A DNA stretch of 64,000 nucleotides from Bacteriovoracia bacterium (lineage in GTDB: Bacteria; Bdellovibrionota; UBA1018; CAIPTA01), in assembly GCA_050246755.1 (NCBI GenBank), contig JBFWVL010000001.1, positions 1,312,001 to 1,376,000 of the forward strand, written 5' to 3'. The translations under genes were made by a program, and so were the position numbers. Positions 1 to 64,000 of the stretch are shown here, piece by piece. The first letter of the stretch is position 1. Each line of letters begins with the position of its first letter. Under the pieces are notes generated by a model that saw only the letters and a list, made by a program, of their open reading frames with translations, had not been told where the DNA came from and did no database searches.

Positions 1-98
1 TTGGCCTCGCGCCGAATGTAGCTGAAATTTTCAAGGAAGGTTTTTTTCGCCTTGCCCTCCGAAGTCATTTCAACGGATTCGATCTTGTCCGAGTTCAT
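1..98 (-). CDS. 5' fragment of next T4SS gene (VirB10/TraB-like by position), truncated by window edge
   Basis: ATG at 98 overlaps the TGA of the upstream gene (ATGA); open frame MNSDKIESVEMTSEGKAKKTFLENFSYIRREA; product inferred from position only. Confidence 0.45.
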   Translation of the reverse strand, partial: MNSDKIESVEMTSEGKAKKTFLENFSYIRREA

Positions 99-517
99 TT
101 TTTCCCCTTTCCCTTTTTGGGTGGCGGAGATGTTTCGGGCTTGGGTTCGATTGCATCCAGCACGCGAATCACGGGGCTTCCGCCCTGGGTCGATGTAATC
201 AGGTCAAAGCTGAATCGCCGCCCGAAGAGATAAACGAACAAGTTGGAACGAGCGGCGATGTTAAGGGGCGAAATCGCAAGATCGTTTTCGACATACTCGA
301 TTCCGAATGTTCCCGCACGCCCAAGGATAACCTTCGAGGGTTTAATCGGGAAACTTAACACCGTTCCCCGCGTTGAGATCAACACCTTGCCGATTGTCTT
401 TTCGTCGAGCCGAACAACCTTCACCTCGTCAGCGAATGCGTTGAGCGTGAAGGCCATAAGCAGAGCGAAGATGAGGGCGAAAAAGAACAACTCGGAATGT
501 CGTTGGTTATTTGCCAT
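95..517 (-). CDS. T4SS secreted outer-membrane complex protein, VirB9/TraK-like
   Basis: Likely start MANNQRH at 517; signal peptide ending AFA; beta-rich body (GTVLSFPIKPSKVILG...RSNLFVYL); position in the vir-like operon. Confidence 0.6.
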   Translation of the reverse strand: MANNQRHSELFFFALIFALLMAFTLNAFADEVKVVRLDEKTIGKVLISTRGTVLSFPIKPSKVILGRAGTFGIEYVENDLAISPLNIAARSNLFVYLFGRRFSFDLITSTQGGSPVIRVLDAIEPKPETSPPPKKGKGKK

Positions 518-1067
518 CCTTTTTGTCCTCCGTCTTGATTGGGGCCACACGCAGGACGACAAGACCATACGGATTGCCGCTCGTGCGCGTGGCTTTTGCG
601 ATGGAGACGGTCATTGGCATTTGAAATGCCGATCTGATTTTTCCAACGGACAGGATGCGGTCGGCATCCACAAGATAGTCGTCACCTTGCTTTGCGACGG
701 AGTTCACAACGACCTTCTGTCTGATTTCCCGCCGCGCCAGCTCCGACTGTTCAGTGTCACGGGCCTTCAGTTCTTCCAGGGCGAAGTAGTCGCCAACGAC
801 AGCCGCGCCGGAGTTAAACCGCTGCGCGATGGCCTCCCCAATAAACGCCTCGATTTCCTGCGGAGTCTGCGCTTGCGATTGCGTAGACGCTGCCGCAGAG
901 AAGCACCCACGCTCAATTACAAGCGGCTCTTTGAAGGCAAATTTCAGTGCGATCATCAAAACGACGACGCAAACAAAAGTGACACCAAGCACAGCGATAC
1001 GAAGCACGTTGTTTTGTTTCGCAACGTCGGCCCAAGCCATAGAAAAACGCATAGATTTCCTTTCCAC
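507..1067 (-). CDS. T4SS bitopic inner-membrane protein, VirB8/TraE-like
   Basis: Single N-terminal TM segment, periplasmic domain with C-terminal NPYGL motif typical of VirB8/TrbF. Confidence 0.65.
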   Translation of the reverse strand: MERKSMRFSMAWADVAKQNNVLRIAVLGVTFVCVVVLMIALKFAFKEPLVIERGCFSAAASTQSQAQTPQEIEAFIGEAIAQRFNSGAAVVGDYFALEELKARDTEQSELARREIRQKVVVNSVAKQGDDYLVDADRILSVGKIRSAFQMPMTVSIAKATRTSGNPYGLVVLRVAPIKTEDKKDGK

Positions 1068-1103
1068 TTAATACGGAAAAAATCTGGATTCAGTGCGGCG
1101 TTC

Positions 1104-1976
1104 TTAGACACCTTTTGGTTTCAAGGATTTTTTGTCATCAGGTCTTGGAAACGCGCCAGCCGCCCCCTTCCCTGCGCTTACACCAGCAGAGACGCCCTTC
1201 TTGGCAACTAGGGTTGGACTGAAGGTCGCGGCCATCGCCGCCGTTCCAATGGCAGAGCTTGCCATTGACGACATTCCTTTTGATGCGAGGGCACTGACGA
1301 CTATTGGTGTTGCAAGAAGCGAGAGCGCCAGAATCAGGTTGAACGAAATCACTGTCAGGAAATTGATGTCGGCCTTGTTCATATCGCTCAGTGCGCTACT
1401 CCAAAGTAAAGCCGCCAGCGTCGCCCACACAATTTTCCACATACAGACTTCAATTAAAGAACGGTAGAGTGCCTTTGTCGCGCCCGCTGTCGCAGGCAGA
1501 ATGAAAAACGCAATCAGTATTGGCGAGAACACATACAGAATCGTCCAAACGTAGATGACCCCGGCGTTCGTGATGAAAACCGAGATGTAAAGAATGAAGA
1601 ATGTCACGAAGGAAAAAAGCATGATGATGCTGTCCTTCACCGCCGTCCAGCTCCATGCCATCGTATCGAGCTTTTCTTTCATCCTCGTGGTGACGAGATT
1701 AAAGTTGTTATAGTCGCCGATACGGGAAGCGAGTGCGTCGGTTACGTCGCTCAACGTATTCGTCACTTCGGCATAGCTGTGGAGCAAGAAGGCTGCGATC
1801 AGCACGCGCCCAACCAGCTCCGGCGTGAACGCCATTCCGCCGATAGGGAGCTTGAAGTATTCGCTTATCACCCCTACCAACACAAGAACGACGGCCAGTC
1901 CATAGAACATCGTCTCGAAGACGGCGTGGATATTCCGCGCCTCTTGAGCGAGCCACGATAAATCAGTCATACTCAA
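1104..1976 (-). CDS. T4SS polytopic membrane protein, VirB6/TrbL-like
   Basis: Several hydrophobic helices, Gly/Ala-rich C-terminal tail, directly downstream of a VirB5/TrbJ-like gene. Confidence 0.7.
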   Translation of the reverse strand: MSMTDLSWLAQEARNIHAVFETMFYGLAVVLVLVGVISEYFKLPIGGMAFTPELVGRVLIAAFLLHSYAEVTNTLSDVTDALASRIGDYNNFNLVTTRMKEKLDTMAWSWTAVKDSIIMLFSFVTFFILYISVFITNAGVIYVWTILYVFSPILIAFFILPATAGATKALYRSLIEVCMWKIVWATLAALLWSSALSDMNKADINFLTVISFNLILALSLLATPIVVSALASKGMSSMASSAIGTAAMAATFSPTLVAKKGVSAGVSAGKGAAGAFPRPDDKKSLKPKGV

Positions 1977-2671
1977 AACCTCGGAAGTTTGTAGTTAGGG
2001 TTTTGGGTCTTTAGGGATTCTCCGAGCTGGCCGGAAACATCCATCATGTGACGGGTCATTTCCTTATCTCGGTGGTTTTGAAGGGCCAAAGCTTGCGCTT
2101 GGATTTTTAGACCCGTCGCCTGGGTGCGAAGACTTTGATTCATTACTGTCAACATCACGCCCATGCTTTCGGCAGTGAGCTTTTGTGCGCCGCCAGGAGA
2201 AACTGCGTGACTGTATTGCTTGATGGCTTCCCCAATCTGGTCGATGTCAGCAGTGTATTTGTAGATGGAGTTATTGAGAGAAATTGCTTCCGCCACACTT
2301 TGATCCGTGTCTTTCTGCACTCTCGCATCCTGCGAAGGTGTCACGGCACCATAAATCTGCTCCAAGCCCCGCAAGGCTTGGTCGAACTTATCCCAATTTT
2401 TGTAAATTCCTGGGTCGATGTTGGGATAAATCGTCCTTACGATGCCGAGCGAATCGTTGATGCCTCGATTGATGTCTCGTAAGAGTCCAAGGGTGTCAGC
2501 CCCATTGCCGATAATCTCCTTGAGCGCAATGAGCTGCTGGGCCGTGTTCGTCACGATCTGAATTAGTAGCGGAATGTCGCCACCCCAAAAATCGGCGCGG
2601 CTGGTGGTTGGCGCGAACACCAGAACGAGAGCCATCAAATGAACGAAGATCACTTTCTTTAATTTCTTCAC
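1973..2671 (-). CDS. T4SS secreted helical protein, VirB5/TrbJ-like
   Basis: Signal peptide (…TTSRA|DFWGGD), Gln-rich helical body, lies between VirB4- and VirB6-like genes with 4-bp overlaps. Confidence 0.6.
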   Translation of the reverse strand: MKKLKKVIFVHLMALVLVFAPTTSRADFWGGDIPLLIQIVTNTAQQLIALKEIIGNGADTLGLLRDINRGINDSLGIVRTIYPNIDPGIYKNWDKFDQALRGLEQIYGAVTPSQDARVQKDTDQSVAEAISLNNSIYKYTADIDQIGEAIKQYSHAVSPGGAQKLTAESMGVMLTVMNQSLRTQATGLKIQAQALALQNHRDKEMTRHMMDVSGQLGESLKTQNPNYKLPRF

Positions 2672-5088
2672 GAAACCCTCTCTTTCTCGAAAGCCGCAAT
2701 GCCGCGAGGATATTGTTCCGCGAGAATACGCAGCCGCATAAGATGGGAGTCATTCGGGCAATCCGCCGCGAGTTGATCGACAGCGGCCAAATCCTTCGGG
2801 TCGGTGGTAGCGATCCAGTATTCAAGCGGCGTGGATTCGACAACGGCGATGATGCGATTTTTCTGTGCTAGCAGAAATGCCTGAGATAGCCGCCCTTTCT
2901 CCTGGTAGAGTGACTTCACCATCTGCACTTCATTGTCGTTGAGGTCTAAAACCTCTTTCAGCCGTTCGCCGTCCACCTGCTGCTGGAGCAGCAGCCACTT
3001 GATCGAGCAGTTTGGCAGCAATGCCCCTGCGATCCGCGATTTAGCGAAGTCGTCTATGTCCTGCGAGATCGCAATGGCCGATGCCTTATATTTGCGGAAA
3101 GTTCTAAAAACCTCCTCGATGAACACGATCCCCGATTCGTTCTTGAGGAGCTTCCAGCACTCATCGAAGCAGAGGAATTTTTTGGTGAGCCGATCTTTTT
3201 GAACCTCGCGCCACACAAGATCGGTAATAAGGAACAGGCAAACGGCCTGGAGTTCCGGGTAGGTTTCCATGCCCTTGAGATCGAATGCGACCACTTGCTT
3301 ATCGAGGCTGATATTCGTCCTCTGATCGAGGAATTTGCCAAACAGCGAATCCCCGCACCAGGGTGCGAGAATTTTTCCGAAGCGGTTGATGGTTGGGTCT
3401 TTATGGTTGAGGAGAATCGTCCGGAGATCAGAGAGGCGTGGTGCCTTTGATGTCGCGTACACCTCTCTAATAGCCTCCTCCAGCTCGGCCCGCTCCAGCT
3501 TCGGCAGACGCGAAACATCTTCCTCCTTCGCCATGAGTTCGATCAACCCCACCAGAAATTTAATTTTCTGGTTCGAGACGACTTCCTCACCTGGGGCCAG
3601 GTCGAAAGGATTGATCGCAATTCCCTCGGAGACGCCGAGCGGAAGATATTGCCCCCCCAGGTTTTCGCAGAGCTTTTTATAGCTCCCGCCAATATCGACA
3701 AAGAAGATCTTAGGATTCTCTTTGAGCATCTGCATGAGGATGATGTTTGTGAGAAAGGATTTTCCGCTGCCTGACCCACCAGAGATCAGCATGTTGGAGT
3801 TCGTAAATTCTGAATCGAACGGGTCAAACTTCAAGAGCGCACCGGAGCCACTTCGTAAAAGAGCACTTGGCTCAGTGGTTCCCGTCCACGCACCGTAGAT
3901 CGGGAGGAGATCGGCAAGGTTTGATGTCTTCACTCGCTTGGATCGCTCCGCCGTCCGTGCATTAGGAATTGCCATCTGCGAGAAAATGTCGAAGGCCGCA
4001 ATCGTTTCCTGCATGGCTTCGCTACTCCCAAGACTTCGCACTGCAATGAGGGCCTGATTTACTTTGTCGTCCAGCTCCTCAAGGCTCTCCGATTTCAGGA
4101 GGATATTGAGACTCAGGCGAAAAACCTTTTCGCCACTAGCGATCATTTGCTCCAGCAGCGTTTCCAGGTCTTGCAGCTTTGCCTCGGATTCGATGTCAGA
4201 AACGCCGCTTCGCTTTCCCCGCGCCATTGAGAAAGCAATGCGCCTTTGTGTCTTGAGGCCCTCCATCTCCTTCGTCTGATCCGGCACATGAACGGAGAAA
4301 AACAGCCGCGATCCGAACGGAAGCCCCTGAAGGATTGCGCCAAGGCAGGAGTACGTCGCCTCCGGCAGAATCTTAAGAGACAAAACCCTATGATGGACTT
4401 TGCCGATGCAAAATCCCTCCTGAGAAATCGAGATGTCGGTGAGGCAAAGCGATTCACGCAGGTCTTCGGGGTCATACTGACCAAGCCCGATTTTGCGCGT
4501 GGGATTCCATTGCTTGTAGGTGAGTTTCAAAACTTCATCGGGGGCGAGAACGCGGGCGCTCAAACCCAATGATTTAATGCCCTGAAGCAGGTCTTCAAGC
4601 GTGCGGTCGAAGAAAGATAGCTCTTTCTTCAAACGATCTTCTGTTACTTCTTGAAATTTTGGTGTGAATGAAAAGAATTTCGTCCTATCGGTGAGTCGTT
4701 GCGAAAACGCCTTCCGTACAAAGATATGGAGATCGTACTTCGGGATGAATCCCTGCTGGTCAAATTTCCGAAACATCGAAGCGCGACCCAAGGCGAGCGC
4801 CTTTGCCGCCTCGTTGGTAGAGGCCAGCGCGGTTTTCTCAAAACCAGCGATCTCCTCTTCATTGCCATCTCGAATGTCGCAGACGAATTGAATGTCCAAT
4901 CCGCTTGGCAAGCTATTAAGAAATTGAATCAGACTTCCAGCTAGCGCGTTTTTTCCTTCATCAGAATAGGCAACCACATCTAGCGGCGAAACTCTGATGG
5001 CGGCCCCCAGCGAACCGTCCTCGAAAATCATGCGATCTTGTTCAAAGCCCCAGAGCTGAAGCTCATCGGTCAAAATGTCAGTTTTCAT
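2668..5088 (-). CDS. virB4: VirB4/TraC-family conjugation ATPase
   Basis: 806 aa; Walker A GGSGSGKS, Walker B FDECW, VDIGGSY and FRKY…ISQ motifs typical of VirB4/TraC. Confidence 0.9.
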   Translation of the reverse strand: MKTDILTDELQLWGFEQDRMIFEDGSLGAAIRVSPLDVVAYSDEGKNALAGSLIQFLNSLPSGLDIQFVCDIRDGNEEEIAGFEKTALASTNEAAKALALGRASMFRKFDQQGFIPKYDLHIFVRKAFSQRLTDRTKFFSFTPKFQEVTEDRLKKELSFFDRTLEDLLQGIKSLGLSARVLAPDEVLKLTYKQWNPTRKIGLGQYDPEDLRESLCLTDISISQEGFCIGKVHHRVLSLKILPEATYSCLGAILQGLPFGSRLFFSVHVPDQTKEMEGLKTQRRIAFSMARGKRSGVSDIESEAKLQDLETLLEQMIASGEKVFRLSLNILLKSESLEELDDKVNQALIAVRSLGSSEAMQETIAAFDIFSQMAIPNARTAERSKRVKTSNLADLLPIYGAWTGTTEPSALLRSGSGALLKFDPFDSEFTNSNMLISGGSGSGKSFLTNIILMQMLKENPKIFFVDIGGSYKKLCENLGGQYLPLGVSEGIAINPFDLAPGEEVVSNQKIKFLVGLIELMAKEEDVSRLPKLERAELEEAIREVYATSKAPRLSDLRTILLNHKDPTINRFGKILAPWCGDSLFGKFLDQRTNISLDKQVVAFDLKGMETYPELQAVCLFLITDLVWREVQKDRLTKKFLCFDECWKLLKNESGIVFIEEVFRTFRKYKASAIAISQDIDDFAKSRIAGALLPNCSIKWLLLQQQVDGERLKEVLDLNDNEVQMVKSLYQEKGRLSQAFLLAQKNRIIAVVESTPLEYWIATTDPKDLAAVDQLAADCPNDSHLMRLRILAEQYPRGIAAFEKERVS

Positions 5089-5408
5089 CTAGCCCCCTTG
5101 CGCAATAGTCGCGGCGGTTTTTGAAAAATTCTTGATTCAGGGAATGCCCAAAGAGCTTTCGGCCTCACCCAGAATTTTCCTAGGTGCAGTAGATAGTTGT
5201 CGGGCTTGCCGCGCTTTCCGATGCGAATTGTGAGGGCCACTGCCAGAGTGGGGAGCCACACTAAAAACAACTTCCCCGAAGCTGCGCCGAACAGAAAATT
5301 TAGGATCGAGAGCAGGAAGAAGATGAACAGCAAGTCAGGAATTTCAAATCCCATGACTTGCAGCTTTTTCTCCAAGCACTGGCTGACGGGCGTTACTTTC
5401 AAAGCCAT
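5085..5408 (-). CDS. VirB3/TraL-like small membrane protein
   Basis: Probable start MALKVTPV at 5408 with GGAG RBS; two TM segments and KRGKPDNYLLH tail; between pilin and VirB4. Confidence 0.65.
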   Translation of the reverse strand: MALKVTPVSQCLEKKLQVMGFEIPDLLFIFFLLSILNFLFGAASGKLFLVWLPTLAVALTIRIGKRGKPDNYLLHLGKFWVRPKALWAFPESRIFQKPPRLLRKGAR

Positions 5409-5482
5409 GTGTGATCTCCAACGAAAGAACCGCCGCCACCCAGAGAAAGACAATTCTCCGAGCGGCAGCGGGCGGGTGGCCC

Positions 5483-5767
5483 CTAGTGGATGAGTGTCTG
5501 GACAAATTCGATGATGGAGGGTGCGCCGAATCCGACGACGGCCCCCATGATCGCCAGGATCAGGTGCGAGCGAGCGTTCTGCGATCCCGTGAAGAACGAG
5601 AATGCAGCGAACACCAACCCCAGAATCCCAACGAGCGGAAGAACTGTATTGATGAGCTTTGACTGCACGGCCATCAGACTTGATTCAACGCTGGCAAACG
5701 CCATCGCGGGGGCCAGTAGCATCCCCACGGAGCCGAACAACGCGGCCCAGAACTTTTTGATTTTCAT
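5483..5767 (-). CDS. Conjugative pilin, TrbC/VirB2 family
   Basis: 94 aa; signal peptide (PAMAFA) plus two hydrophobic helices ending GAVVGFGAPSII; first of the vir-like genes. Confidence 0.8.
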   Translation of the reverse strand: MKIKKFWAALFGSVGMLLAPAMAFASVESSLMAVQSKLINTVLPLVGILGLVFAAFSFFTGSQNARSHLILAIMGAVVGFGAPSIIEFVQTLIH

Positions 5768-5846
5768 AAAACCCCTTTGCGAAATGGAAAGTCCTTCAAA
5801 CGGACTTTTTTAGTGGCGGGGTTGACTGTTGCGCGGGTGCCGAGCC

Positions 5847-6194
5847 TTAGTTGCTCGGATAGATGGACATATAGACCTTTTGTTTCGGAAGACGCAGGTT
5901 GATCTCCAGATACTCCTTCAAGTCGCTGCGCAAAATCGCGTAACCAACGGGATTTTGAAAATGCTCGCCGCTTTCGTTTTCGACTTTCTTGGTGAAGATC
6001 GTGAATTTTTCCGAGGAATCGCGGTTCATGCTTAGGTAATAGGTGACATTCGGGAACGGCCACAGCTTCAGGATGTAGTATTTCAGGTTTTCGTACTTCA
6101 GCGCATAGCCGATATGAAATGCGCTTTCAAGTTTCTGGCTGGTCTGGTTTCCAACAAACACATCATGCTTCATTTTATTCACTTCGAGTTCCAT
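5847..6194 (-). CDS. Hypothetical cytoplasmic beta-rich protein (115 aa)
   Basis: GGGGAA RBS, co-oriented with the transfer operon; function unknown. Confidence 0.7.
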   Translation of the reverse strand: MELEVNKMKHDVFVGNQTSQKLESAFHIGYALKYENLKYYILKLWPFPNVTYYLSMNRDSSEKFTIFTKKVENESGEHFQNPVGYAILRSDLKEYLEINLRLPKQKVYMSIYPSN

Positions 6195-6247
6195 TGAAAT
6201 TCCCCTTTAAAAATTTATTTTTATGATTGGAGTCGGCGCGTATGTCC

Positions 6248-6373
6248 TTACTTGAGGAGCATGAGCAACTTCTTGATTCGCCGAACGATGGATCTAATCC
6301 TCCGATTACCGGAAACTTCTTCCTTGGAAATCGAATCGAGAATTACCCCCACCTCTTTTTTGACCGTCTTCAC
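6248..6373 (-). CDS. Small basic hypothetical protein (41 aa; MKTVKKEVGVILDSISKEEVSGNRRIRSIVRRIKKLLMLLK)
   Basis: Translated by hand; GTG start preceded by GGAGGG; below the ORF-track size cut-off. Confidence 0.5.
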   Translation of the reverse strand: MKTVKKEVGVILDSISKEEVSGNRRIRSIVRRIKKLLMLLK

Positions 6374-6381
6374 TTGCCCTC

Positions 6382-6519
6382 CTATTGGCCCATGAGCCTT
6401 AGCGTATTGTTCAGTTCAGCAATCAAGCGGGCGTTGCTCATAATTTCTCGAATCGAGAGCGCCCCCATGAGTTCGTAAAGTTCGCGTTTGAGTAACATCA
6501 GCACTCTGGTTTCATTCAT
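6382..6519 (-). CDS. Small helical hypothetical protein (45 aa; MNETRVLMLLKRELYELMGALSIREIMSNARLIAELNNTLRLMGQ)
   Basis: Translated by hand; AGGGGG RBS and ATGA overlap with the upstream ORF. Confidence 0.55.
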   Translation of the reverse strand: MNETRVLMLLKRELYELMGALSIREIMSNARLIAELNNTLRLMGQ

Positions 6520-6671
6520 AAAATCCCCCTGCGAATGAATGCTTCTGGGTTCTTTCGATATAACTCGGATCGAGCGGCGTTTATTTTTTCTTGTACGCGA
6601 TCCGCTTCTTCAGAAGACCACCATAGCTTTCGGATTGCAGCCTTGAGAATTACGACAATCCTGCGCCTCAT
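6516..6671 (-). CDS. Small hypothetical protein (51 aa; MRRRIVVILKAAIRKLWWSSEEADRVQEKINAARSELYRKNPEAFIRRGIL)
   Basis: Translated by hand; ATGA overlaps at both ends indicate translational coupling. Confidence 0.55.
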   Translation of the reverse strand: MRRRIVVILKAAIRKLWWSSEEADRVQEKINAARSELYRKNPEAFIRRGIL

Positions 6672-6898
6672 GCGACACCGCCCACCGATTCCTCGGTTTC
6701 ATCTTTTAGTTTTGCGATTTTCTCGCGGGATTTCTGGGCGGCGACCTTTTCGGCCCACGCCGGAATGGGGAGATCATCGGATGATCGCGGTCGATCCATA
6801 AGATCGGGGCTGTAGTTGCAGCTCACACAAAATGCGTGAGTTTTCAGAACTTCGTAGCCGCGTTCATTGCAGCGCGGGCACGTTCGTAGGTAGCTCAT
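6668..6898 (-). CDS. Small zinc-ribbon protein (76 aa)
   Basis: CPRC…CVSC motif; AAGGAG RBS; first gene of the leftward operon. Confidence 0.7.
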   Translation of the reverse strand: MSYLRTCPRCNERGYEVLKTHAFCVSCNYSPDLMDRPRSSDDLPIPAWAEKVAAQKSREKIAKLKDETEESVGGVA

Positions 6899-7049
6899 AG
6901 CTTTTCTCCTTTGCTGGTGAGGCGGGCGGTTCTTCGCCCTCTCACCAAATTAAATTGCAAGGAGTGCCAGCTATTGCGTGATTGTGAGCCAACGCCCGAA
7001 GACCAAAGAGGAATTAGGGAAAACAGGCGGATTTTGCAGGATCGAAACA

Positions 7050-7265
7050 TTCAAAAATTTTGGTTGGATAAGCGCGAGATGCCCTTTTTGGGGGGGGCTC
7101 GCGTATTCAAGAAATTTGTCGGCCTTCAAAGATTTTGAACGTGTAGTTTATTCAGAGATATTCAATTTTTTTGAATACTCGAAATCAAACAAAAACAGTC
7201 TATTCTTCAATGAGTTACCTGCTAAAACTGGGGCCATCGCACCCTTAGTATTCAAAAAATTTGAA
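7050..7265. promoter_or_regulatory. Array of TTCAA-N5-TTGAA palindromes, probable enhancer (UAS) for the sigma54 activator
   Basis: Perfect copies at 7125-7139, 7161-7175 and 7251-7265; partial copies at 7050-7063 and 7106-7120; roughly 105-320 bp upstream of the sigma54 promoter. Confidence 0.65.
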
Positions 7266-7370
7266 GAACTAATTACATATTTGTTGTATATCAACCTCCC
7301 GAAGAGGGCCTATGGGCGCTGTTCTCGCGGTTTTTGAGGAGCTAACGGTTAAAGAGTAAACTTCTAGTTT

Positions 7371-7386
7371 TGGCATCGGTCTTGCT
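7371..7386 (+). promoter_or_regulatory. Sigma54 (-24/-12) promoter of the YcaO operon
   Basis: TGGCATCGGTCTTGCT: GG-N10-GC with TT before GC; about 30 bp upstream of AGGGGG RBS/ATG at 7415. Confidence 0.8.
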
Positions 7387-7414
7387 CTCTTCGTGTTTAT
7401 CAGGGGGCCGATTT

Positions 7415-8386
7415 ATGATGGGCGATCTTGCTCAATACAATCAGAGAGTGAAAACGGGTTTTCAAAACCCACGGCTCTCACTCATTCCGAAAATCTCCAG
7501 TGAAGCGGAAATCAAACGGCCAGAGGGCTATGCACTTCCTGGGTTCGTGGCGCTCTCTGTAACTGCCGAAGCTGAGGGCTTAACGGCTACGGGCTACGGC
7601 GAAGGCCCGCGTGACCTTGCCCGCGGAAAGGCGATTTCCGAAGCATTCGAGCGATTGGCCCTCTTCAAATTCTGCGCGGACAGTAAAATCAGGGAAACAA
7701 GTAATGGCTGGGCCGCGCATCGTTCGGCTGACCTTGCGATCCGTGCGGCTACACTTGAATTGATTGAGCGTGATGTTGCTCTCAACTCATGGGAAGACGG
7801 CGGGCCTTTCTATGTAGTGCCCGAATCGCTTTGGCCGATGCCCTTATCTATATGGAAGGCAGAGCCACGCCCGCGCCTAGAATTTTTCGACCTTCGTATT
7901 CTTCTGAGTCAAGGTAACAACGGTGCGTGTATTTCTGCGCTCCTTTTTAACGAGAAGGAAAATTTCGTTGCGGGGCATGCCTCCGCGTTCAGGCTGGAAG
8001 ACGCGATTCTCTCCGCCGCAAATGAGTGCTTCAGGGCGGCACACTCCGCGATCCAATTTGAATTTCTCGCTGAGGTTACGGCTCTTCACGCTGGCGGGCC
8101 TGGAACTTGCGCCTCGCCAGGGGCTCACTCCCTGGCCTACGCCTACAAAGAGACGATGCCTGAAGTGGTGAGGATCGTGAGTGCCACGGAGAACGAAGTG
8201 CGCTCCCATTGGGAGCGACATCAAATCGTGTTGAACGACGTGAACCTCAGCGAATTCGATACGAAAACTTTTGAAGTTGACGACCGTATCGTGGCGCGAG
8301 TCAAAAGCCCCAGGCATCGGCAAATTTTTTGGGGCCGAACGAATGATTTGTCTAAACGAAACAAACACCCGCACTTTGTGGGTTAA
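7415..8386 (+). CDS. YcaO-family ATP-dependent peptide backbone-modifying enzyme (compact, 323 aa)
   Basis: Motifs KAISEAFER and TSNGWAAH…ATLELIERD, plus C-terminal NKHPHFVG resembling the YcaO Pro-rich terminus; start moved to ATG 7415 because the track start overlaps the promoter. Confidence 0.85.
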   Translation: MMGDLAQYNQRVKTGFQNPRLSLIPKISSEAEIKRPEGYALPGFVALSVTAEAEGLTATGYGEGPRDLARGKAISEAFERLALFKFCADSKIRETSNGWAAHRSADLAIRAATLELIERDVALNSWEDGGPFYVVPESLWPMPLSIWKAEPRPRLEFFDLRILLSQGNNGACISALLFNEKENFVAGHASAFRLEDAILSAANECFRAAHSAIQFEFLAEVTALHAGGPGTCASPGAHSLAYAYKETMPEVVRIVSATENEVRSHWERHQIVLNDVNLSEFDTKTFEVDDRIVARVKSPRHRQIFWGRTNDLSKRNKHPHFVG

Positions 8387-8396
8387 GGAGGTAAGT

Positions 8397-8684
8397 ATGC
8401 GTAAAAATGCAATCAAAGGGATCTTGTTCTCAATCGCTAGTGCGACAGGGTTTTCCGCGCTTGCGGGAGAACTCCCACAGGGCTTGCACTTAGTCGAGGA
8501 GCTTCCCATTGAACAGCGGGTGATCGTGCATCAGCAGGTATTGAAATTTTTGAATGAGCATCCCGAAAATGCAGCCGATGCCAAGGTTATCGCGGTGGAT
8601 GAAAAGGGGACTGTATATGTCTTGGATGATAAGATGGAAAAAATGGCTCGTGTTGGTCAGCCTAGCTGCGTTGGTGGGCTTTAA
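8397..8684 (+). CDS. Small secreted protein, putative YcaO substrate / RiPP precursor (95 aa, ends …ARVGQPSCVGGL)
   Basis: Strong AAGGAGGT RBS overlapping the YcaO stop; Sec-type signal peptide (ALA|G); the only Cys sits in a C-terminal PSC-GG tail. Confidence 0.7.
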   Translation: MRKNAIKGILFSIASATGFSALAGELPQGLHLVEELPIEQRVIVHQQVLKFLNEHPENAADAKVIAVDEKGTVYVLDDKMEKMARVGQPSCVGGL

Positions 8685-10113
8685 TTCGCCAATGGCGATT
8701 GCTGGTTCGGAGAAGTCGGTGAATACGAAAAGCGTAAGAACGTATATGAATTTCGCCGGAGAAATTGATCCTGCCCATATTTTAACTATGGCTGATCTTG
8801 AACTCTCCGTTGCCCTGGCTACTCCGCTCGTCGTGTTCAATAACGAGCGCCAGGTGGTTTCGGGCTTGGCGGAAACATGGGCGATTCTTCCACCCGACCG
8901 TGTATCCTTCACCCTTCGCAAGAACCTCCGGTGGTCTGACGGCTCTTCTGTTACGGCTGCGGATTACAAAACTGCGCTGGAACGGGCGAAGCGCCTCTAC
9001 GCAAGTGATCTCAAGGCCCTATTTGAATCCGTCACCCGGATCGAGGCCCCCGACGACCGCACTCTTATTTTTATAACGAAGGGTGCAGTCTCGGAGAGCG
9101 GATTGCTGCTCAAGCTCACCGAACCCATGTATGGGCTCGTCGCCCTGAAGGGCGACGCTCTCGATCTTTCAAAGACTGTCGGCCCATTTTTCCTTAAAGA
9201 GAAGCGCGGCGATGTTTTGACCTTGGAGGCGAATAAAAATTGGTACGCCTACTCCAAGGATATGCCCTTGCTCGTCGAAATCAAACGCCCCAAAGATGGC
9301 TTTGATTTGATGGCAACTTTTGAGAAGGACGACTGGCCGAACCTGACCTCCGGCGGCTCGCTCATGCCGAAGGAAACCTTCGACCACTTGAGGAAAAACG
9401 GCTTCAAAACTTGGCAACGCAGTCTCGACAAGGTTTATAGCCTTTATCCCTCAAAGCGGTTTCTGAAAGCTGGAGGCGCGAACTTTATAAAAATCCTGGC
9501 AAAGAATGTGAATAACGCTTCATTGCTTAAGGGGCTCACTGGCTATGCCGACGCGGAACAATTTTTTCCGCGCGGCTATGAGCTGTACTCCGTTCGGCAA
9601 CCGAAGCTCCAAGCTCTCGACAAGTGGAGCGGCAAGAATGCCATAGTGGTTCTGTTGCTGGATACACCTGTTCTCTCTGGCATGCGTGAAGCCCTGGGGA
9701 AGACAATCTCGAATCTGTCAGGACATCCGGCCAAGATCGAAGTTATCCCCACCGCGAAATTGAGTGAACGTATGAAGCGCGGCGATTTCGACATTCTCGG
9801 CGTACAGGTTGCCGTCGCCGATCCGAATTTTGAAGGTGCGATGTCATTTTTTATCGAAAAAGATCCGCCGTTCATTCCGTCAGGAGAGGGCGCGGAGGAT
9901 TTTTCAGCCCAACTTCGCCAAGCACGCGGCCTACCTTCGTCGGCGGAGCGTTCCGCCCGCATGAGGGAGATTATCGTTCAAGCGCAGGAAGCGGGCCACG
10001 TCTTGCCTCTCTTCCATTTTTCTAGCATTGCCGTTGCAAAACCCGGCGTCGATCTATCGGAAATCCCGAACTCTGACGAAACGATCCTATTTTCCAAGGT
10101 GAGAATGCGATGA
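8617..10113 (+). CDS. Family-5 (OppA/DppA-like) extracytoplasmic peptide-binding protein, orphan
   Basis: GLAETW…SFTLRKNLRWSDGSSVTAADY is the family-5 SBP signature; signal peptide; start at 8617 (AAGGGGA RBS) or 8626; no permease or ATPase genes nearby. Confidence 0.85.
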   Translation: MSWMIRWKKWLVLVSLAALVGFNSPMAIAGSEKSVNTKSVRTYMNFAGEIDPAHILTMADLELSVALATPLVVFNNERQVVSGLAETWAILPPDRVSFTLRKNLRWSDGSSVTAADYKTALERAKRLYASDLKALFESVTRIEAPDDRTLIFITKGAVSESGLLLKLTEPMYGLVALKGDALDLSKTVGPFFLKEKRGDVLTLEANKNWYAYSKDMPLLVEIKRPKDGFDLMATFEKDDWPNLTSGGSLMPKETFDHLRKNGFKTWQRSLDKVYSLYPSKRFLKAGGANFIKILAKNVNNASLLKGLTGYADAEQFFPRGYELYSVRQPKLQALDKWSGKNAIVVLLLDTPVLSGMREALGKTISNLSGHPAKIEVIPTAKLSERMKRGDFDILGVQVAVADPNFEGAMSFFIEKDPPFIPSGEGAEDFSAQLRQARGLPSSAERSARMREIIVQAQEAGHVLPLFHFSSIAVAKPGVDLSEIPNSDETILFSKVRMR

Positions 10114-11474
10114 AATCCGAATCCTTGGAGCAAAATGTAAAACGCCAAGCCCTCGCCTGGACGAGTGCAGGCATCGTTTTCACCCTTTGCCTCACAGGAT
10201 CGCTTTCGCTTTTCCTTATGTTTAAGGATACCGAGCGCCAAGTCGAAACGCTCTCGACCTCGGCCATCACATCGGAGCGCACCGACATTCTTTCCGGCGA
10301 TATTCGTTCGATAGAACTGCGACTTAGAAAAAACTTTGGCATCGCGCCCGATGAAAGGCTACTTTTCCTCGACTCAAAACGTGCGCCCTGGGTTGGGGAT
10401 CTAAAACAGGAGAAGTTATCGCCTTGTGCGAGCCAAATTCCGTGCAGGCAGTGGTTTAATCAGCGGATCGTTCTCGAAAAGCCGATCTACTTTGACGACG
10501 AGGGAAAGCATCTCTGGGGTTACCTGCACATTGAAAAAGAGGCTAAGGCGAACTGGTCGCTGATTCTTGGCGTTGCAATCTCCATCGTGCTGGGAATGCT
10601 TTTTCAGGGAATCGGCGCTTATTACAAAACCCTAAAGTCCATTCGAGCGGTGAGCGCGGTACTCGCCGCGTGGGCGAAGAAAATTTCTGAAAACCCCAAA
10701 GACCAAAGCGCCTACACCCAAGTGCCATTCACGGAGATTGCGCCTGTTGGAAACGCGCTCCACGGCATGAAAGATTATATCGACGCGCTCGAAAGCAACG
10801 CCCGCGAACAAGGTGCCTTGGTCACGCTTCGCGGGATCGGCCACGACATTCTGAATCCCGTCGCCCGCATGAAGCGTATTCTTGGTCTTATCGAAATCGA
10901 AAAGCAATCCAATCCTGAAAACATCGCAAGCCTTCGCGCCAATCTCAAGCGCCTATCGAGTTATGCCGAGCAATTGAAGCTCATCTACAAGCGACAGATC
11001 GGCGAAGCAGACGACACCGCTCCCACCGTGGATGTTGCGAAGGAAGTGCGCGAGTTAGCCTCGGAGCTGTTGACCGATCCCGAAGCCATTGAAAAGGGCC
11101 TCAAGCTCCAAGTCGATGCGCAAACGCCCTGTGTGAGCCGGATTCCCGCTCCCGCGCTGAATCGGATTGTCGAAAATCTTTGCAGCAATGGCATCTACGC
11201 TAGCCCCGAAGGGGCCACGCTGTCATTGAAAGTAGAATCCAACGGCGACCGCGTTTCAATTCTCGTGCGTGACGAGGGCTCTGGCATTCCCGATGTGCTG
11301 CAAGCGAAAATTTTTGAGCCCGACTTTACCACTAAAGGCAATAAGGGCACGGGCCTTGGTCTTTTCGTGGTGAAGCAAATCTGCGAGCAATATGGCGGAC
11401 GAATCGCATTTTCGTCTAGCAAGAGCGGAACCGCATTCACTCTGGACTTTCCACGCGTGGAGGTGAGCCTATGA
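10110..11474 (+). CDS. Membrane sensor histidine kinase
   Basis: Two TM helices flanking a periplasmic domain; H-box GIGHDILNP, N-box ENLCSNG, G1 DEGSGI, F-box IFEPDFTTK, G2 GTGLGL. Confidence 0.92.
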   Translation: MKSESLEQNVKRQALAWTSAGIVFTLCLTGSLSLFLMFKDTERQVETLSTSAITSERTDILSGDIRSIELRLRKNFGIAPDERLLFLDSKRAPWVGDLKQEKLSPCASQIPCRQWFNQRIVLEKPIYFDDEGKHLWGYLHIEKEAKANWSLILGVAISIVLGMLFQGIGAYYKTLKSIRAVSAVLAAWAKKISENPKDQSAYTQVPFTEIAPVGNALHGMKDYIDALESNAREQGALVTLRGIGHDILNPVARMKRILGLIEIEKQSNPENIASLRANLKRLSSYAEQLKLIYKRQIGEADDTAPTVDVAKEVRELASELLTDPEAIEKGLKLQVDAQTPCVSRIPAPALNRIVENLCSNGIYASPEGATLSLKVESNGDRVSILVRDEGSGIPDVLQAKIFEPDFTTKGNKGTGLGLFVVKQICEQYGGRIAFSSSKSGTAFTLDFPRVEVSL

Positions 11475-12841
11475 GCTACCGCATTCTCCTTGTGGACGAC
11501 GATAGAGAAAATCTGAACGTGAACAAGGCGATCCTCTCGGCCTCTGGCTACCAAGTTGCAACCGTGAAGTCGGGCCAAGAGGCCATCGACACAATCAAAT
11601 CAGCGAGGAAAGACTTTGCCCTGGTGCTAATGGACTATCACATGCCCGGTATGTCGGGGGCCGTCGCGGTAACGGAGATTAAAAAGATCAAGCCGCACCA
11701 GCAGATTTTGGCCTACTCCCTCGATGACAACCGCGATGTGATGCGCGAGACATTCAGGGCAGGCGTGGTCGATTTCCTCGACAAAAATTCCGAGAACGAG
11801 GTGCTGCTTTCAACTGTCGCCGCGTATTGCGAAAAGTACGAACAGGTTTTCCGCCCAATCGAAATCGACGATATTACCTCCGGCGAAAAAGAAAAATTCA
11901 TTCAAAGCGTAGGCATGATTGGATGCTCGGAGAAACTCTATGGATTGGCTCGTCAGATCGAGAAGGTCGCGCCGTCAAAGGCGACAACACTCATTCTCGG
12001 CGAGAGCGGAACGGGAAAGGAACTTGTGGCCCGCGCCCTTCATAAGCGCAGTGACCGCGCCGGCGGCCCGTTTATCGCCATCAACATTGCGGCGGAACCC
12101 GCATCGCTTCTCGACTCCGCATTATTCGGCCATCGCAAGGGATCATTCACAGGGGCAACGAACGATCAGCAAGGGAAATTCCAGCTCGCCAATAAGGGCA
12201 CGATTTTCTTAGATGAGATCGGCGACATGAGCCTTGACCTTCAAGTGAAGCTCCTCCGCGTTTTGCAGGAGCGCGAGATAACTCCGGTCGGAGCGGCGCG
12301 GCCCATTCCCGTTGATGTGCGTATTGTCGCGGCCACGCACCGCGATTTGTCGAAGATGGTTGTCGAAGGAAAATTCCGCGAAGACCTCTACTACCGTCTG
12401 AGCGCGGTGATCCTCGAAACCTCGCCGCTTCGGAATCGTCCCGAAGACTTGGAGCCGCTGGTAGTTCACTTTACACGGGAAATTTGTAAAGAAAACGGCT
12501 TCAGCCGTACATTTCACCGCCGCTGCCTTGAAGTGATGCGTGACTACTACTGGAAAGGAAACGTGCGCGAACTTCGCTCCGTAATCGAGCGCCACCTGAT
12601 CGCAAGCGACAGCGACTTGATCCGCGTCGAAGATTTAGATGCCCGCCTCTACCAAAAAAGAGAAACTGACGAACCAAAAACGCTGAAAGAAATCGACAAC
12701 TACCTTGAAGGGATCAAGAAGCAGATGGTGTTGGACGCAGTGAAAAGCACTCGCACCAAAGCGGAAGCCGCCCGGAAGCTCGACATTCCCCCGAACGGAC
12801 TTCACTATTTCGTGGTGAAGTACGGCCTCGATACGAAGTAG
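11471..12841 (+). CDS. NtrC-family sigma54-dependent response regulator (REC-AAA+-HTH)
   Basis: ILLVDDD and LMDYHMP receiver, GESGTGKE Walker A, GSFTGA loop, FLDEIGD, FREDLYYRL, WKGNVREL, C-terminal Fis-type HTH. Confidence 0.95.
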   Translation: MSYRILLVDDDRENLNVNKAILSASGYQVATVKSGQEAIDTIKSARKDFALVLMDYHMPGMSGAVAVTEIKKIKPHQQILAYSLDDNRDVMRETFRAGVVDFLDKNSENEVLLSTVAAYCEKYEQVFRPIEIDDITSGEKEKFIQSVGMIGCSEKLYGLARQIEKVAPSKATTLILGESGTGKELVARALHKRSDRAGGPFIAINIAAEPASLLDSALFGHRKGSFTGATNDQQGKFQLANKGTIFLDEIGDMSLDLQVKLLRVLQEREITPVGAARPIPVDVRIVAATHRDLSKMVVEGKFREDLYYRLSAVILETSPLRNRPEDLEPLVVHFTREICKENGFSRTFHRRCLEVMRDYYWKGNVRELRSVIERHLIASDSDLIRVEDLDARLYQKRETDEPKTLKEIDNYLEGIKKQMVLDAVKSTRTKAEAARKLDIPPNGLHYFVVKYGLDTK

Positions 12842-12920
12842 TCGCTGCCCTGGAATGCTTGCTCCGGCGCGATTGCCGCCGGTAGTCATTGATTTTGCTG
12901 CCACTGTTTTGCATATCGTC

Positions 12921-12949
12921 TTTACTTGTCTCTGCTTGTCCTAGATAAT
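12921..12949 (+). promoter_or_regulatory. Putative sigma70 promoter overlapped by 10-bp-period direct repeats
   Basis: TTTACT-N17-GATAAT; ATCGTC/CTTGTC/CTTGTC at 12915, 12925 and 12935. Confidence 0.45.
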
Positions 12950-12973
12950 TTTTGAACCGGATACTCACCTATA

Positions 12974-13204
12974 ATGGAGATGCGAATGCAGGCGATTGAG
13001 CCCTGGTACTCAGTTGAGGAAATTGCTCGTCACTTAGGCGTTTCAAAAGAAACGATCTATCGCTGGATTGAGCGCCGAAACATACCAGCTCATCGCATGG
13101 GGAAACTCTGGAAATTCAAACCTAGCGAAGTGGACGCATGGGTACAGAATGGTGGCGCTGCCGATGATCGCACGCACCGCAATCCACCGGAAAGCAGCGT
13201 GTGA
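12974..13204 (+). CDS. Excisionase-like winged-HTH DNA-binding protein
   Basis: WYSVEEIARHLGVSKETIYRWI…IPAHRMGKLWKFKPSEVDAW is a typical HTH_17/Xis pattern; start may be the later Met. Confidence 0.85.
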   Translation: MEMRMQAIEPWYSVEEIARHLGVSKETIYRWIERRNIPAHRMGKLWKFKPSEVDAWVQNGGAADDRTHRNPPESSV

Positions 13205-13208
13205 CCTG

Positions 13209-16200
13209 ATGGTAAAACTCGAAGAACTAAAACAATCACTCTATGTTCGCGGCTTAGAAGGCAACGAAGTCGTCCAGATTAAAAGTATCGAGAAGGTTAG
13301 CGAAGACGCAGTTACCGTTCTATATAAAAATGCTAAGGGGCAATTCCGCGAGCAGATGGTTCACAGGGCCGATGAAGCCCGCATAGAGCTAGTGGAGAAC
13401 AGTTCTCGCCCTTGGAGCTTTCAAGCGGATGGTGCGGAGTTTCGCCTTGGCCTCGAAGCTCAACGCATTCGACTCGCGCATCTTTTTGATCCGATGATGG
13501 CGGTTCACAGCTCCAATGTAGAACCGCTTCCTCATCAAATAACCGCCGTCTATGAGGCCATGCTGCCCAGGCAGCCGCTTCGCTTTGTACTTGCTGACGA
13601 CCCGGGCGCTGGCAAAACAATCATGGCCGGGCTTTTTATTAAAGAACTTATCATGCGTGCTGATGCTAAACGCATCTTGATCGTGACCCCTGGTTCGTTG
13701 AGTGAGCAATGGCAGGAGGAGCTTTATGAAAAGTTCGGCCTTCGTTTCGATTTATTCAGCAGAGAAAAAATGGAGCAATCCGTTCGTGGAAATTATTTTG
13801 AAGAACAAGACTACTTGATCTGCCGCCTCGACCAACTTTCGCGGAACGAGGAATTTCTATCAAAACTCCATGCGACGGAGTGGGATTTAGTCATTGTCGA
13901 TGAAGCTCACAAAATGTCCGCCAGTTTTACAGGCGGCGAGGTTAAGCGCACCGACCGATATGCTCTGGGCGAACAATTGGGAAAAATTACGCGCCACTTA
14001 CTGCTGATGACTGCAACCCCCCACAACGGTAAAGAAGAAGATTTTCAACTATTTCTTTCGCTGCTCGACAGTGACCGCTTCTATGGAAAATTCCGTGATG
14101 GAGTTCACAAGGTAGATGTGTCGGACATCATGCGGAGAATGGTCAAAGAAGAACTGCGTCGTTTTGACGGAACAAAACTCTTCCCACCACGATTTGCCTA
14201 CACCGTAAACTACCCACTTTCCGTGGGCGAGCAAAACCTGTACGACGCAGTGACAACTTACGTTCGAGAGGAAATGGATCGCGCCGATAGGTTATCTGCC
14301 GTAGATAAGCGCCGAGGCGGAACTGTTGGTTTCGCTCTTACAGCCCTTCAGCGCCGACTAGCTTCAAGCCCCGCCGCCATTCACGAATCACTTAAGCGTC
14401 GCTTGAATCGTCTTCAAGCGCGCCTTGAGGAAATGAAGAAAGTCAGCTCCGGCCAACTGCCAAAGAACACCTTGGACAAATATAACCAAGCGGTGCCCTC
14501 AAACTTCGACGATGCCGACGATGAAATGAGTTCGGAGGAGTACGAAGAGTTCACCGATGAAGTGATTGATCAAGCAACCGCCGCACAAACGGTCGAGGAA
14601 CTTCAAAAAGAAATCATCATTTTAAAGGATCTTGAACAAGAAGCTCGCAAGGTTCGACTTTCCGGTGAAGACAAAAAGTGGTCTGAACTTTCGACCCTGC
14701 TCCAGGGCAATCCCCACATGAAGGATAAGAAAGGCAACTTCCGTAAGCTGCTTATCTTTACCGAGAGTCGCGACACCCTTGATTACCTTGTGGAAAAGAT
14801 TGTAGGCGTCTTCGGAAGCCCCGATAAGATCGTGACGATCCACGGGGGAACGAATCGTGACCGAAGAAAAGAAGCCCAAGCCCTTTTCCGAAACGATCCG
14901 AATGTTCATGTAATGATCGCAACCGATGCCGCTGGCGAAGGCGTGAACTTACAAAACGCAAACCTGATGGTGAACTACGACCTGCCCTGGAATCCAAATC
15001 GGATTGAGCAACGGTTTGGACGTATTCACAGGATCGGCCAGACTGAGGTCTGCCATCTCTGGAATATGGTTGCGAAAGGAACCCGCGAAGGCGATGTGTT
15101 TCATACTCTTTGTGAAAAATTGGAAGTTCAGAGCAAGGCTCTCGGCGGCAGAGTGTTTGACATACTTGGCGAAGCCTTCGAGGACATATCACTCAAAGAT
15201 TTGCTGATTCGAGCAATCCGTACTGCCGACAGTGATGCTGTTCGCCGAGAAATTCGGAAGGTTGTGTCTGATAGTCTCGAAACCGAACGAATCCAAGAAC
15301 TCTACAAGCGCAATGCGCTAGTTGAGCAGCACATGAATCTCGACCAACTCTACAAAGTGAAAGAGGACATGGATCGCGCGGAGGCTCGCAAACTCCAGCC
15401 CTATTTCATTCGGTCATTCTTCGATGAGGCTTTCAAATCCCTCGGCGGCGATATTCGTGCGCGAGAAACTGGTCGATGGGAAATCGCTCACGTTCCGCCA
15501 GTCGTGATTGAGCGAGCCAAGCAACTTCTCGGCTCTAGGCATCCAGTGACCAGAACCTACCAGAGGGTTTGTTTTGAAAAGAATGTCGTGCCAATTGAAG
15601 ATCGACCCAAAGTTGATCTCATTCACCCCGGGCATCCTCTGATGGCTGCTGTCACGGACATTATACTTGAGAAAAATCGTGGAAAGCTCCGGGAGGGGGC
15701 GATCCTTGTCGATCCCGCAGATGAATCGAATGAGCCTCGGGTAGTGTTCATGCTTGAGCATTCGATTAAGGAAAGTTCTGGGGAACAAAAGGTAGTTTCT
15801 CAATCTTTGCAGTTTGTCTCCATCGAAAAAAATCTTCAGCCTACCAATGCGGGCTGGGCTCCGCATATTGATCTTCGCGCCATCAAAGCCGAAGAACGCG
15901 AACTCGTCGCCGATGTGATTGGCGCTCCTTGGCTGAAGACTGAACTTGAAACTAAAGCATTGGCTTATGCTTCGCAAGAAATGGCTCCCCTTCATTTCAA
16001 GGAAACCAAAGAGCGTCGAGAAACCTTTGCCGACAAGGTGAATCAGGCAGTTCACGAGCGCCTAACGAAGGAAATTTCCTATTGGGAAGATCGATACGTC
16101 AAACTTAAGGAGCAACAAAGTGAAGGCAAGCAGCCCCGAATGCAGCCAGAAAATGCTCGCCGCAAGGTAGAAGAGCTTAACGCCCGCTTGGATCAAAGGA

Positions 16201-16739
16201 AAAAAGAAATCGCAGCGATGAGAAATGTAATTTCATCGACGCCTAATGTAATCGGTGGAGCGCTAATTATCCCGGCTGGCCTCCTCGCTCAGAAGTCTGG
16301 CAATACGACGTTCACAATAGATTCAGAGGCTCGTAAGCGTATCGAGAAGATCGCTATGAACGCTGTCATGGATGTTGAGCGTGGTTTTGGCCATCATGTT
16401 TTCGATGTTTCCGCTGACAAATGCGGCTGGGACGTAACTGCGCGAATCCCCCCGAAGGACGAACTTCTTTTTGAAGATCGCCATATAGAGGTGAAGGGCC
16501 GCGCAAAAGGTCAGGAAACCATCACCGTCACAGCCAACGAGATCATGTACGCACTAAACCAGCGGGAGAAATTCATCTTGGCGATTGTGATTATAGATGG
16601 GGATAAATTCGAGGGGCCATTCTACGTCAAGAATCCTTTCAAGAGCCCGCCAGATTTTCAGAGTGAAAGCAGAAATGTTCCCCTGAAGGAATTGTTGCAG
16701 ATGTCCGTTAAGCCCGAGCAAACGATTAGGAGGGGCTAG
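13209..16739 (+). CDS. SNF2-family helicase with C-terminal DUF3883-like PD-(D/E)xK nuclease
   Basis: LADDPGAGKT, DEAH, TATPH, QRFGRIHRIGQ motifs; C-terminal GWDV…IEVKG; probable start MVKLEELK at 13209. Confidence 0.9.
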   Translation: MVKLEELKQSLYVRGLEGNEVVQIKSIEKVSEDAVTVLYKNAKGQFREQMVHRADEARIELVENSSRPWSFQADGAEFRLGLEAQRIRLAHLFDPMMAVHSSNVEPLPHQITAVYEAMLPRQPLRFVLADDPGAGKTIMAGLFIKELIMRADAKRILIVTPGSLSEQWQEELYEKFGLRFDLFSREKMEQSVRGNYFEEQDYLICRLDQLSRNEEFLSKLHATEWDLVIVDEAHKMSASFTGGEVKRTDRYALGEQLGKITRHLLLMTATPHNGKEEDFQLFLSLLDSDRFYGKFRDGVHKVDVSDIMRRMVKEELRRFDGTKLFPPRFAYTVNYPLSVGEQNLYDAVTTYVREEMDRADRLSAVDKRRGGTVGFALTALQRRLASSPAAIHESLKRRLNRLQARLEEMKKVSSGQLPKNTLDKYNQAVPSNFDDADDEMSSEEYEEFTDEVIDQATAAQTVEELQKEIIILKDLEQEARKVRLSGEDKKWSELSTLLQGNPHMKDKKGNFRKLLIFTESRDTLDYLVEKIVGVFGSPDKIVTIHGGTNRDRRKEAQALFRNDPNVHVMIATDAAGEGVNLQNANLMVNYDLPWNPNRIEQRFGRIHRIGQTEVCHLWNMVAKGTREGDVFHTLCEKLEVQSKALGGRVFDILGEAFEDISLKDLLIRAIRTADSDAVRREIRKVVSDSLETERIQELYKRNALVEQHMNLDQLYKVKEDMDRAEARKLQPYFIRSFFDEAFKSLGGDIRARETGRWEIAHVPPVVIERAKQLLGSRHPVTRTYQRVCFEKNVVPIEDRPKVDLIHPGHPLMAAVTDIILEKNRGKLREGAILVDPADESNEPRVVFMLEHSIKESSGEQKVVSQSLQFVSIEKNLQPTNAGWAPHIDLRAIKAEERELVADVIGAPWLKTELETKALAYASQEMAPLHFKETKERRETFADKVNQAVHERLTKEISYWEDRYVKLKEQQSEGKQPRMQPENARRKVEELNARLDQRKKEIAAMRNVISSTPNVIGGALIIPAGLLAQKSGNTTFTIDSEARKRIEKIAMNAVMDVERGFGHHVFDVSADKCGWDVTARIPPKDELLFEDRHIEVKGRAKGQETITVTANEIMYALNQREKFILAIVIIDGDKFEGPFYVKNPFKSPPDFQSESRNVPLKELLQMSVKPEQTIRRG

Positions 16740-19669
16740 TGGAACAGCTTCGCATTCCTAAAAAACTGATTGAGGTCGCACTACCACTTGATGCCATTAA
16801 TGATGCCGCTCAACACGAAAAATCCGTAAGGCACGGACATCCGAGTTCGCTACATCTTTGGTGGGCTCGGCGTCCTATGGTCGTTGCCAGGGCAGTTATC
16901 TTTGCACAAATGGTAAATGACCCAGGCTATGAAAGGAATTTGGGGCGCGGAATAAATAGGGAGAAAGCACAAATTGAGCGAGAGCGGCTGTTCAATATCA
17001 TACGTCGCCTCGTTGATTGGGAATCGTCTAATGACCCTGCTTTATTAAGAGAAGCAAATGAAGAAATACGACGTAGTTGGATGGAAACATGTGAGTTGAA
17101 CAAAGCTCACCCCAAAGCAGATACACTTTTTAACCCCAAGATTCTTCCAGGTTTTCACGACCCTTTTGCTGGCGGAGGTGCGCTGCCAATTGAGGCCCAG
17201 CGTTTGGGATTGAATTCGTTAGCATCCGACCTGAACCCAGTAGCGGTCTTAATTAACAAAGGCATGATCGAAATTCCTCAGCGTTTTCTAGGGAGGGCGG
17301 CGGCAAATCCCGACGACTCTGCAAATAAACTTCAAAATGCGTGGCCTGGACTTACGGGTCTTGCAGCCGACTTAAAGTACTACGGCAATCTCTTAAAACA
17401 GGAAGCTGAAAGCCGGATCGGGAAGTATTTTCCCGATGTTGAAATTCCCGTTGATGTAGTGGAGGGCGGGAAGAAAAAAAAATATCCCAGGGGCACAAAG
17501 TTTAAAGCCATAGCTTGGTTATGGACAAGAACAGTTAAAAGTCCAAGTCCGGCTTTTTCTAATGTCGATGTCCCAATTGCTTCATCATTCGTGTTGTCTG
17601 CAAAGTCCGGCAAAGAGGCTTATCTTGTGCCGAATATTGAGGGCGACTCAATTTCATTCTCGGTGAAACACGGGGTCGGCGCAGATTTTGAGAAAGCGAG
17701 ACTTGGAACAACGGCAGGCAAACGGAATGGATTCATTTGTGTAGTTTCTGGAGCCCCAATTGATTACGAGTATGTAAGATCCGAGGCGATGGCGGGAAGA
17801 CTGGGAGAAAGATTGATGGCTGTGGTTGTAGAGGGAGAAAGGGGCCGCATATATCTCCCTGCAACTAAAGAAATGGAAGATATTGCAAAATCAGCGACAC
17901 CGACATGGCAACCCGAAGAAGCGTTTTTTCAACAGGCGTTGGGATTCCGCGTGGGAAATTACGGAATGTCTAAATGGAGCGATCTTTTCACCAGAAGACA
18001 AACTTTAGCTCTCTCCACGCTTTGTGAGTTAATCCCCGAAATCAATTTGAAGGTTCAAAGAGATGCAATTTCTGCAGGCCATATGGCAGATGAAAAATCT
18101 CTTGAAGATGGCGGGTTCGGCTCAAGAGCCTATGGCGAAGGAATATCAACGTATTTGGCTTTCTTAATAGATCAGCTCGCAAATCATCTTTCAGAGCTAT
18201 GTGCATGGCACGTCAATAACGAGCAGCTCAAGAATACTTTTGCAAGACAGACGCTTTCAATGACTTGGGACTTTGCCGAAACTAATCCTTTTTCTGAATC
18301 AACGGGGAGTCTTTATAGCCTACTTGATCGGCAAGTTAAGGGAGTACTTTCGTTGTGTCAGAATGGCATCCCTGGTTGCTCAATTCAGGCAGATGCAGCA
18401 ACTCAGAATCTATCTGCAAATAAAGTTATTTCTACTGACCCTCCTTATTACGATAACATCGGCTACGCTGACCTATCTGATTTCTTTTATGTTTGGTTAC
18501 GCAAGTCTCTACAGCAGATTTATCCTAAGCTGCTTGCGCCGCCAGTCGTTCCAAAAATAGAAGAATTGGTCGCCACCCCAGACCGTCATGGAGGAAAGCG
18601 AACCGCAGAAACATTTTTTCTTAACGGAATGACCTCTGCGATGAAGCGGCTCGCAGATCAAAGCCACCCCGCGTTTCCAGTAACTATTTACTATGCCTTC
18701 AAGCAATCTGAGACTACTTCCCAAGAGGGAACCCATAGCACCGGATGGGATACATTCCTCTCCGCGGTTATTAAGGCGGGATTCGCAATCAGCGGTACAT
18801 GGCCAATTAGAACCGAACAAACAGCCGCGCTTAAAACAACGCGAAATGCACTTGCATCTAGTATTATTCTCACCTGTATAAAACGCGCTCCGGGAGCCCC
18901 GGTGGTTTCACGACGCGAATTTATTCGCGAATTAAATAGTATACTTCCAATTGCCTTGAGTGAAATGACGGCGGGTTCAAATACTCCACCCGTTGCGCCC
19001 GTTGATCTAAGTCAGGCAATCATTGGCCCAGGTATGGCTGTGTTTTCTAAATACTCAGCAGTACTGGAGGCGGACGGAAGTCCAATGGCTGTCAAAACGG
19101 CTCTTCAAATCATAAATAGATTTCTCGCAGAAGAAGACTTCGACCACGACACCCAGTTTTGTCTCCAGTGGTTTGAGGAGCATGGTTGGGCGACTGGAAA
19201 ATTCGGTGAGGCTGATGTCCTGGCGCGCGCAAAAGGTACGTCTGTCGACGGACTGCGTGATGCGGGAATCGTCGAAAGCGCGCACGGCTCTTTGAAATTA
19301 ATCAAGCCGAATGATTTAGACTCTGGCTGGATGCCAGAAAACGACACGCGAGTTTCTGTTTGGGAGTTGTTGCATCATATGATTGCACGCTTCGGCACAG
19401 AAGGGGAATCAGGTGCAGGAGAGCTACTTTCGAGAGCTGGACAAATCAGTGAAACGGTTCGGACATTAGCGTATCGGCTTTTTACTACCTGTGAGCGCAA
19501 GGGTTGGGCACAAGACGCAGGAAGTTACGATAGCTTAGTTAGAGCGTGGGACTCAATTGAATCCTCTGCTGGGGCGATTGGTTATAAAGGAACACAAATT
19601 TCACTTTTCAACTCCGATTCAGTTGCGAACAGCACGATCGATCAAAAGAAGTCGAGGAAGAAACGATGA
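16739..19669 (+). CDS. DUF1156-containing adenine DNA methyltransferase
   Basis: N-terminal LHLWWARRP (DUF1156), motif I DPFAGGG, motif IV TDPPYYD. Confidence 0.9.
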
Positions 19670-22512
19670 CACTAAAACCGTGGCGAGAGCTTATCACTCC
19701 GCATAAAGATGTTCTGGATGGCACATTTAAGCAAAGCGAATTCGCAGCCGACCTTACTCAAGTTCAAAATGGCACGGCTTCGGGTGAATATAAGGATGCA
19801 GAAAAATTCTTTCAGCGCACCTTTATCACTGAAGGGATGCGACTCCTCCTTGACTCTGTTGCCAGGCGCATTTCCGGCAAAGGTGGTGACCCGGTTATTC
19901 AACTTCAAACATCCTTCGGGGGTGGCAAGACCCATACTCTCTTGGCCGTCTTTCATTTGACCCGGCGAGAAGTCAGTCCCGAAAAGATGAGCGGGATACC
20001 GCCCATTCTTGATGCCGCCGGTATTACCGACCTTCCCAAAGCCAGGATCGCAGTCATTGACGGCAATAATATGTCGCCAAGCAAACCACGAAAACGTGGC
20101 TCCGTTTTGGTGAACACCATTTGGGGCGAAATCGCATGGCAACTGCTAGGAGAGCCCGGATACAAGTTCGTTGCCGAAGCAGATAGAGAAGGCACATCGC
20201 CAGGGAAAGAGTCGCTAGTCGAGCTTCTCAAAAGCGCTGCTCCTTGCGTTGTGTTAATCGACGAGTTGGTTGCGTTCATCCGTCAACTTGAATCTGGGAA
20301 GTCTTATGTGGGTGGCACATTTGAGAGTAATTTGAGTTTCATTCAGGCTCTTACCGAGGCCATGAAATCTGTACCAAATGCACTTCTGCTGGCATCGTTA
20401 CCTGAGTCTGAAATTGAAGTCGCAGGGCCAATGGGCAAGCTCGCCCTTGATTCCCTTGAAAAATATTTTGCCCGCGTTGAATCTGTATGGAAGCCTGTGG
20501 CAACTCAAGAGGCATTTGAGATCGTAAAGCGTCGCCTATTTGAAGGAACTGGAAATCGAGTTGAAATCGAAAAAGTTTGTAAGACGTTTTTTAATTTCTA
20601 TATTGAGAATAACACCAAATTTCCGTCAGAGACGCAAACTAGTCAGTATTTTGATCGGCTGATCCAGTCTTACCCCATTCACCCAGAAGTTTTTGATCGC
20701 CTCTATACGGATTGGTCAACGCTTGAGAAGTTTCAGAGGACTCGTGGAGTCCTTCAATACTTGGCGATTATCATTCATCGACTTTGGAACTCTGGCGACA
20801 GCGATCCTATGGTGATGCCTGGTTCTCTTCCTCTCGAAGATGTGAATGTTCGCACGAAGAGCATCCACTATCTACCTCAAGGCTGGGAACCCGTGATCGA
20901 AACAGAAATTGATGGCCCTCGCTCAGTGCCAGCGGAAATTGACGGCAAAGAAGCACGCATGGGAGCGATTCGGGCCGCTCGCAGACTCGGTCGAACGCTA
21001 TTTCTTGGAAGCGCACCCTCGGCCAATACTCAAGGGGCAAGAGGATTGGCTTTGGATCACATCATTCTTGGAGCGGCCATTCCTGGCCAGGTGATTGGCG
21101 TCTATGAAGACGCGCTGAAACGTCTCCGCGATCAGTTACAATACTTGTTCGGCGATAGCAACCGCTTCTGGTTCGATACACGGGCGAACTTACGCAAAGA
21201 AATGGAATCCCGAAAGCTCCGCCTTGAAGGACGAGAACATATACTTCCCTGCATTCGTGAGTTTGTTACCAGCGATCTACGCGGAAATTCGGTTTTCGCT
21301 GGCGTTCATGTGTTCACGGATTCAGCGGACATCCCTGATGAAATTGGGCCGGGCCCCCGACTCGTGGTTTTGGCCCCAGAGCATTCAAGTGCGTACTCTC
21401 GGGCAAATGCCACTATCTCCCAGGACGCTGCCAGCAAGATTCTCGAAAAACGCGGTGATCAGCCTAGACAACGCCGTAATCGCATCGTCTTTCTCGCTCC
21501 CGATTATGACTCGCTCTCTCGCCTGAAAGAAAACGCGAAAACCTACTTGGCTTGGGAATCCATCGTTAAGGACATCAAGGACGAAAAACTAAACCTCGAC
21601 ATGCATAACTCTCGACAGGCTAAACAAGCCTTCGAGCAATCTGAGAAGGTCTTGCGCCAGAGTATTCGAGATTCGTTCAAGTGGATTTTGAATCCATACG
21701 AAGAACTCGCGGCAGGTCGATTCACCTTGAAGTGGGAGGCCACACAAGTCTCTGCGGGCGGATCAAACTTTATCGGTGCGATTGAAAACAAAATGCGTGA
21801 GGAGGAGTGGATCATCACAGAATGGTCGCCGATCCACCTCACCAACATTCTGAAACAGTGGTACTTTAAAGAAGCGCAGGCTGACGTAGTTACCAAGAAA
21901 ATCCTTAACGACTTCGCCAGCTATCTCTATCTCCCGAGGCTCACGTCTGACGTCGTTCTCAAAAATGCTATAGCCGAAGGCGTGATGGCGGATGATTTCT
22001 TTGGATTCGCTCAGGGAAAATCAGGTGAACGCTATTTGGGACTTAAAATTGGGGCACCCGCTAACATCTTTATCGACGACACCACTCTTATCGTCGAAAA
22101 GGGTGTTGCGCTAAAACAGCGAGAGCAAGAGCGAGTGGAGGCTCCATTGTCCTCAGCCGCCTCTAGTTCAAATTTAACCACTCCTTCTGCAAGTGGCTTT
22201 ACCGGAGGCACGACGGAATCTCGGACTGTCGCAGCTCATGGCGCTGGTTCGGCAAACTGCTTCACAGCATCCAAAGAACTGAACGCGAGAACAGCCAAGC
22301 TCCACTTCAATGACGTAATCGAAAAAGTGCTTCGTCAGCTTACGGAGCGAGTATCCACTGCCGTTACTGTTTCCGTCAGCATTGAAGCCATAGATGAATA
22401 CGAATTTGGGCTAGACGTGCAGAAGGCTATCCTTTCCGCTTGCGAGGAGCTTCAGTTTAATCGAAGTGAGTTCTATAGAAATTCGGATATCAAAGGGAGT
22501 GACCGCCAATGA
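19666..22512 (+). CDS. DUF499 AAA+ ATPase
   Basis: LKPWRE…PHKDV…EFAADL N-terminus, [10 protein letters not shown] Walker A, LIDE Walker B, YPIHPE and FQRTRGVL motifs. Confidence 0.9.
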
Positions 22513-22528
22513 TGGCACATCGCTTGCC
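22513..22528 (+). promoter_or_regulatory. Sigma54 (-24/-12) promoter upstream of the second defence operon
   Basis: TGGCACATCGCTTGCC matches TGGCAC-N5-TTGC exactly; intergenic, followed by GAGGA RBS and ATG at 22553. Confidence 0.7.
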
Positions 22529-22552
22529 TAGAACAACAACCATGAGGAATCA

Positions 22553-22945
22553 ATGGACACACGGAGGTACATCGTGAGCATCAACGGCGCGGGCAAATTG
22601 CAAAAGATAATCAAGGGATTGCAGGATCGCGGGGCACTGAAAGGCATTGCTCTGCACGGCCCAACAAATAATGTCTTGTGGATCGAAAAGCGAACCGGAG
22701 AGTCCGAGAACCGGACAGAATTCAGTTTTCAAATCCGCATCGACCGCGTTGCCGGGAAAGATACTTGGTGGCCGATTTCGTACAGCAGCGCAAGTGGCGA
22801 AGCGATCAGTTGCGAAACTGTCTCCAACGGAAAGACACTAACGAATTTTGTGAAGCAGGATACGTTGATCGAACTGGCCGAAAGCTGGGCGAAGACCCTA
22901 GAGGCGGAGCTGGTGACAAAGACTGTGGATAACGTCTTGAGATAG
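22553..22945 (+). CDS. Hypothetical protein (130 aa)
   Basis: RBS GAGGA; alpha/beta pattern ending QDTLIELAESWAKTL; function unknown. Confidence 0.65.
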   Translation: MDTRRYIVSINGAGKLQKIIKGLQDRGALKGIALHGPTNNVLWIEKRTGESENRTEFSFQIRIDRVAGKDTWWPISYSSASGEAISCETVSNGKTLTNFVKQDTLIELAESWAKTLEAELVTKTVDNVLR

Positions 22946-22964
22946 ATGGTGAAACGGAGGGGCG

Positions 22965-24863
22965 ATGTCAACGCTATTTGCAGCTACATTTCTTAACGAT
23001 CACGTCGGGCAGATCAAGGTTGATCCAAAGATTGCGCTCATTGAATTGATTGCAAACGCCTCCGACGCTGGTGCTACCTCTGTAAAAATTGGCTGGCCCG
23101 CCGAAACTGGACAATCCATTACGATAGAGGACAATGGCATTGGAATGACGAAGGAGCAGTTTCTTTCTCGTTGGCAAACGCTTTCGTTTGATCGTCGCGC
23201 AAGCATTGGCAGAGAAGTGATCTTTCCTGATGATGTAAGCCCCAAACCGCAGCGCTCTCTCTTTGGGAAGAGCGGCAAGGGTCGCCATGCGTGCTTTTGT
23301 TTTTCGGATTCCTATCTTGTAGAAACATGGCGAGATGGAAAGCTCACAAAGAGCCGAGTGCAGGAGGCGCAATCAGCACAGGAGCCATTTCATGTATCAG
23401 TAATCGAAGAGGCCGAAACTGCTGGACACGGAACAAAAATCACAGTTGCGCTACAGCGAGGCATTCGGCTAACTGACGAAGAAGTCATTGATGTGATCGG
23501 GTCAAAGTTTCTTATTGATCCGAGTTTTTCCATCACCGTGAACCAAAGAGCAGTTTCTCTTACGACGATAAACGGGATTCGTGAAGAAGAGATCATGCTC
23601 AATGACGGCAGAAAAATTGCCGTGACAATTGTTGATTCGGAGGGTGCCGAAAGGCTCAATCGCCTTAGGGGCGTCGCTTGGTGGGTGAACAATCGTCTTG
23701 TCGGTTCACCATCATGGAAAAGTGTGGTCGGGGCCTCGGACTATCTTGATGGTCGAAGTAACCCAGCTAAGCGGTTCGCATTCGTGATAAAAGCCGATCC
23801 ATTGGATCAATATGTAAAAGAAGACTGGACTGGATTTAGAAATTCAGACCTTGTTCAAGAAGTCTTTGGCAAGGTTGACGATCTTATCCAAAAAAATATT
23901 TCGGGTTTGTTATCTGAGACGCGCCGTGAACGTAAAGTCGAAGTGCTCGAAGAGAATAAGCGAATTATTTCCGAGCTGCCCCCAAGCAGCCGCGTGATGG
24001 TTGGTAGTTTTGTTGACGCCGTTCAACGCGCTTGTCCTTCGATGAAACAAGACGATATGGCGAACGCTGTTCAAGTGTTTGCTAGGTTGGAGCAGGCTCG
24101 GTCGGGATATGATTTATTAAAGCAGCTCGCGGGATGCTCCTCCTCTGATTTGGATAGGTGGAACACCATCATACAAAAGTGGGACGCTCGTCAGGCGCAG
24201 GTTGTGCTCGATGAAATTGATAAGCGGATACAACTAGTGAGTGAAATGCGAAGGCTCGTCCACGAGCGGACGACAGATGAATTGCACGAGCTTCAGCCAT
24301 TGTTTGAGCAGGGTCTTTGGATTTTTGGACCACAATACGAAACGGTTGAATACGTTGCGAATCGTCGCTTAAAGACTATCGTTGATACATTCTTGAATGG
24401 AGATTCTGGCAAACTTCAGGCCCCAGCCACTCGACCAGATATAGTTGTGGCCCCTATTGGCGTTTGGGACTCGTCGAGATTCGATGCCGAAGGAAATGTT
24501 GTTGGCAGTGAGCGCGTGCTTGTTTTGGAGCTGAAAAAAGGGGGATATCACGTTCGCCAAGGAGAAGTGGATCAGGCACGAAACTACGCATTAGAGCTTC
24601 GTCGCGCTGGCGCAATCCAGGCATTCACTCGACTCGATTGCATCGTCATGGGATCAACAATTGAAAATCTCGTGAGCCCACTGGAAATCTCGGATCAAAA
24701 CCTTATCGTCACCCCAAGAACGTATGAGACAGTGCTGCGACAGGCCGATCTCCGTCTCTTCAATCTAAGAAAACGAATCCAAGACCTCGGCAGAGAGTTA
24801 CCCCATGACGATGAACTAGACTCCGTTATGGCCACGGGCATCCAGCAGGAGTTTCTCGCGTGA
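22965..24863 (+). CDS. GHKL (MORC/MutL-like) ATPase fused to a C-terminal PD-(D/E)xK nuclease
   Basis: ELIANASDAGA, EDNGIGM, GKSGKG and HGTKI GHKL motifs; central helical region; RPDIVV…LELKK nuclease motif. Confidence 0.8.
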   Translation: MSTLFAATFLNDHVGQIKVDPKIALIELIANASDAGATSVKIGWPAETGQSITIEDNGIGMTKEQFLSRWQTLSFDRRASIGREVIFPDDVSPKPQRSLFGKSGKGRHACFCFSDSYLVETWRDGKLTKSRVQEAQSAQEPFHVSVIEEAETAGHGTKITVALQRGIRLTDEEVIDVIGSKFLIDPSFSITVNQRAVSLTTINGIREEEIMLNDGRKIAVTIVDSEGAERLNRLRGVAWWVNNRLVGSPSWKSVVGASDYLDGRSNPAKRFAFVIKADPLDQYVKEDWTGFRNSDLVQEVFGKVDDLIQKNISGLLSETRRERKVEVLEENKRIISELPPSSRVMVGSFVDAVQRACPSMKQDDMANAVQVFARLEQARSGYDLLKQLAGCSSSDLDRWNTIIQKWDARQAQVVLDEIDKRIQLVSEMRRLVHERTTDELHELQPLFEQGLWIFGPQYETVEYVANRRLKTIVDTFLNGDSGKLQAPATRPDIVVAPIGVWDSSRFDAEGNVVGSERVLVLELKKGGYHVRQGEVDQARNYALELRRAGAIQAFTRLDCIVMGSTIENLVSPLEISDQNLIVTPRTYETVLRQADLRLFNLRKRIQDLGRELPHDDELDSVMATGIQQEFLA

Positions 24864-26236
24864 TGGACATATCCAAAACTCTGAACATTGGTCGAATAGA
24901 ACTATCTAACTTCCGTGGACTCGCGGAATGCAAGGTAAATCTTGATCCAAAATTGACCGTCTTTGTCGCGGAAAATGGAAGGGGAAAAACTGCAATCTTG
25001 GACGGTATCGCTGCGGCTATCGGCTATGTTGTCGATGGTATCGCGGCAACTCGGCAAGCCACTGGATTCTACTCAGATGATGTGCGACTCATTCGTAAAG
25101 ATGGCGGCGAAATGCTTCCGGTTTTGCCAACTTCTTTTTCCGTTGACGGTCATGTGTTTGGGCAAGATGTTCGATGGACACGCCTCTTAAGCAAGTATGG
25201 CAGCAGACCACGCACCAGCACAAAAGAATCCAAATCTGTTCGCAGATTAGCAGAAGATATTCGCGGCAAAGTAATTGGCAATCAGTCGGTTGAAAGCCGT
25301 GACGACTTGATTCTTCCTCTGGTTGCATACTACGGGACAGGCAGGTTGTGGGGCGACTCTCGGCTTACAAAATGGCGAAGTGATTCTGCCTCTCGACAAA
25401 ATGATCGTCTTGCTGGATATGTGGATTGCTTGTCCTCTCAATCGTCATTCAAACTCACAAGGGCCTGGTACGAAAGCAAATGGCGCGAAGCTGGCGATCC
25501 AAGATTTAAGACAGAAGGCAAAAATACCTTACCCCTCATTTCTGCGATCCGGGCGGCGACCTCTACAGTTCTCGAACCCACCGAGTGGTCGGGCCTGAAT
25601 TGGAACGCGACATATAATACTCTGGAAATAGAGCATCCGCAGTTCGGTGTTTTGCCGATGTCTTCGCTTAGTGATGGCGTGCGAACCATGCTTGCCTTGG
25701 TCGTCGATGTCGCCAGGAGATGTGCGACGTTGAATCCGCAGTTAGGCGAAGATGCCGCTCAAAGAACCCCGGGAGTTTTGTTGATAGATGAAGTGGACAT
25801 GCACCTTCACCCAAGATGGCAGCAGCGAGTGACCGATCTGCTACGGCGAGCGTTTCCATCGCTGCAAATTATTTTAAGCACGCATAGCCCTCACGTCCTC
25901 TCTACAGTCGATAAAAGCTCTATCCGCGTTATTAGATTGGAAGATGGCATCGCCCATGTCGAAACACCGGAATTCCAAACTCGCGGCGTTGAGAGTGCTG
26001 ATGTGCTTTCTACGATTATGGGAGTCGATCCCATTCCCAAGGTCGAAGAGGCTTCTTGGCTCAGAGAGTATCGGGGATTAATTGAAGATTCGCTTGCAAC
26101 CAGCGAGCGGGCTCTAAGTTTGAGGGCCATGCTCGAAAAGCACTTTGGCTCAAATCATCCCGTTATCTTAGACGCTGATCGGTTGATTCGTTTTCAGGAA
26201 TTTCGCCTGAAGAAAAAAACTTCGGAAAATTCTTAA
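24860..26236 (+). CDS. ptuA: PtuA-like ABC/AAA ATPase (Septu / retron Ec78-type effector)
   Basis: AENGRGKT, YYGTGRLW, LSDGVRTML, LIDEVDMHLHPRWQQ and STHSPHVL motifs; followed by HNH gene. Confidence 0.85.
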   Translation: MMDISKTLNIGRIELSNFRGLAECKVNLDPKLTVFVAENGRGKTAILDGIAAAIGYVVDGIAATRQATGFYSDDVRLIRKDGGEMLPVLPTSFSVDGHVFGQDVRWTRLLSKYGSRPRTSTKESKSVRRLAEDIRGKVIGNQSVESRDDLILPLVAYYGTGRLWGDSRLTKWRSDSASRQNDRLAGYVDCLSSQSSFKLTRAWYESKWREAGDPRFKTEGKNTLPLISAIRAATSTVLEPTEWSGLNWNATYNTLEIEHPQFGVLPMSSLSDGVRTMLALVVDVARRCATLNPQLGEDAAQRTPGVLLIDEVDMHLHPRWQQRVTDLLRRAFPSLQIILSTHSPHVLSTVDKSSIRVIRLEDGIAHVETPEFQTRGVESADVLSTIMGVDPIPKVEEASWLREYRGLIEDSLATSERALSLRAMLEKHFGSNHPVILDADRLIRFQEFRLKKKTSENS

Positions 26237-26239
26237 GCT

Positions 26240-26872
26240 ATGAAGCAATTAAATCGTGCAGCCGTAGCGCCGCCAGGAGTCCTTGTAAACTATTCTCATC
26301 CCGCGAACACATGGGATGATGTTTCGACTCCCGACAAAGCAGAGATTAGAACGGCTCTGGAACAAATGCAGGGACGCCGTTGCGCTTATTGCGAGGGCTC
26401 CATTGATGAACTTGGACAGCATATTGAACATTTCCGAAGAAAGCGGGTGTTTCCACATCTTACGTTCGCTTGGGACAACTTACTTTGGTGCTGCGATGCC
26501 CGCGACTCATGCGGGCATTACAAAGATAGAAAAGGATGGCCCTACGACATAAATCATCTGCTCAATCCGTGCATACACGACCCGGATAATTTCTTTCGAT
26601 TTAGAACAGACGGATCGATTTCGATCCGCCGAGGACTGAATCAGCAAGAACTAAGGATGGCGCAAGAGACTCTGCGAGTGTTAAACATCGATCCTGAGTG
26701 GGGGCGGCTACGCCAAATGAGAAAGCGTGCGGTCTCTACTTTTCTCACATTGCTGGACGACCTGAATGGTTTCACCGAAACCGAGCTTCAGCAGTTGCTT
26801 CAAGATGAATTAATTCAGGCAAGGGGTCTTCCATTTTACACCGTCGTCAGACACGCTTTAACTCGCGCGTGA
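26240..26872 (+). CDS. ptuB: PtuB-like HNH endonuclease
   Basis: MQGRRCAYCE…HIEHFRRK…LTFAWDNL…SCGHYKD; directly follows ptuA. Confidence 0.85.
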   Translation: MKQLNRAAVAPPGVLVNYSHPANTWDDVSTPDKAEIRTALEQMQGRRCAYCEGSIDELGQHIEHFRRKRVFPHLTFAWDNLLWCCDARDSCGHYKDRKGWPYDINHLLNPCIHDPDNFFRFRTDGSISIRRGLNQQELRMAQETLRVLNIDPEWGRLRQMRKRAVSTFLTLLDDLNGFTETELQQLLQDELIQARGLPFYTVVRHALTRA

Positions 26873-27396
26873 AGGATTCTATGAATTACCAGGCCATCAA
26901 AGAGCTTGAAGAAAAACTACTTAAAGAGCTGAAACCTCTCGCCGAGGCTACGAGCCGAATCCGAGAAGTTCTGACTACGCACGCCAATGGAAAATCCTTG
27001 AAAGGCGATGAGGTAGTTGGCTGGCTTGGAGAAATTCAAGGGAAATTGCTTTTGGGTGGAACTCTAGTCGGAGACGATAATGAACATGATTTTGTAACTG
27101 AAGATGAGCGTCGAGTCTCGGTAAAAGCTCGAAGAGATAAGGGTGGCAGCTCTTGGAAGCGAACTAGCGGAATACCAAAAATTGAAGGCGATGACTGCCC
27201 AACCCACCTACTGTTTGTCCGATTGGATGAAAACTATTTGGTTAAAAATATGTGGCTCTATGAGTGGGCTTCCATCCTGAAGTCCGAGCGATTTAAGTCT
27301 CATAAAGTGCGTGGTTTACATCGCGCATATTTTTTTGAGGTAAATGAGCCGTCGGATAAAGGTCAAATGATCTATCCTTCAGTGAGCATTGATTGA
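26869..27396 (+). CDS. Putative restriction-endonuclease-fold protein
   Basis: GWLGE…HDFV…RVSVKAR is a PD-(D/E)xK-like pattern; coupled to neighbours by overlaps. Confidence 0.55.
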   Translation: MKDSMNYQAIKELEEKLLKELKPLAEATSRIREVLTTHANGKSLKGDEVVGWLGEIQGKLLLGGTLVGDDNEHDFVTEDERRVSVKARRDKGGSSWKRTSGIPKIEGDDCPTHLLFVRLDENYLVKNMWLYEWASILKSERFKSHKVRGLHRAYFFEVNEPSDKGQMIYPSVSID

Positions 27397-28880
27397 TGAG
27401 CAAGACGAAACTCAGCAAGTCCAGAGTTGTCCTCGGCCTCCAGTGTTCCAAGGCACTCTACCTCTCCATTCATAAACCGGAGCTGGCGGAGGATGTCTCG
27501 GAGTCGCAACAGTTGATGTTTGATCAAGGGCACTCTGTGGGATTGCTGGCTCAAACTCGATTCCCTGGCGGCGTCGCTATAGATGCCCCGCCTACGGATT
27601 CGCAGGCCGCGCTCAAGAAAACGGCGGACGCGATTGCGAGCGGCACGCTTACGCTCTATGAGGCGACGTTTTGTCACGATGATGTACTTGTGAAGGTCGA
27701 TGTTCTAAATCGAGAGAGCCCTCGCCACGCCTGGGAAATAGTCGAAGTGAAATCATCAACGCAGGTGAAGGACGTTCACCTTTCGGATGTGGCCGTGCAG
27801 GTATGGGTGTGCCGAGGGGCCGGGCTCAAAGTGAAGACAGCTTCGGTAATGACTATCAACAATCAGTGCGTGTTACCCGATCTTTCTGATCTGTTCACAC
27901 TGACCGATGTTACTCAGGAGATCGACGACCATCTTAGTGATCTGCCGAAGGCGATAGCCGGGTTCAAGAAGATGCTGGCGACGACAGCGCAGCCGAATAT
28001 CGACATTGGCCCACACTGCGATGATCCCTATGATTGCAATTTCAAACCCCATTGCTGGTCGGCCAAGAAGATTCCAACAATTTCTGTATTCGATGTGCCC
28101 AGGCTTGCCACGAACAAAAAATGGGATTTTTATGGGAAAGGTAAGGTTCAACTCGCAAGCCTCGATGTGAGCGCATTCAACCAGACCCAAGTCCGAATGA
28201 TCGAATGCACCGTGAATGGGAAACGGTTCATGGATTCGGCAGGCATTGCTGCCGCATTAAAGGATTGGAAATTTCCACTGGCATTTTTGGATTTTGAAAC
28301 CGTCGGCTATGCCATCCCGAGGTATCCCAACCAGCGGCCTTATCAGCAAATTCCTTTTCAGTTCAGTTGCCACGTTCGAGCGACAAAGAAATCCACGCTA
28401 GAGCACCATGAATTCCTGAATGAATCCGACGCAGACCCTCGCGAAGCCATCAGCAAAGCTCTCTTGGACTCAGTTCCCAAAAGCGGAAGCGTTGTCGCAT
28501 ACAACATGGGCTTTGAAAGCGGCGTTTTGAAATCGCTCGCCGAAATGTTTCCGAAGTACCGCGCGCGGCTGTTGGAAATTGACGAACGCCTTGTCGATCC
28601 GTTGCCGATCATCCGATCCCACGTTTACGATCCAGAATTTCGCGGTAGCTTCAGCATCAAGGCCGTTGCCCCGGCCCTCCTTGGGAAATCTGCAAGTTAC
28701 GACGGCATGGCTGTTGGTGATGGTGGCGACGCGCAGGTGGCTTACCTTAGTATGACCGATCCAAAAACCGAGCCCGCCGAAAGAGCCCGTCTCCGACAAG
28801 CTCTCTTGGAGTATTGCCGCAAGGACACCTTGGGAATGGTTGATTTAGTTGATTGGCTATTTCAATCTTCTACGTCGTGA
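27396..28880 (+). CDS. DUF2779-domain protein (RecB/Cas4-like nuclease plus RNase H-like domain)
   Basis: LSKS…GLQC, VDVL…IVEVKSST, GPHCDDPYDCNFKPHC, FLDFET…PYQQIPFQFSCH, SFSIK and LLEYCRKDT motifs; TGATG overlap gives start 27396. Confidence 0.8.
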   Translation: MSKTKLSKSRVVLGLQCSKALYLSIHKPELAEDVSESQQLMFDQGHSVGLLAQTRFPGGVAIDAPPTDSQAALKKTADAIASGTLTLYEATFCHDDVLVKVDVLNRESPRHAWEIVEVKSSTQVKDVHLSDVAVQVWVCRGAGLKVKTASVMTINNQCVLPDLSDLFTLTDVTQEIDDHLSDLPKAIAGFKKMLATTAQPNIDIGPHCDDPYDCNFKPHCWSAKKIPTISVFDVPRLATNKKWDFYGKGKVQLASLDVSAFNQTQVRMIECTVNGKRFMDSAGIAAALKDWKFPLAFLDFETVGYAIPRYPNQRPYQQIPFQFSCHVRATKKSTLEHHEFLNESDADPREAISKALLDSVPKSGSVVAYNMGFESGVLKSLAEMFPKYRARLLEIDERLVDPLPIIRSHVYDPEFRGSFSIKAVAPALLGKSASYDGMAVGDGGDAQVAYLSMTDPKTEPAERARLRQALLEYCRKDTLGMVDLVDWLFQSSTS

Positions 28881-28894
28881 GGTTGATTGTTTGA

Positions 28895-29149
28895 TTACTG
28901 TCTCTTAATCATTGCAGAGGCTGAACGTAGCTTCTGATGAAACACGAATAGGTCAACTCTGTAGAGTTCTATCAACTTCGCAATCTGATTGAGGGGTGCT
29001 TTAATGGGCTTTGTTTCTATCGACCTGATTTTAGATGGGGGTTCTCCGACTAAGCCAGCAACAAGATCAACGGTGAGCTGCGCTCTCACTCTTTGAGATA
29101 TTAAAAAATCACTTAGGATCTTGTTTGCTTGGTTCACCCTAGTATCCAT
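28895..29149 (-). CDS. XRE-family HTH protein
   Basis: RVRAQLTVDLVAGLVG…IRSIE…LNQIAKLIELY pattern. Confidence 0.6.
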   Translation of the reverse strand: MDTRVNQANKILSDFLISQRVRAQLTVDLVAGLVGEPPSKIRSIETKPIKAPLNQIAKLIELYRVDLFVFHQKLRSASAMIKRQ

Positions 29150-29232
29150 ATCACAGTAAACGCATATAACGCATCTGGCTCTGGTTTACTATCGTAAATC
29201 TAACATCGTAAACGATTTTTTATCATGGGAGT

Positions 29233-29451
29233 ATGAAGAATGCTAATAATGATGTCCTCGCAAAGCTCCGAAAAGACGTTATGAGCGAAATAAACAAGCA
29301 TTATAAAACCGTCGAGCAGTTTTGCTGGGAGAATGACCTTAACAAGGCGACCCTTTCTAATTTTCTTAACGATAAAAAAGACTTTAGAGTCTCTACGCTT
29401 GCCCAGATAGCCAAGGCATTAGGTAGAGAACTAAAAATCTCGTTAAATTAG
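29233..29451 (+). CDS. XRE-family HTH transcriptional regulator
   Basis: TVEQFC…LNKATLSNFLN…FRVSTLAQIAKALG; GGGAG RBS; divergent from the other HTH gene. Confidence 0.8.
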   Translation: MKNANNDVLAKLRKDVMSEINKHYKTVEQFCWENDLNKATLSNFLNDKKDFRVSTLAQIAKALGRELKISLN

Positions 29452-29464
29452 AAAATTTGAAGGA

Positions 29465-29641
29465 CTATTTATCGCGCCCTACAAGCGCAGAGTTAAGGAG
29501 CTTCAAGCTCACGATCCCTTGGCGATGGGCTTTCACCGCTTCGTCACGCATAACCTGCGTGAGATCAATTAGCCCTCCAGTGAGACCGACCACTAACGCT
29601 AGCTTTACCAGCCCTAGAATAATTCGTGCGATTAGGTTCAT
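29465..29641 (-). CDS. Small membrane-anchored hypothetical protein (58 aa; MNLIARIILGLVKLALVVGLTGGLIDLTQVMRDEAVKAHRQGIVSLKLLNSALVGRDK)
   Basis: Translated by hand; GGAGGT RBS; hydrophobic N-terminus; absent from the ORF track. Confidence 0.6.
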   Translation of the reverse strand: MNLIARIILGLVKLALVVGLTGGLIDLTQVMRDEAVKAHRQGIVSLKLLNSALVGRDK

Positions 29642-29706
29642 AAAAAATACCTCCGTTAAAGTTGAAAGATTGAAGTTAAATACGGTGCAAATTCCCTAGT
29701 GGAAAA

Positions 29707-29733
29707 TGCCCGCCGAGTGCCCAGGCGATGCCC
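29707..29733. repeat. Three TGCCC direct repeats at 11-bp spacing, possible integrase arm-type sites
   Basis: TGCCC at 29707, 29718 and 29729, about 130 bp inside the tRNA-Ser junction; function inferred. Confidence 0.45.
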
Positions 29734-29862
29734 GGACGGCCCGTTAGAAGTTGTTATTTCTGGTGATGTTTGAAGAAGTCCGAGTGAGCTAACTCACTGA
29801 ATCCATTCGTTACTGTTTTCGGGGGCTTGCCCCCAAGAGAGAGACTATTCGCAATCTAAAGT

Positions 29863-29952
29863 TGGCGGAGAGAGAGAGATTCGAACTCTCGATACTCTTT
29901 CGAGTATGCACCCTTAGCAAGGGTGTGCCTTCGGCCACTCGGCCATCTCTCC
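29863..29952 (-). tRNA. tRNA-Ser(GCT)
   Basis: GGAGAGATGGCCGAGTGG…CACCC-TT-GCT-AA-GGGTG, long variable arm, GTTCGAATC, encoded CCA. Confidence 0.97.
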
Positions 29953-29976
29953 GAATGCGAAACGTAACAAATTAAA

Positions 29977-30053
29977 TGGTGCGCAGGAGAGGAATCGAAC
30001 CTCCGACCTCCAGATTCGTAGTCTGATGCTCTATCCAACTGAGCTACCCGCGC
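29977..30053 (-). tRNA. tRNA-Arg(ACG)
   Basis: GCGCGGGTAGCTCAGTTGGATAGAGC, anticodon loop CT-ACG-AA, GGTTCGATTCC, CCA; 77 nt. Confidence 0.97.
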
Positions 30054-30203
30054 AACGCTGAAATTCTCGTCGCACAATACTGTACTCTTTCAGGAAAACG
30101 CAAGCATTCCTTACCTCTGGACTTCATGCCGCTTGAGGGGAAGCTCGGCTCTCGATATAGTGGTCCACTTGGCTAAATTGAATTTACGCGGAGCATAAAA
30201 ACA

Positions 30204-31571
30204 ATGAATTCCTCTATTTTTCGTGAATACGATATCCGGGGCATTGCCGGAAAAGACCTTAGCGCGGATTTTGCGCGCTGCCTGGGACGAGCTTATGTCC
30301 GCCTGGCAGAAGCCCGTACCAAAAGAATAGGCCTAAATATCGCGGTTGGCCGCGATTGCCGGCTTAGCGGAGAAGAATATTCCAGGGCCCTGATGGAGGG
30401 AATTATGCAGGCGGGGGCTAAAGTACATTATTTGGGTTTAGTAACCACCCCCATGACCTACTTTGCCACGCACCAAGCCGGCGTGGATGGTTCGATTATG
30501 GTTACGGGCTCTCATAACCCTCCAAACTATAATGGCTTCAAGATTTGTATCGGCAAAGGGACGCTTTTTGGAAGCGATATCCAAGAGCTTCGCCAGCTAA
30601 TGGAGAATGACAAGCACGAAAAAGAACCGATTAAAATCCCGCCGCCCCCTCAAGATATTTTTCCGGCTTATACCGATTTCCTCCTGTCGAACATAAAAAT
30701 TAAGCGACCGTTAAAAATCGTGGTCGACGCCGGCAATGGCGCCGGTTCCCATTTCGGCCCAACGATCTACCGTAAGCTTGGTTGCGAAGTGGTGGAGCTC
30801 TTCTGCGAGCCAGACGGAAATTTTCCCAATCACCCGGCTGACCCGACCGTGGAAAGCAATCTCCAGGATATCGTGGCGGCCGTAAAAAAAGAGAAGGCCG
30901 ATTGCGGCATCGCCTTTGATGGCGATGCCGATCGCATCGGCGTGGTAAATGAAAAAGGCGAAATTCTTTGGGGTGATGAACTAATGATAATTTTTGCCCG
31001 CGATGTACTGAAAGCGCATCCTGGCGCCACCATTATTTCCGAGGTAAAGAGCTCGCATCGCCTTTATACTGATATCGAAAAGCACGGCGGCAAAGGTTTG
31101 ATGTGGAAAACCGGCCATTCCTTAATCAAATCAAAAATGAAAGAGACCGGCGCTAAATTGGCCGGCGAAATGAGCGGACATATTTTCTTTGCGGATCGCT
31201 TCTTCGGTTTTGACGATGCGGTTTACGCCGGCGCCCGTTTTCTCGAAATCCTCGCGAACACGAATGGCAAAGCCTCCGATCTTTTAGCGGGCGTGCCCAA
31301 AACGGTAAACACTCCGGAAATCCGCGTGGACTGCGACGACGACAAGAAGTTTGCCGTGGTGGAAAAAATCCAGGCTTCCTTGCGGACAAAATACCGCACG
31401 AATGAGATCGACGGTATCCGGGTAGAATTCGGAGACGCCTGGGGCTTGGTTCGCGCGTCGAATACGCAACCCGTGATCGTGATGCGGTTTGAGGCTCAGT
31501 CTCAGGCCCGGCTTGATGAGATTCGTGGTATAATCGAGGGTGAGGCGCGTAAAGCTGGGCTGAAGATTTAA
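30204..31571 (+). CDS. Phosphomannomutase/phosphoglucomutase (AlgC-like)
   Basis: IFREYDIRG, TGSHNP catalytic Ser, FDGDADR metal loop, GEMSGH. Confidence 0.95.
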   Translation: MNSSIFREYDIRGIAGKDLSADFARCLGRAYVRLAEARTKRIGLNIAVGRDCRLSGEEYSRALMEGIMQAGAKVHYLGLVTTPMTYFATHQAGVDGSIMVTGSHNPPNYNGFKICIGKGTLFGSDIQELRQLMENDKHEKEPIKIPPPPQDIFPAYTDFLLSNIKIKRPLKIVVDAGNGAGSHFGPTIYRKLGCEVVELFCEPDGNFPNHPADPTVESNLQDIVAAVKKEKADCGIAFDGDADRIGVVNEKGEILWGDELMIIFARDVLKAHPGATIISEVKSSHRLYTDIEKHGGKGLMWKTGHSLIKSKMKETGAKLAGEMSGHIFFADRFFGFDDAVYAGARFLEILANTNGKASDLLAGVPKTVNTPEIRVDCDDDKKFAVVEKIQASLRTKYRTNEIDGIRVEFGDAWGLVRASNTQPVIVMRFEAQSQARLDEIRGIIEGEARKAGLKI

Positions 31572-31577
31572 GGAAAA

Positions 31578-34457
31578 ATGGCAGATCTAGAAACAACCAT
31601 CATCATTCGCGGGGCGCGCGAGCATAACCTCAAGAATATCGATCTTGATCTGCCAAAGAATTCACTCGTCGTGATTACGGGGCTGTCGGGTTCCGGTAAA
31701 TCTTCCCTGGCTTTCGATACTATCTATGCGGAGGGGCAACGCCGCTACGTGGAAAGCCTTTCGGCATACGCTCGGCAATTTCTCGAACAGATGACGAAGC
31801 CCGACGTGGACTCCCTCGAGGGGCTCGCTCCGTCTGTTTCGATCGAACAGCGAACCACCTCGCATAATCCCCGGTCCACGGTGGGGACCGTGACCGAAAT
31901 TTACGATTACATGCGCGTGCTTTGGGCAAAAGTGTCCAAGCCTGGCGCGGAAGGCGCGGAGTCTTTTTCGCACAGCCAGGAACAAATTATCGATAAAGTA
32001 ATGGCCCTGGAATCCGGCGCCAGAATTCAGATCTTGGCGCCGATTGTTGTTTCCCGAAAAGGTGAGCACAGCAAAGAAATCGAGGCGGCAAGAAAGTCTG
32101 GTTTTTCAAAGATTCGCGTGAACAAGGCCACATTTGATATTTTTGACGAGTTACCGATCGACAAAAAGAAAAATAATAGCATTTCGATCATCATCGATCG
32201 CTTTCTCGTGAAGCCGGAAAATCGTCCGCGTATTGCAAAGGCCGTGGAGCTTTCCCTGAAAATGGCGAAAGGTGCCGTGGCAATTGAAAGCGTTGTGGAG
32301 GGAGAAACCAAAACTCTTACTTTCAGCACCGGAATCGCAGATCCAACCACCGGATTGAGCCTGCCCAATCCAGAGCCGCGCCTATTTTCTTTTAATTCGC
32401 CGGTGGGGGCCTGTCCAAATTGCAACGGCCTCGGCTATCTCTACGAGTTTGATCCAGACTTAATCATTAATGATCCCAATCTTTCCCTCGCTGCCGGCGC
32501 TCTCGCGAACTGGACTGGTAAGCCTCTTCCCGGCAAGCCGAGTTACGAAGAACAAACCCTCGAGGCACTTTCGAAGCATTATAAATTCGATCTCGCTAAG
32601 CCATTTCGCGCGCTCTCGGAAAAGATTAAAAGCCTTATTTTTTATGGCACCGGAAAAGAAGAAATTAACTTTTCCTACCAGGGGAAACAGTCGAAGTATA
32701 AAACGAAACGTGCTTTTGAAGGCGTGATCAAAGACTTGGAGCGAAAGCAAAAAAATAGTGGGGAAGATGAGCAGGCCCAATTCGATCAGTTTATCGCCCG
32801 CACGGCGTGCGAAGATTGCCACGGCAATAGATTAAAACCAGAATCGCTCGCATTCAAAATTCGGGGGAAATCTATTGCGGATTCCGCTCGTTTGCCACTG
32901 CGGGAATGCCTAGCTTTCTTCGAGAGCCTTACGCTTAAAGGAAACGATGCGGTGGTAGCGGAGGTTCTGCTGCGGGAAATCCGCTCGCGTATTGGGTTCC
33001 TGATCGACGTGGGTTTGGACTATCTCGACATTTCTCGTTCTACTAATACCCTTTCCGGCGGGGAAACGCAGCGGGTTCGGCTCGCCACCCAAATCGGCGC
33101 TTCGCTCGTGGGCGTGCTTTACGTGCTCGATGAGCCGTCGATCGGCTTACACCAGCGCGATAACGCCAAGCTCATTGAATCTTTGAAGGAGCTCCGTGAT
33201 CGCGGAAATTCCGTAATCGTGGTGGAACATGACCGCGATACGATCGAACAAGCCGACTACGTGGTGGATATGGGTCCCGGCGCCGGCAAACTTGGCGGAG
33301 AAATCGTGGCGCGGGGAACTCCCGCAGATATCATGAAAGTAAAGGCCAGCCCCACCGGGAGATACCTGCGCGGCTATGATCAAATTCCGGTTCCCACAGA
33401 GCGCCGTAAACCCGACCCTAAGCGCATGCTGGAAATCAAAGGCTGCACCGGCAATAACCTAAAAGACGTAGACGCAAAGTTTCCCCTCGGAGCGCTCATT
33501 TGCGTTTCTGGCGTTTCCGGATCAGGAAAATCTACGTTGATTTTTGATACTCTCGTTCCGGTGCTCCGCCAAAAAATAAATCATTCCGGCGCCCAGGCCT
33601 CGCCCTATCGCGAAATCACGGGAACAGAGTTGCTGGATAAAGTAGTGCACGTGGACCAGTCGCCGATCGGGCGCAGCCCTCGTTCGAATCCCGCTACGTA
33701 TTCCGGGGTATTTACGCAAATTCGCACTCTCTTCGCGCAAACGGTGGATGCCCAGGTACGGGGTTATGATATCGGCCGCTTCTCTTTTAACGTGAAGGGC
33801 GGACGCTGCGATACCTGCGAAGGTGACGGCGCCATCAAAGTGGTGATGCACTTCCTTCCCGACGTTTATGTTCCCTGCCACGTATGCGGCGGCAAGCGCT
33901 ACAACCGGGAAACTCTCGCGGTAAAATATAAGGGCAAGAATATTGCCGACGTACTTGCGATGACGATTGAGGAGGCCGTCATCTTTTTCGAAAATGTACC
34001 CACGATCGAAAAATTCCTTCGGATCCTTCACGATGTGGGCTTGGGTTACGTGACGCTGGGCCAGTCAGCGACCACGCTCTCCGGCGGAGAAGCGCAGCGG
34101 ATGAAATTATCGCGCGAGCTCAGCAAGCGCCCTACGGGTCGTACGCTCTATATTCTCGATGAGCCTTCCACCGGCCTGCACTTCCAAGATATCCAGCAGC
34201 TGCTGCTGGTGATTCACCGGATCGTAGATCAAGGAAATACTGTGCTCGTGATCGAGCATAACCTCGATATTTTGAAACACGCGGATTATCTGATTGATCT
34301 TGGTCCCGAGGGCGGAGCAGGGGGCGGAAAAATTATTGCGGCGGGCACTCCCGAAGAAGTGGTGAAGGCCGGCAAGGGACATACCGCGCATTTTCTTGCG
34401 CCGTACTTGAATCTCAAGCCGGGTGTAAAAGAAAAAGAACTCCGGCCTCAAATCTAA
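31578..34457 (+). CDS. uvrA: Excinuclease ABC subunit A
   Basis: GAREHNLKN, GLSGSGKSSLAFDTIYAEGQRRYVESLS, two ABC ATPase modules. Confidence 0.98.
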   Translation: MADLETTIIIRGAREHNLKNIDLDLPKNSLVVITGLSGSGKSSLAFDTIYAEGQRRYVESLSAYARQFLEQMTKPDVDSLEGLAPSVSIEQRTTSHNPRSTVGTVTEIYDYMRVLWAKVSKPGAEGAESFSHSQEQIIDKVMALESGARIQILAPIVVSRKGEHSKEIEAARKSGFSKIRVNKATFDIFDELPIDKKKNNSISIIIDRFLVKPENRPRIAKAVELSLKMAKGAVAIESVVEGETKTLTFSTGIADPTTGLSLPNPEPRLFSFNSPVGACPNCNGLGYLYEFDPDLIINDPNLSLAAGALANWTGKPLPGKPSYEEQTLEALSKHYKFDLAKPFRALSEKIKSLIFYGTGKEEINFSYQGKQSKYKTKRAFEGVIKDLERKQKNSGEDEQAQFDQFIARTACEDCHGNRLKPESLAFKIRGKSIADSARLPLRECLAFFESLTLKGNDAVVAEVLLREIRSRIGFLIDVGLDYLDISRSTNTLSGGETQRVRLATQIGASLVGVLYVLDEPSIGLHQRDNAKLIESLKELRDRGNSVIVVEHDRDTIEQADYVVDMGPGAGKLGGEIVARGTPADIMKVKASPTGRYLRGYDQIPVPTERRKPDPKRMLEIKGCTGNNLKDVDAKFPLGALICVSGVSGSGKSTLIFDTLVPVLRQKINHSGAQASPYREITGTELLDKVVHVDQSPIGRSPRSNPATYSGVFTQIRTLFAQTVDAQVRGYDIGRFSFNVKGGRCDTCEGDGAIKVVMHFLPDVYVPCHVCGGKRYNRETLAVKYKGKNIADVLAMTIEEAVIFFENVPTIEKFLRILHDVGLGYVTLGQSATTLSGGEAQRMKLSRELSKRPTGRTLYILDEPSTGLHFQDIQQLLLVIHRIVDQGNTVLVIEHNLDILKHADYLIDLGPEGGAGGGKIIAAGTPEEVVKAGKGHTAHFLAPYLNLKPGVKEKELRPQI

Positions 34458-34461
34458 AAGC

Positions 34462-34490
34462 AAAAAGCCCCGGAACCTAAGTTCCGAGGC
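34462..34490 (-). terminator. Rho-independent terminator of atpE (between convergent uvrA and atpE)
   Basis: GCCCCGGAAC-CTAA-GTTCCGAGGC hairpin preceded by AAAAA (U-tract on the minus strand). Confidence 0.7.
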
Positions 34491-34515
34491 CTCTGCTTAT
34501 TCAATCTCAAAAAGA

Positions 34516-34824
34516 TTAAACAGTGATACCCGACGCGAAGAGGGTGAAGATGAGAAGGGTCTCAACGAACACCACACCGAGGAGCATAGGGGTGAAGATT
34601 TGTTCGCGGGCGCCAGGATTGCGGGCGATACCTTCAAGAGCAGCCGAAACGATTTTGCCTTGGCCAAGAGCGCAACCAAGAGCGGCAACGCCCACGGCGA
34701 AGCCTTTAGCAATTGCGTAGTAAGGACGGCCTTCGGCGGCAGCGTGGGCAGTTTCTTCAGCAAAAGCAAGCGCCGGGGCCAAGAATGCAACGGCTCCGCC
34801 TGCAAGATAAGTCAATTTTTTCAT
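34516..34824 (-). CDS. atpE: ATP synthase Fo subunit c
   Basis: GxGxAALG…GQG, IARNP loop, conserved Glu in VFVETL; N-terminal extension. Confidence 0.95.
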   Translation of the reverse strand: MKKLTYLAGGAVAFLAPALAFAEETAHAAAEGRPYYAIAKGFAVGVAALGCALGQGKIVSAALEGIARNPGAREQIFTPMLLGVVFVETLLIFTLFASGITV

Positions 34825-34855
34825 TTGGGGTCTCTCCTTGTTTAGTAACAGATGT

Positions 34856-35557
34856 TTAGTGGTGATCGCTTTCCTTGGCCAACGAAATATAGACCATGGT
34901 TAGCATTACGAAAATAAAGGACTGAATAAAGCAAACCAGTAGGCCGAGGAAATAGAAAGGAACGGGCACCACATAGGGCACTAAGTTAGTGAAAACAGAA
35001 AGAACGGTATGGTCGCCCACCATGTTTCCTTTAAGACGAAGCGCTAGCGTGAATGGGCGTACCACGTGACTGATGATCTCGATGGGCAAAAGCAACCAGG
35101 CCATATACCAAACTGGACCGAAAAAATGCAGAAGGTACTTCCAACCCGTGGCCTTGAAGCCTTGGTAATTATAGTAGAGAAACACGAAGGCACCACAGGC
35201 CAAGTTCGTATTGATATTGTCAGTGGGTGGGGCAAAACCCGGTAGTAACCCGAAAAGATTGCTGATGAAGATAAAAAGAAAGAGTCCGCCGACTACGGGA
35301 AAATAAATCGGCGCATCGTGGCCTAGAATACTCTTCGTTACGCCGTAAAGATTCTCGGCGGCGATATCGGCAAGATTTAAAAAACTCAATTTTTGCGGAG
35401 GTACGAGGTAATTTTTTTGCCCGGCAAGAGCGAGACGTGCAGCCAAAGCGAATGCCATCAAAAAAATACCCACCACGATGGTGGCGGCGATATGAACCTC
35501 TAATTGATTCAGTACGGGGATGTAGTGAAACCAACTAAAATGCGCTTCGTGTTCCAT
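34856..35557 (-). CDS. atpB: ATP synthase Fo subunit a
   Basis: PPTDNIN, RPFTLALRLKGNM, IQSFIFVMLTMVY. Confidence 0.95.
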   Translation of the reverse strand: MEHEAHFSWFHYIPVLNQLEVHIAATIVVGIFLMAFALAARLALAGQKNYLVPPQKLSFLNLADIAAENLYGVTKSILGHDAPIYFPVVGGLFLFIFISNLFGLLPGFAPPTDNINTNLACGAFVFLYYNYQGFKATGWKYLLHFFGPVWYMAWLLLPIEIISHVVRPFTLALRLKGNMVGDHTVLSVFTNLVPYVVPVPFYFLGLLVCFIQSFIFVMLTMVYISLAKESDHH

Positions 35558-35571
35558 TCTTCCGCTATCCC

Positions 35572-35802
35572 TTAAGACTTATCCGATTCGCTCTTCATCC
35601 ACTCTTTTGAAAGCCGCAGTATGCGCCATCCGCTATAGGTTAGTCCGATAAAAACAAAGACTAACGTAAACACAGGAGCAGAATGCCAGCGCTTATCAAT
35701 GGTGCTACCCAACCAATAACCGCCGCCGATAAAGGCCAGCAACTCACCCGAGACCAGGCTAAAAATCCCAGTCTTTTTCAATAATACAGGATCGAGAAGC
35801 AA
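35572..35802 (-). CDS. AtpZ/AtpI-family small membrane protein
   Basis: GGGYWLGSTIDKRW…P pattern with two TM helices upstream of atpB. Confidence 0.75.
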   Translation of the reverse strand: MLLDPVLLKKTGIFSLVSGELLAFIGGGYWLGSTIDKRWHSAPVFTLVFVFIGLTYSGWRILRLSKEWMKSESDKS

Positions 35803-35858
35803 GCTATTACCCGTGAACTTTCAGTACCATGTGCTCGGAAATTGCGTCAAGAATATCG

Positions 35859-36254
35859 TTAGTCTTGCACGTCGGAGATCCGTGGCATTCCATAGTGCAC
35901 AATGCCGGTGATCAAAACAGAAAATAGGAAGGCACCAATGCCTAGCGCAATCGCACCTTCGTTGCCCGAAGGCAGGAAACGGGATCCGGCGATTAAGGCC
36001 CCCCACCATAGAAATTTACCCATCAGCAGCAGAAGAATGGCCGTAGCATTGGCCTTTCTAACACCGGTTAGCACGGCAATGAGAAGTTCGGTGACCCATA
36101 GGCCTAACGCTAAGCACAATGACGAACCGACGGTAAGCAAAGCTCCATTTACTCCCCACAGCCAAAGCGCCAGGCCACCGGCGGCGGTGGCGGATACCGC
36201 CAAAGCGAGGAGGAGCATTTTTCTAACTTTACGCCATTTTTCAATTTGACTCAT
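35859..36254 (-). CDS. atpI: ATP synthase protein I-like membrane protein
   Basis: Four TM helices; position in the Fo cluster. Confidence 0.6.
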   Translation of the reverse strand: MSQIEKWRKVRKMLLLALAVSATAAGGLALWLWGVNGALLTVGSSLCLALGLWVTELLIAVLTGVRKANATAILLLLMGKFLWWGALIAGSRFLPSGNEGAIALGIGAFLFSVLITGIVHYGMPRISDVQD

Positions 36255-36262
36255 GAAAGGCC

Positions 36263-37063
36263 TCAGCGACTCCGCAAAATCTTTCTGCGTTTTATTTTCT
36301 GTAGCTTTAATTCAACTACCGACGGAGCAGGGTAGTCTCCTTTGATTTTGGAAAAGAGCTCATACGCCTCGTCAAGATCGTCCTGTTCTTCATAGCAAAC
36401 CGCCTTCGCGAACGAAGCAAGCACCCGCTCTTCTTTTGGGGCATTGGCGATCACCCGATCGTACTGTTTGATCGCCTCGCCGCACTTATTCTGAGAACTC
36501 AGAGAATTTCCCAGTTCGAGCTCGGCACGCCAGAAAAATCTCCCCTGCGGAAATTTAGCTTTTTGAAAATTGAAGATCTTGCTCGCGTCGGTGAACTGGG
36601 ACTTGAGAAAGAAAGCCCGGCCCAGGCGGAACAAAAGCTCTTCCAATTCGGTTTCGTTTTTATTTTCTTTGAGCAGCTTCGAGTAGGATCCGATCGCTTC
36701 GTCGTAGTTTTCGAAGCTTTGAAACTGAATGTCGGCGAGAATGCGCTCGATCTCGTGTTTTTTTCCTTCGTCTTTCGTACGCTTTAAGTACTGGCGATAA
36801 GCGTCCACGGCCTCCTGCGAACGCCCTAAATAAAGATGTTGAATTTGGGCAATCTTAAGTTGGGCATCTAGCCCAAGTGAGGAATTAGGCGATTTATCCA
36901 CGATATTTTGGAACTCGCTAATCGCCGCGTCGTATTTTTTATCTTCGAGTAACTGCTCCGCGAGCTGAAATTTTGTCTCCGGGCTGTTTGCGTTGCAAGC
37001 GGCCAGAAACAACAGAAGCAGGAATAAGCTCCTACTCCTCTTTTGTTTCAATGGGAGCCTCAA
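36263..37063 (-). CDS. TPR-repeat lipoprotein
   Basis: LAAC lipobox and repeated TPR helices; exact start uncertain (overlaps gyrA end). Confidence 0.8.
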
Positions 37064-39524
37064 TGGTGACGCTGTCTTCGTCGTCGCTCTCGGCTAGGCT
37101 TTGCACCGCCACTACCTTTTCGCCTTCTTTTACGCGAACTAAGCGCACGCCGGTGGTGTTCCGGCCCATGGTACTGATTTCGTTGACCCGAATTCTCACC
37201 ACTTGACCCTTATCCGTAATCACCATCAGGTGATCCGTTTCGGCCACAGCCTTGGTGCCAATTACGTCACCACCTTTTTTATCATTCGTTTTCATCGTAA
37301 TGATGCCTTTGCCGCCGCGAGATTGAACTCGGTACTCGCTGGCTTCGGTGCGCTTGCCATAGCCGGCGCTCGTAACGGAGAGCAAGGTAAGGTTCTGCTT
37401 ATTATCCAGTACCGACATGCCGACCACCTCGTCTTCGGTGTCGAGCTCCATCCCACGCACGCCCGCGGCGGTGCGGCCCATAGTACGGACGTCGTCTTCC
37501 GGGAAGCGGATGCTCATACCACCCTTAGAACAGAGAAGAATATCATTGCCGCCGCCGCTATAGGCTGCGTTCACCAGGATATCTCCAGGATTTACGCTGA
37601 GGGCGATGATCCCGCTCGATTTGATATGGCTAAAAGCGGAGAGTTCCGTCTTCTTGATTACGCCCTGCTTGGTGGCCATCACGATGGTTCCGGGAACATC
37701 AAAGCTCTTCACCGGCAATACAGAACAGACTCTTTCCACGGAATTTAGGCTTAATAAACTCGCCACGGTTTTCCCGCGGGAGGTGCGGGTGCCTTCCGGA
37801 ATTTGGTGCACTTTCAGGGCGTATACTTTGCCCAGATTCGTGAACACGAGCATGAACATCTTCGTATCGGCTGAATAAATATTCGCCACGAAGTCTTCCT
37901 CGTTCGTGGTCATACCTTTCACGCCGGAGCCACCACGGTTCTGCGCACGGTAGGTTTCCGGCGGAACTCGCTTGATATAACCTTGGTTGGTTAGCGTAAC
38001 GATGGTTTCAGCATCGGCGATGAGATCGTCTTCGTTGATCTCGCCTTCTTCTGCAATAATCTGGGTACGGCGCTCGTCGCCGTACTTTTCCTTAATCTCG
38101 TTCGACTCTTCGATTATTTTCTCGAGCTGTAGCTTATCGCTTGCGAGAAGGTCTTTCAGATACTTGATGAATGCACGGAGCTCTTTCAACTCGGCATCCA
38201 GCTTATCCCGCTCAAGGCCGGTAAGACGCTGGAGGCGCATATCGAGAATTGCCTGTGCTTGCACTTCCGAGAACTGAAATTTCGCGATAAGGCCGTTGCG
38301 GGCGTCGTCGGGATTCTTCGATTTCTTGATGAGAGCCACGATCTCGTCGATATTGTCGATCGCCTTGAGCAAGCCTTCTAAAATATGGGCGCGGGCTTCG
38401 GCCTTTTTTAGGTCGAACTGTGAGCGGCGCACGATGATATTACGACGGTGATCCACGAAAGCATCTAGGTACTGCTTAATATTGAGAAGTTTTGGCTGGC
38501 CGTTATGTAGGGCCAAAGTGATCACGCCGAATGTTTCGGTGAGTTGCGTAAGCTTATAAAGGCGGTTTTTAAGAACTTCTACGTTCTCGCCTTTACGACA
38601 TTCAATCACTACGCGCATGCCGGTGCGGTCGGATTCGTCGCGGATATCGCTGATACCTTCGATTTTTTTCTCGCGTACGAGCATCGCTACTTTTTCTACC
38701 AAGCGCGCTTTATTCACTTGGTAGGGAAGCTCGCTGATCACGATCAGCTCTTTATCGCGCTTGCCTTCTTCTACATCTACTTTACCGCGCATCTTAATGA
38801 TGCCGCGGCCGGTTTTAAACGCGCTTTTAATACCTTCGCGCCCAAGGATGAATCCCGCAGTAGGAAAGTCAGGGCCTTTGATGATTTTCATTAAATCATC
38901 GATCGTGAAATCCCTTTTTTCGAGACGGGCTTTAATCACTTCCACTAAACCTTCCACCACTTCGGTGAGGTTATGGGGAGGAATATTCGTGGCCATGCCT
39001 ACGGCGATACCCGAAGAACCATTAATTAAAAGGTTCGGTAGCCGCGAAGGAAGTACCGTGGGTTCTCTCGTGGAACCGTCGTAGTTGGGAACAAAATCAA
39101 CGGTATCCTTCTCGATATCGGCGAGAATTTCCGTGGTAATTTTCGCCATGCGAACTTCGGTATAACGCATGGCTGCGGGAGAATCCCCATCGATAGAGCC
39201 GAAGTTACCTTGGCCATCCACTAACGGATAACGCATGGTGAAATCTTGCGCCAAGCGCACGATGGTATCGTAGATCGCGGTATCGCCATGGGGATGGTAC
39301 TTACCCATCACATCCCCCACCACGCGGGCGGATTTTTTGTAAGGGCGATTCCAGTAGTTGCTCATTTCCTGCATCGTGTACAAGGCGCGGCGGTGCACGG
39401 GCTTAAGGCCGTCGCGCACATCGGGAAGCGCACGGCCAACGATTACGCTCATGGCGTAGTCGAGGTAGGAAGTTTGCATTTCATCTTCGATTTTTATGTC
39501 GACGATATTTTCTTTAAAATCCAT
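37032..39524 (-). CDS. gyrA: DNA gyrase subunit A
   Basis: [36 protein letters not shown], GyrA-box-like QNRGGSG. Confidence 0.98.
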
Positions 39525-39548
39525 AACCAGTCAGGTCCTTTTCCAAAA

Positions 39549-42056
<2,508 letters not shown>

Positions 42057-43190
42057 TTATTCCCGTACTCCTAAAGAATCCAAATCGATATGCTCGAACC
42101 GCTTGGCTAGATCTTCCATCAAGGTGGAAGGAAGTTCAGTGGCCGTAATGAACACCTGGGTGTTCTCTTTTCTTAAAAGCTCCACAAGGGATTGCCTTCG
42201 CGTGCGGTCGAGTTCGGATGAAACGTCATCGAACAATAGCACAGGCATCTTTTGCAGCTTGGCGCGGAACAGGTCTAACTCCCCTAAACGGAGGGCTAAA
42301 GCGCAGGTTCTCTTCTCCCCTTGTGAGCCATAAAATTTCACTTTATTTCCGTTTAAGGTCAATACAATTTCGTCTTTATGTGGGCCTATTTGCGTGCTGC
42401 CAACCGCTAAATCTCGACGCATAGAGTCTTTCAGCATCCCCTCGAATTGGTTATGGATTTCATCCTCGGTTTGCCCGAGCGAGAAGCCTTCCTCGCCAAA
42501 GGGTTCGTAAGTCAGACTAAAGACATCACTAGTGTGAGAAATGCGTCGGTATTCATCGCCAATTTTTGGCAAAAGTTCGGAAAGATAAAAATGACGACGA
42601 GCAATAAGGCGCGTTCCAAAAAGCAGCAGCTGCTCATTCCAAGGATCCAGGAGATCTACTACCTGCGACATACTCCATGATCCAGCAAAGGCGTCTTTTA
42701 GAACGCGGTTTCTCTGTAGCAAGGTTTTGCCGTACTGATTGAGCTCTTGGGCATATTCCCAGTCTACGTTGGCCGCAGCGCGATTTAAGAAGGCTTTTCT
42801 ATCCTGGGAATCGCCTTCGATAATTCGGTGATCGGCTGGCGAAAATACGATGGTAGGAAGAAGGTCGAGAAGTACTCCGGTGGACTTTGCCATCTTCTCA
42901 TTCACGAAAATACGCTTGCCCTGAGGAAAAATTTTAACTTTGATGTCGGTGGCTAAGCCTCCGACTTCTACGTGCCCAGAAACAAGAGCAAGTTCTTCTC
43001 CGCGACGAATAAAATCCAGATTCTTTCCGTTACGAAACGACCGTCCACTTCCCATAAGGGAAATAGCTTCTAAGATTGTGGTTTTTCCAATTCCATTTCT
43101 GCCGGTAAAAACAGTGATTCCTGCTTGGAGAGTGAGCTCCAATTCCCGGTAGTTCCGGAAAGAATGCAGTTTCAGGGACCTTAAGGACAT
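42057..43190 (-). CDS. recF: DNA replication/repair protein RecF
   Basis: FRNY, GRNGIGKT, GPHKD, GSQGE, LFDDVSSELD. Confidence 0.95.
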   Translation of the reverse strand: MSLRSLKLHSFRNYRELELTLQAGITVFTGRNGIGKTTILEAISLMGSGRSFRNGKNLDFIRRGEELALVSGHVEVGGLATDIKVKIFPQGKRIFVNEKMAKSTGVLLDLLPTIVFSPADHRIIEGDSQDRKAFLNRAAANVDWEYAQELNQYGKTLLQRNRVLKDAFAGSWSMSQVVDLLDPWNEQLLLFGTRLIARRHFYLSELLPKIGDEYRRISHTSDVFSLTYEPFGEEGFSLGQTEDEIHNQFEGMLKDSMRRDLAVGSTQIGPHKDEIVLTLNGNKVKFYGSQGEKRTCALALRLGELDLFRAKLQKMPVLLFDDVSSELDRTRRQSLVELLRKENTQVFITATELPSTLMEDLAKRFEHIDLDSLGVRE

Positions 43191-44302
43191 TAAAGGCGCA
43201 TCGGCATCAGTACGCTGAGATATTGGCTCGAACCCGGAACTTTAATCACTCCAGGGCTCATTCTATCATTCAGTTCAAATTGCACCGCGGCACCCTGAAC
43301 AACGGAGAGCGTGTCCTGAAGGTATTTAGCATTAAAACCAATTTCCAACTGATCGCCACTATAGGGCGTCTCGATCACTTCCGTGGCTTCGCCGATGTCG
43401 GGATTACTGGAAGAAATTTCTAGTTTTCCAGCCGAAAGGAAAAGTTTCACGCCGCGCGATTTCTCGTTGGCAAGCAAAGAAACCCGGCTAAGCGAATCGA
43501 AGAACGAATTGCGATCTAGATCCACCACACGAGTATTATTTTTAGGGATAACTTGTTTGTAATCCGGAAATTGACCTTCGATCAGGCGTACCGAAAGAAA
43601 AGTAGTCTGGGTTTTTACTAACGCGTGATTGCCTTCAATATGAAAGTCTACGGTAGGGCCTGCGCCTTCGATTACTTTACGGATCTCTTGTACGCCTTTT
43701 CTAGGGATAATAATCCCTTTAGGCAGTAGCATTCCACCGCCTTCGAATGGCTGGTCTTCGTAATAAGCCAAACGATGCCCATCGGTACCGATCATCACGT
43801 ACTTTTTACCGTCGGTGCTTTCGAGAAAAACTCCGTTCATGTGATAACGGGTTTCGTCGGCGGATACCGCGTAAAGAGTATGATCGATCATCTTCTGAAG
43901 GGCTTCCACTCTCGCTTTAGAAACTTGTTTGCCTGAATAACTTGGTAAAGACGGGAAATCCTCAGGGGATAGTCCCATGATATTAAAATTCGATTTACCG
44001 CAGGTAATGGTTACCCAGTGATTCTCTTTGGAATGAACATGAATTTCCTTTTCAGGAAGTTCTCGTACGATTTCTAAAAAGCTTTTAGCCGATACCGTGG
44101 ATCGTCCGGTTTCTTTCACTTCAACGGCTATAGAAGTTTCTATGCTGACTTCAAGGTCAGTAGCTTTAATGGTGAGCTGACCATCTTGGGCACTCAAAAA
44201 AACATTACTTAAGATCTGAAGAGTATTCCGTTTTTCAACAACGCTATTCACCTTATTCAGGCTATCTAGCAGTTCCTTTTTATTCTTAATGATGATCTTC
44301 AT
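43190..44302 (-). CDS. dnaN: DNA polymerase III beta clamp
   Basis: ATDLE, TDGHRL, LIEGQFPDY, IGFNAKY, C-terminal LMPMRL. Confidence 0.97.
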   Translation of the reverse strand: MKIIIKNKKELLDSLNKVNSVVEKRNTLQILSNVFLSAQDGQLTIKATDLEVSIETSIAVEVKETGRSTVSAKSFLEIVRELPEKEIHVHSKENHWVTITCGKSNFNIMGLSPEDFPSLPSYSGKQVSKARVEALQKMIDHTLYAVSADETRYHMNGVFLESTDGKKYVMIGTDGHRLAYYEDQPFEGGGMLLPKGIIIPRKGVQEIRKVIEGAGPTVDFHIEGNHALVKTQTTFLSVRLIEGQFPDYKQVIPKNNTRVVDLDRNSFFDSLSRVSLLANEKSRGVKLFLSAGKLEISSSNPDIGEATEVIETPYSGDQLEIGFNAKYLQDTLSVVQGAAVQFELNDRMSPGVIKVPGSSQYLSVLMPMRL

Positions 44303-44341
44303 TTGTCCCCTCAGAGATCTAATCTTTATGAATATTTACCT

Positions 44342-44791
44342 TAGCAGTAGTAGTAGTAGTGTGGATTTGTGCAAAAGTCTCGAGATAGTTGATATTCATG
44401 CATCTTCAGCCTTTTCCTAATTTTTTTTGGGTGGGATAAGTTGGTTAAAACCTGGGATAAACCAATGCAGAGTGCATTTTACTAGGCTCCTCATTTTACC
44501 CTATCCACAAATCCGGATAACTTTCGTGAATACCTAATTAAAAAATTCAGACTTAAACTCTTTAGTCCCTGAAATATGACTATTCAATGCCGAACTACTA
44601 TTTATTCACAGGTGTGGATAAGTCTAAATACTGTCTAAATCATTCTTCTGTGGATATCTTGGATAACGTAAAGCTTCTTTGCTTATTCAACTACTTAGCC
44701 AAGTATGTAAGCCACTAGAGAATTCAAATTTTGCCTATTTTTTTAGCGCTAGAAAGCAGTTTATCCCAGAGTTTTGCACATTTTATCAACA
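44342..44791. other. oriC: Chromosomal replication origin oriC (dnaA-dnaN intergenic)
   Basis: DnaA boxes TGTGGATAA 44613, TTATTCACA 44602, CTATCCACA 44501, TTTTGCACA 44772, TTATCAACA 44783; overlapping pair TGTGGATTT/TGTGCAAAA at 44360-44376 next to TAG trios 44342-44359; AT-rich. Confidence 0.9.
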
Positions 44792-44883
44792 TAAAGGTCG
44801 CAGCGGCACATTTACCAATTTTACCAAGCAAAGCCGGGATGAAAATAACGCTCCGAATAAATTAGTAGAAGGAAAAAGGCCCT

Positions 44884-46329
44884 TTAGAGCATTTGTTGAA
44901 TGTCTTCCAGGTACTTTTTTAGGGTAGCGCTGGAATGAATCTCTTTTTCGATTTTTCGAATGGCGTGAATCACCGTGGAATGGTCTTTTCCGCCGAAGGC
45001 CGCCGCGATCTCCGGTAACGTTTTCTTAGTATATTTTCTAGTGAGGTACATCGCAATTTGACGCGGCTCGGAATATTTTCTTTCGCGAGACTTGGAATTC
45101 AGTTCCGCCAAGGAAATTTTGAAGTACTGACAAACACATTTATTGATCGATTCAATCGAAAGATTATTGTTCTTATTTTCGTTCAACAAATCAGAGAGAG
45201 CCTCTCGCGCCATATCGAGGGTTATTTCGGTACCATTTAAAGAGGCCTCCGCGCTTAAACGCACAAGTGCACCCTCCAACTCCCGCACGTTATTGCGAAT
45301 ATGACCGGCAATCATGAGGCAAACGTCGTCGGGAACGTAGAGATCTTCCGCTTCCGCCTTGGCTTTGAGAATAGCAATCCGCGTTTCAAGATCCGGCGGC
45401 TTCACATCCACTACAAGGCCCTGCTGGAGACGGGTAATTAGCCGCTCCTCGAGATTATGCAGCTCTTTAGGGGGCTTATCACTAGTTAAGACAACTTGAT
45501 TATGAGTGCCGAAGAGGTGGTTGAACGTATGAAAGAATTCCTCTTCGCTACGCTCTTTGCCGCCGATGTACTGAATATCATCGATCAAAAAAGCATCGAA
45601 GCTGGAGCGGTACCGGCTATGGAAATGGTTGGTGGACTTGTTTTTAAGCGCTTCGATGAACTCGTTCACGAAGGATTCTGCCGAAATATAACAGATGCGC
45701 GCTTGAGGGTTATTACGCAACATTTGGATGGCGATCGCATGCAATAGATGCGTTTTTCCTAAACCGGAAGGGCCGTAAATCAGTAGGGGATTGTACTTTC
45801 CACCAGGAAAATTTCCGGCCGCTTTTGCGGCGGCATGCGCAAACTGGGTTCCGCTGCTCACAATGAAGCTTTCAAAAGTATGAGCGGTATCGATATGCCC
45901 GGAAGTGCACTTAATTAACCCTTTTGACTTTGACGCTGTGTTACTCGCCGCTTGAGCTGGATTGAGAGAACTGCCCGGGTATTGTGGTTCTGGAGTGCCC
46001 GGAAAATCGAGTACATTGCGGCCGCTGCTATTTGATTCAGGGCGGCTCGAAGAAGAACCCGATCCCATGACGCCGCTCTCAGTTCCGCCTACGGAATAAG
46101 TAACGCGGAACGTTTTCCCGGTAACCATGGCCAAGGCGTTTACGATCTTTGCCTCGAAGTTACTTTTGAGGAAGGTATTGAAGAAGGGTGTAGGTACCTT
46201 GAAGGTGATTTGAGTGTCTTCTAGGTTATGGATCTCGAGCGGCAGCAGCCAAGATTTGAACATTTCCGGCGTGGTCATCGATTGCAACTGTTGCAAGGTG
46301 GACTGCCAAAAAGTTGGATGCTCTTTCAT
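44884..46329 (-). CDS. dnaA: Chromosomal replication initiator DnaA
   Basis: [52 protein letters not shown]. Confidence 0.98.
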
Positions 46330-46509
46330 GACGAAGAATTGCTCCCAATGCGCGCTAGCTTTTTCAGCTGTGAAGGAATAAAAAAGACGTTCGGTACTGA
46401 TAGCAAAAAGGCGGAGAGTCGTTCAAGCGATTTCTCTCTGTATTCTCCGTGGATACTTGACAGTCTTTTTACTAATTTGGTAGGTACCAAGAACGATTGG
46501 GAGACCTTC

Positions 46510-46659
46510 ATGAAACGACCGTGGCAGCCAAGTAAGAAAAAACGCGCAAAAACCCATGGTTTTCGTAAGCGTATGGGCACTAAAAACGGCCGTAAAGTGC
46601 TCGCTAGCAGACGCAAAAAGGGTCGCAAGCGCCTTACGGTAAAAGTTGCAACCAAGTAA
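46510..46659 (+). CDS. rpmH: 50S ribosomal protein L34
   Basis: [22 protein letters not shown]…GRKRL, GGGAG RBS. Confidence 0.95.
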
Positions 46660-47014
46660 GCCCGCTAAACCACTCGCCTTTCCAAGATCGCGACGCGTTA
46701 CCAAAAGAACGGATTTTTTCCGTCTGCGTAAGGTCGCGTCCAAATGGGTCTCGCGGCATTGGATTCTTTATTATGCCGAGAGTGAATCGGGCACGGCCCG
46801 CCTAGGGGTGACAATCAGCGCGAAATACGGAAATTCAGTAGAGCGAAACAGCTTTCGCCGTTGGCTTAGAGAAGCTTTTCGCGCGCACCATGCCAGCTTG
46901 AAACCCTACGATCTTCACTTCGTAGCTCGACAAAAGCCTACGAACATTGCGAAAAAACGCTATAAAGATGAGCTTAATGAGGATTTTCAAAAGCTTCTGC
47001 ATCGCTTTCGTTAG
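46646..47014 (+). CDS. rnpA: Ribonuclease P protein component
   Basis: [21 protein letters not shown] (RNR motif variant); follows rpmH. Confidence 0.9.
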
Positions 47015-47234
47015 GGTATATCGCTGGACGCTGAGCCCGCTCTTTATGAGCCTGGGAGTTCAGTGCCGATTTACTCCTACTTGCTCGGAATATGCGCAAG
47101 AAGCTATCGAAGTACACGGACCATATGGAATTGTATTAGCGTCTGGCCGGCTTCTTCGGTGTCACCCTCTCTGTAAGGGTGGTTTGGATCCGGTACCTTT
47201 CGCAGTTGGCAAACAGGAGCATCGTCATGGATAA
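46977..47234 (+). CDS. yidD: Membrane protein insertion efficiency factor
   Basis: [15 protein letters not shown]…RLLRCHP…GGLDPVP. Confidence 0.92.
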
Positions 47235-48876
47235 GAAGGCACTTTTAGCGATCGCACTTTCTCTCGGTATTTGGGTCACGTGGCAGAAATTTTACCTAGA
47301 GCCTATCCAGCACCAGCAAGCGTTGGAAAACCAGCGGCAGCAGGAGCTAGTGACACAAAGCCAGCAGAGGGCGGAGAAGAGGGCCGATTTAGACCAACGC
47401 GGAATTCTTCCCGACTCAGAGAAGAAGCGACAAGGACAAGTGAACCGGGAGTCACGCGCGGTTACGCTTCAAAACACCGATTCCACGCTGGTAATTTCCA
47501 ATGAGCCCGCGCTAGTGAAATCTTGGCAACTCAAAGCCTTTTCCACGGCGTTAGAGCACCAAGACGACAAAATTTCTCTTGCCGGAATAAGCGGTTTCAA
47601 CGGCCAAGGGCGCCTGCGTTTTAGTGATGCTCAATACGAGCCAGCTTCGCAACAGAACTGGGACTCTCTCGTTCAAGAAAATGAGCTTTCAGTTGTATCG
47701 AAAATCTCCACTCCGGCCATGCAGGGTTTGCGTCGGGTGGTGCTTGATCCCCAGGGTTACGGAGGACGCGTAGAGTACGAACTCCAGTTCGCTAAAGATC
47801 CACCGAAATATGTTTTCCTTGATCTGTACGGCAGCCCTAAGCGAGAGAACGATCACGAAGGAAGCATTTTCGGCCAGGCTCCTGATAAGGTGCACGTCAC
47901 TTTTCGCGATGCTACCGGACGTCACTCCGAGATGGCCGCTAGCCTAAAGCAGACCAAAGAATCCGCTGCGGGCGCCCGATGGCTCGGCCTCGATACGCGA
48001 TATTTCGTTCTGGCTTTGGTGCCAGAAGGAAGCTGGAAAGATGTTTCCGGAGCGCAAATTGCCCACGATGAAACCCGGCCCGCTACCGTGCGCGGAACGT
48101 TGGTGTTTCCTACCGACGGCAAAAAGACGATCAACTTCAGCACGAAGATGTATTTCGGTCCTAAGCACATGGAAAGCCTAAGGGCCGTAGACCCCATCCT
48201 TTCCGACGCGATTGATTTTGGCTGGACCTCCGTGCTCGCTATCCCGCTTCTTCAGGCACTTAAATGGTTATACGGCTACGTACATAACTATGGCCTGGCG
48301 ATTATTATCTTAACCTTTGTCATTAAAATGCTGCTCTTTCCACTTACCTATAAGAGCACTAAATCGATGGCAAAAATTGCGGTATTGCAGCCTCAGCTCA
48401 ATGCCCTTCGCGAGAAGTTTAAAGACGATAAAGAAAAGCTCAATACCGAGATGATGAAGTTCATGAAGACGAACGGCTATAATCCAGTGGGTGGCTGTTT
48501 GCCAATCTTGCTGCAGATGCCGATCTTTTTTGCGCTTTACCGCGTGCTGTTTAACTCAATGGAACTTTATCAAACTCCATTTTACCTATGGATTCATGAC
48601 CTTTCGCGGCCAGATCCTTTTTTCATTACACCAGTACTGCTTACGGGCTTGATGTACGTTCAGCAAAAGCTTACTCCTACGGCCGCCGCTGATCCTGCCC
48701 AGCAGAAGATGCTTCAGTTCATGCCCCTAATGTTTGGCGTGTTCATGATCATGCTGCCCGCTGGTTTGAACATCTATATGGTGGTTAACTCGGCCGTTAC
48801 CATTGCCCAGCAATGGGTGCTCACACACAAATTAGGAATTAAAAGACCTGCTCCCGTTGTAGTTTCCAAGGCTTAG
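47227..48876 (+). CDS. yidC: Membrane protein insertase YidC
   Basis: [12 protein letters not shown] start, [32 protein letters not shown]. Confidence 0.96.
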
Positions 48877-48884
48877 GTTTTTCC

Positions 48885-50324
48885 ATGGCCTCGAGTAAGC
48901 GCGGGTATTTTAGGGAAGATACGATTGCCGCCATTTTGACGGCGGCGAATGCAATATCAGCCGTAGGCATACTCCGCGTTTCTGGCCCTGAAGCGTGGAA
49001 AATTGTTTCATCTTTGCTTTCAAGGATGAAGGGCGGGGCCTTTGAAAAAGAAAAGCTTCAAAGCCACCATCTTCAGCGTTGCCTGATTCACGACGCCGGC
49101 GGCAAGCTCATCGACGACGGAATGTTCGTTTGGATGCAGGCGCCAAATTCCTTTACTGGTGAGGAAGTGGTGGAACTTCATCTGCACGGTAATCCTCATC
49201 TTCTCCGACGTGCGATGCAGGCCATTCTGCATGGCGGGGCAGCGGAAGCGTTGCCGGGGGAGTTTAGCTTTCGCGCCTTTCGCAGCGGGAAAATTTCGCT
49301 CGATCAAGCCGAATCTATCTCCGACCTGATTACTAGCCAGAGCGAGGAAAGTGCGAATAGGGCCCTAGGGCACCTTCTTGGGAGAGCGCAGCCGGAGATC
49401 GCCCAGTTGAAGCAAGAGATCGTAAATCGCCTGGCCGAGATGGAAGTAGATATCGATTTTTCCGACCAAGGCCTTTCCAGCTTAGACTACGAGGGCTGGG
49501 CAAAAAAACTTCGTACCTGGAACGACCGAGTTGAAAAGATTCGCCAGGAATTTCTTCTCTCGCAGCCCCGCAGAGAAGGGATTCGCTTAGCTCTTGTGGG
49601 CGCACCCAATAGCGGAAAGTCATCGCTTTTTAACCGGCTTCTCGGAGAAGACCGCAGCATCGTGAGCATGCAGGCGGGAACTACTAGAGATGTGGTGAGA
49701 GAGGCGCTTTCGTTAAAAGGCCTACTTTTTCGTCTCTCTGACACCGCGGGAATTAGGGTTACCGAGGACGAAATTGAGGCCCAGGGGGTAGACCGATCTT
49801 TCGGGGAAGTGGGCGCCGCCGATGCCATACTCTGGATTTTTGATGGAGTAGAGGAATTCGCCGAAAAATCTAAGGAGCTAGAAAAGCGTTGGGCGACTCT
49901 TAAGAACCATTTGCCCAAGGAAGCGAGAATTCTGGCGGTCTGGAATAAGGCGGACCAAGTAGATCGACCCGGCCCGGAATGGGTACGCTTCTTGGCCGAA
50001 CAAAACATTCCTTGGGCAGGCGTTTCGGCAAAAACTGGTAGTGGACTCCAGGATTTGATCGAAAAACTGACTAATTTCTTCGCCATTTCTGAGGCCTCTC
50101 AACCAGATTTCTTGATTAGCAGAACGCGTCATTATGAGGTACTAGGTAGGGCTCAGGAAGCGGTATTGGCGGCGGTTGGGAAGGTGGAGGCGGGAGAGCG
50201 ATTTCCGGATCTTCTTTCTTCCGATTTGCGCGAGGCCCTTTCCCGCTTAGGTGAAATTACGGGCGAGTTCAGCACCGAAGATCTCCTGAGCCATATTTTC
50301 TCAGAATTTTGCATCGGGAAATAG
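48885..50324 (+). CDS. mnmE: tRNA modification GTPase MnmE
   Basis: PNSFTGE, GAPNSGKSSLFN, GTTRD, DTAGIR, NKAD, C-terminal FCIGK. Confidence 0.97.
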   Translation: MASSKRGYFREDTIAAILTAANAISAVGILRVSGPEAWKIVSSLLSRMKGGAFEKEKLQSHHLQRCLIHDAGGKLIDDGMFVWMQAPNSFTGEEVVELHLHGNPHLLRRAMQAILHGGAAEALPGEFSFRAFRSGKISLDQAESISDLITSQSEESANRALGHLLGRAQPEIAQLKQEIVNRLAEMEVDIDFSDQGLSSLDYEGWAKKLRTWNDRVEKIRQEFLLSQPRREGIRLALVGAPNSGKSSLFNRLLGEDRSIVSMQAGTTRDVVREALSLKGLLFRLSDTAGIRVTEDEIEAQGVDRSFGEVGAADAILWIFDGVEEFAEKSKELEKRWATLKNHLPKEARILAVWNKADQVDRPGPEWVRFLAEQNIPWAGVSAKTGSGLQDLIEKLTNFFAISEASQPDFLISRTRHYEVLGRAQEAVLAAVGKVEAGERFPDLLSSDLREALSRLGEITGEFSTEDLLSHIFSEFCIGK

Positions 50325-50325
50325 A

Positions 50326-52254
50326 ATGTCGCAAAAAGTGGATGTGATTGTAATCGGAGCGGGGCACGCCGGCTGTGAAGCAGCTTTGGCCGCTGCTCGC
50401 ATGGGTTGCAAAACTCTGCTCATTACGATGAACAATGATCGTATCGCTTATATGAGCTGTAATCCTGCAATCGGCGGGCAGGCTAAAGGACAATTGGCCC
50501 GCGAAGTGGATGCCCTCGGCGGAGAGATGGGGATCAATACCGATAAGAGCGCTCTCCAGTATAAGCGTCTCAATTCTTCGAAAGGCCCGGCCGTACGATC
50601 CTCCCGTGCTCAGTGCGATAAGGTAATTTACAGCCTGCGCATGAAGGAAACGGTCGAGACCCAAGAGAATCTTTCCGTGCTTCAGCGTGAGGTGAGCGAA
50701 TTCAAAACCGTGAATGGTCGCATCACGGGCGTGACCACCAATTTCGGTGAATTTCTCGAAGCAAAAACCGTAGTTCTCACGGCTGGCACCTTCATGCGTT
50801 CGATCATGCATTGCGGAGAGAATCAGGCAGAGGGCGGTCGCTCGGGAGATTCCAGCGCCAATAAGATTTCCACGTCACTTTCGAATCTGGGATTTAATTT
50901 AATTCGCCTAAAAACCGGAACCCCAGCCCGCTTGAAACAGAATTCTATCAATTTTTCCCTCACCCAGCGGGAAGACGGCGATAAAGATCCTGTTCCTTTT
51001 TCTTTTTATACAATTCCTAAACCTTTCCCGGCGCTTACGCAGATGCCCTGCTTCCTTACTTACACGAATCAGCGCACGCACGATGTGATCGCGGCGGCGA
51101 AAGACCGTTCGCCTATGTTCAGCGGCGCCATCACCGGAAAGGGTCCCCGGTATTGCCCTTCGATTGAAGATAAGGTGTTTCGTTTTGCAGATAAGGATCG
51201 GCATCAAATCTTCCTTGAGCCCGAGAGCCAGTTTTCCCATGAAATATACGCGAACGGCCTTTCCACGAGCCTACCCCTCGACGTGCAGCTAGCTTTTTTG
51301 CGGACGATCGTAGGACTAGAGAACGTGGAGATCGCTAGGCCGGGCTACGCGGTAGAATATGATGCGGTGAACCCCGTGACCCTTAGGCACACGTTGGCGT
51401 GTAAAGACGTGCAAGGCCTTTATTTTGCTGGGCAAGTGAACGGTACCTCTGGATATGAAGAGGCGGCCGCCCAGGGACTAATGGCTGGCATTAACGCTGC
51501 TTGCGAAGCTCTAGGGAAAGACCCGTTTGTCATTGGGCGCTCTGAGGGCTATATAGGCGTTTTAATTGATGATTTAGTTACAAAGGGTGTGGATGAGCCC
51601 TATCGAATGTTCACTTCTCGCTGTGAATACCGCCTGCTTTTACGAGAAGATAACGCCGATTTAAGGCTCGCAAAGCGAGGCTTAAACCTCGGTTTATTGG
51701 GTGATAAAAAGTGGAAGGTATTCGAGGAGAAGCAGAGATCCATTGCGCAGCTTTCGGAACAAATTTCTAGCACCTACCTTTACCCCAAACCGTTTGAAGA
51801 GAATCCCTCCTACTATGAAGAGCGAGGGATTACCTCAATGAGGGATCGCCTTTCGATGCGGGAGCTGCTGAAGCGGCCCGAATGGAATATTCCACGAATG
51901 CTCGAAGCTGGTTTTCTGGAAAAGGGCGCCTATGAAAGTGAGCCTTGGTTGGAACGGTTTATTCAAGAGGCCGTAGAGATCGATGTTAAGTACGAAGGCT
52001 ATGTGAAGCGCGAGCTTGAGCTTATGGATCGTATGAATTCTCAGGATGGCAAGCGGATCCCGGCCGATTTCACCTACTCTGAGGTGGGAGGTCTTTCTCA
52101 CGAAGTTATCGAGCGATTGCAGCGCGTTCGTCCTACTACCCTTGGTCAGGCTCTTCGGATTCCCGGTGTTACACCCTCCGCGGGAGCCTTACTCTACGTG
52201 CACCTTGAGCGCGGCCACGGCAGAGCCACCTTCCCTTCGTCGAGCCACGTATGA
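50326..52254 (+). CDS. mnmG: tRNA uridine modification enzyme MnmG (GidA)
   Basis: GAGHAGCEAA, MSCNPAIGG, KTGTPAR, GPRYCPSIEDK, AGQVNGTSGYEEAAAQG. Confidence 0.98.
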   Translation: MSQKVDVIVIGAGHAGCEAALAAARMGCKTLLITMNNDRIAYMSCNPAIGGQAKGQLAREVDALGGEMGINTDKSALQYKRLNSSKGPAVRSSRAQCDKVIYSLRMKETVETQENLSVLQREVSEFKTVNGRITGVTTNFGEFLEAKTVVLTAGTFMRSIMHCGENQAEGGRSGDSSANKISTSLSNLGFNLIRLKTGTPARLKQNSINFSLTQREDGDKDPVPFSFYTIPKPFPALTQMPCFLTYTNQRTHDVIAAAKDRSPMFSGAITGKGPRYCPSIEDKVFRFADKDRHQIFLEPESQFSHEIYANGLSTSLPLDVQLAFLRTIVGLENVEIARPGYAVEYDAVNPVTLRHTLACKDVQGLYFAGQVNGTSGYEEAAAQGLMAGINAACEALGKDPFVIGRSEGYIGVLIDDLVTKGVDEPYRMFTSRCEYRLLLREDNADLRLAKRGLNLGLLGDKKWKVFEEKQRSIAQLSEQISSTYLYPKPFEENPSYYEERGITSMRDRLSMRELLKRPEWNIPRMLEAGFLEKGAYESEPWLERFIQEAVEIDVKYEGYVKRELELMDRMNSQDGKRIPADFTYSEVGGLSHEVIERLQRVRPTTLGQALRIPGVTPSAGALLYVHLERGHGRATFPSSSHV

Positions 52255-52919
52255 TCACCAAAAAAGATTGGGATGAGCTTTCCTCTTTTTTAAAGGAGCG
52301 AGGGGATAAATCAGGAGTCTGCGAAGATGCTTCCTTTCGTGCTGCCTGTGAACACTATCTAAAGATTCTTCTGCAAAAGAACGAGGTATTGAATCTCACC
52401 GCCGTTAGGGATCTTGAGGTGGCTTTTTGGAAGCATTTGGCTGATTCGCTAGTTCTTTTGGGTTGGGAGCCTTTGGGTAAAGTGGTGGATTGGGGAAGCG
52501 GAGGTGGGCTTCCAGGTGTGCCCTTGGCTCTTTCGCGTGTTTCCCGGGGCCAGGAAGGCCAGGTTCTTTTCCTTGATAGCGTAGGAAAGAAGCTGAGAGC
52601 GATTGAAGAGTTTGTGGCCGAGCTGAAGATTCCTGGCTGTGGTTTTTCCACTTCACGCGGGGAAGTTGCCATTAAGTCGGGCGAGTTCCATGGTGTTAAC
52701 ACGGTAGTGATGCGGGCTGTGGCTCCGGCGGAGCGTGCCGCTGCCTGGATGGACTCCTCTATTGGTCGCTGGGTGTTTCTACTAACCCCTGCGCAAATTG
52801 CCGACTGGGAAAAGGAAGCGCCGCGGCTCAAGCGTAAGGGATTACATCTCGCCCGAAGCGTCGTCTACGACCTTCCTCGGGGGCATGGCTCACGTGCCCT
52901 TCTTGAATACTCAAAATAA
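52251..52919 (+). CDS. rsmG: 16S rRNA m7G527 methyltransferase RsmG (GidB)
   Basis: NLTA, HLADSL, DWGSGGGLPG, MRAV. Confidence 0.9.
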   Translation: MITKKDWDELSSFLKERGDKSGVCEDASFRAACEHYLKILLQKNEVLNLTAVRDLEVAFWKHLADSLVLLGWEPLGKVVDWGSGGGLPGVPLALSRVSRGQEGQVLFLDSVGKKLRAIEEFVAELKIPGCGFSTSRGEVAIKSGEFHGVNTVVMRAVAPAERAAAWMDSSIGRWVFLLTPAQIADWEKEAPRLKRKGLHLARSVVYDLPRGHGSRALLEYSK

Positions 52920-52920
52920 T

Positions 52921-52936
52921 TGTTCCACGTGGAACG
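52921..52936. other. parS: parS centromere site
   Basis: TGTTCCACGTGGAACG, near-consensus palindrome upstream of parA. Confidence 0.9.
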
Positions 52937-52956
52937 ATAAATATGACGCAAACTTT

Positions 52957-52972
52957 TGTGCCACGTGGAACA
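52957..52972. other. parS: parS centromere site (second copy)
   Basis: TGTGCCACGTGGAACA. Confidence 0.85.
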
Positions 52973-53034
52973 TTTTTCTCTTTCCCTTCTCCAAAAACAG
53001 GCTAAATTTATAGAAATCGCAGTTTTGGGGGCAT

Positions 53035-53859
53035 ATGGGTAAAATAATTTCAGTTATAAACCAAAAAGGTGGAGTGGGAAAAACCACTTCTGCTATTAAT
53101 TTGGCTGCCTCGATGGCTGTTGCAGAGCGTCAAGCGCTATTAATTGACTTTGATCCTCAGGGAAATGCCAGTAGCGGCCTAGGCATTCATTCTTTCGGCG
53201 ATAAATCGATCTACCAAGCCTTGGTGGGCGAATGCTCTATCGAGGACGTAATTCGCGAGACGGAGCTGCCTGGTTTATTCGTGGCCCCCGCTGACCAGAA
53301 CCTCAGTGGAGCAGAGGTAGAGTTGGTGGGCGCGATCGCCCGTGAGCAGAAGCTTAAAAAAATCCTCGAAAGCGTGAAGGATCGTTTTCACTATATAATG
53401 ATAGATTGCCCGCCGAGCTTGGGTCTTCTCACCATTAATGCCCTTACTGCCTCTGATAGCTATTTAGTTCCCATGCAGTGCGAGTACTTTTCGCTAGAAG
53501 GCTTATCGCAACTAGTTTCCACGGCCGGCCTCATTCAGGGCGCGCTTAATCCCAAGCTGGAGCTAGAGGGAATTCTTCTAACAATGTTCGACGCTCGCAA
53601 TAATCTTGCTCATCAGGTGGCCGACGAGGTTCGTAATCATTTCGGCGAAAAGCTTTTCAAAACGGTAATCCCTCGCAACGTAAAGCTGAGTGAGGCGCCA
53701 AGCCATGGCAAGCCCGTTCTTCTTTACGATATCGAATCCAAGGGCGCCCGATCCTATTTAGAGGCCACGAAGGAAATTATCGAACGCAATATGGCCAGGG
53801 CCAAGCCTTCCGCGGTATCCGCCCAGCTGAATGCGGGCGAGGCCACAACTTCTTTATAA
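53035..53859 (+). CDS. parA: Chromosome partitioning ATPase ParA/Soj
   Basis: NQKGGVGKTT, DFDPQGNA, DCPPSLG, IPRNVKLSEAPSHG. Confidence 0.97.
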   Translation: MGKIISVINQKGGVGKTTSAINLAASMAVAERQALLIDFDPQGNASSGLGIHSFGDKSIYQALVGECSIEDVIRETELPGLFVAPADQNLSGAEVELVGAIAREQKLKKILESVKDRFHYIMIDCPPSLGLLTINALTASDSYLVPMQCEYFSLEGLSQLVSTAGLIQGALNPKLELEGILLTMFDARNNLAHQVADEVRNHFGEKLFKTVIPRNVKLSEAPSHGKPVLLYDIESKGARSYLEATKEIIERNMARAKPSAVSAQLNAGEATTSL

Positions 53860-53886
53860 AACATTTTTTAGTTATACGGAGACTTT

Positions 53887-54891
53887 ATGAATACCACGCC
53901 GAATCCGCAAAAAAATCCTCAACGTCCCGCCCTCGGTAAAGGCCTCGCGAGCCTTCTTCCTGGCGCCGGCACTCCTGCCGGAATGGCCCGTCAATTGATG
54001 GGTGATCTTCCTCCCGCCGCGGCCACCGCCCCCTCCACAAATGCGTCGGTGGCCGCAGCGCAGGTTCCTGCTCCTCCGGAGGCGGCGAACAAAGACAGAA
54101 TTCCCGGAATAACGATGGCGGACGTCGATCAGATCGTCGCCAACCAATACCAGCCCCGTCGGGATTTCGACGACGGCGCGCTCGGCGAATTGGCGGAATC
54201 CATTCGAGCCAATGGCATTATCCAGCCGCTACTCGTGCGGCGTGGAGACGACGGAAAGCTGAATTTGATCGCGGGTGAGCGCCGGCTCCGAGCCGCGAAG
54301 CTGGCCGGTCTTAAGCAGGTGCCGATCGTGCTCAGAAAAACCTCCGACAAAGAGGCGCTCGAGCTGGCCCTAATTGAAAACATTCAGCGCGAAGACCTCA
54401 ACTGCGTGGACGTTGCGCTTTCCTATTTTCAGCTTTCGGAAGATTTCCAGCTTACGCAGGAGGAGATCGCGAAGCGCGTGGGTAAAGATCGTGTGTCGGT
54501 GGCCAATCATCTTCGGCTTCTCAAATTACCTGAATCCATTATCGAAGACCTACGCTCAGGAAAGCTTTCTTTCGGTCATGGCCGAGCGATTCTTTCGGTA
54601 ACGGATCCAGTGAAGCGCATGAGCATTCGTAACGATATTATAGAGAAACACCTTTCTGTGCGGGAAACCGAAAGGCTGGTGGCGGCCGCGCTGATGGAAA
54701 ATAAACCAGGAGCGGAAGGTAAAAAGGAGAAGGCCGAGGTGCCCGCCGAGTTGAGGAGTTTTTCGGAACGCCTGGGTCGCGCCCTGGGCACCCGCGTTAA
54801 GGCTAAAGGCGATCAATATAGAGGATCGATTGTGATAGATTATTTTTCTAAGGAAGATTTGGAGCGAATCAGCGAACAATTGATGCGCTGA
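53887..54891 (+). CDS. parB: Chromosome partitioning protein ParB
   Basis: ALGKGLASLL, QPRRDF, GIIQP, AGERRLRAA, ENIQREDL. Confidence 0.97.
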   Translation: MNTTPNPQKNPQRPALGKGLASLLPGAGTPAGMARQLMGDLPPAAATAPSTNASVAAAQVPAPPEAANKDRIPGITMADVDQIVANQYQPRRDFDDGALGELAESIRANGIIQPLLVRRGDDGKLNLIAGERRLRAAKLAGLKQVPIVLRKTSDKEALELALIENIQREDLNCVDVALSYFQLSEDFQLTQEEIAKRVGKDRVSVANHLRLLKLPESIIEDLRSGKLSFGHGRAILSVTDPVKRMSIRNDIIEKHLSVRETERLVAAALMENKPGAEGKKEKAEVPAELRSFSERLGRALGTRVKAKGDQYRGSIVIDYFSKEDLERISEQLMR

Positions 54892-54910
54892 ATTAAATTT
54901 AGGCGGAACA

Positions 54911-55300
54911 ATGGCGAATAAAACTCAGCTTGCGATACCCACCGGGGCTCACGAGGTAACAGGCGTCTTAGACCGGGGATCCGAATTCGATGGCACTCTT
55001 TCTTTCGAGGGAGCCTTTCGCATTGGGGGGGTATTTCGCGGAAAAATTTTCACCGATGATGTGCTCATCATTGGGGAGGGCGCTCAAGTAGACGCTGAGA
55101 TCGAAGTGGGTACCTTGATTCTTTCCGGAGAACTAAAGGGGAGCGTCAAAGCCAAGGACCGCGTCGAGATTCATTATCCGGCTGTTTTCCGCGGAAATAT
55201 CCAGACCCCTTCTCTGATGGTTGCCGACGGAGTTGTTTTCGAGGGTGTGTCACAAATGGGACGCGGCGAGCCGGCACTCGAAAAATCTCTAAAAATCTAA
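54911..55300 (+). CDS. Bactofilin (polymer-forming cytoskeletal protein)
   Basis: Beta-helix repeats GSEFDGTLSFEG…IGEGAQVDAEI…GVVFEG. Confidence 0.88.
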   Translation: MANKTQLAIPTGAHEVTGVLDRGSEFDGTLSFEGAFRIGGVFRGKIFTDDVLIIGEGAQVDAEIEVGTLILSGELKGSVKAKDRVEIHYPAVFRGNIQTPSLMVADGVVFEGVSQMGRGEPALEKSLKI

Positions 55301-55376
55301 AATAGTCCTTAAATGTTGACTCCCTTTCAGGCGTTGGGTACATCACCTTATACCTAATTTCTGCCAGTGAGAGAGC

Positions 55377-55829
55377 ATGATTTCTGACCTACAGCGCCAG
55401 CTCGGAATTGACGCAAGTTTCTTCACCCAATTCGTCTTATTCCTCGTCGTTTTTCTTTGGCTTCGCTTTGTCTATTTTTCTCCGTTCCTGCGCCTGATTC
55501 AAAAGCGCGAAGGACAATCAGACGGACTTGCCGAAGGCGCGACGAAATTGGAAGAAGAGTCGATTCGTTTAGAAAATGATTATCGTGATCGCATTGTTGC
55601 GGCTCGCAGGCGCGTGGCGGCGGAGCGCGAGAAGATTTTGGCCGAGGCCCGCAAAGAGGGCAATGAATTAATCGCGAAGGCGCGTGAGCAGGGCAAGGTA
55701 AAATTGGACCAATCGCGTGAGGCTTCCGCGAAAGATTCCGTGGCCGAATTGGCTAGCCTGCAGGCGCAGGTGGGCTCGGTTACTGGCATGTTGGTCGAAA
55801 AGCTAACGCATTCTAAGGTGGGGTTGTAA
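55377..55829 (+). CDS. ATP synthase Fo subunit b'
   Basis: N-terminal TM with P-F-x-x-L-I-x-x-RE, coiled coil; first of two b genes. Confidence 0.85.
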   Translation: MISDLQRQLGIDASFFTQFVLFLVVFLWLRFVYFSPFLRLIQKREGQSDGLAEGATKLEEESIRLENDYRDRIVAARRRVAAEREKILAEARKEGNELIAKAREQGKVKLDQSREASAKDSVAELASLQAQVGSVTGMLVEKLTHSKVGL

Positions 55830-56315
55830 GTGGACCACATTTTTCGCGAAGTGTTTCCTTATTTGGTAAATTTCACGATCACTATTATTTTGCTGGTATT
55901 CATGACCCGCAAGTCGCTCCGCCGCTATGTTTACCAGCGCCATGAACGCATGAAGGATGCCGTGGAGAGTGCGGCGATTGCTCACCAAAAGGCGCTCGCC
56001 CGTATTGAGGCGGCGAAAAAGTCTGTGGCCGCCGCAGATTCTGAAGAACAAAAAATGTCTTCCTCTGAGCGTGGTCAGGCCGAGCAAGAAAAAGCTGAAA
56101 TTTTGCTGAAGTCGAAAGCCGAGGCCGCCCGCTTACTGAGTGACGCGGATCGTTTGGCTGCCTCTGAGCGCGAAGATGCCTTTGAAAAAGTGAAAGAGCA
56201 GTTTTTGGATGCCGTGGTCCAGGGCGCCGAGCAAAAGCTCAAGCAGAATCTGAAGAAAGATGATCATAGCGCCATCATTAAGCGCGCACAAAACAGCATC
56301 GAGGTAGGCGCCTAA
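55830..56315 (+). CDS. atpF: ATP synthase Fo subunit b
   Basis: VNF TM anchor plus coiled coil, upstream of delta subunit. Confidence 0.85.
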   Translation: MDHIFREVFPYLVNFTITIILLVFMTRKSLRRYVYQRHERMKDAVESAAIAHQKALARIEAAKKSVAAADSEEQKMSSSERGQAEQEKAEILLKSKAEAARLLSDADRLAASEREDAFEKVKEQFLDAVVQGAEQKLKQNLKKDDHSAIIKRAQNSIEVGA

Positions 56316-56845
56316 TGGCAACCGTGGCTTCTGTTTACGCTAGAGCGGTTTTTGAGCTTGCTAAAGAAAAGGGCCAGCTAGATTCCGTGTTTAAGGAATT
56401 GAAATCTTTTTGGGACGTTTGCCATGCAAGCCAGCCCTTGAAGGCCGTTGTTGCCGGAGCGGGCATCAACCCCAACGACCGCAAGGCAATTTTAAAAGAC
56501 GTATGCAAGGCGCTGGAGTTGAGCCCGATTCCCACCCGCCTTCTCGAGATGCTCGCCGCGCGCGGCCGCGTTTCGGTGGTGCCGGAGTTATTGAAAGACC
56601 TCGAGAAAATGATTGAGGCGGGCGAAGGAATTCAGTCGGGCGAGGTTCGGTCGGCTGTGGCGCTTTCTCCCGAAGAAGTGGAGTTTCTTGGCGCGGCTAT
56701 CGCGAAAAGAGTGGGCGGAAAGGTTCGCCTCAACCAAGTGGTTGACCCTTCTCTTCTCGGTGGCGTAGTGGCCACCGTGGCCGGAAAAACTTTCGACGCC
56801 AGCTTACGCACCCAGATTGAACGCTTTAAGAACGAATTAGTTTAA
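56315..56845 (+). CDS. atpH: ATP synthase F1 delta subunit
   Basis: VASVYARAVFELA, VDPSLLGG…FDASL. Confidence 0.93.
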   Translation: MATVASVYARAVFELAKEKGQLDSVFKELKSFWDVCHASQPLKAVVAGAGINPNDRKAILKDVCKALELSPIPTRLLEMLAARGRVSVVPELLKDLEKMIEAGEGIQSGEVRSAVALSPEEVEFLGAAIAKRVGGKVRLNQVVDPSLLGGVVATVAGKTFDASLRTQIERFKNELV

Positions 56846-56860
56846 GTTTAGGAGACACGA

Positions 56861-58372
56861 ATGTTGAAACTTCGCGCAGAAGAAATTACCTCGATCATCA
56901 AGAAGCAATTGGCTGATTTTGAATCCAAGCTCGACGTGGCTGAAACCGGAACCGTGCTCACCATCGGTGACGGTATCGCTAAACTTCACGGTCTCGACAA
57001 TGCCCAGGCAGGAGAGCTCGTAGATTTCGGCGAAGGCGTGATGGGCCTCGTAATGAACCTCGAAGAGGGTTCTGTTGGTTGCGCCATTCTCGGCGACGAT
57101 ACGATTATTAAGGAAGGCCGTACCGTAAAGCGCACCGGAAAAATCTTCGAAGTTCCCGTGGGCGAGGCTCTCCTCGGCCGTGTGGTAAACGCGCTCGGTA
57201 TCCCGGTAGATGGTGCGGGGCCGATTAAATCGCAGCACTCTCGCCGCGTGGAAATTAAAGCGCCGGGTATCGTGGGCCGTAAATCGGTACACGAGCCCCT
57301 GGCCACTGGAATTAAAGCAATCGACGCGATGATCCCAATCGGCCGGGGCCAGCGCGAATTGATCATCGGGGATCGTCAGACCGGTAAGACCGCCATCGCG
57401 ATCGACACCATCATCAATCAAAAGGGCAAGAATGTGCAGTGCTTCTACGTGGCCATCGGCCAGAAGCAATCCACGATCGCGCAAGTGGTAGAAAAGTTGA
57501 AAAAGGCCGGCGCGATGGAGTTCACCACCGTAATCGCTGCTACTGCCGCCGACCAGGCGCCGATTCAGTTCATTGCGCCGTATGCCGGCGTAACGATGGC
57601 GGAATATTTCCGCGACAGCGGCCGCCATGCCCTCATCGTGTACGACGATTTGACCAAGCAAGCGCAGGCTTACCGCCAGCTTTCTTTGCTCCTTCGTCGA
57701 CCCCCGGGCCGCGAAGCTTACCCTGGTGACGTATTCTACCTCCACAGCCGCTTGCTTGAGCGTGCAGCAAAGCTTTCCGATAAGCTTGGCGGCGGTTCTT
57801 TGACTGCGTTGCCCATCATCGAAACTCAGGCTGGCGACGTATCTGCGTATATTCCGACCAACGTAATTTCCATTACCGACGGACAGATCTTCCTTGAGAG
57901 TGACTTGTTCTACTCGGGACAGCGTCCGGCTGTGAACGTAGGTATCTCGGTGTCCCGCGTGGGCGGTTCTGCCCAAACGAAAGCGATGAAGAGCGTGGCC
58001 GGTACGCTCCGTCTCGACCTTGCGCAATACCGCGAGAAGGCGGCGTTTGCGCAGTTTGGATCCGATCTCGATCCGGCCACCCAGAAGCAGTTGGCTCGTG
58101 GGTCCCGTCTAATGGAGCTCTTGAAGCAGGGCCAGTACTCTCCCATGAACATGGAAGACCAAGTATTCGGTATTTATGCAGCCAACCAGGGTTATCTCGA
58201 TAAAATTCCCCTGAATAAAATTCGTGAATGGGAAACCAGTTTCCACCGCTACCTCCAGCAGAACCATAAAGATGTGGTTTCGGAAGTAAGCAGCAGCGGA
58301 AAGCTTGAGGGCGCCGCTAAAACGAAGCTCGACCAAGCGATCCAAGATCATATTAAAACCTTTACCATTTAA
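56861..58372 (+). CDS. atpA: ATP synthase F1 alpha subunit
   Basis: [38 protein letters not shown]. Confidence 0.98.
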
Positions 58373-58382
58373 GGAATAACGG

Positions 58383-59261
58383 ATGGCATCCGGCAAAGAC
58401 CTAAAGCGTCGCATTGTTAGCACGAAAAGCACGCAGCAGATTACGAAGGCCATGAAAATGGTGGCCGCTGCTCGCCTGCGTCGCGCGCAGGAAGCGATTG
58501 TGCGGGCTCGCCCCTTCGCGGGCGCGATCTTGCAAACGGTGCAGAATCTCGTGCGGATCGAAGAGATCCGCGACCACCATCCTTTGCTCGCTAAGCGCGA
58601 GATCAAGAAGGTAAACGTGATTTTGATCACGGGCGATCGGGGTCTTTCGGGTGGGTATAACTCCAATCTGAACAAAAAAGCGGAGGCCATGTACCGCGCA
58701 GAAGCGGGAAAATACGAAAAGTTCGTATTCACCTGCATCGGAAAAAAAGGTTACGAGTATCTTCGGTTGAGAAAAATTCCAGTGGCTCACCACTACGCGG
58801 ATTTCCTCAAGGGCACGAATTACGCAAAATCTCAGATCGTGGCGGAAGAGCTTCTGAATCAGTATCTTTCCGGCGAATTTGACGAGATTCGCATTATCTT
58901 TTCAGAATTTCGCTCCGCTCTTTCCCAGATTCCGCAAGCCGTTACGGTATTGCCAATCCAGGTTAGCGAAGAGGTTCCCACCGAAAAAGGCCCCACCGCC
59001 GATGTGGATTTCATCTACGAGCCGAACCGCGAAGATATTCTCAATGCCCTTTTGCCTCGTTATTTCAAGGCGAAGCTTTTTAATGCTGTTCTCGAAGCCA
59101 TCGCCAGCCAGTATGGCGCGCAAATGAGCGCCATGGAATCCGCCACAAAGAACGCGGGCGAAATGATTCGCAAATTGAATTTGGAATACAACAAGGTTCG
59201 TCAGGCCGGGATCACGAAGGAGCTTCTCGAGATCGTATCCGGAGCCGAGTCACTTAAATAA
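58383..59261 (+). CDS. atpG: ATP synthase F1 gamma subunit
   Basis: ITKAMKMVAAA, DRGL, RQAGITKELLEIVSGA. Confidence 0.97.
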   Translation: MASGKDLKRRIVSTKSTQQITKAMKMVAAARLRRAQEAIVRARPFAGAILQTVQNLVRIEEIRDHHPLLAKREIKKVNVILITGDRGLSGGYNSNLNKKAEAMYRAEAGKYEKFVFTCIGKKGYEYLRLRKIPVAHHYADFLKGTNYAKSQIVAEELLNQYLSGEFDEIRIIFSEFRSALSQIPQAVTVLPIQVSEEVPTEKGPTADVDFIYEPNREDILNALLPRYFKAKLFNAVLEAIASQYGAQMSAMESATKNAGEMIRKLNLEYNKVRQAGITKELLEIVSGAESLK

Positions 59262-59279
59262 TTTTTTAGACTTAATTAG

Positions 59280-60716
<1,437 letters not shown>

Positions 60717-60719
60717 CCT

Positions 60720-61136
60720 ATGACCAGCGAGCTAATCCTCAGCGTTGTTACTCCGGAACGATCAATCGTAAAAGATTTGGCCGTTACGAGCGTTATTCTG
60801 CCGGGTGAGCTCGGGCAGATGAACGTTCTTCCTGGACATACCAACCTGGTTACCACCTTGAAGCATGGAACCTTCGGTTACCGTGTGGGAAATGAATGGC
60901 AAGTTGCTTTTTTGAGCGCCGGTTTTGCCCAAGTTTACGGTGGAAAGATTACTGTTTTGGCGGAAACCGTAGAAATGGCGCAAGAGCTAGACGTAGCTCG
61001 TGCAGAATCCGAGCTCGGACAAGCCAACTCTCAGCTAAAAATCCAAAAGGTGGGTAGCCCTGAGTACGCTGCCGCTACGGAACAAAAGGCAATGGCCGAA
61101 GCGAAGCTGCGGGCTGCGCAAAATAAAATTCATTAG
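60720..61136 (+). CDS. atpC: ATP synthase F1 epsilon subunit
   Basis: VVTPER, GQMNVLPGH, C-terminal helical hairpin. Confidence 0.93.
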   Translation: MTSELILSVVTPERSIVKDLAVTSVILPGELGQMNVLPGHTNLVTTLKHGTFGYRVGNEWQVAFLSAGFAQVYGGKITVLAETVEMAQELDVARAESELGQANSQLKIQKVGSPEYAAATEQKAMAEAKLRAAQNKIH

Positions 61137-61186
61137 TTGTTTCAATGAAATTCCGCGATTTAGCGGTTTTCGTGTGAGTTTCGACA

Positions 61187-61218
61187 AAATGGCAAAGACT
61201 AATCAGTCTTTGCCATTT
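61187..61218 (+). terminator. Terminator-like hairpin after the atp operon
   Basis: AAATGGCAAAGACT-AATC-AGTCTTTGCCATTT perfect 14-bp stem. Confidence 0.7.
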
Positions 61219-61268
61219 CTATTTCTATAGATAAGATTAATGCCTAGGGATTAACGCCGTTTCATTCC

Positions 61269-63476
61269 ATGGAAGGGAATATGTCGAACGAAATGACATT
61301 TCGGCAAAAGACTGTTCGCGTTGTTGCAAGCGCTGCCATTTGCGGGCTTTCCATTTCTTTTTTGGTAGGCGAAGCCGTAGACCAACAAGCCAAACTTTTG
61401 CAGCAGTGGACGATCGACCCCGCAATTTTTCCCGTTGAATATCTTCCTGCTCGCCCACTCGCTAAAACTTGGCAGCAACTAGATTCGCCGGTTTTAAAGA
61501 CGCAGTTCATGGCGCTGAATTCGCGCGTACCGGAAGCGCAAATCGATCCGCGCACTATCCGCAAGGAGTTTGAAGCGTTCGACGTATATAAGGTGACGCG
61601 CGCAGCTCCGATTCCCGTAGTGCCGAAGTTCGCCGTCGTAGCGGAAGAGAAAAAAGCGGCGGCAGCGACTATGCCGCAAGCCTCTGCTGTACCCGCGGAA
61701 AAAGAGCTTAATGTGGGCGAAGTGGGCGGCATTTTACTCTCGATTCACCAGGCCACGGCCAAACTTTCGAGCGCGGGTGTTCAATCTCCCTCGGCGGCGG
61801 TAAAAACGATTGCTACCGCCCCAAAAATTTCTTCTTCTCCTACTTATCTCCCGCCCGAGAAGCAGAGTGCGCCGCTACTCGCGGCTTCGACCGATATCGT
61901 AGTGGAAGCGGACCGGCAGCCGGGGGCCACCTGGCCCCTGCGCGGTAAAATTCTGAACAGCGGAATCTTGAAGGAGCCTGGGCATTTTGAAATCGGTCTT
62001 TATTCTAAGATTGATTCGGAAGGCATACCTTTAGGATTTCCAATGGTTCAGCAAATCTTACCCGCCGGACGGCTTGAATTTCAGCTCCAGGTTCCCGCGA
62101 AAATTCCGACCGGATTTCTATTCGGCGCATTCGTGCCCGCGAAGGGCAAAAAACGAATATGGATTGGCCCTTCCATTAATCCATGGATGAAAAGCGATCG
62201 TCAGTTCGCGGAGTTAATGATTCAGGAAGAAGACACGATTACCACTGCGGCCGCGGCTCCGGTACAGCCTTCACTCTCGGCTACTTCCGCGGAAGATAAG
62301 TGGTCGATACGAGGAAATGTGGGCACGCTTTTTACCAAAGCCGGCACGAGAATAAACCAGGCTGATGTAGTGGTAAAGGTGCGGGGACGTCGAGAAGCCA
62401 CCAGGACAGATACAGGCGGCAATTTTATTTTAGATTTGCCTCGCGGCAACGGCACTGTTTACCTCGAATTGCTGAAGCCCGGTTATCATCCCGCCATCGT
62501 AGCGGTAGCGGCCGGTGATACGAAGACCGTGAGCGTGCTGCTCGCTAGCCGTGAAGCGGTGGATCGCTTGGCTAGTATGATGGGATCCAGGCAACTCAGC
62601 GCGAAGGGTGTTTTCATTGGCAAGGCCGTTACCGCGGAAGGCAAAGGTCTACGCGGATTTACGGCCCAGATGAGTTTGCGTGCGGAAGGCCCCTTCTATT
62701 TTACCGAAGGCGGTTTTCCCACCTCGGAGAAAAAACAAACCACCGGCGATGGCCGTTTTATTTTCTTCAACGTCGAGCCAGGCACCGGCTATATGGAATC
62801 GGCGCTGAATGGGGAAGCGGTGGTACCTTTTCAAATTTCATCTGTGGAGGGAGGGGAGCTCACCCAGAAGACTCTGCTTCCCGTAAGCGGGGGGATCAAA
62901 GGGCGCCTCTTCAATCCTGTTTCGGGAGCTCCCACCCTTCAGCCAGTAGCGGGAGCGAAAATTCGGCTGGAAGGAAGCGCGGACTGGTCCACCACGGATT
63001 CCTTTGGGGCTTTTTCAATCGGCCCAACGAAGTGGATCAAAGGAGAGAAGGCCGCCCTAGAGTTCTCGGCAGAGAAATTTAATAACCACCGTTACGCGAT
63101 CGACTTTGAAAATCATAAAGAAACGCTGAACCTCTATGCGTTTCCGGCCAACTATATTCGCCGCCTGGCGCGCTCCATGGATGTGGATTTGGATCCTTAT
63201 ACCGGTATCGTCTTTGGCAAAGCTTCCGGCCCGGCAATCAGAATGGATGCCCTGGCGGATCATTCTACGGTGAATGGCGCGAAAGATTTCTATTTTGATG
63301 GGCGCGGTCGCCTGCGTGGATCCCATACCATGACCGACCCGAAATATGGGACGTTCGTTATTTTCAATGTACCCAAAGGACGCTCGCTCCTGCAGGGAAG
63401 CGACGGAAACGGAAAGCTTCGCTATTCCGATTCCGTGGTCGCAAGTCCGTCTTCCGTAACCGTAGTAATGGACTAA
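61269..63476 (+). CDS. Large membrane-anchored/secreted protein with repeated beta-sandwich (carboxypeptidase-regulatory-like) domains
   Basis: N-terminal hydrophobic segment, Pro/Ala linker, repeats such as TRTDTGGNF, TTGDGRFIFFNV, TTDSFGAF. Confidence 0.65.
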   Translation: MEGNMSNEMTFRQKTVRVVASAAICGLSISFLVGEAVDQQAKLLQQWTIDPAIFPVEYLPARPLAKTWQQLDSPVLKTQFMALNSRVPEAQIDPRTIRKEFEAFDVYKVTRAAPIPVVPKFAVVAEEKKAAAATMPQASAVPAEKELNVGEVGGILLSIHQATAKLSSAGVQSPSAAVKTIATAPKISSSPTYLPPEKQSAPLLAASTDIVVEADRQPGATWPLRGKILNSGILKEPGHFEIGLYSKIDSEGIPLGFPMVQQILPAGRLEFQLQVPAKIPTGFLFGAFVPAKGKKRIWIGPSINPWMKSDRQFAELMIQEEDTITTAAAAPVQPSLSATSAEDKWSIRGNVGTLFTKAGTRINQADVVVKVRGRREATRTDTGGNFILDLPRGNGTVYLELLKPGYHPAIVAVAAGDTKTVSVLLASREAVDRLASMMGSRQLSAKGVFIGKAVTAEGKGLRGFTAQMSLRAEGPFYFTEGGFPTSEKKQTTGDGRFIFFNVEPGTGYMESALNGEAVVPFQISSVEGGELTQKTLLPVSGGIKGRLFNPVSGAPTLQPVAGAKIRLEGSADWSTTDSFGAFSIGPTKWIKGEKAALEFSAEKFNNHRYAIDFENHKETLNLYAFPANYIRRLARSMDVDLDPYTGIVFGKASGPAIRMDALADHSTVNGAKDFYFDGRGRLRGSHTMTDPKYGTFVIFNVPKGRSLLQGSDGNGKLRYSDSVVASPSSVTVVMD

Positions 63477-64000
63477 GTTTGAAATTCGTAACGGCGTAGG
63501 GTTTCGATCGCTGACATGAAGCCGATCCTTACGATCTTTTCCATGAACTTCGCCGAGAAATTAAAGTGATCGCCGAAAAACATCTCGTGATCTTGAGGGC
63601 GGGGATTGATGTAAATGTAAACGTTGTCGGGGCGTAAATTTAACTCTGCCTCCATGATGGCGCCAATTTTTTTGCGGTGCTTTTCGTCTAATTGCACGCT
63701 TTTACAGTATTCATTTACCGCATCGAGCGCGGCAAGTTTCTGGTGGCGCGCGTAGATGGCCGACTGAATTTTACGTTCGATTAAGAGGTAAATGGCCTGA
63801 ATGCCGATCGCGGTGATGCCAAATTTCGTTAGCGAGCCTACCTCGCGGGAAAAATGATAGGGCTGATGGGTATAGCTAGAAATTATGAGGTCTGCGCCCA
63901 GTTGCTCCGCGCCGTTTACCGAAAGCGTTTCGCGAATTTCACCGTCGAAAAAATAAACTAGTTTTCCGCTTTGGCTTTTAATTCCGTAGGGAGTGAAGAT
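63473..64000 (-). CDS. Patatin-like phospholipase family protein, 3' part (start outside window)
   Basis: Frame open from the window end: IFTPYGI…YFFDGEIRETLS…GADLIISS, a DGG-like patatin motif. Confidence 0.6.
   Translation of the reverse strand: MFTPYGIKSQSGKLVYFFDGEIRETLSVNGAEQLGADLIISSYTHQPYHFSREVGSLTKFGITAIGIQAIYLLIERKIQSAIYARHQKLAALDAVNEYCKSVQLDEKHRKKIGAIMEAELNLRPDNVYIYINPRPQDHEMFFGDHFNFSAKFMEKIVRIGFMSAIETLRRYEFQT

What the first reader, a model, noticed from the sequence alone, without database searches (positions are those of the whole stretch)
7371..12841. Candidate new system: YcaO-modified peptide pheromone / quorum-sensing circuit on an ICE (ycaO - secreted precursor - OppA-like receptor - histidine kinase - sigma54 activator)
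Seen: five tightly packed genes (one 10-bp gap, otherwise overlaps) under a canonical sigma54 promoter, with the last gene being a sigma54 activator. The operon sits back-to-back with a conjugation operon. Known: YcaO enzymes phosphorylate peptide backbone carbonyls to make azolines, thioamides or amidines in RiPPs. Family-5 SBPs bind peptides (e.g. the pheromone receptor PrgZ). Mobile elements use signals to gate transfer (TraI/TraR, Rap-Phr of ICEBs1, cCF10). Inference: this operon makes a modified peptide signal, captures it with the orphan SBP, relays it through the kinase and bEBP, and auto-induces in agr-like logic, while controlling transfer and defence. There is no toxin-type exporter, immunity gene or ABC permease, which argues for signalling rather than an antibiotic or uptake role. 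I know of no described YcaO-dependent autoinducer in a diderm ICE, but cannot search the literature here.
Basis: partly seen in the sequence, partly recalled or inferred. Interest (0 to 1): 0.93.

Follow-up and report, generated by a model that had tools for sequence, protein, structure and literature searches.

The report
YcaO-tailed secreted protein sensing cassette
A five-gene cassette kept next to the DNA-transfer genes of mobile elements in predatory Bdellovibrio-like bacteria pairs a peptide-backbone-modifying enzyme and a small exported protein with a binding-protein/kinase/activator circuit that appears to switch on its own promoter, so it may be a new kind of self-signalling device.

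Summary
Window 7371-12841 carries a sigma54 promoter followed by five packed genes: a minimal 323-aa YcaO, a 95-aa Sec-signal protein, an orphan family-5 binding protein, a two-TM histidine kinase and an NtrC-type activator. They lie back-to-back with T4SS genes in an integrase-bearing island.

Related loci add four points:
- The cassette is conserved in Bdellovibrionota. VirB4 lies upstream in 15 of 16 loci with enough flank.
- The sigma54 promoter recurs in 20 of 22 loci.
- Clade-specific palindromes (TTCAA-, TTCAG- or CACAG-N5) repeat upstream in 13 of 18 loci, which points to autoregulation.
- 50 of 52 small proteins end in P-[ST]-[CS]-hydrophobic plus a 1-12 aa tail. Wider relatives also carry Thr at that position. 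Cys/Ser/Thr are the three residues that YcaO enzymes cyclise into azolines.

A second, divergent cassette with its own T4SS and its own palindrome type sits in the same genome.

The YcaO-substrate pairing and the self-activated two-component loop are well supported. Not shown are that the binding protein reads the modified tail, that the signal leaves the cell, or that transfer and defence are controlled. I found no description in the papers searched. Verdict: new variant of known kinds, function partly inferred.

The parts
7125..7265 (.). Three perfect TTCAA-N5-TTGAA palindromes (7125-7139, 7161-7175, 7251-7265), at -246, -210 and -120 from the -24 element. Proposed binding sites (UAS) of the operon's bEBP.
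   Evidence: 3 sites in the window against 0.15 expected. There are 9 in the whole 3.55-Mb genome, and 3 of them are here. The same arm is repeated in 10 loci, and other arms occur in other clades.
7371..7386 (+). sigma54 (-24/-12) promoter TGGCATcggtcTTGCT
   Evidence: A comparable site lies 40-80 nt before the YcaO start in 20 of 22 loci, against 3.7% of shuffles. rpoN is present in the genome.
7415..8386 (+). Minimal YcaO-like enzyme, 323 aa, with no hydrophobic segment (cytoplasmic)
   Evidence: Pfam YcaO 39.9 bits. The AF2 model has pLDDT 88. The first 37 Foldseek PDB hits are all YcaO enzymes. SEAxER, ELIERD and a C-terminal N-x-x-P-H-x-V are invariant or nearly so in 16 sequences. No KD window >=1.6.
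8397..8684 (+). 95-aa pre-protein: Sec-type signal peptide (about 1-24), a strand-helix-three-strand domain, then a free tail carrying P89-S90-C91-V92. Proposed YcaO substrate.
   Evidence: Strong SD AAGGAGG. Conserved in every locus that has the gap. Alignment A2. AF2 pLDDT is about 80 in the core and the tail is disordered. Motif found in 50 of 52 sequences and 62 of 75. dN/dS 0.10-0.19.
8617..10113 (+). Orphan family-5 (OppA/NikA-like) periplasmic solute-binding protein with a signal peptide. Its first 22 or so codons overlap the end of the small gene.
   Evidence: Pfam SBP_bac_5 65.1 bits. Profile against PDB gives OppA, MppA, AapF, NikA, chitin-oligosaccharide BP and MbnE. Start read from the sequence.
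10110..11474 (+). Sensor histidine kinase with two TM segments (about 18-39 and 146-171) and a periplasmic loop of about 105 aa
   Evidence: HATPase_c 79.7 bits. AtoS/ZraS-like in NCBIfam. Hydropathy scan.
11471..12841 (+). NtrC-type sigma54 activator (receiver, AAA+ with GSFTGA, C-terminal HTH)
   Evidence: Sigma54_activat 231.8 bits and Response_reg 76.9 bits. AtoC/NtrC-like. GSFTGA read in the translation.
6668..6898 (-). 76-aa CxxC...CxxC zinc-ribbon protein. It is the conserved divergent neighbour and the fastest-evolving gene of the region.
   Evidence: tblastn hits beside the cassette in 15 of the 23 related loci (one at E = 0.001), and in the genome's second copy. dN 0.21-0.24 and dN/dS 0.2-0.29.
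2668..6194 (-). T4SS genes transcribed away from the cassette: orf115 (5847-6194), TrbC/VirB2-like pilin (5483-5767), TraL-like (5085-5453), TraC/VirB4 ATPase (2668-5088)
   Evidence: Pfam P-loop_TraG 150 bits and TraC_F_IV. TrbC and TraL are sub-threshold. Synteny is kept in 15 of 16 loci with >=2.9 kb upstream.

Best explanation
This is a self-activating production-and-perception module that belongs to the core of a family of integrative T4SS elements of Bdellovibrionota.

Proposed steps:
1. A sigma54 promoter drives all five genes.
2. The cytoplasmic, partner-less YcaO uses ATP to activate a backbone amide in the C-terminal P-[ST]-[C/S/T]-hydrophobic motif of the 95-aa pre-protein. The most likely product is a thiazoline or oxazoline (-18 Da). 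This step is inferred.
3. The modified pre-protein is exported by Sec and its signal peptide is removed. The site sits at the extreme C-terminus, which is the last part to leave the cytoplasm. This step is inferred.
4. In the periplasm, the modified tail is the ligand of the orphan OppA-like binding protein. The tail may be on the 70-aa domain, or trimmed or released. This is the weakest step and is inferred from linkage only.
5. The loaded binding protein acts on the short periplasmic loop of the kinase, and the kinase phosphorylates the bEBP.
6. The bEBP binds the repeated TTCAA-N5-TTGAA sites and re-activates the promoter.

Each cassette type has its own tail, SBP, HK, bEBP and DNA site, so two elements in one cell stay insulated.

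Two things are unresolved. One is whether the loop is cell-autonomous (a switch) or shared between cells (a pheromone). The other is how it reaches the T4SS genes; the shared divergent control region is the likeliest route.
For: Conserved unit.
- 23 related loci were found, all Bdellovibrionota-type. Gene order YcaO-small-SBP-HK-bEBP is kept down to about 30% YcaO identity.
- A full second copy lies on contig C6 of the same genome.
- A distant cousin (L036) with permuted order holds all five parts. A second one (L034) holds a bEBP, a 75-aa secreted protein without the motif, an SBP, a YcaO and an HK.

Enzyme.
- The YcaO fold is confident (pLDDT 88; Foldseek prob 1.00 to M. kandleri and M. jannaschii YcaO, McbD, E. 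coli YcaO and LynD).
- The two glutamate-rich motifs align to MJ1094 and are invariant.

Substrate.
- 50 of 52 distinct small proteins carry P-[ST]-[CS] in the last 16 residues (28 PSC, 19 PSS, 3 PTC). The next residue is I/V/W/F/Y in 48 of those 50.
- Among 75 small representatives from a library-wide profile search, 62 have the motif and 4 more have P-S-T-aromatic. The position is therefore Cys, Ser or Thr.
- The motif is kept whether or not the gene end overlaps the SBP gene.

Regulation.
- The sigma54 site is present in 20 of 22 loci against 3.7% of shuffles.
- A repeated 5-N5-5 palindrome is present in 13 of 18 loci against 6 of 3600 shuffles. The proximal copy lies at -96 to -123.
- The arms differ by clade: TTCAA in 10 loci, TTCAG in 2 loci and in the genome's own second copy, CACAG in 1.
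- The bEBP has GSFTGA and rpoN is present.

Specificity-like divergence. Against L009, the flanks on both sides are 92-95% identical in protein (dN 0.02-0.05). The five cassette proteins are 70-78% identical (dN 0.14-0.18).

Precedents.
- Sec-exported, protein-like RiPPs exist (bufferins; passages read).
- A YcaO can recognise a folded leader (abstract).
- SBPs encoded beside kinases often activate them (abstract in the listing).
Against: - No result here shows that the YcaO acts on the small protein or that the SBP binds it.
- The canonical C-terminal PxPxP of azoline-forming YcaOs is not present as such. Only N-x-x-P-H-x-V-x is conserved.
- No RRE or E1-like partner, dehydrogenase or TfuA is in the operon. 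TfuA was not found in the genome, which is 95.7% complete.
- The mature product is a folded domain of about 70 aa. Sec delivers it only to the periplasm, and no outer-membrane exporter or protease gene is in the cassette. An intercellular pheromone is therefore not the simplest reading.
- OppA-type proteins usually bind free short peptides (recalled).
- The palindrome cluster is found only at the operon's own promoter within the island, so no output gene is identified.
- One locus with 10 kb of upstream sequence (L021) has the cassette without T4SS genes. It also lacks a detectable sigma54 site and has F-S-C in place of P-S-C.
- dN/dS is below 0.3 everywhere and dS is saturated, so diversifying selection is not demonstrated.
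Confidence: 0.4

Rival explanations
1. Input and output are separate. The SBP-HK-bEBP arm senses an outside cue, such as peptides, cell-wall peptides or oligosaccharides from prey, recipients or the environment. The YcaO-modified secreted protein is the induced product and acts in the envelope for the T4SS, for example in mating-pair formation, exclusion or protection.
For: - The nearest solved relatives of the SBP bind oligopeptides, murein tripeptide, nickel chelates or chitin oligosaccharides.
- The chitin-binding protein CBP controls the kinase ChiS (abstract in the listing).
- The small gene has the strongest ribosome-binding site of the operon, as expected for a product made in bulk.
- It is a folded domain rather than a short peptide.
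- The cassette always sits beside the pilin/VirB4 genes.
Against: - An external cue does not explain why the SBP, HK, bEBP and DNA site diverge in step with the small protein and YcaO, or why two orthogonal sets coexist in one genome.
- The five genes stay together even when their order is permuted.
Confidence: 0.28
2. The small protein is a periplasmic feedback modulator of its own two-component system, in the manner of CpxP with CpxA (recalled). It damps or sets the threshold of signalling by touching the SBP or the kinase loop. The YcaO modification tunes that contact, and the loop never leaves the cell.
For: - The protein is exported only as far as the periplasm by its Sec signal and is a folded small domain.
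- It is co-transcribed with, and apparently induced by, the system it would modulate.
- No export or processing gene is present.
Against: - No similarity to any known periplasmic modulator was found. Foldseek gives nothing below E 0.4 and Pfam gives nothing above threshold.
- This reading does not explain why a backbone-modifying enzyme is needed.
Confidence: 0.14
3. A metal-related system like the bufferins or methanobactin. The azoline-bearing protein binds a metal in the periplasm, and a NikA/MbnE-like SBP reports the loaded form to the kinase.
For: - Bufferins are Sec-exported, protein-like RiPPs with Cys-derived heterocycles that chelate copper (passages).
- NikA, CntA-type proteins and MbnE are among the profile hits of the SBP (MbnE at E 1e-4).
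Against: - There is only one conserved Cys/Ser/Thr site, and Ser or Thr replace Cys in many members. That is poor for metal binding.
- There are no metal-efflux or redox genes in the cassette.
- Constant linkage to T4SS genes has no metal logic.
Confidence: 0.06
4. A bacteriocin-type antimicrobial RiPP made by the element and regulated by a two-component system.
For: YcaO enzymes make many antimicrobial peptides, such as microcin B17 (McbBCD is among the fold hits).
Against: - There is no immunity gene, ABC exporter or leader protease in any of the loci read.
- There is a single modification site on a 70-aa folded domain.
- An orphan SBP has no role in that scheme.
Confidence: 0.04

Closest known systems
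Partner-less / minimal YcaO enzymes: McrA-Gly thioamidation YcaO of M. kandleri and M. jannaschii, bottromycin YcaOs, McbD of microcin B17
   Same: Same fold, with Foldseek prob 1.00 and TM 0.47-0.55. The same two glutamate motifs are present. The size class is similar: 323 aa against 365-385 aa for the archaeal enzymes. The site lies near a C-terminus and is followed by a short 'follower' stretch, as described for bottromycin and spyrimidone (passage).
   Different: Sequence similarity is marginal (best PDB E 3e-4; NCBIfam SagD model 25 bits against a cut-off of 219). There is no TfuA, E1-like/RRE partner or dehydrogenase. The C-terminal motif is N-x-x-P-H-x-V, not PxPxP. The substrate carries a Sec signal peptide and a folded 60-aa domain. 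The chemistry is untested.
Bufferins (MNIO-modified, Sec-exported, protein-like RiPPs)
   Same: [quoted passage not shown] Modification is presumed to occur in the cytoplasm before export to the periplasm (passages).
   Different: The enzyme family differs (YcaO, not MNIO plus DUF2063). There is one C/S/T site instead of several Cys. Here the cassette is linked to an SBP/HK/bEBP circuit and T4SS genes, not to copper stress.
Kinases controlled by an adjacent solute-binding protein: ChiS-CBP of Vibrio cholerae, AgtS/AruS of P. aeruginosa, LuxP-LuxQ (the last recalled)
   Same: An orphan periplasmic binding protein is encoded beside a membrane kinase with no permease. CBP belongs to the same SBP family (hit 1zty, E 3.5e-9; abstracts in the listing).
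   Different: In those systems the ligand is an environmental or metabolic small molecule. Here a dedicated enzyme and a secreted protein are co-encoded and co-vary with the receptor arm.
Peptide control of conjugation: PrgZ/cCF10 of pCF10 and RapI-PhrI of ICEBs1 (recalled; review PMC6540685 seen only in the listing)
   Same: A mobile element carries a peptide-signal circuit that uses an OppA-family binding protein, and the element encodes its own secreted peptide.
   Different: Those are monoderm systems. Their peptides are unmodified, imported and read by cytoplasmic regulators. Here the host is a diderm, perception would be periplasmic through HK and bEBP/sigma54, and a YcaO is involved.
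agr-type autoinducing modified peptides (recalled)
   Same: The operon encodes the modifying enzyme, precursor, sensor kinase and response regulator, and activates its own promoter. Divergent specificity groups exist.
   Different: The chemistry is different (AgrB thiolactone), there is no SBP, and the product is a short exported peptide rather than a Sec-routed 70-aa domain. Autoinduction here is inferred from DNA sites only.

Membership tests
YcaO superfamily (PF02624) | Profile match above the curated threshold | tested here: met
   39.9 bits against a cut-off of 25.7, covering profile positions 112-239 of 325 only. All relatives carry PF02624 in the precomputed column.
YcaO superfamily (PF02624) | YcaO fold | tested here: met
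   AF2 pLDDT 88 and pTM 0.87. All 37 Foldseek PDB hits with E <= 0.001 are YcaO enzymes.
YcaO superfamily (PF02624) | Conserved acidic ATP/Mg2+-binding motifs. Their role is recalled, not tested here. | tested here: met
   E76, E79, R80 (SEAxER) and E115, E118, R119 (ELIERD) are invariant in 16 sequences. Both motifs align to MJ1094.
Azoline-forming YcaO cyclodehydratases | C-terminal PxPxP motif | tested here: not met
   The C-terminus is N-x-x-P-H-F/I-V-G/S, with N316, P319 and H320 invariant. It has a single Pro. PxPxP is called canonical in a passage of 10.1101/2025.07.11.664356.
Azoline-forming YcaO cyclodehydratases | E1-like/RRE partner or fused leader-binding domain, and often a dehydrogenase | tested here: not met
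   None is present among the five genes or the neighbours scanned. The model shows only the YcaO domain.
Azoline-forming YcaO cyclodehydratases | Substrate with Cys/Ser/Thr at the modified position | tested here: met
   P-[ST]-[CS] in 50 of 52 sequences. In the wider family, 62 of 75 have it and 4 have P-S-T. The modification itself is not testable here.
Thioamide-forming YcaO/TfuA systems | Adjacent or genomic TfuA | tested here: not met
   PF07812 was not found in the genome, which is 95.7% complete. The control genome gave a hit.
Family-5 solute-binding proteins (PF00496) | Profile match, signal peptide, and cognate ABC permease genes | tested here: inconclusive
   Profile: 65.1 bits against 32.4, covering only the first 146 of 368 positions. 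A signal peptide is read in the sequence. No permease-type family turned up among the island ORFs scanned. It is therefore a family member used without a local transporter.
NtrC-family bacterial enhancer-binding protein | Receiver, sigma54-interaction AAA+ with a GAFTGA-type loop, and a C-terminal HTH | tested here: met
   Response_reg 76.9 bits, Sigma54_activat 231.8 bits, and HTH_8 weak at 16 bits. GSFTGA is visible in the translation.
sigma54-dependent promoter | -24 GG and -12 GC elements at fixed spacing, upstream activator sites, and rpoN in the genome | tested here: met
   Transcription itself is not testable here, and no RNA run was listed.
Quorum-sensing / pheromone circuit | The signal is released from the producer, accumulates outside cells and is bound by the receptor | not testable with these tools
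   Only the Sec signal (export to the periplasm) can be read. No exporter or protease gene is in the cassette.
Quorum-sensing / pheromone circuit | Autoinduction of the signal genes by the response regulator | tested here: inconclusive
   The promoter and the clade-specific repeated palindromes fit autoinduction. Binding of this bEBP to them is inferred.
Integrative and conjugative element | Integrase, mating-pair T4SS, coupling ATPase, relaxase, and defined ends | tested here: inconclusive
   - Phage_integrase, 72 bits (L032:14509-15678).
- FtsK/SpoIIIE-like ATPase.
- VirB10-like (weak), TraC/VirB4, TraL-like and TrbC-like.
- tRNA-Ser at 29863-29952 at the far edge.
- Patchy occurrence: 62 of 401 genomes of the phylum, and 2 of 4 in the same genus.
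- No relaxase was recognised.
- Only a 14-bp repeat (E 0.03) serves as a candidate end.

The most novel reading that the evidence does not exclude
A YcaO-made azoline tail on a Sec-exported small protein is a type-specific self-signal. It is read in the periplasm by an orphan OppA-like protein, a kinase and a sigma54 activator. Through it, each integrative T4SS element of predatory bacteria would recognise or count cells carrying the same element type and gate its own transfer. That would be the first YcaO-dependent autoinducer, the first Sec-routed YcaO substrate, and a pherotype system in a diderm mobile element.
Probability: 0.28. Interest if true: 0.9.

Novelty: new variant of a known kind. 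Interest (0 to 1): 0.7.

Why it matters
Three consequences would follow if this reading holds.
- YcaO chemistry would extend to a Sec-exported, protein-like substrate and to signalling rather than antibiosis.
- Conjugative elements of a diderm phylum would gain a peptide/protein-based control circuit comparable to the pheromone systems of Gram-positive plasmids.
- The cassette would supply a set of naturally orthogonal parts (tail, SBP, HK, bEBP, DNA site) for study.

The cassette is small and self-contained, and its predictions are directly testable. They are a mass shift at one residue, binding to one protein, and one promoter with defined sites.

The cassette is also a marker for an undescribed family of integrative T4SS elements in Bdellovibrionota.

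Tried and rejected
- Complex prediction of the SBP (A3, residues 27-495) with the mature small protein (A2, residues 25-95) returned 'no answer' with a score of 0.00. It counts neither for nor against binding.
- Foldseek of the small-protein model against PDB found nothing. The best E was 0.42, from fragments of beta-propeller blades.
- Pfam at E <= 10 on all 32 members of A2 gave only sub-threshold recurring hits: US22 in 17 and SUKH-3 in 14. The protein atlas gave one unnamed cluster at 0.77. I treat these as no assignment.
- The library-wide profile search (collected) returned 1438 hits at E <= 0.001. Of the best 150, 75 are long repeat proteins that match only profile positions of about 55-95 (the D-x-x-G hairpin). 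I treated those as motif resemblance and left them out of the motif count, which used the 75 proteins of <=140 aa.
- No RNA holder was listed for the stretch, so expression could not be examined and read laying was not used.
- The sigma54 pattern by itself is not enriched in the window: 23 sites at <=2 mismatches against 26.5 expected, and 2 at <=1 mismatch against 1.8. A second one-mismatch site at 22513 has no palindromes nearby and was set aside as probably chance.
- Positive selection was looked for and not found. dS is saturated (0.8 to above 2) and all dN/dS values are below 0.3.
- Island ends: only a 14-bp repeat was found (window 29433-29446 = L032 11146-11159, E 0.03). I do not rely on it.
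- No relaxase was found among the ORFs scanned with Pfam or NCBIfam.
- The consensus scan for sigma70 promoters and terminators was at the level of its shuffles.
- Per-domain identities of the HK and bEBP showed no sharp sensor-specific divergence.
- Rows dropped. L006 (3 nt upstream) and L010 (5'-truncated YcaO) were left out of the promoter count of 22. L007, L016, L021 and L023 (short upstream region or no promoter hit) were left out of the palindrome count of 18. L026-L030 were not treated as family members because the YcaO matches were weak (E 5e-6 to 1e-4).
- Literature. Searches for YcaO with Bdellovibrio (3 papers, none on this system), for YcaO with quorum sensing, SBP and histidine kinase, for YcaO with Sec signal peptide, RiPP and periplasm, for YcaO with ICE, sigma-54, autoinducer or pheromone (none of the 15 papers listed of the 1,162 that matched holds YcaO), and for Bdellovibrio with ICE and T4SS gave no description of this cassette. 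Supplementary files were not consulted.

Full report
WHAT IS THERE. The window is G000:C1:1312001-1376000 of a 3.55-Mb genome of Bdellovibrionota type (relatives). On the + strand lie the following genes.
- A YcaO-like gene, 7415-8386 (323 aa).
- A 95-aa gene, 8397-8684.
- A family-5 solute-binding protein. The ORF runs from 8554, the likely start is ATG 8617, and it ends at 10113.
- A histidine kinase, 10110-11474.
- An NtrC-type sigma54 activator, 11471-12841.

There is a 10-bp gap after ycaO and there are 4-bp overlaps at SBP/HK and HK/bEBP. In addition, the end of the small gene and the signal-peptide codons of the SBP overlap by about 68 nt. Pfam and NCBIfam confirm the families, with two caveats. 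The YcaO match is partial (39.9 bits, central third of the model). No HisKA model fires on the kinase, although an H-box is visible. TGGCATcggtcTTGCT at 7371-7386 is one mismatch from the sigma54 consensus and lies 44 nt before the YcaO start codon. The bEBP has a GSFTGA loop, and rpoN is in the genome.

SURROUNDINGS.
- Transcribed the other way are a 76-aa zinc-ribbon protein (6668-6898), two small ORFs, a TrbC/VirB2-like pilin, a TraL-like protein and a TraC/VirB4 ATPase.
- Further left, outside the window, are a weak VirB10-like protein, an FtsK/SpoIIIE-like ATPase and a tyrosine integrase. Menaquinone genes follow.
- To the right of the bEBP come a MAD1/excisionase-type HTH, an SNF2/NOV_C helicase, DUF1156 and DUF499 proteins (a methylation-associated defence set), and further ATPases. 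tRNA-Ser and tRNA-Arg lie at 29863-30053.
- Housekeeping genes down to dnaA follow.

The cassette therefore lies in an island of about 39 kb with an integrase and T4SS genes. I found no relaxase and only a weak 14-bp candidate end repeat. 'ICE' is likely but not complete.

IS THE CASSETTE A UNIT?
- The YcaO has 97 database relatives, mostly 316-326 aa.
- A scan of one genome per species found 23 real loci, all labelled Bdellovibrionota apart from two 'Pseudomonadota' MAGs and one evidently mis-binned MAG.
- tblastn with the window's proteins shows YcaO-small-SBP-HK-bEBP in that order wherever the contig is long enough, down to about 27-35% YcaO identity.
- Of 16 loci with at least 2.9 kb upstream, 15 have VirB4 (with TraL and pilin) in the same divergent position. 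L021 does not. The seven loci with less upstream sequence cannot tell, and one of them, L010, has a 5'-truncated YcaO.
- The window's genome holds a complete second copy on contig C6, with its own zinc-ribbon, pilin, TraL and VirB4 genes.
- Nothing downstream of the bEBP is conserved. A terminator-like hairpin and a promoter-like site separate it from the defence genes, but that scan is at background level.
- In 401 genomes sampled across the phylum, 62 have a match at E <= 1e-10 (46 of 204 genera; 2 of 4 other genomes of the same genus). This patchy pattern is what a mobile element would give.
- Some of the weak matches are cousins with permuted order. L036 reads bEBP, a 96-aa secreted protein ending GGSICW, SBP, YcaO, HK, and has T4SS genes 5 kb away. 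L034 reads bEBP, a 75-aa secreted protein, SBP, YcaO, HK, and has no T4SS gene in 20 kb.

The five functions therefore travel together even when shuffled.

THE ENZYME.
- Sixteen diverse members share invariant SEAxER and ELIERD motifs and a C-terminal N-x-x-P-H-x-V.
- The two acidic motifs align with those of M. jannaschii MJ1094. That they bind ATP/Mg2+ is my recollection of the YcaO literature.
- The AF2 model is confident (pLDDT 88).
- All 37 PDB matches at E <= 0.001 are YcaO enzymes: the McrA-thioamidating archaeal ones, McbD, E. coli YcaO, LynD/TruD and MusD, the last titled as an ATP-dependent peptidase.
- The protein has no hydrophobic segment, no fused or neighbouring RRE/E1-like partner, and no dehydrogenase.
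- TfuA was not found in the genome.
- The canonical PxPxP of azoline-forming YcaOs (passage) is not present as such.

THE SMALL PROTEIN.
- Every locus has, between ycaO and the SBP gene, an ORF of 92-113 aa. It has a positively charged N-terminus, a hydrophobic core and an A-x-A-like site, which I read as a Sec signal.
- The window's gene has the strongest Shine-Dalgarno of the operon and is under purifying selection (dN/dS 0.10-0.19).
- AF2 gives a strand-helix-three-strand domain with pLDDT of about 80 and a free tail from residue 88. No solved structure or Pfam family matches it.
- The tail carries the most conserved feature. P-[ST]-[CS] lies within the last 16 residues in 50 of 52 distinct sequences (28 PSC, 19 PSS, 3 PTC). 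It is followed by I/V/W/F/Y in 48 of the 50, and then by 0-11 variable residues. The exceptions are P0112 (PSR) and L021 (FSC).
- A profile search of 1.84 billion representatives found 75 small proteins among the best 150 hits. Of these, 62 have the motif, 5 have F-S-C and 4 have P-S-T-aromatic.
- One position that is Cys, Ser or Thr, next to a YcaO gene, is the expected signature of a cyclodehydration site.
- The motif is kept both in clades where the gene end overlaps the SBP gene and in clades where it does not. It is therefore not a by-product of the overlap.
- A cytoplasmic modification of a Sec substrate has a published precedent in the bufferins. A site at the very C-terminus is the part that stays longest in the cytoplasm.

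THE REGULATORY ARM.
- The kinase has two TM segments and a periplasmic loop of about 105 aa.
- The SBP is a divergent family-5 member. Its nearest solved relatives are OppA, MppA, AapF, NikA, the chitin-oligosaccharide protein that controls ChiS, and MbnE. Its ligand cannot be read from sequence.
- A sigma54 site stands 40-80 nt before the YcaO start in 20 of 22 regions, never on the opposite strand, against 3.7% of shuffled regions.
- Upstream of it, 13 of 18 loci have the same 5-N5-5 palindrome repeated 2-5 times, against 6 of 3600 shuffles. The proximal copy lies at -96 to -123, the usual place for an enhancer-binding protein.
- The arms are TTCAA in the window's clade and in L011-L014, TTCAG in L018, L019 and the genome's own C6 copy (five sites), and CACAG in L020.
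- In the window the three perfect sites (7125-7265) are the only ones in 64 kb, and 3 of 9 in the whole genome.
- I infer that each bEBP activates its own operon, and that the two cassettes in this genome are insulated from each other.
- No sigma54 site faces the T4SS genes, and I found no second target. The only visible route to the T4SS genes is the shared 470-bp divergent region that the palindromes span.

RATE OF CHANGE. Against L009, the genes on both sides are 92-95% identical in protein (VirB4, TraL, the HTH and the helicase; dN 0.02-0.05). The five cassette proteins are 70-78% identical (dN 0.14-0.18) and the zinc-ribbon protein is 60-66% identical (dN 0.21-0.24). dS is saturated everywhere and dN/dS stays below 0.3. 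The cassette is a fast-evolving segment between slow ones, as in specificity loci. Positive selection is not shown.

MOST LIKELY MECHANISM. Shown by sequence and comparison:
- a conserved sigma54 operon with clade-specific upstream repeats;
- a competent-looking minimal YcaO;
- a Sec-type small protein with a C/S/T site;
- an orphan SBP beside a kinase;
- constant linkage to T4SS genes;
- orthogonal copies in one genome.

Inferred:
- the YcaO cyclises the C/S/T of the tail before export;
- the modified tail is what the SBP recognises;
- SBP, HK and bEBP close a positive loop on the promoter.

Weakest are the SBP-tail link, the question of whether anything leaves the cell, and the output. I put the whole chain at about 0.4. 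The more limited statement, that this is a YcaO-substrate pair plus a self-activated SBP-dependent two-component system forming one module of these elements, I put at about 0.85.

RIVALS.
- The sensor arm reads an outside cue and the modified protein is the product: 0.28.
- The small protein is a periplasmic feedback modulator: 0.14.
- A metal-related, bufferin-like role: 0.06.
- A bacteriocin: 0.04.

The co-divergence of all five parts and the DNA site, and their staying together under gene-order permutation, favour a closed ligand-receptor set. The folded 70-aa product, the lack of an exporter or protease, and the lack of an identified output argue against a classical diffusible pheromone.

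COMPARISON AND NOVELTY. The parts belong to known families: YcaO, family-5 SBP, HK, NtrC-type bEBP and a sigma54 promoter. The combination does not match any system I could find in five literature searches. Neither NCBIfam nor Pfam has a model for the small protein or a specific one for this YcaO.

The system resembles bufferins in routing a modified protein through Sec. It resembles bottromycin-type YcaO chemistry in a near-C-terminal site with a follower stretch. It resembles ChiS-CBP in SBP-to-kinase coupling, and agr, pCF10 and ICEBs1 in element-borne self-signalling logic (the last three recalled). It is not a member of any of those systems. I class it as a new variant of known kinds, with interest 0.7. 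It is conserved across many genera, compact and directly testable, but its central functional links are still inference.

Noticed in passing
window 12974-22512 (and 22965-28880): A methylation-associated defence-type gene set lies directly after the cassette. It comprises a MAD1/excisionase-like HTH (12974-13204), an SNF2 helicase with a NOV_C domain (13068-16739), a DUF1156 protein (16739-19669) and a DUF499 protein (19666-22512). After these come HATPase_c_3, AAA_15/AAA_21 and DUF2779 proteins. The HTH and helicase are 94-95% identical in L009, but are absent from the held 5.5-kb downstream stretch of L003, L004 and L008. They are therefore variable cargo.
   Followed up: partly
G000 contig C6, locus L033 5505-15644: A second, divergent copy of the whole cassette is in the same genome (YcaO 31-33%, SBP 38%, HK 31%, bEBP 45% identical). 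It has its own zinc-ribbon, pilin, TraL and VirB4 genes. Its small protein ends in PSCWTAPF, its sigma54 site is TGGCCCCGTCCTTGCT, and it has five TTCAG-N5-CTGAA palindromes.
   Followed up: yes
L034 6503-12382; L036 8008-13872: Distant cousins of the cassette have permuted gene order: bEBP, small secreted protein, SBP, a YcaO of about 315-325 aa, then a hybrid HK. In L036 the small protein ends in GGSICW and T4SS genes lie nearby. In L034 the small protein lacks the motif and no T4SS gene lies within 20 kb.
   Followed up: partly
window 8617-8684: The last 22 or so codons of the small gene, including the P-S-C codons, overlap the signal-peptide codons of the SBP gene in another frame. The overlap is kept in the window's clade (up to about 95 nt in L003-L009) and is absent in the divergent clades.
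   Followed up: partly
window 22513-22528: A second one-mismatch sigma54-like site (TGGCACATCGCTTGCC) lies right after the stop of the DUF499 gene, about 450 nt before the HATPase_c_3 gene. It has no palindromes nearby and is probably chance.
   Followed up: partly
window 29863-30053; window 29433-29446 and L032 11146-11159: tRNA-Ser(GCT) and tRNA-Arg(ACG) mark the right edge of the island. A 14-bp direct repeat is shared with the left edge next to the menaquinone genes. It is the only candidate attachment repeat found, and it is weak (E 0.03).
   Followed up: partly
window 34856-46329: The chromosomal origin neighbourhood is here: atpB, gyrA (37032-39524), gyrB (39549-42056), recF (42057-43190), a 370-aa ORF (43190-44302) and a 481-aa ORF (44884-46329). 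The last two are in the positions expected for dnaN and dnaA but were not scanned. The island sits about 15 kb from this region.
   Followed up: no
profile positions 55-95 of A2 (window 8559-8684): The D-x-x-G-x-V-Y-V-L-D hairpin of the small protein matches, many times over, repeats in very large proteins (600-4400 aa, 4-24 stretches each) in the library-wide search. Pfam gives sub-threshold hits to the SBBP and NHL propeller repeats. I read this as a blade-like hairpin motif, not homology of the whole protein.
   Followed up: partly
L021 (record titled as a Streptomyces griseus MAG): This contig carries a Bdellovibrionota-type cassette, so it is probably mis-binned. It is also the one locus without T4SS genes in 10 kb upstream, without a detectable sigma54 site, and with F-S-C instead of P-S-C.
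   Followed up: no
window 6516-6898: The zinc-ribbon gene and the 51-codon ORF after it are the fastest-changing coding stretch of the region (about 60% and 40-50% protein identity where the flanks are about 90%). They may belong functionally to the cassette rather than to the T4SS operon.
   Followed up: no
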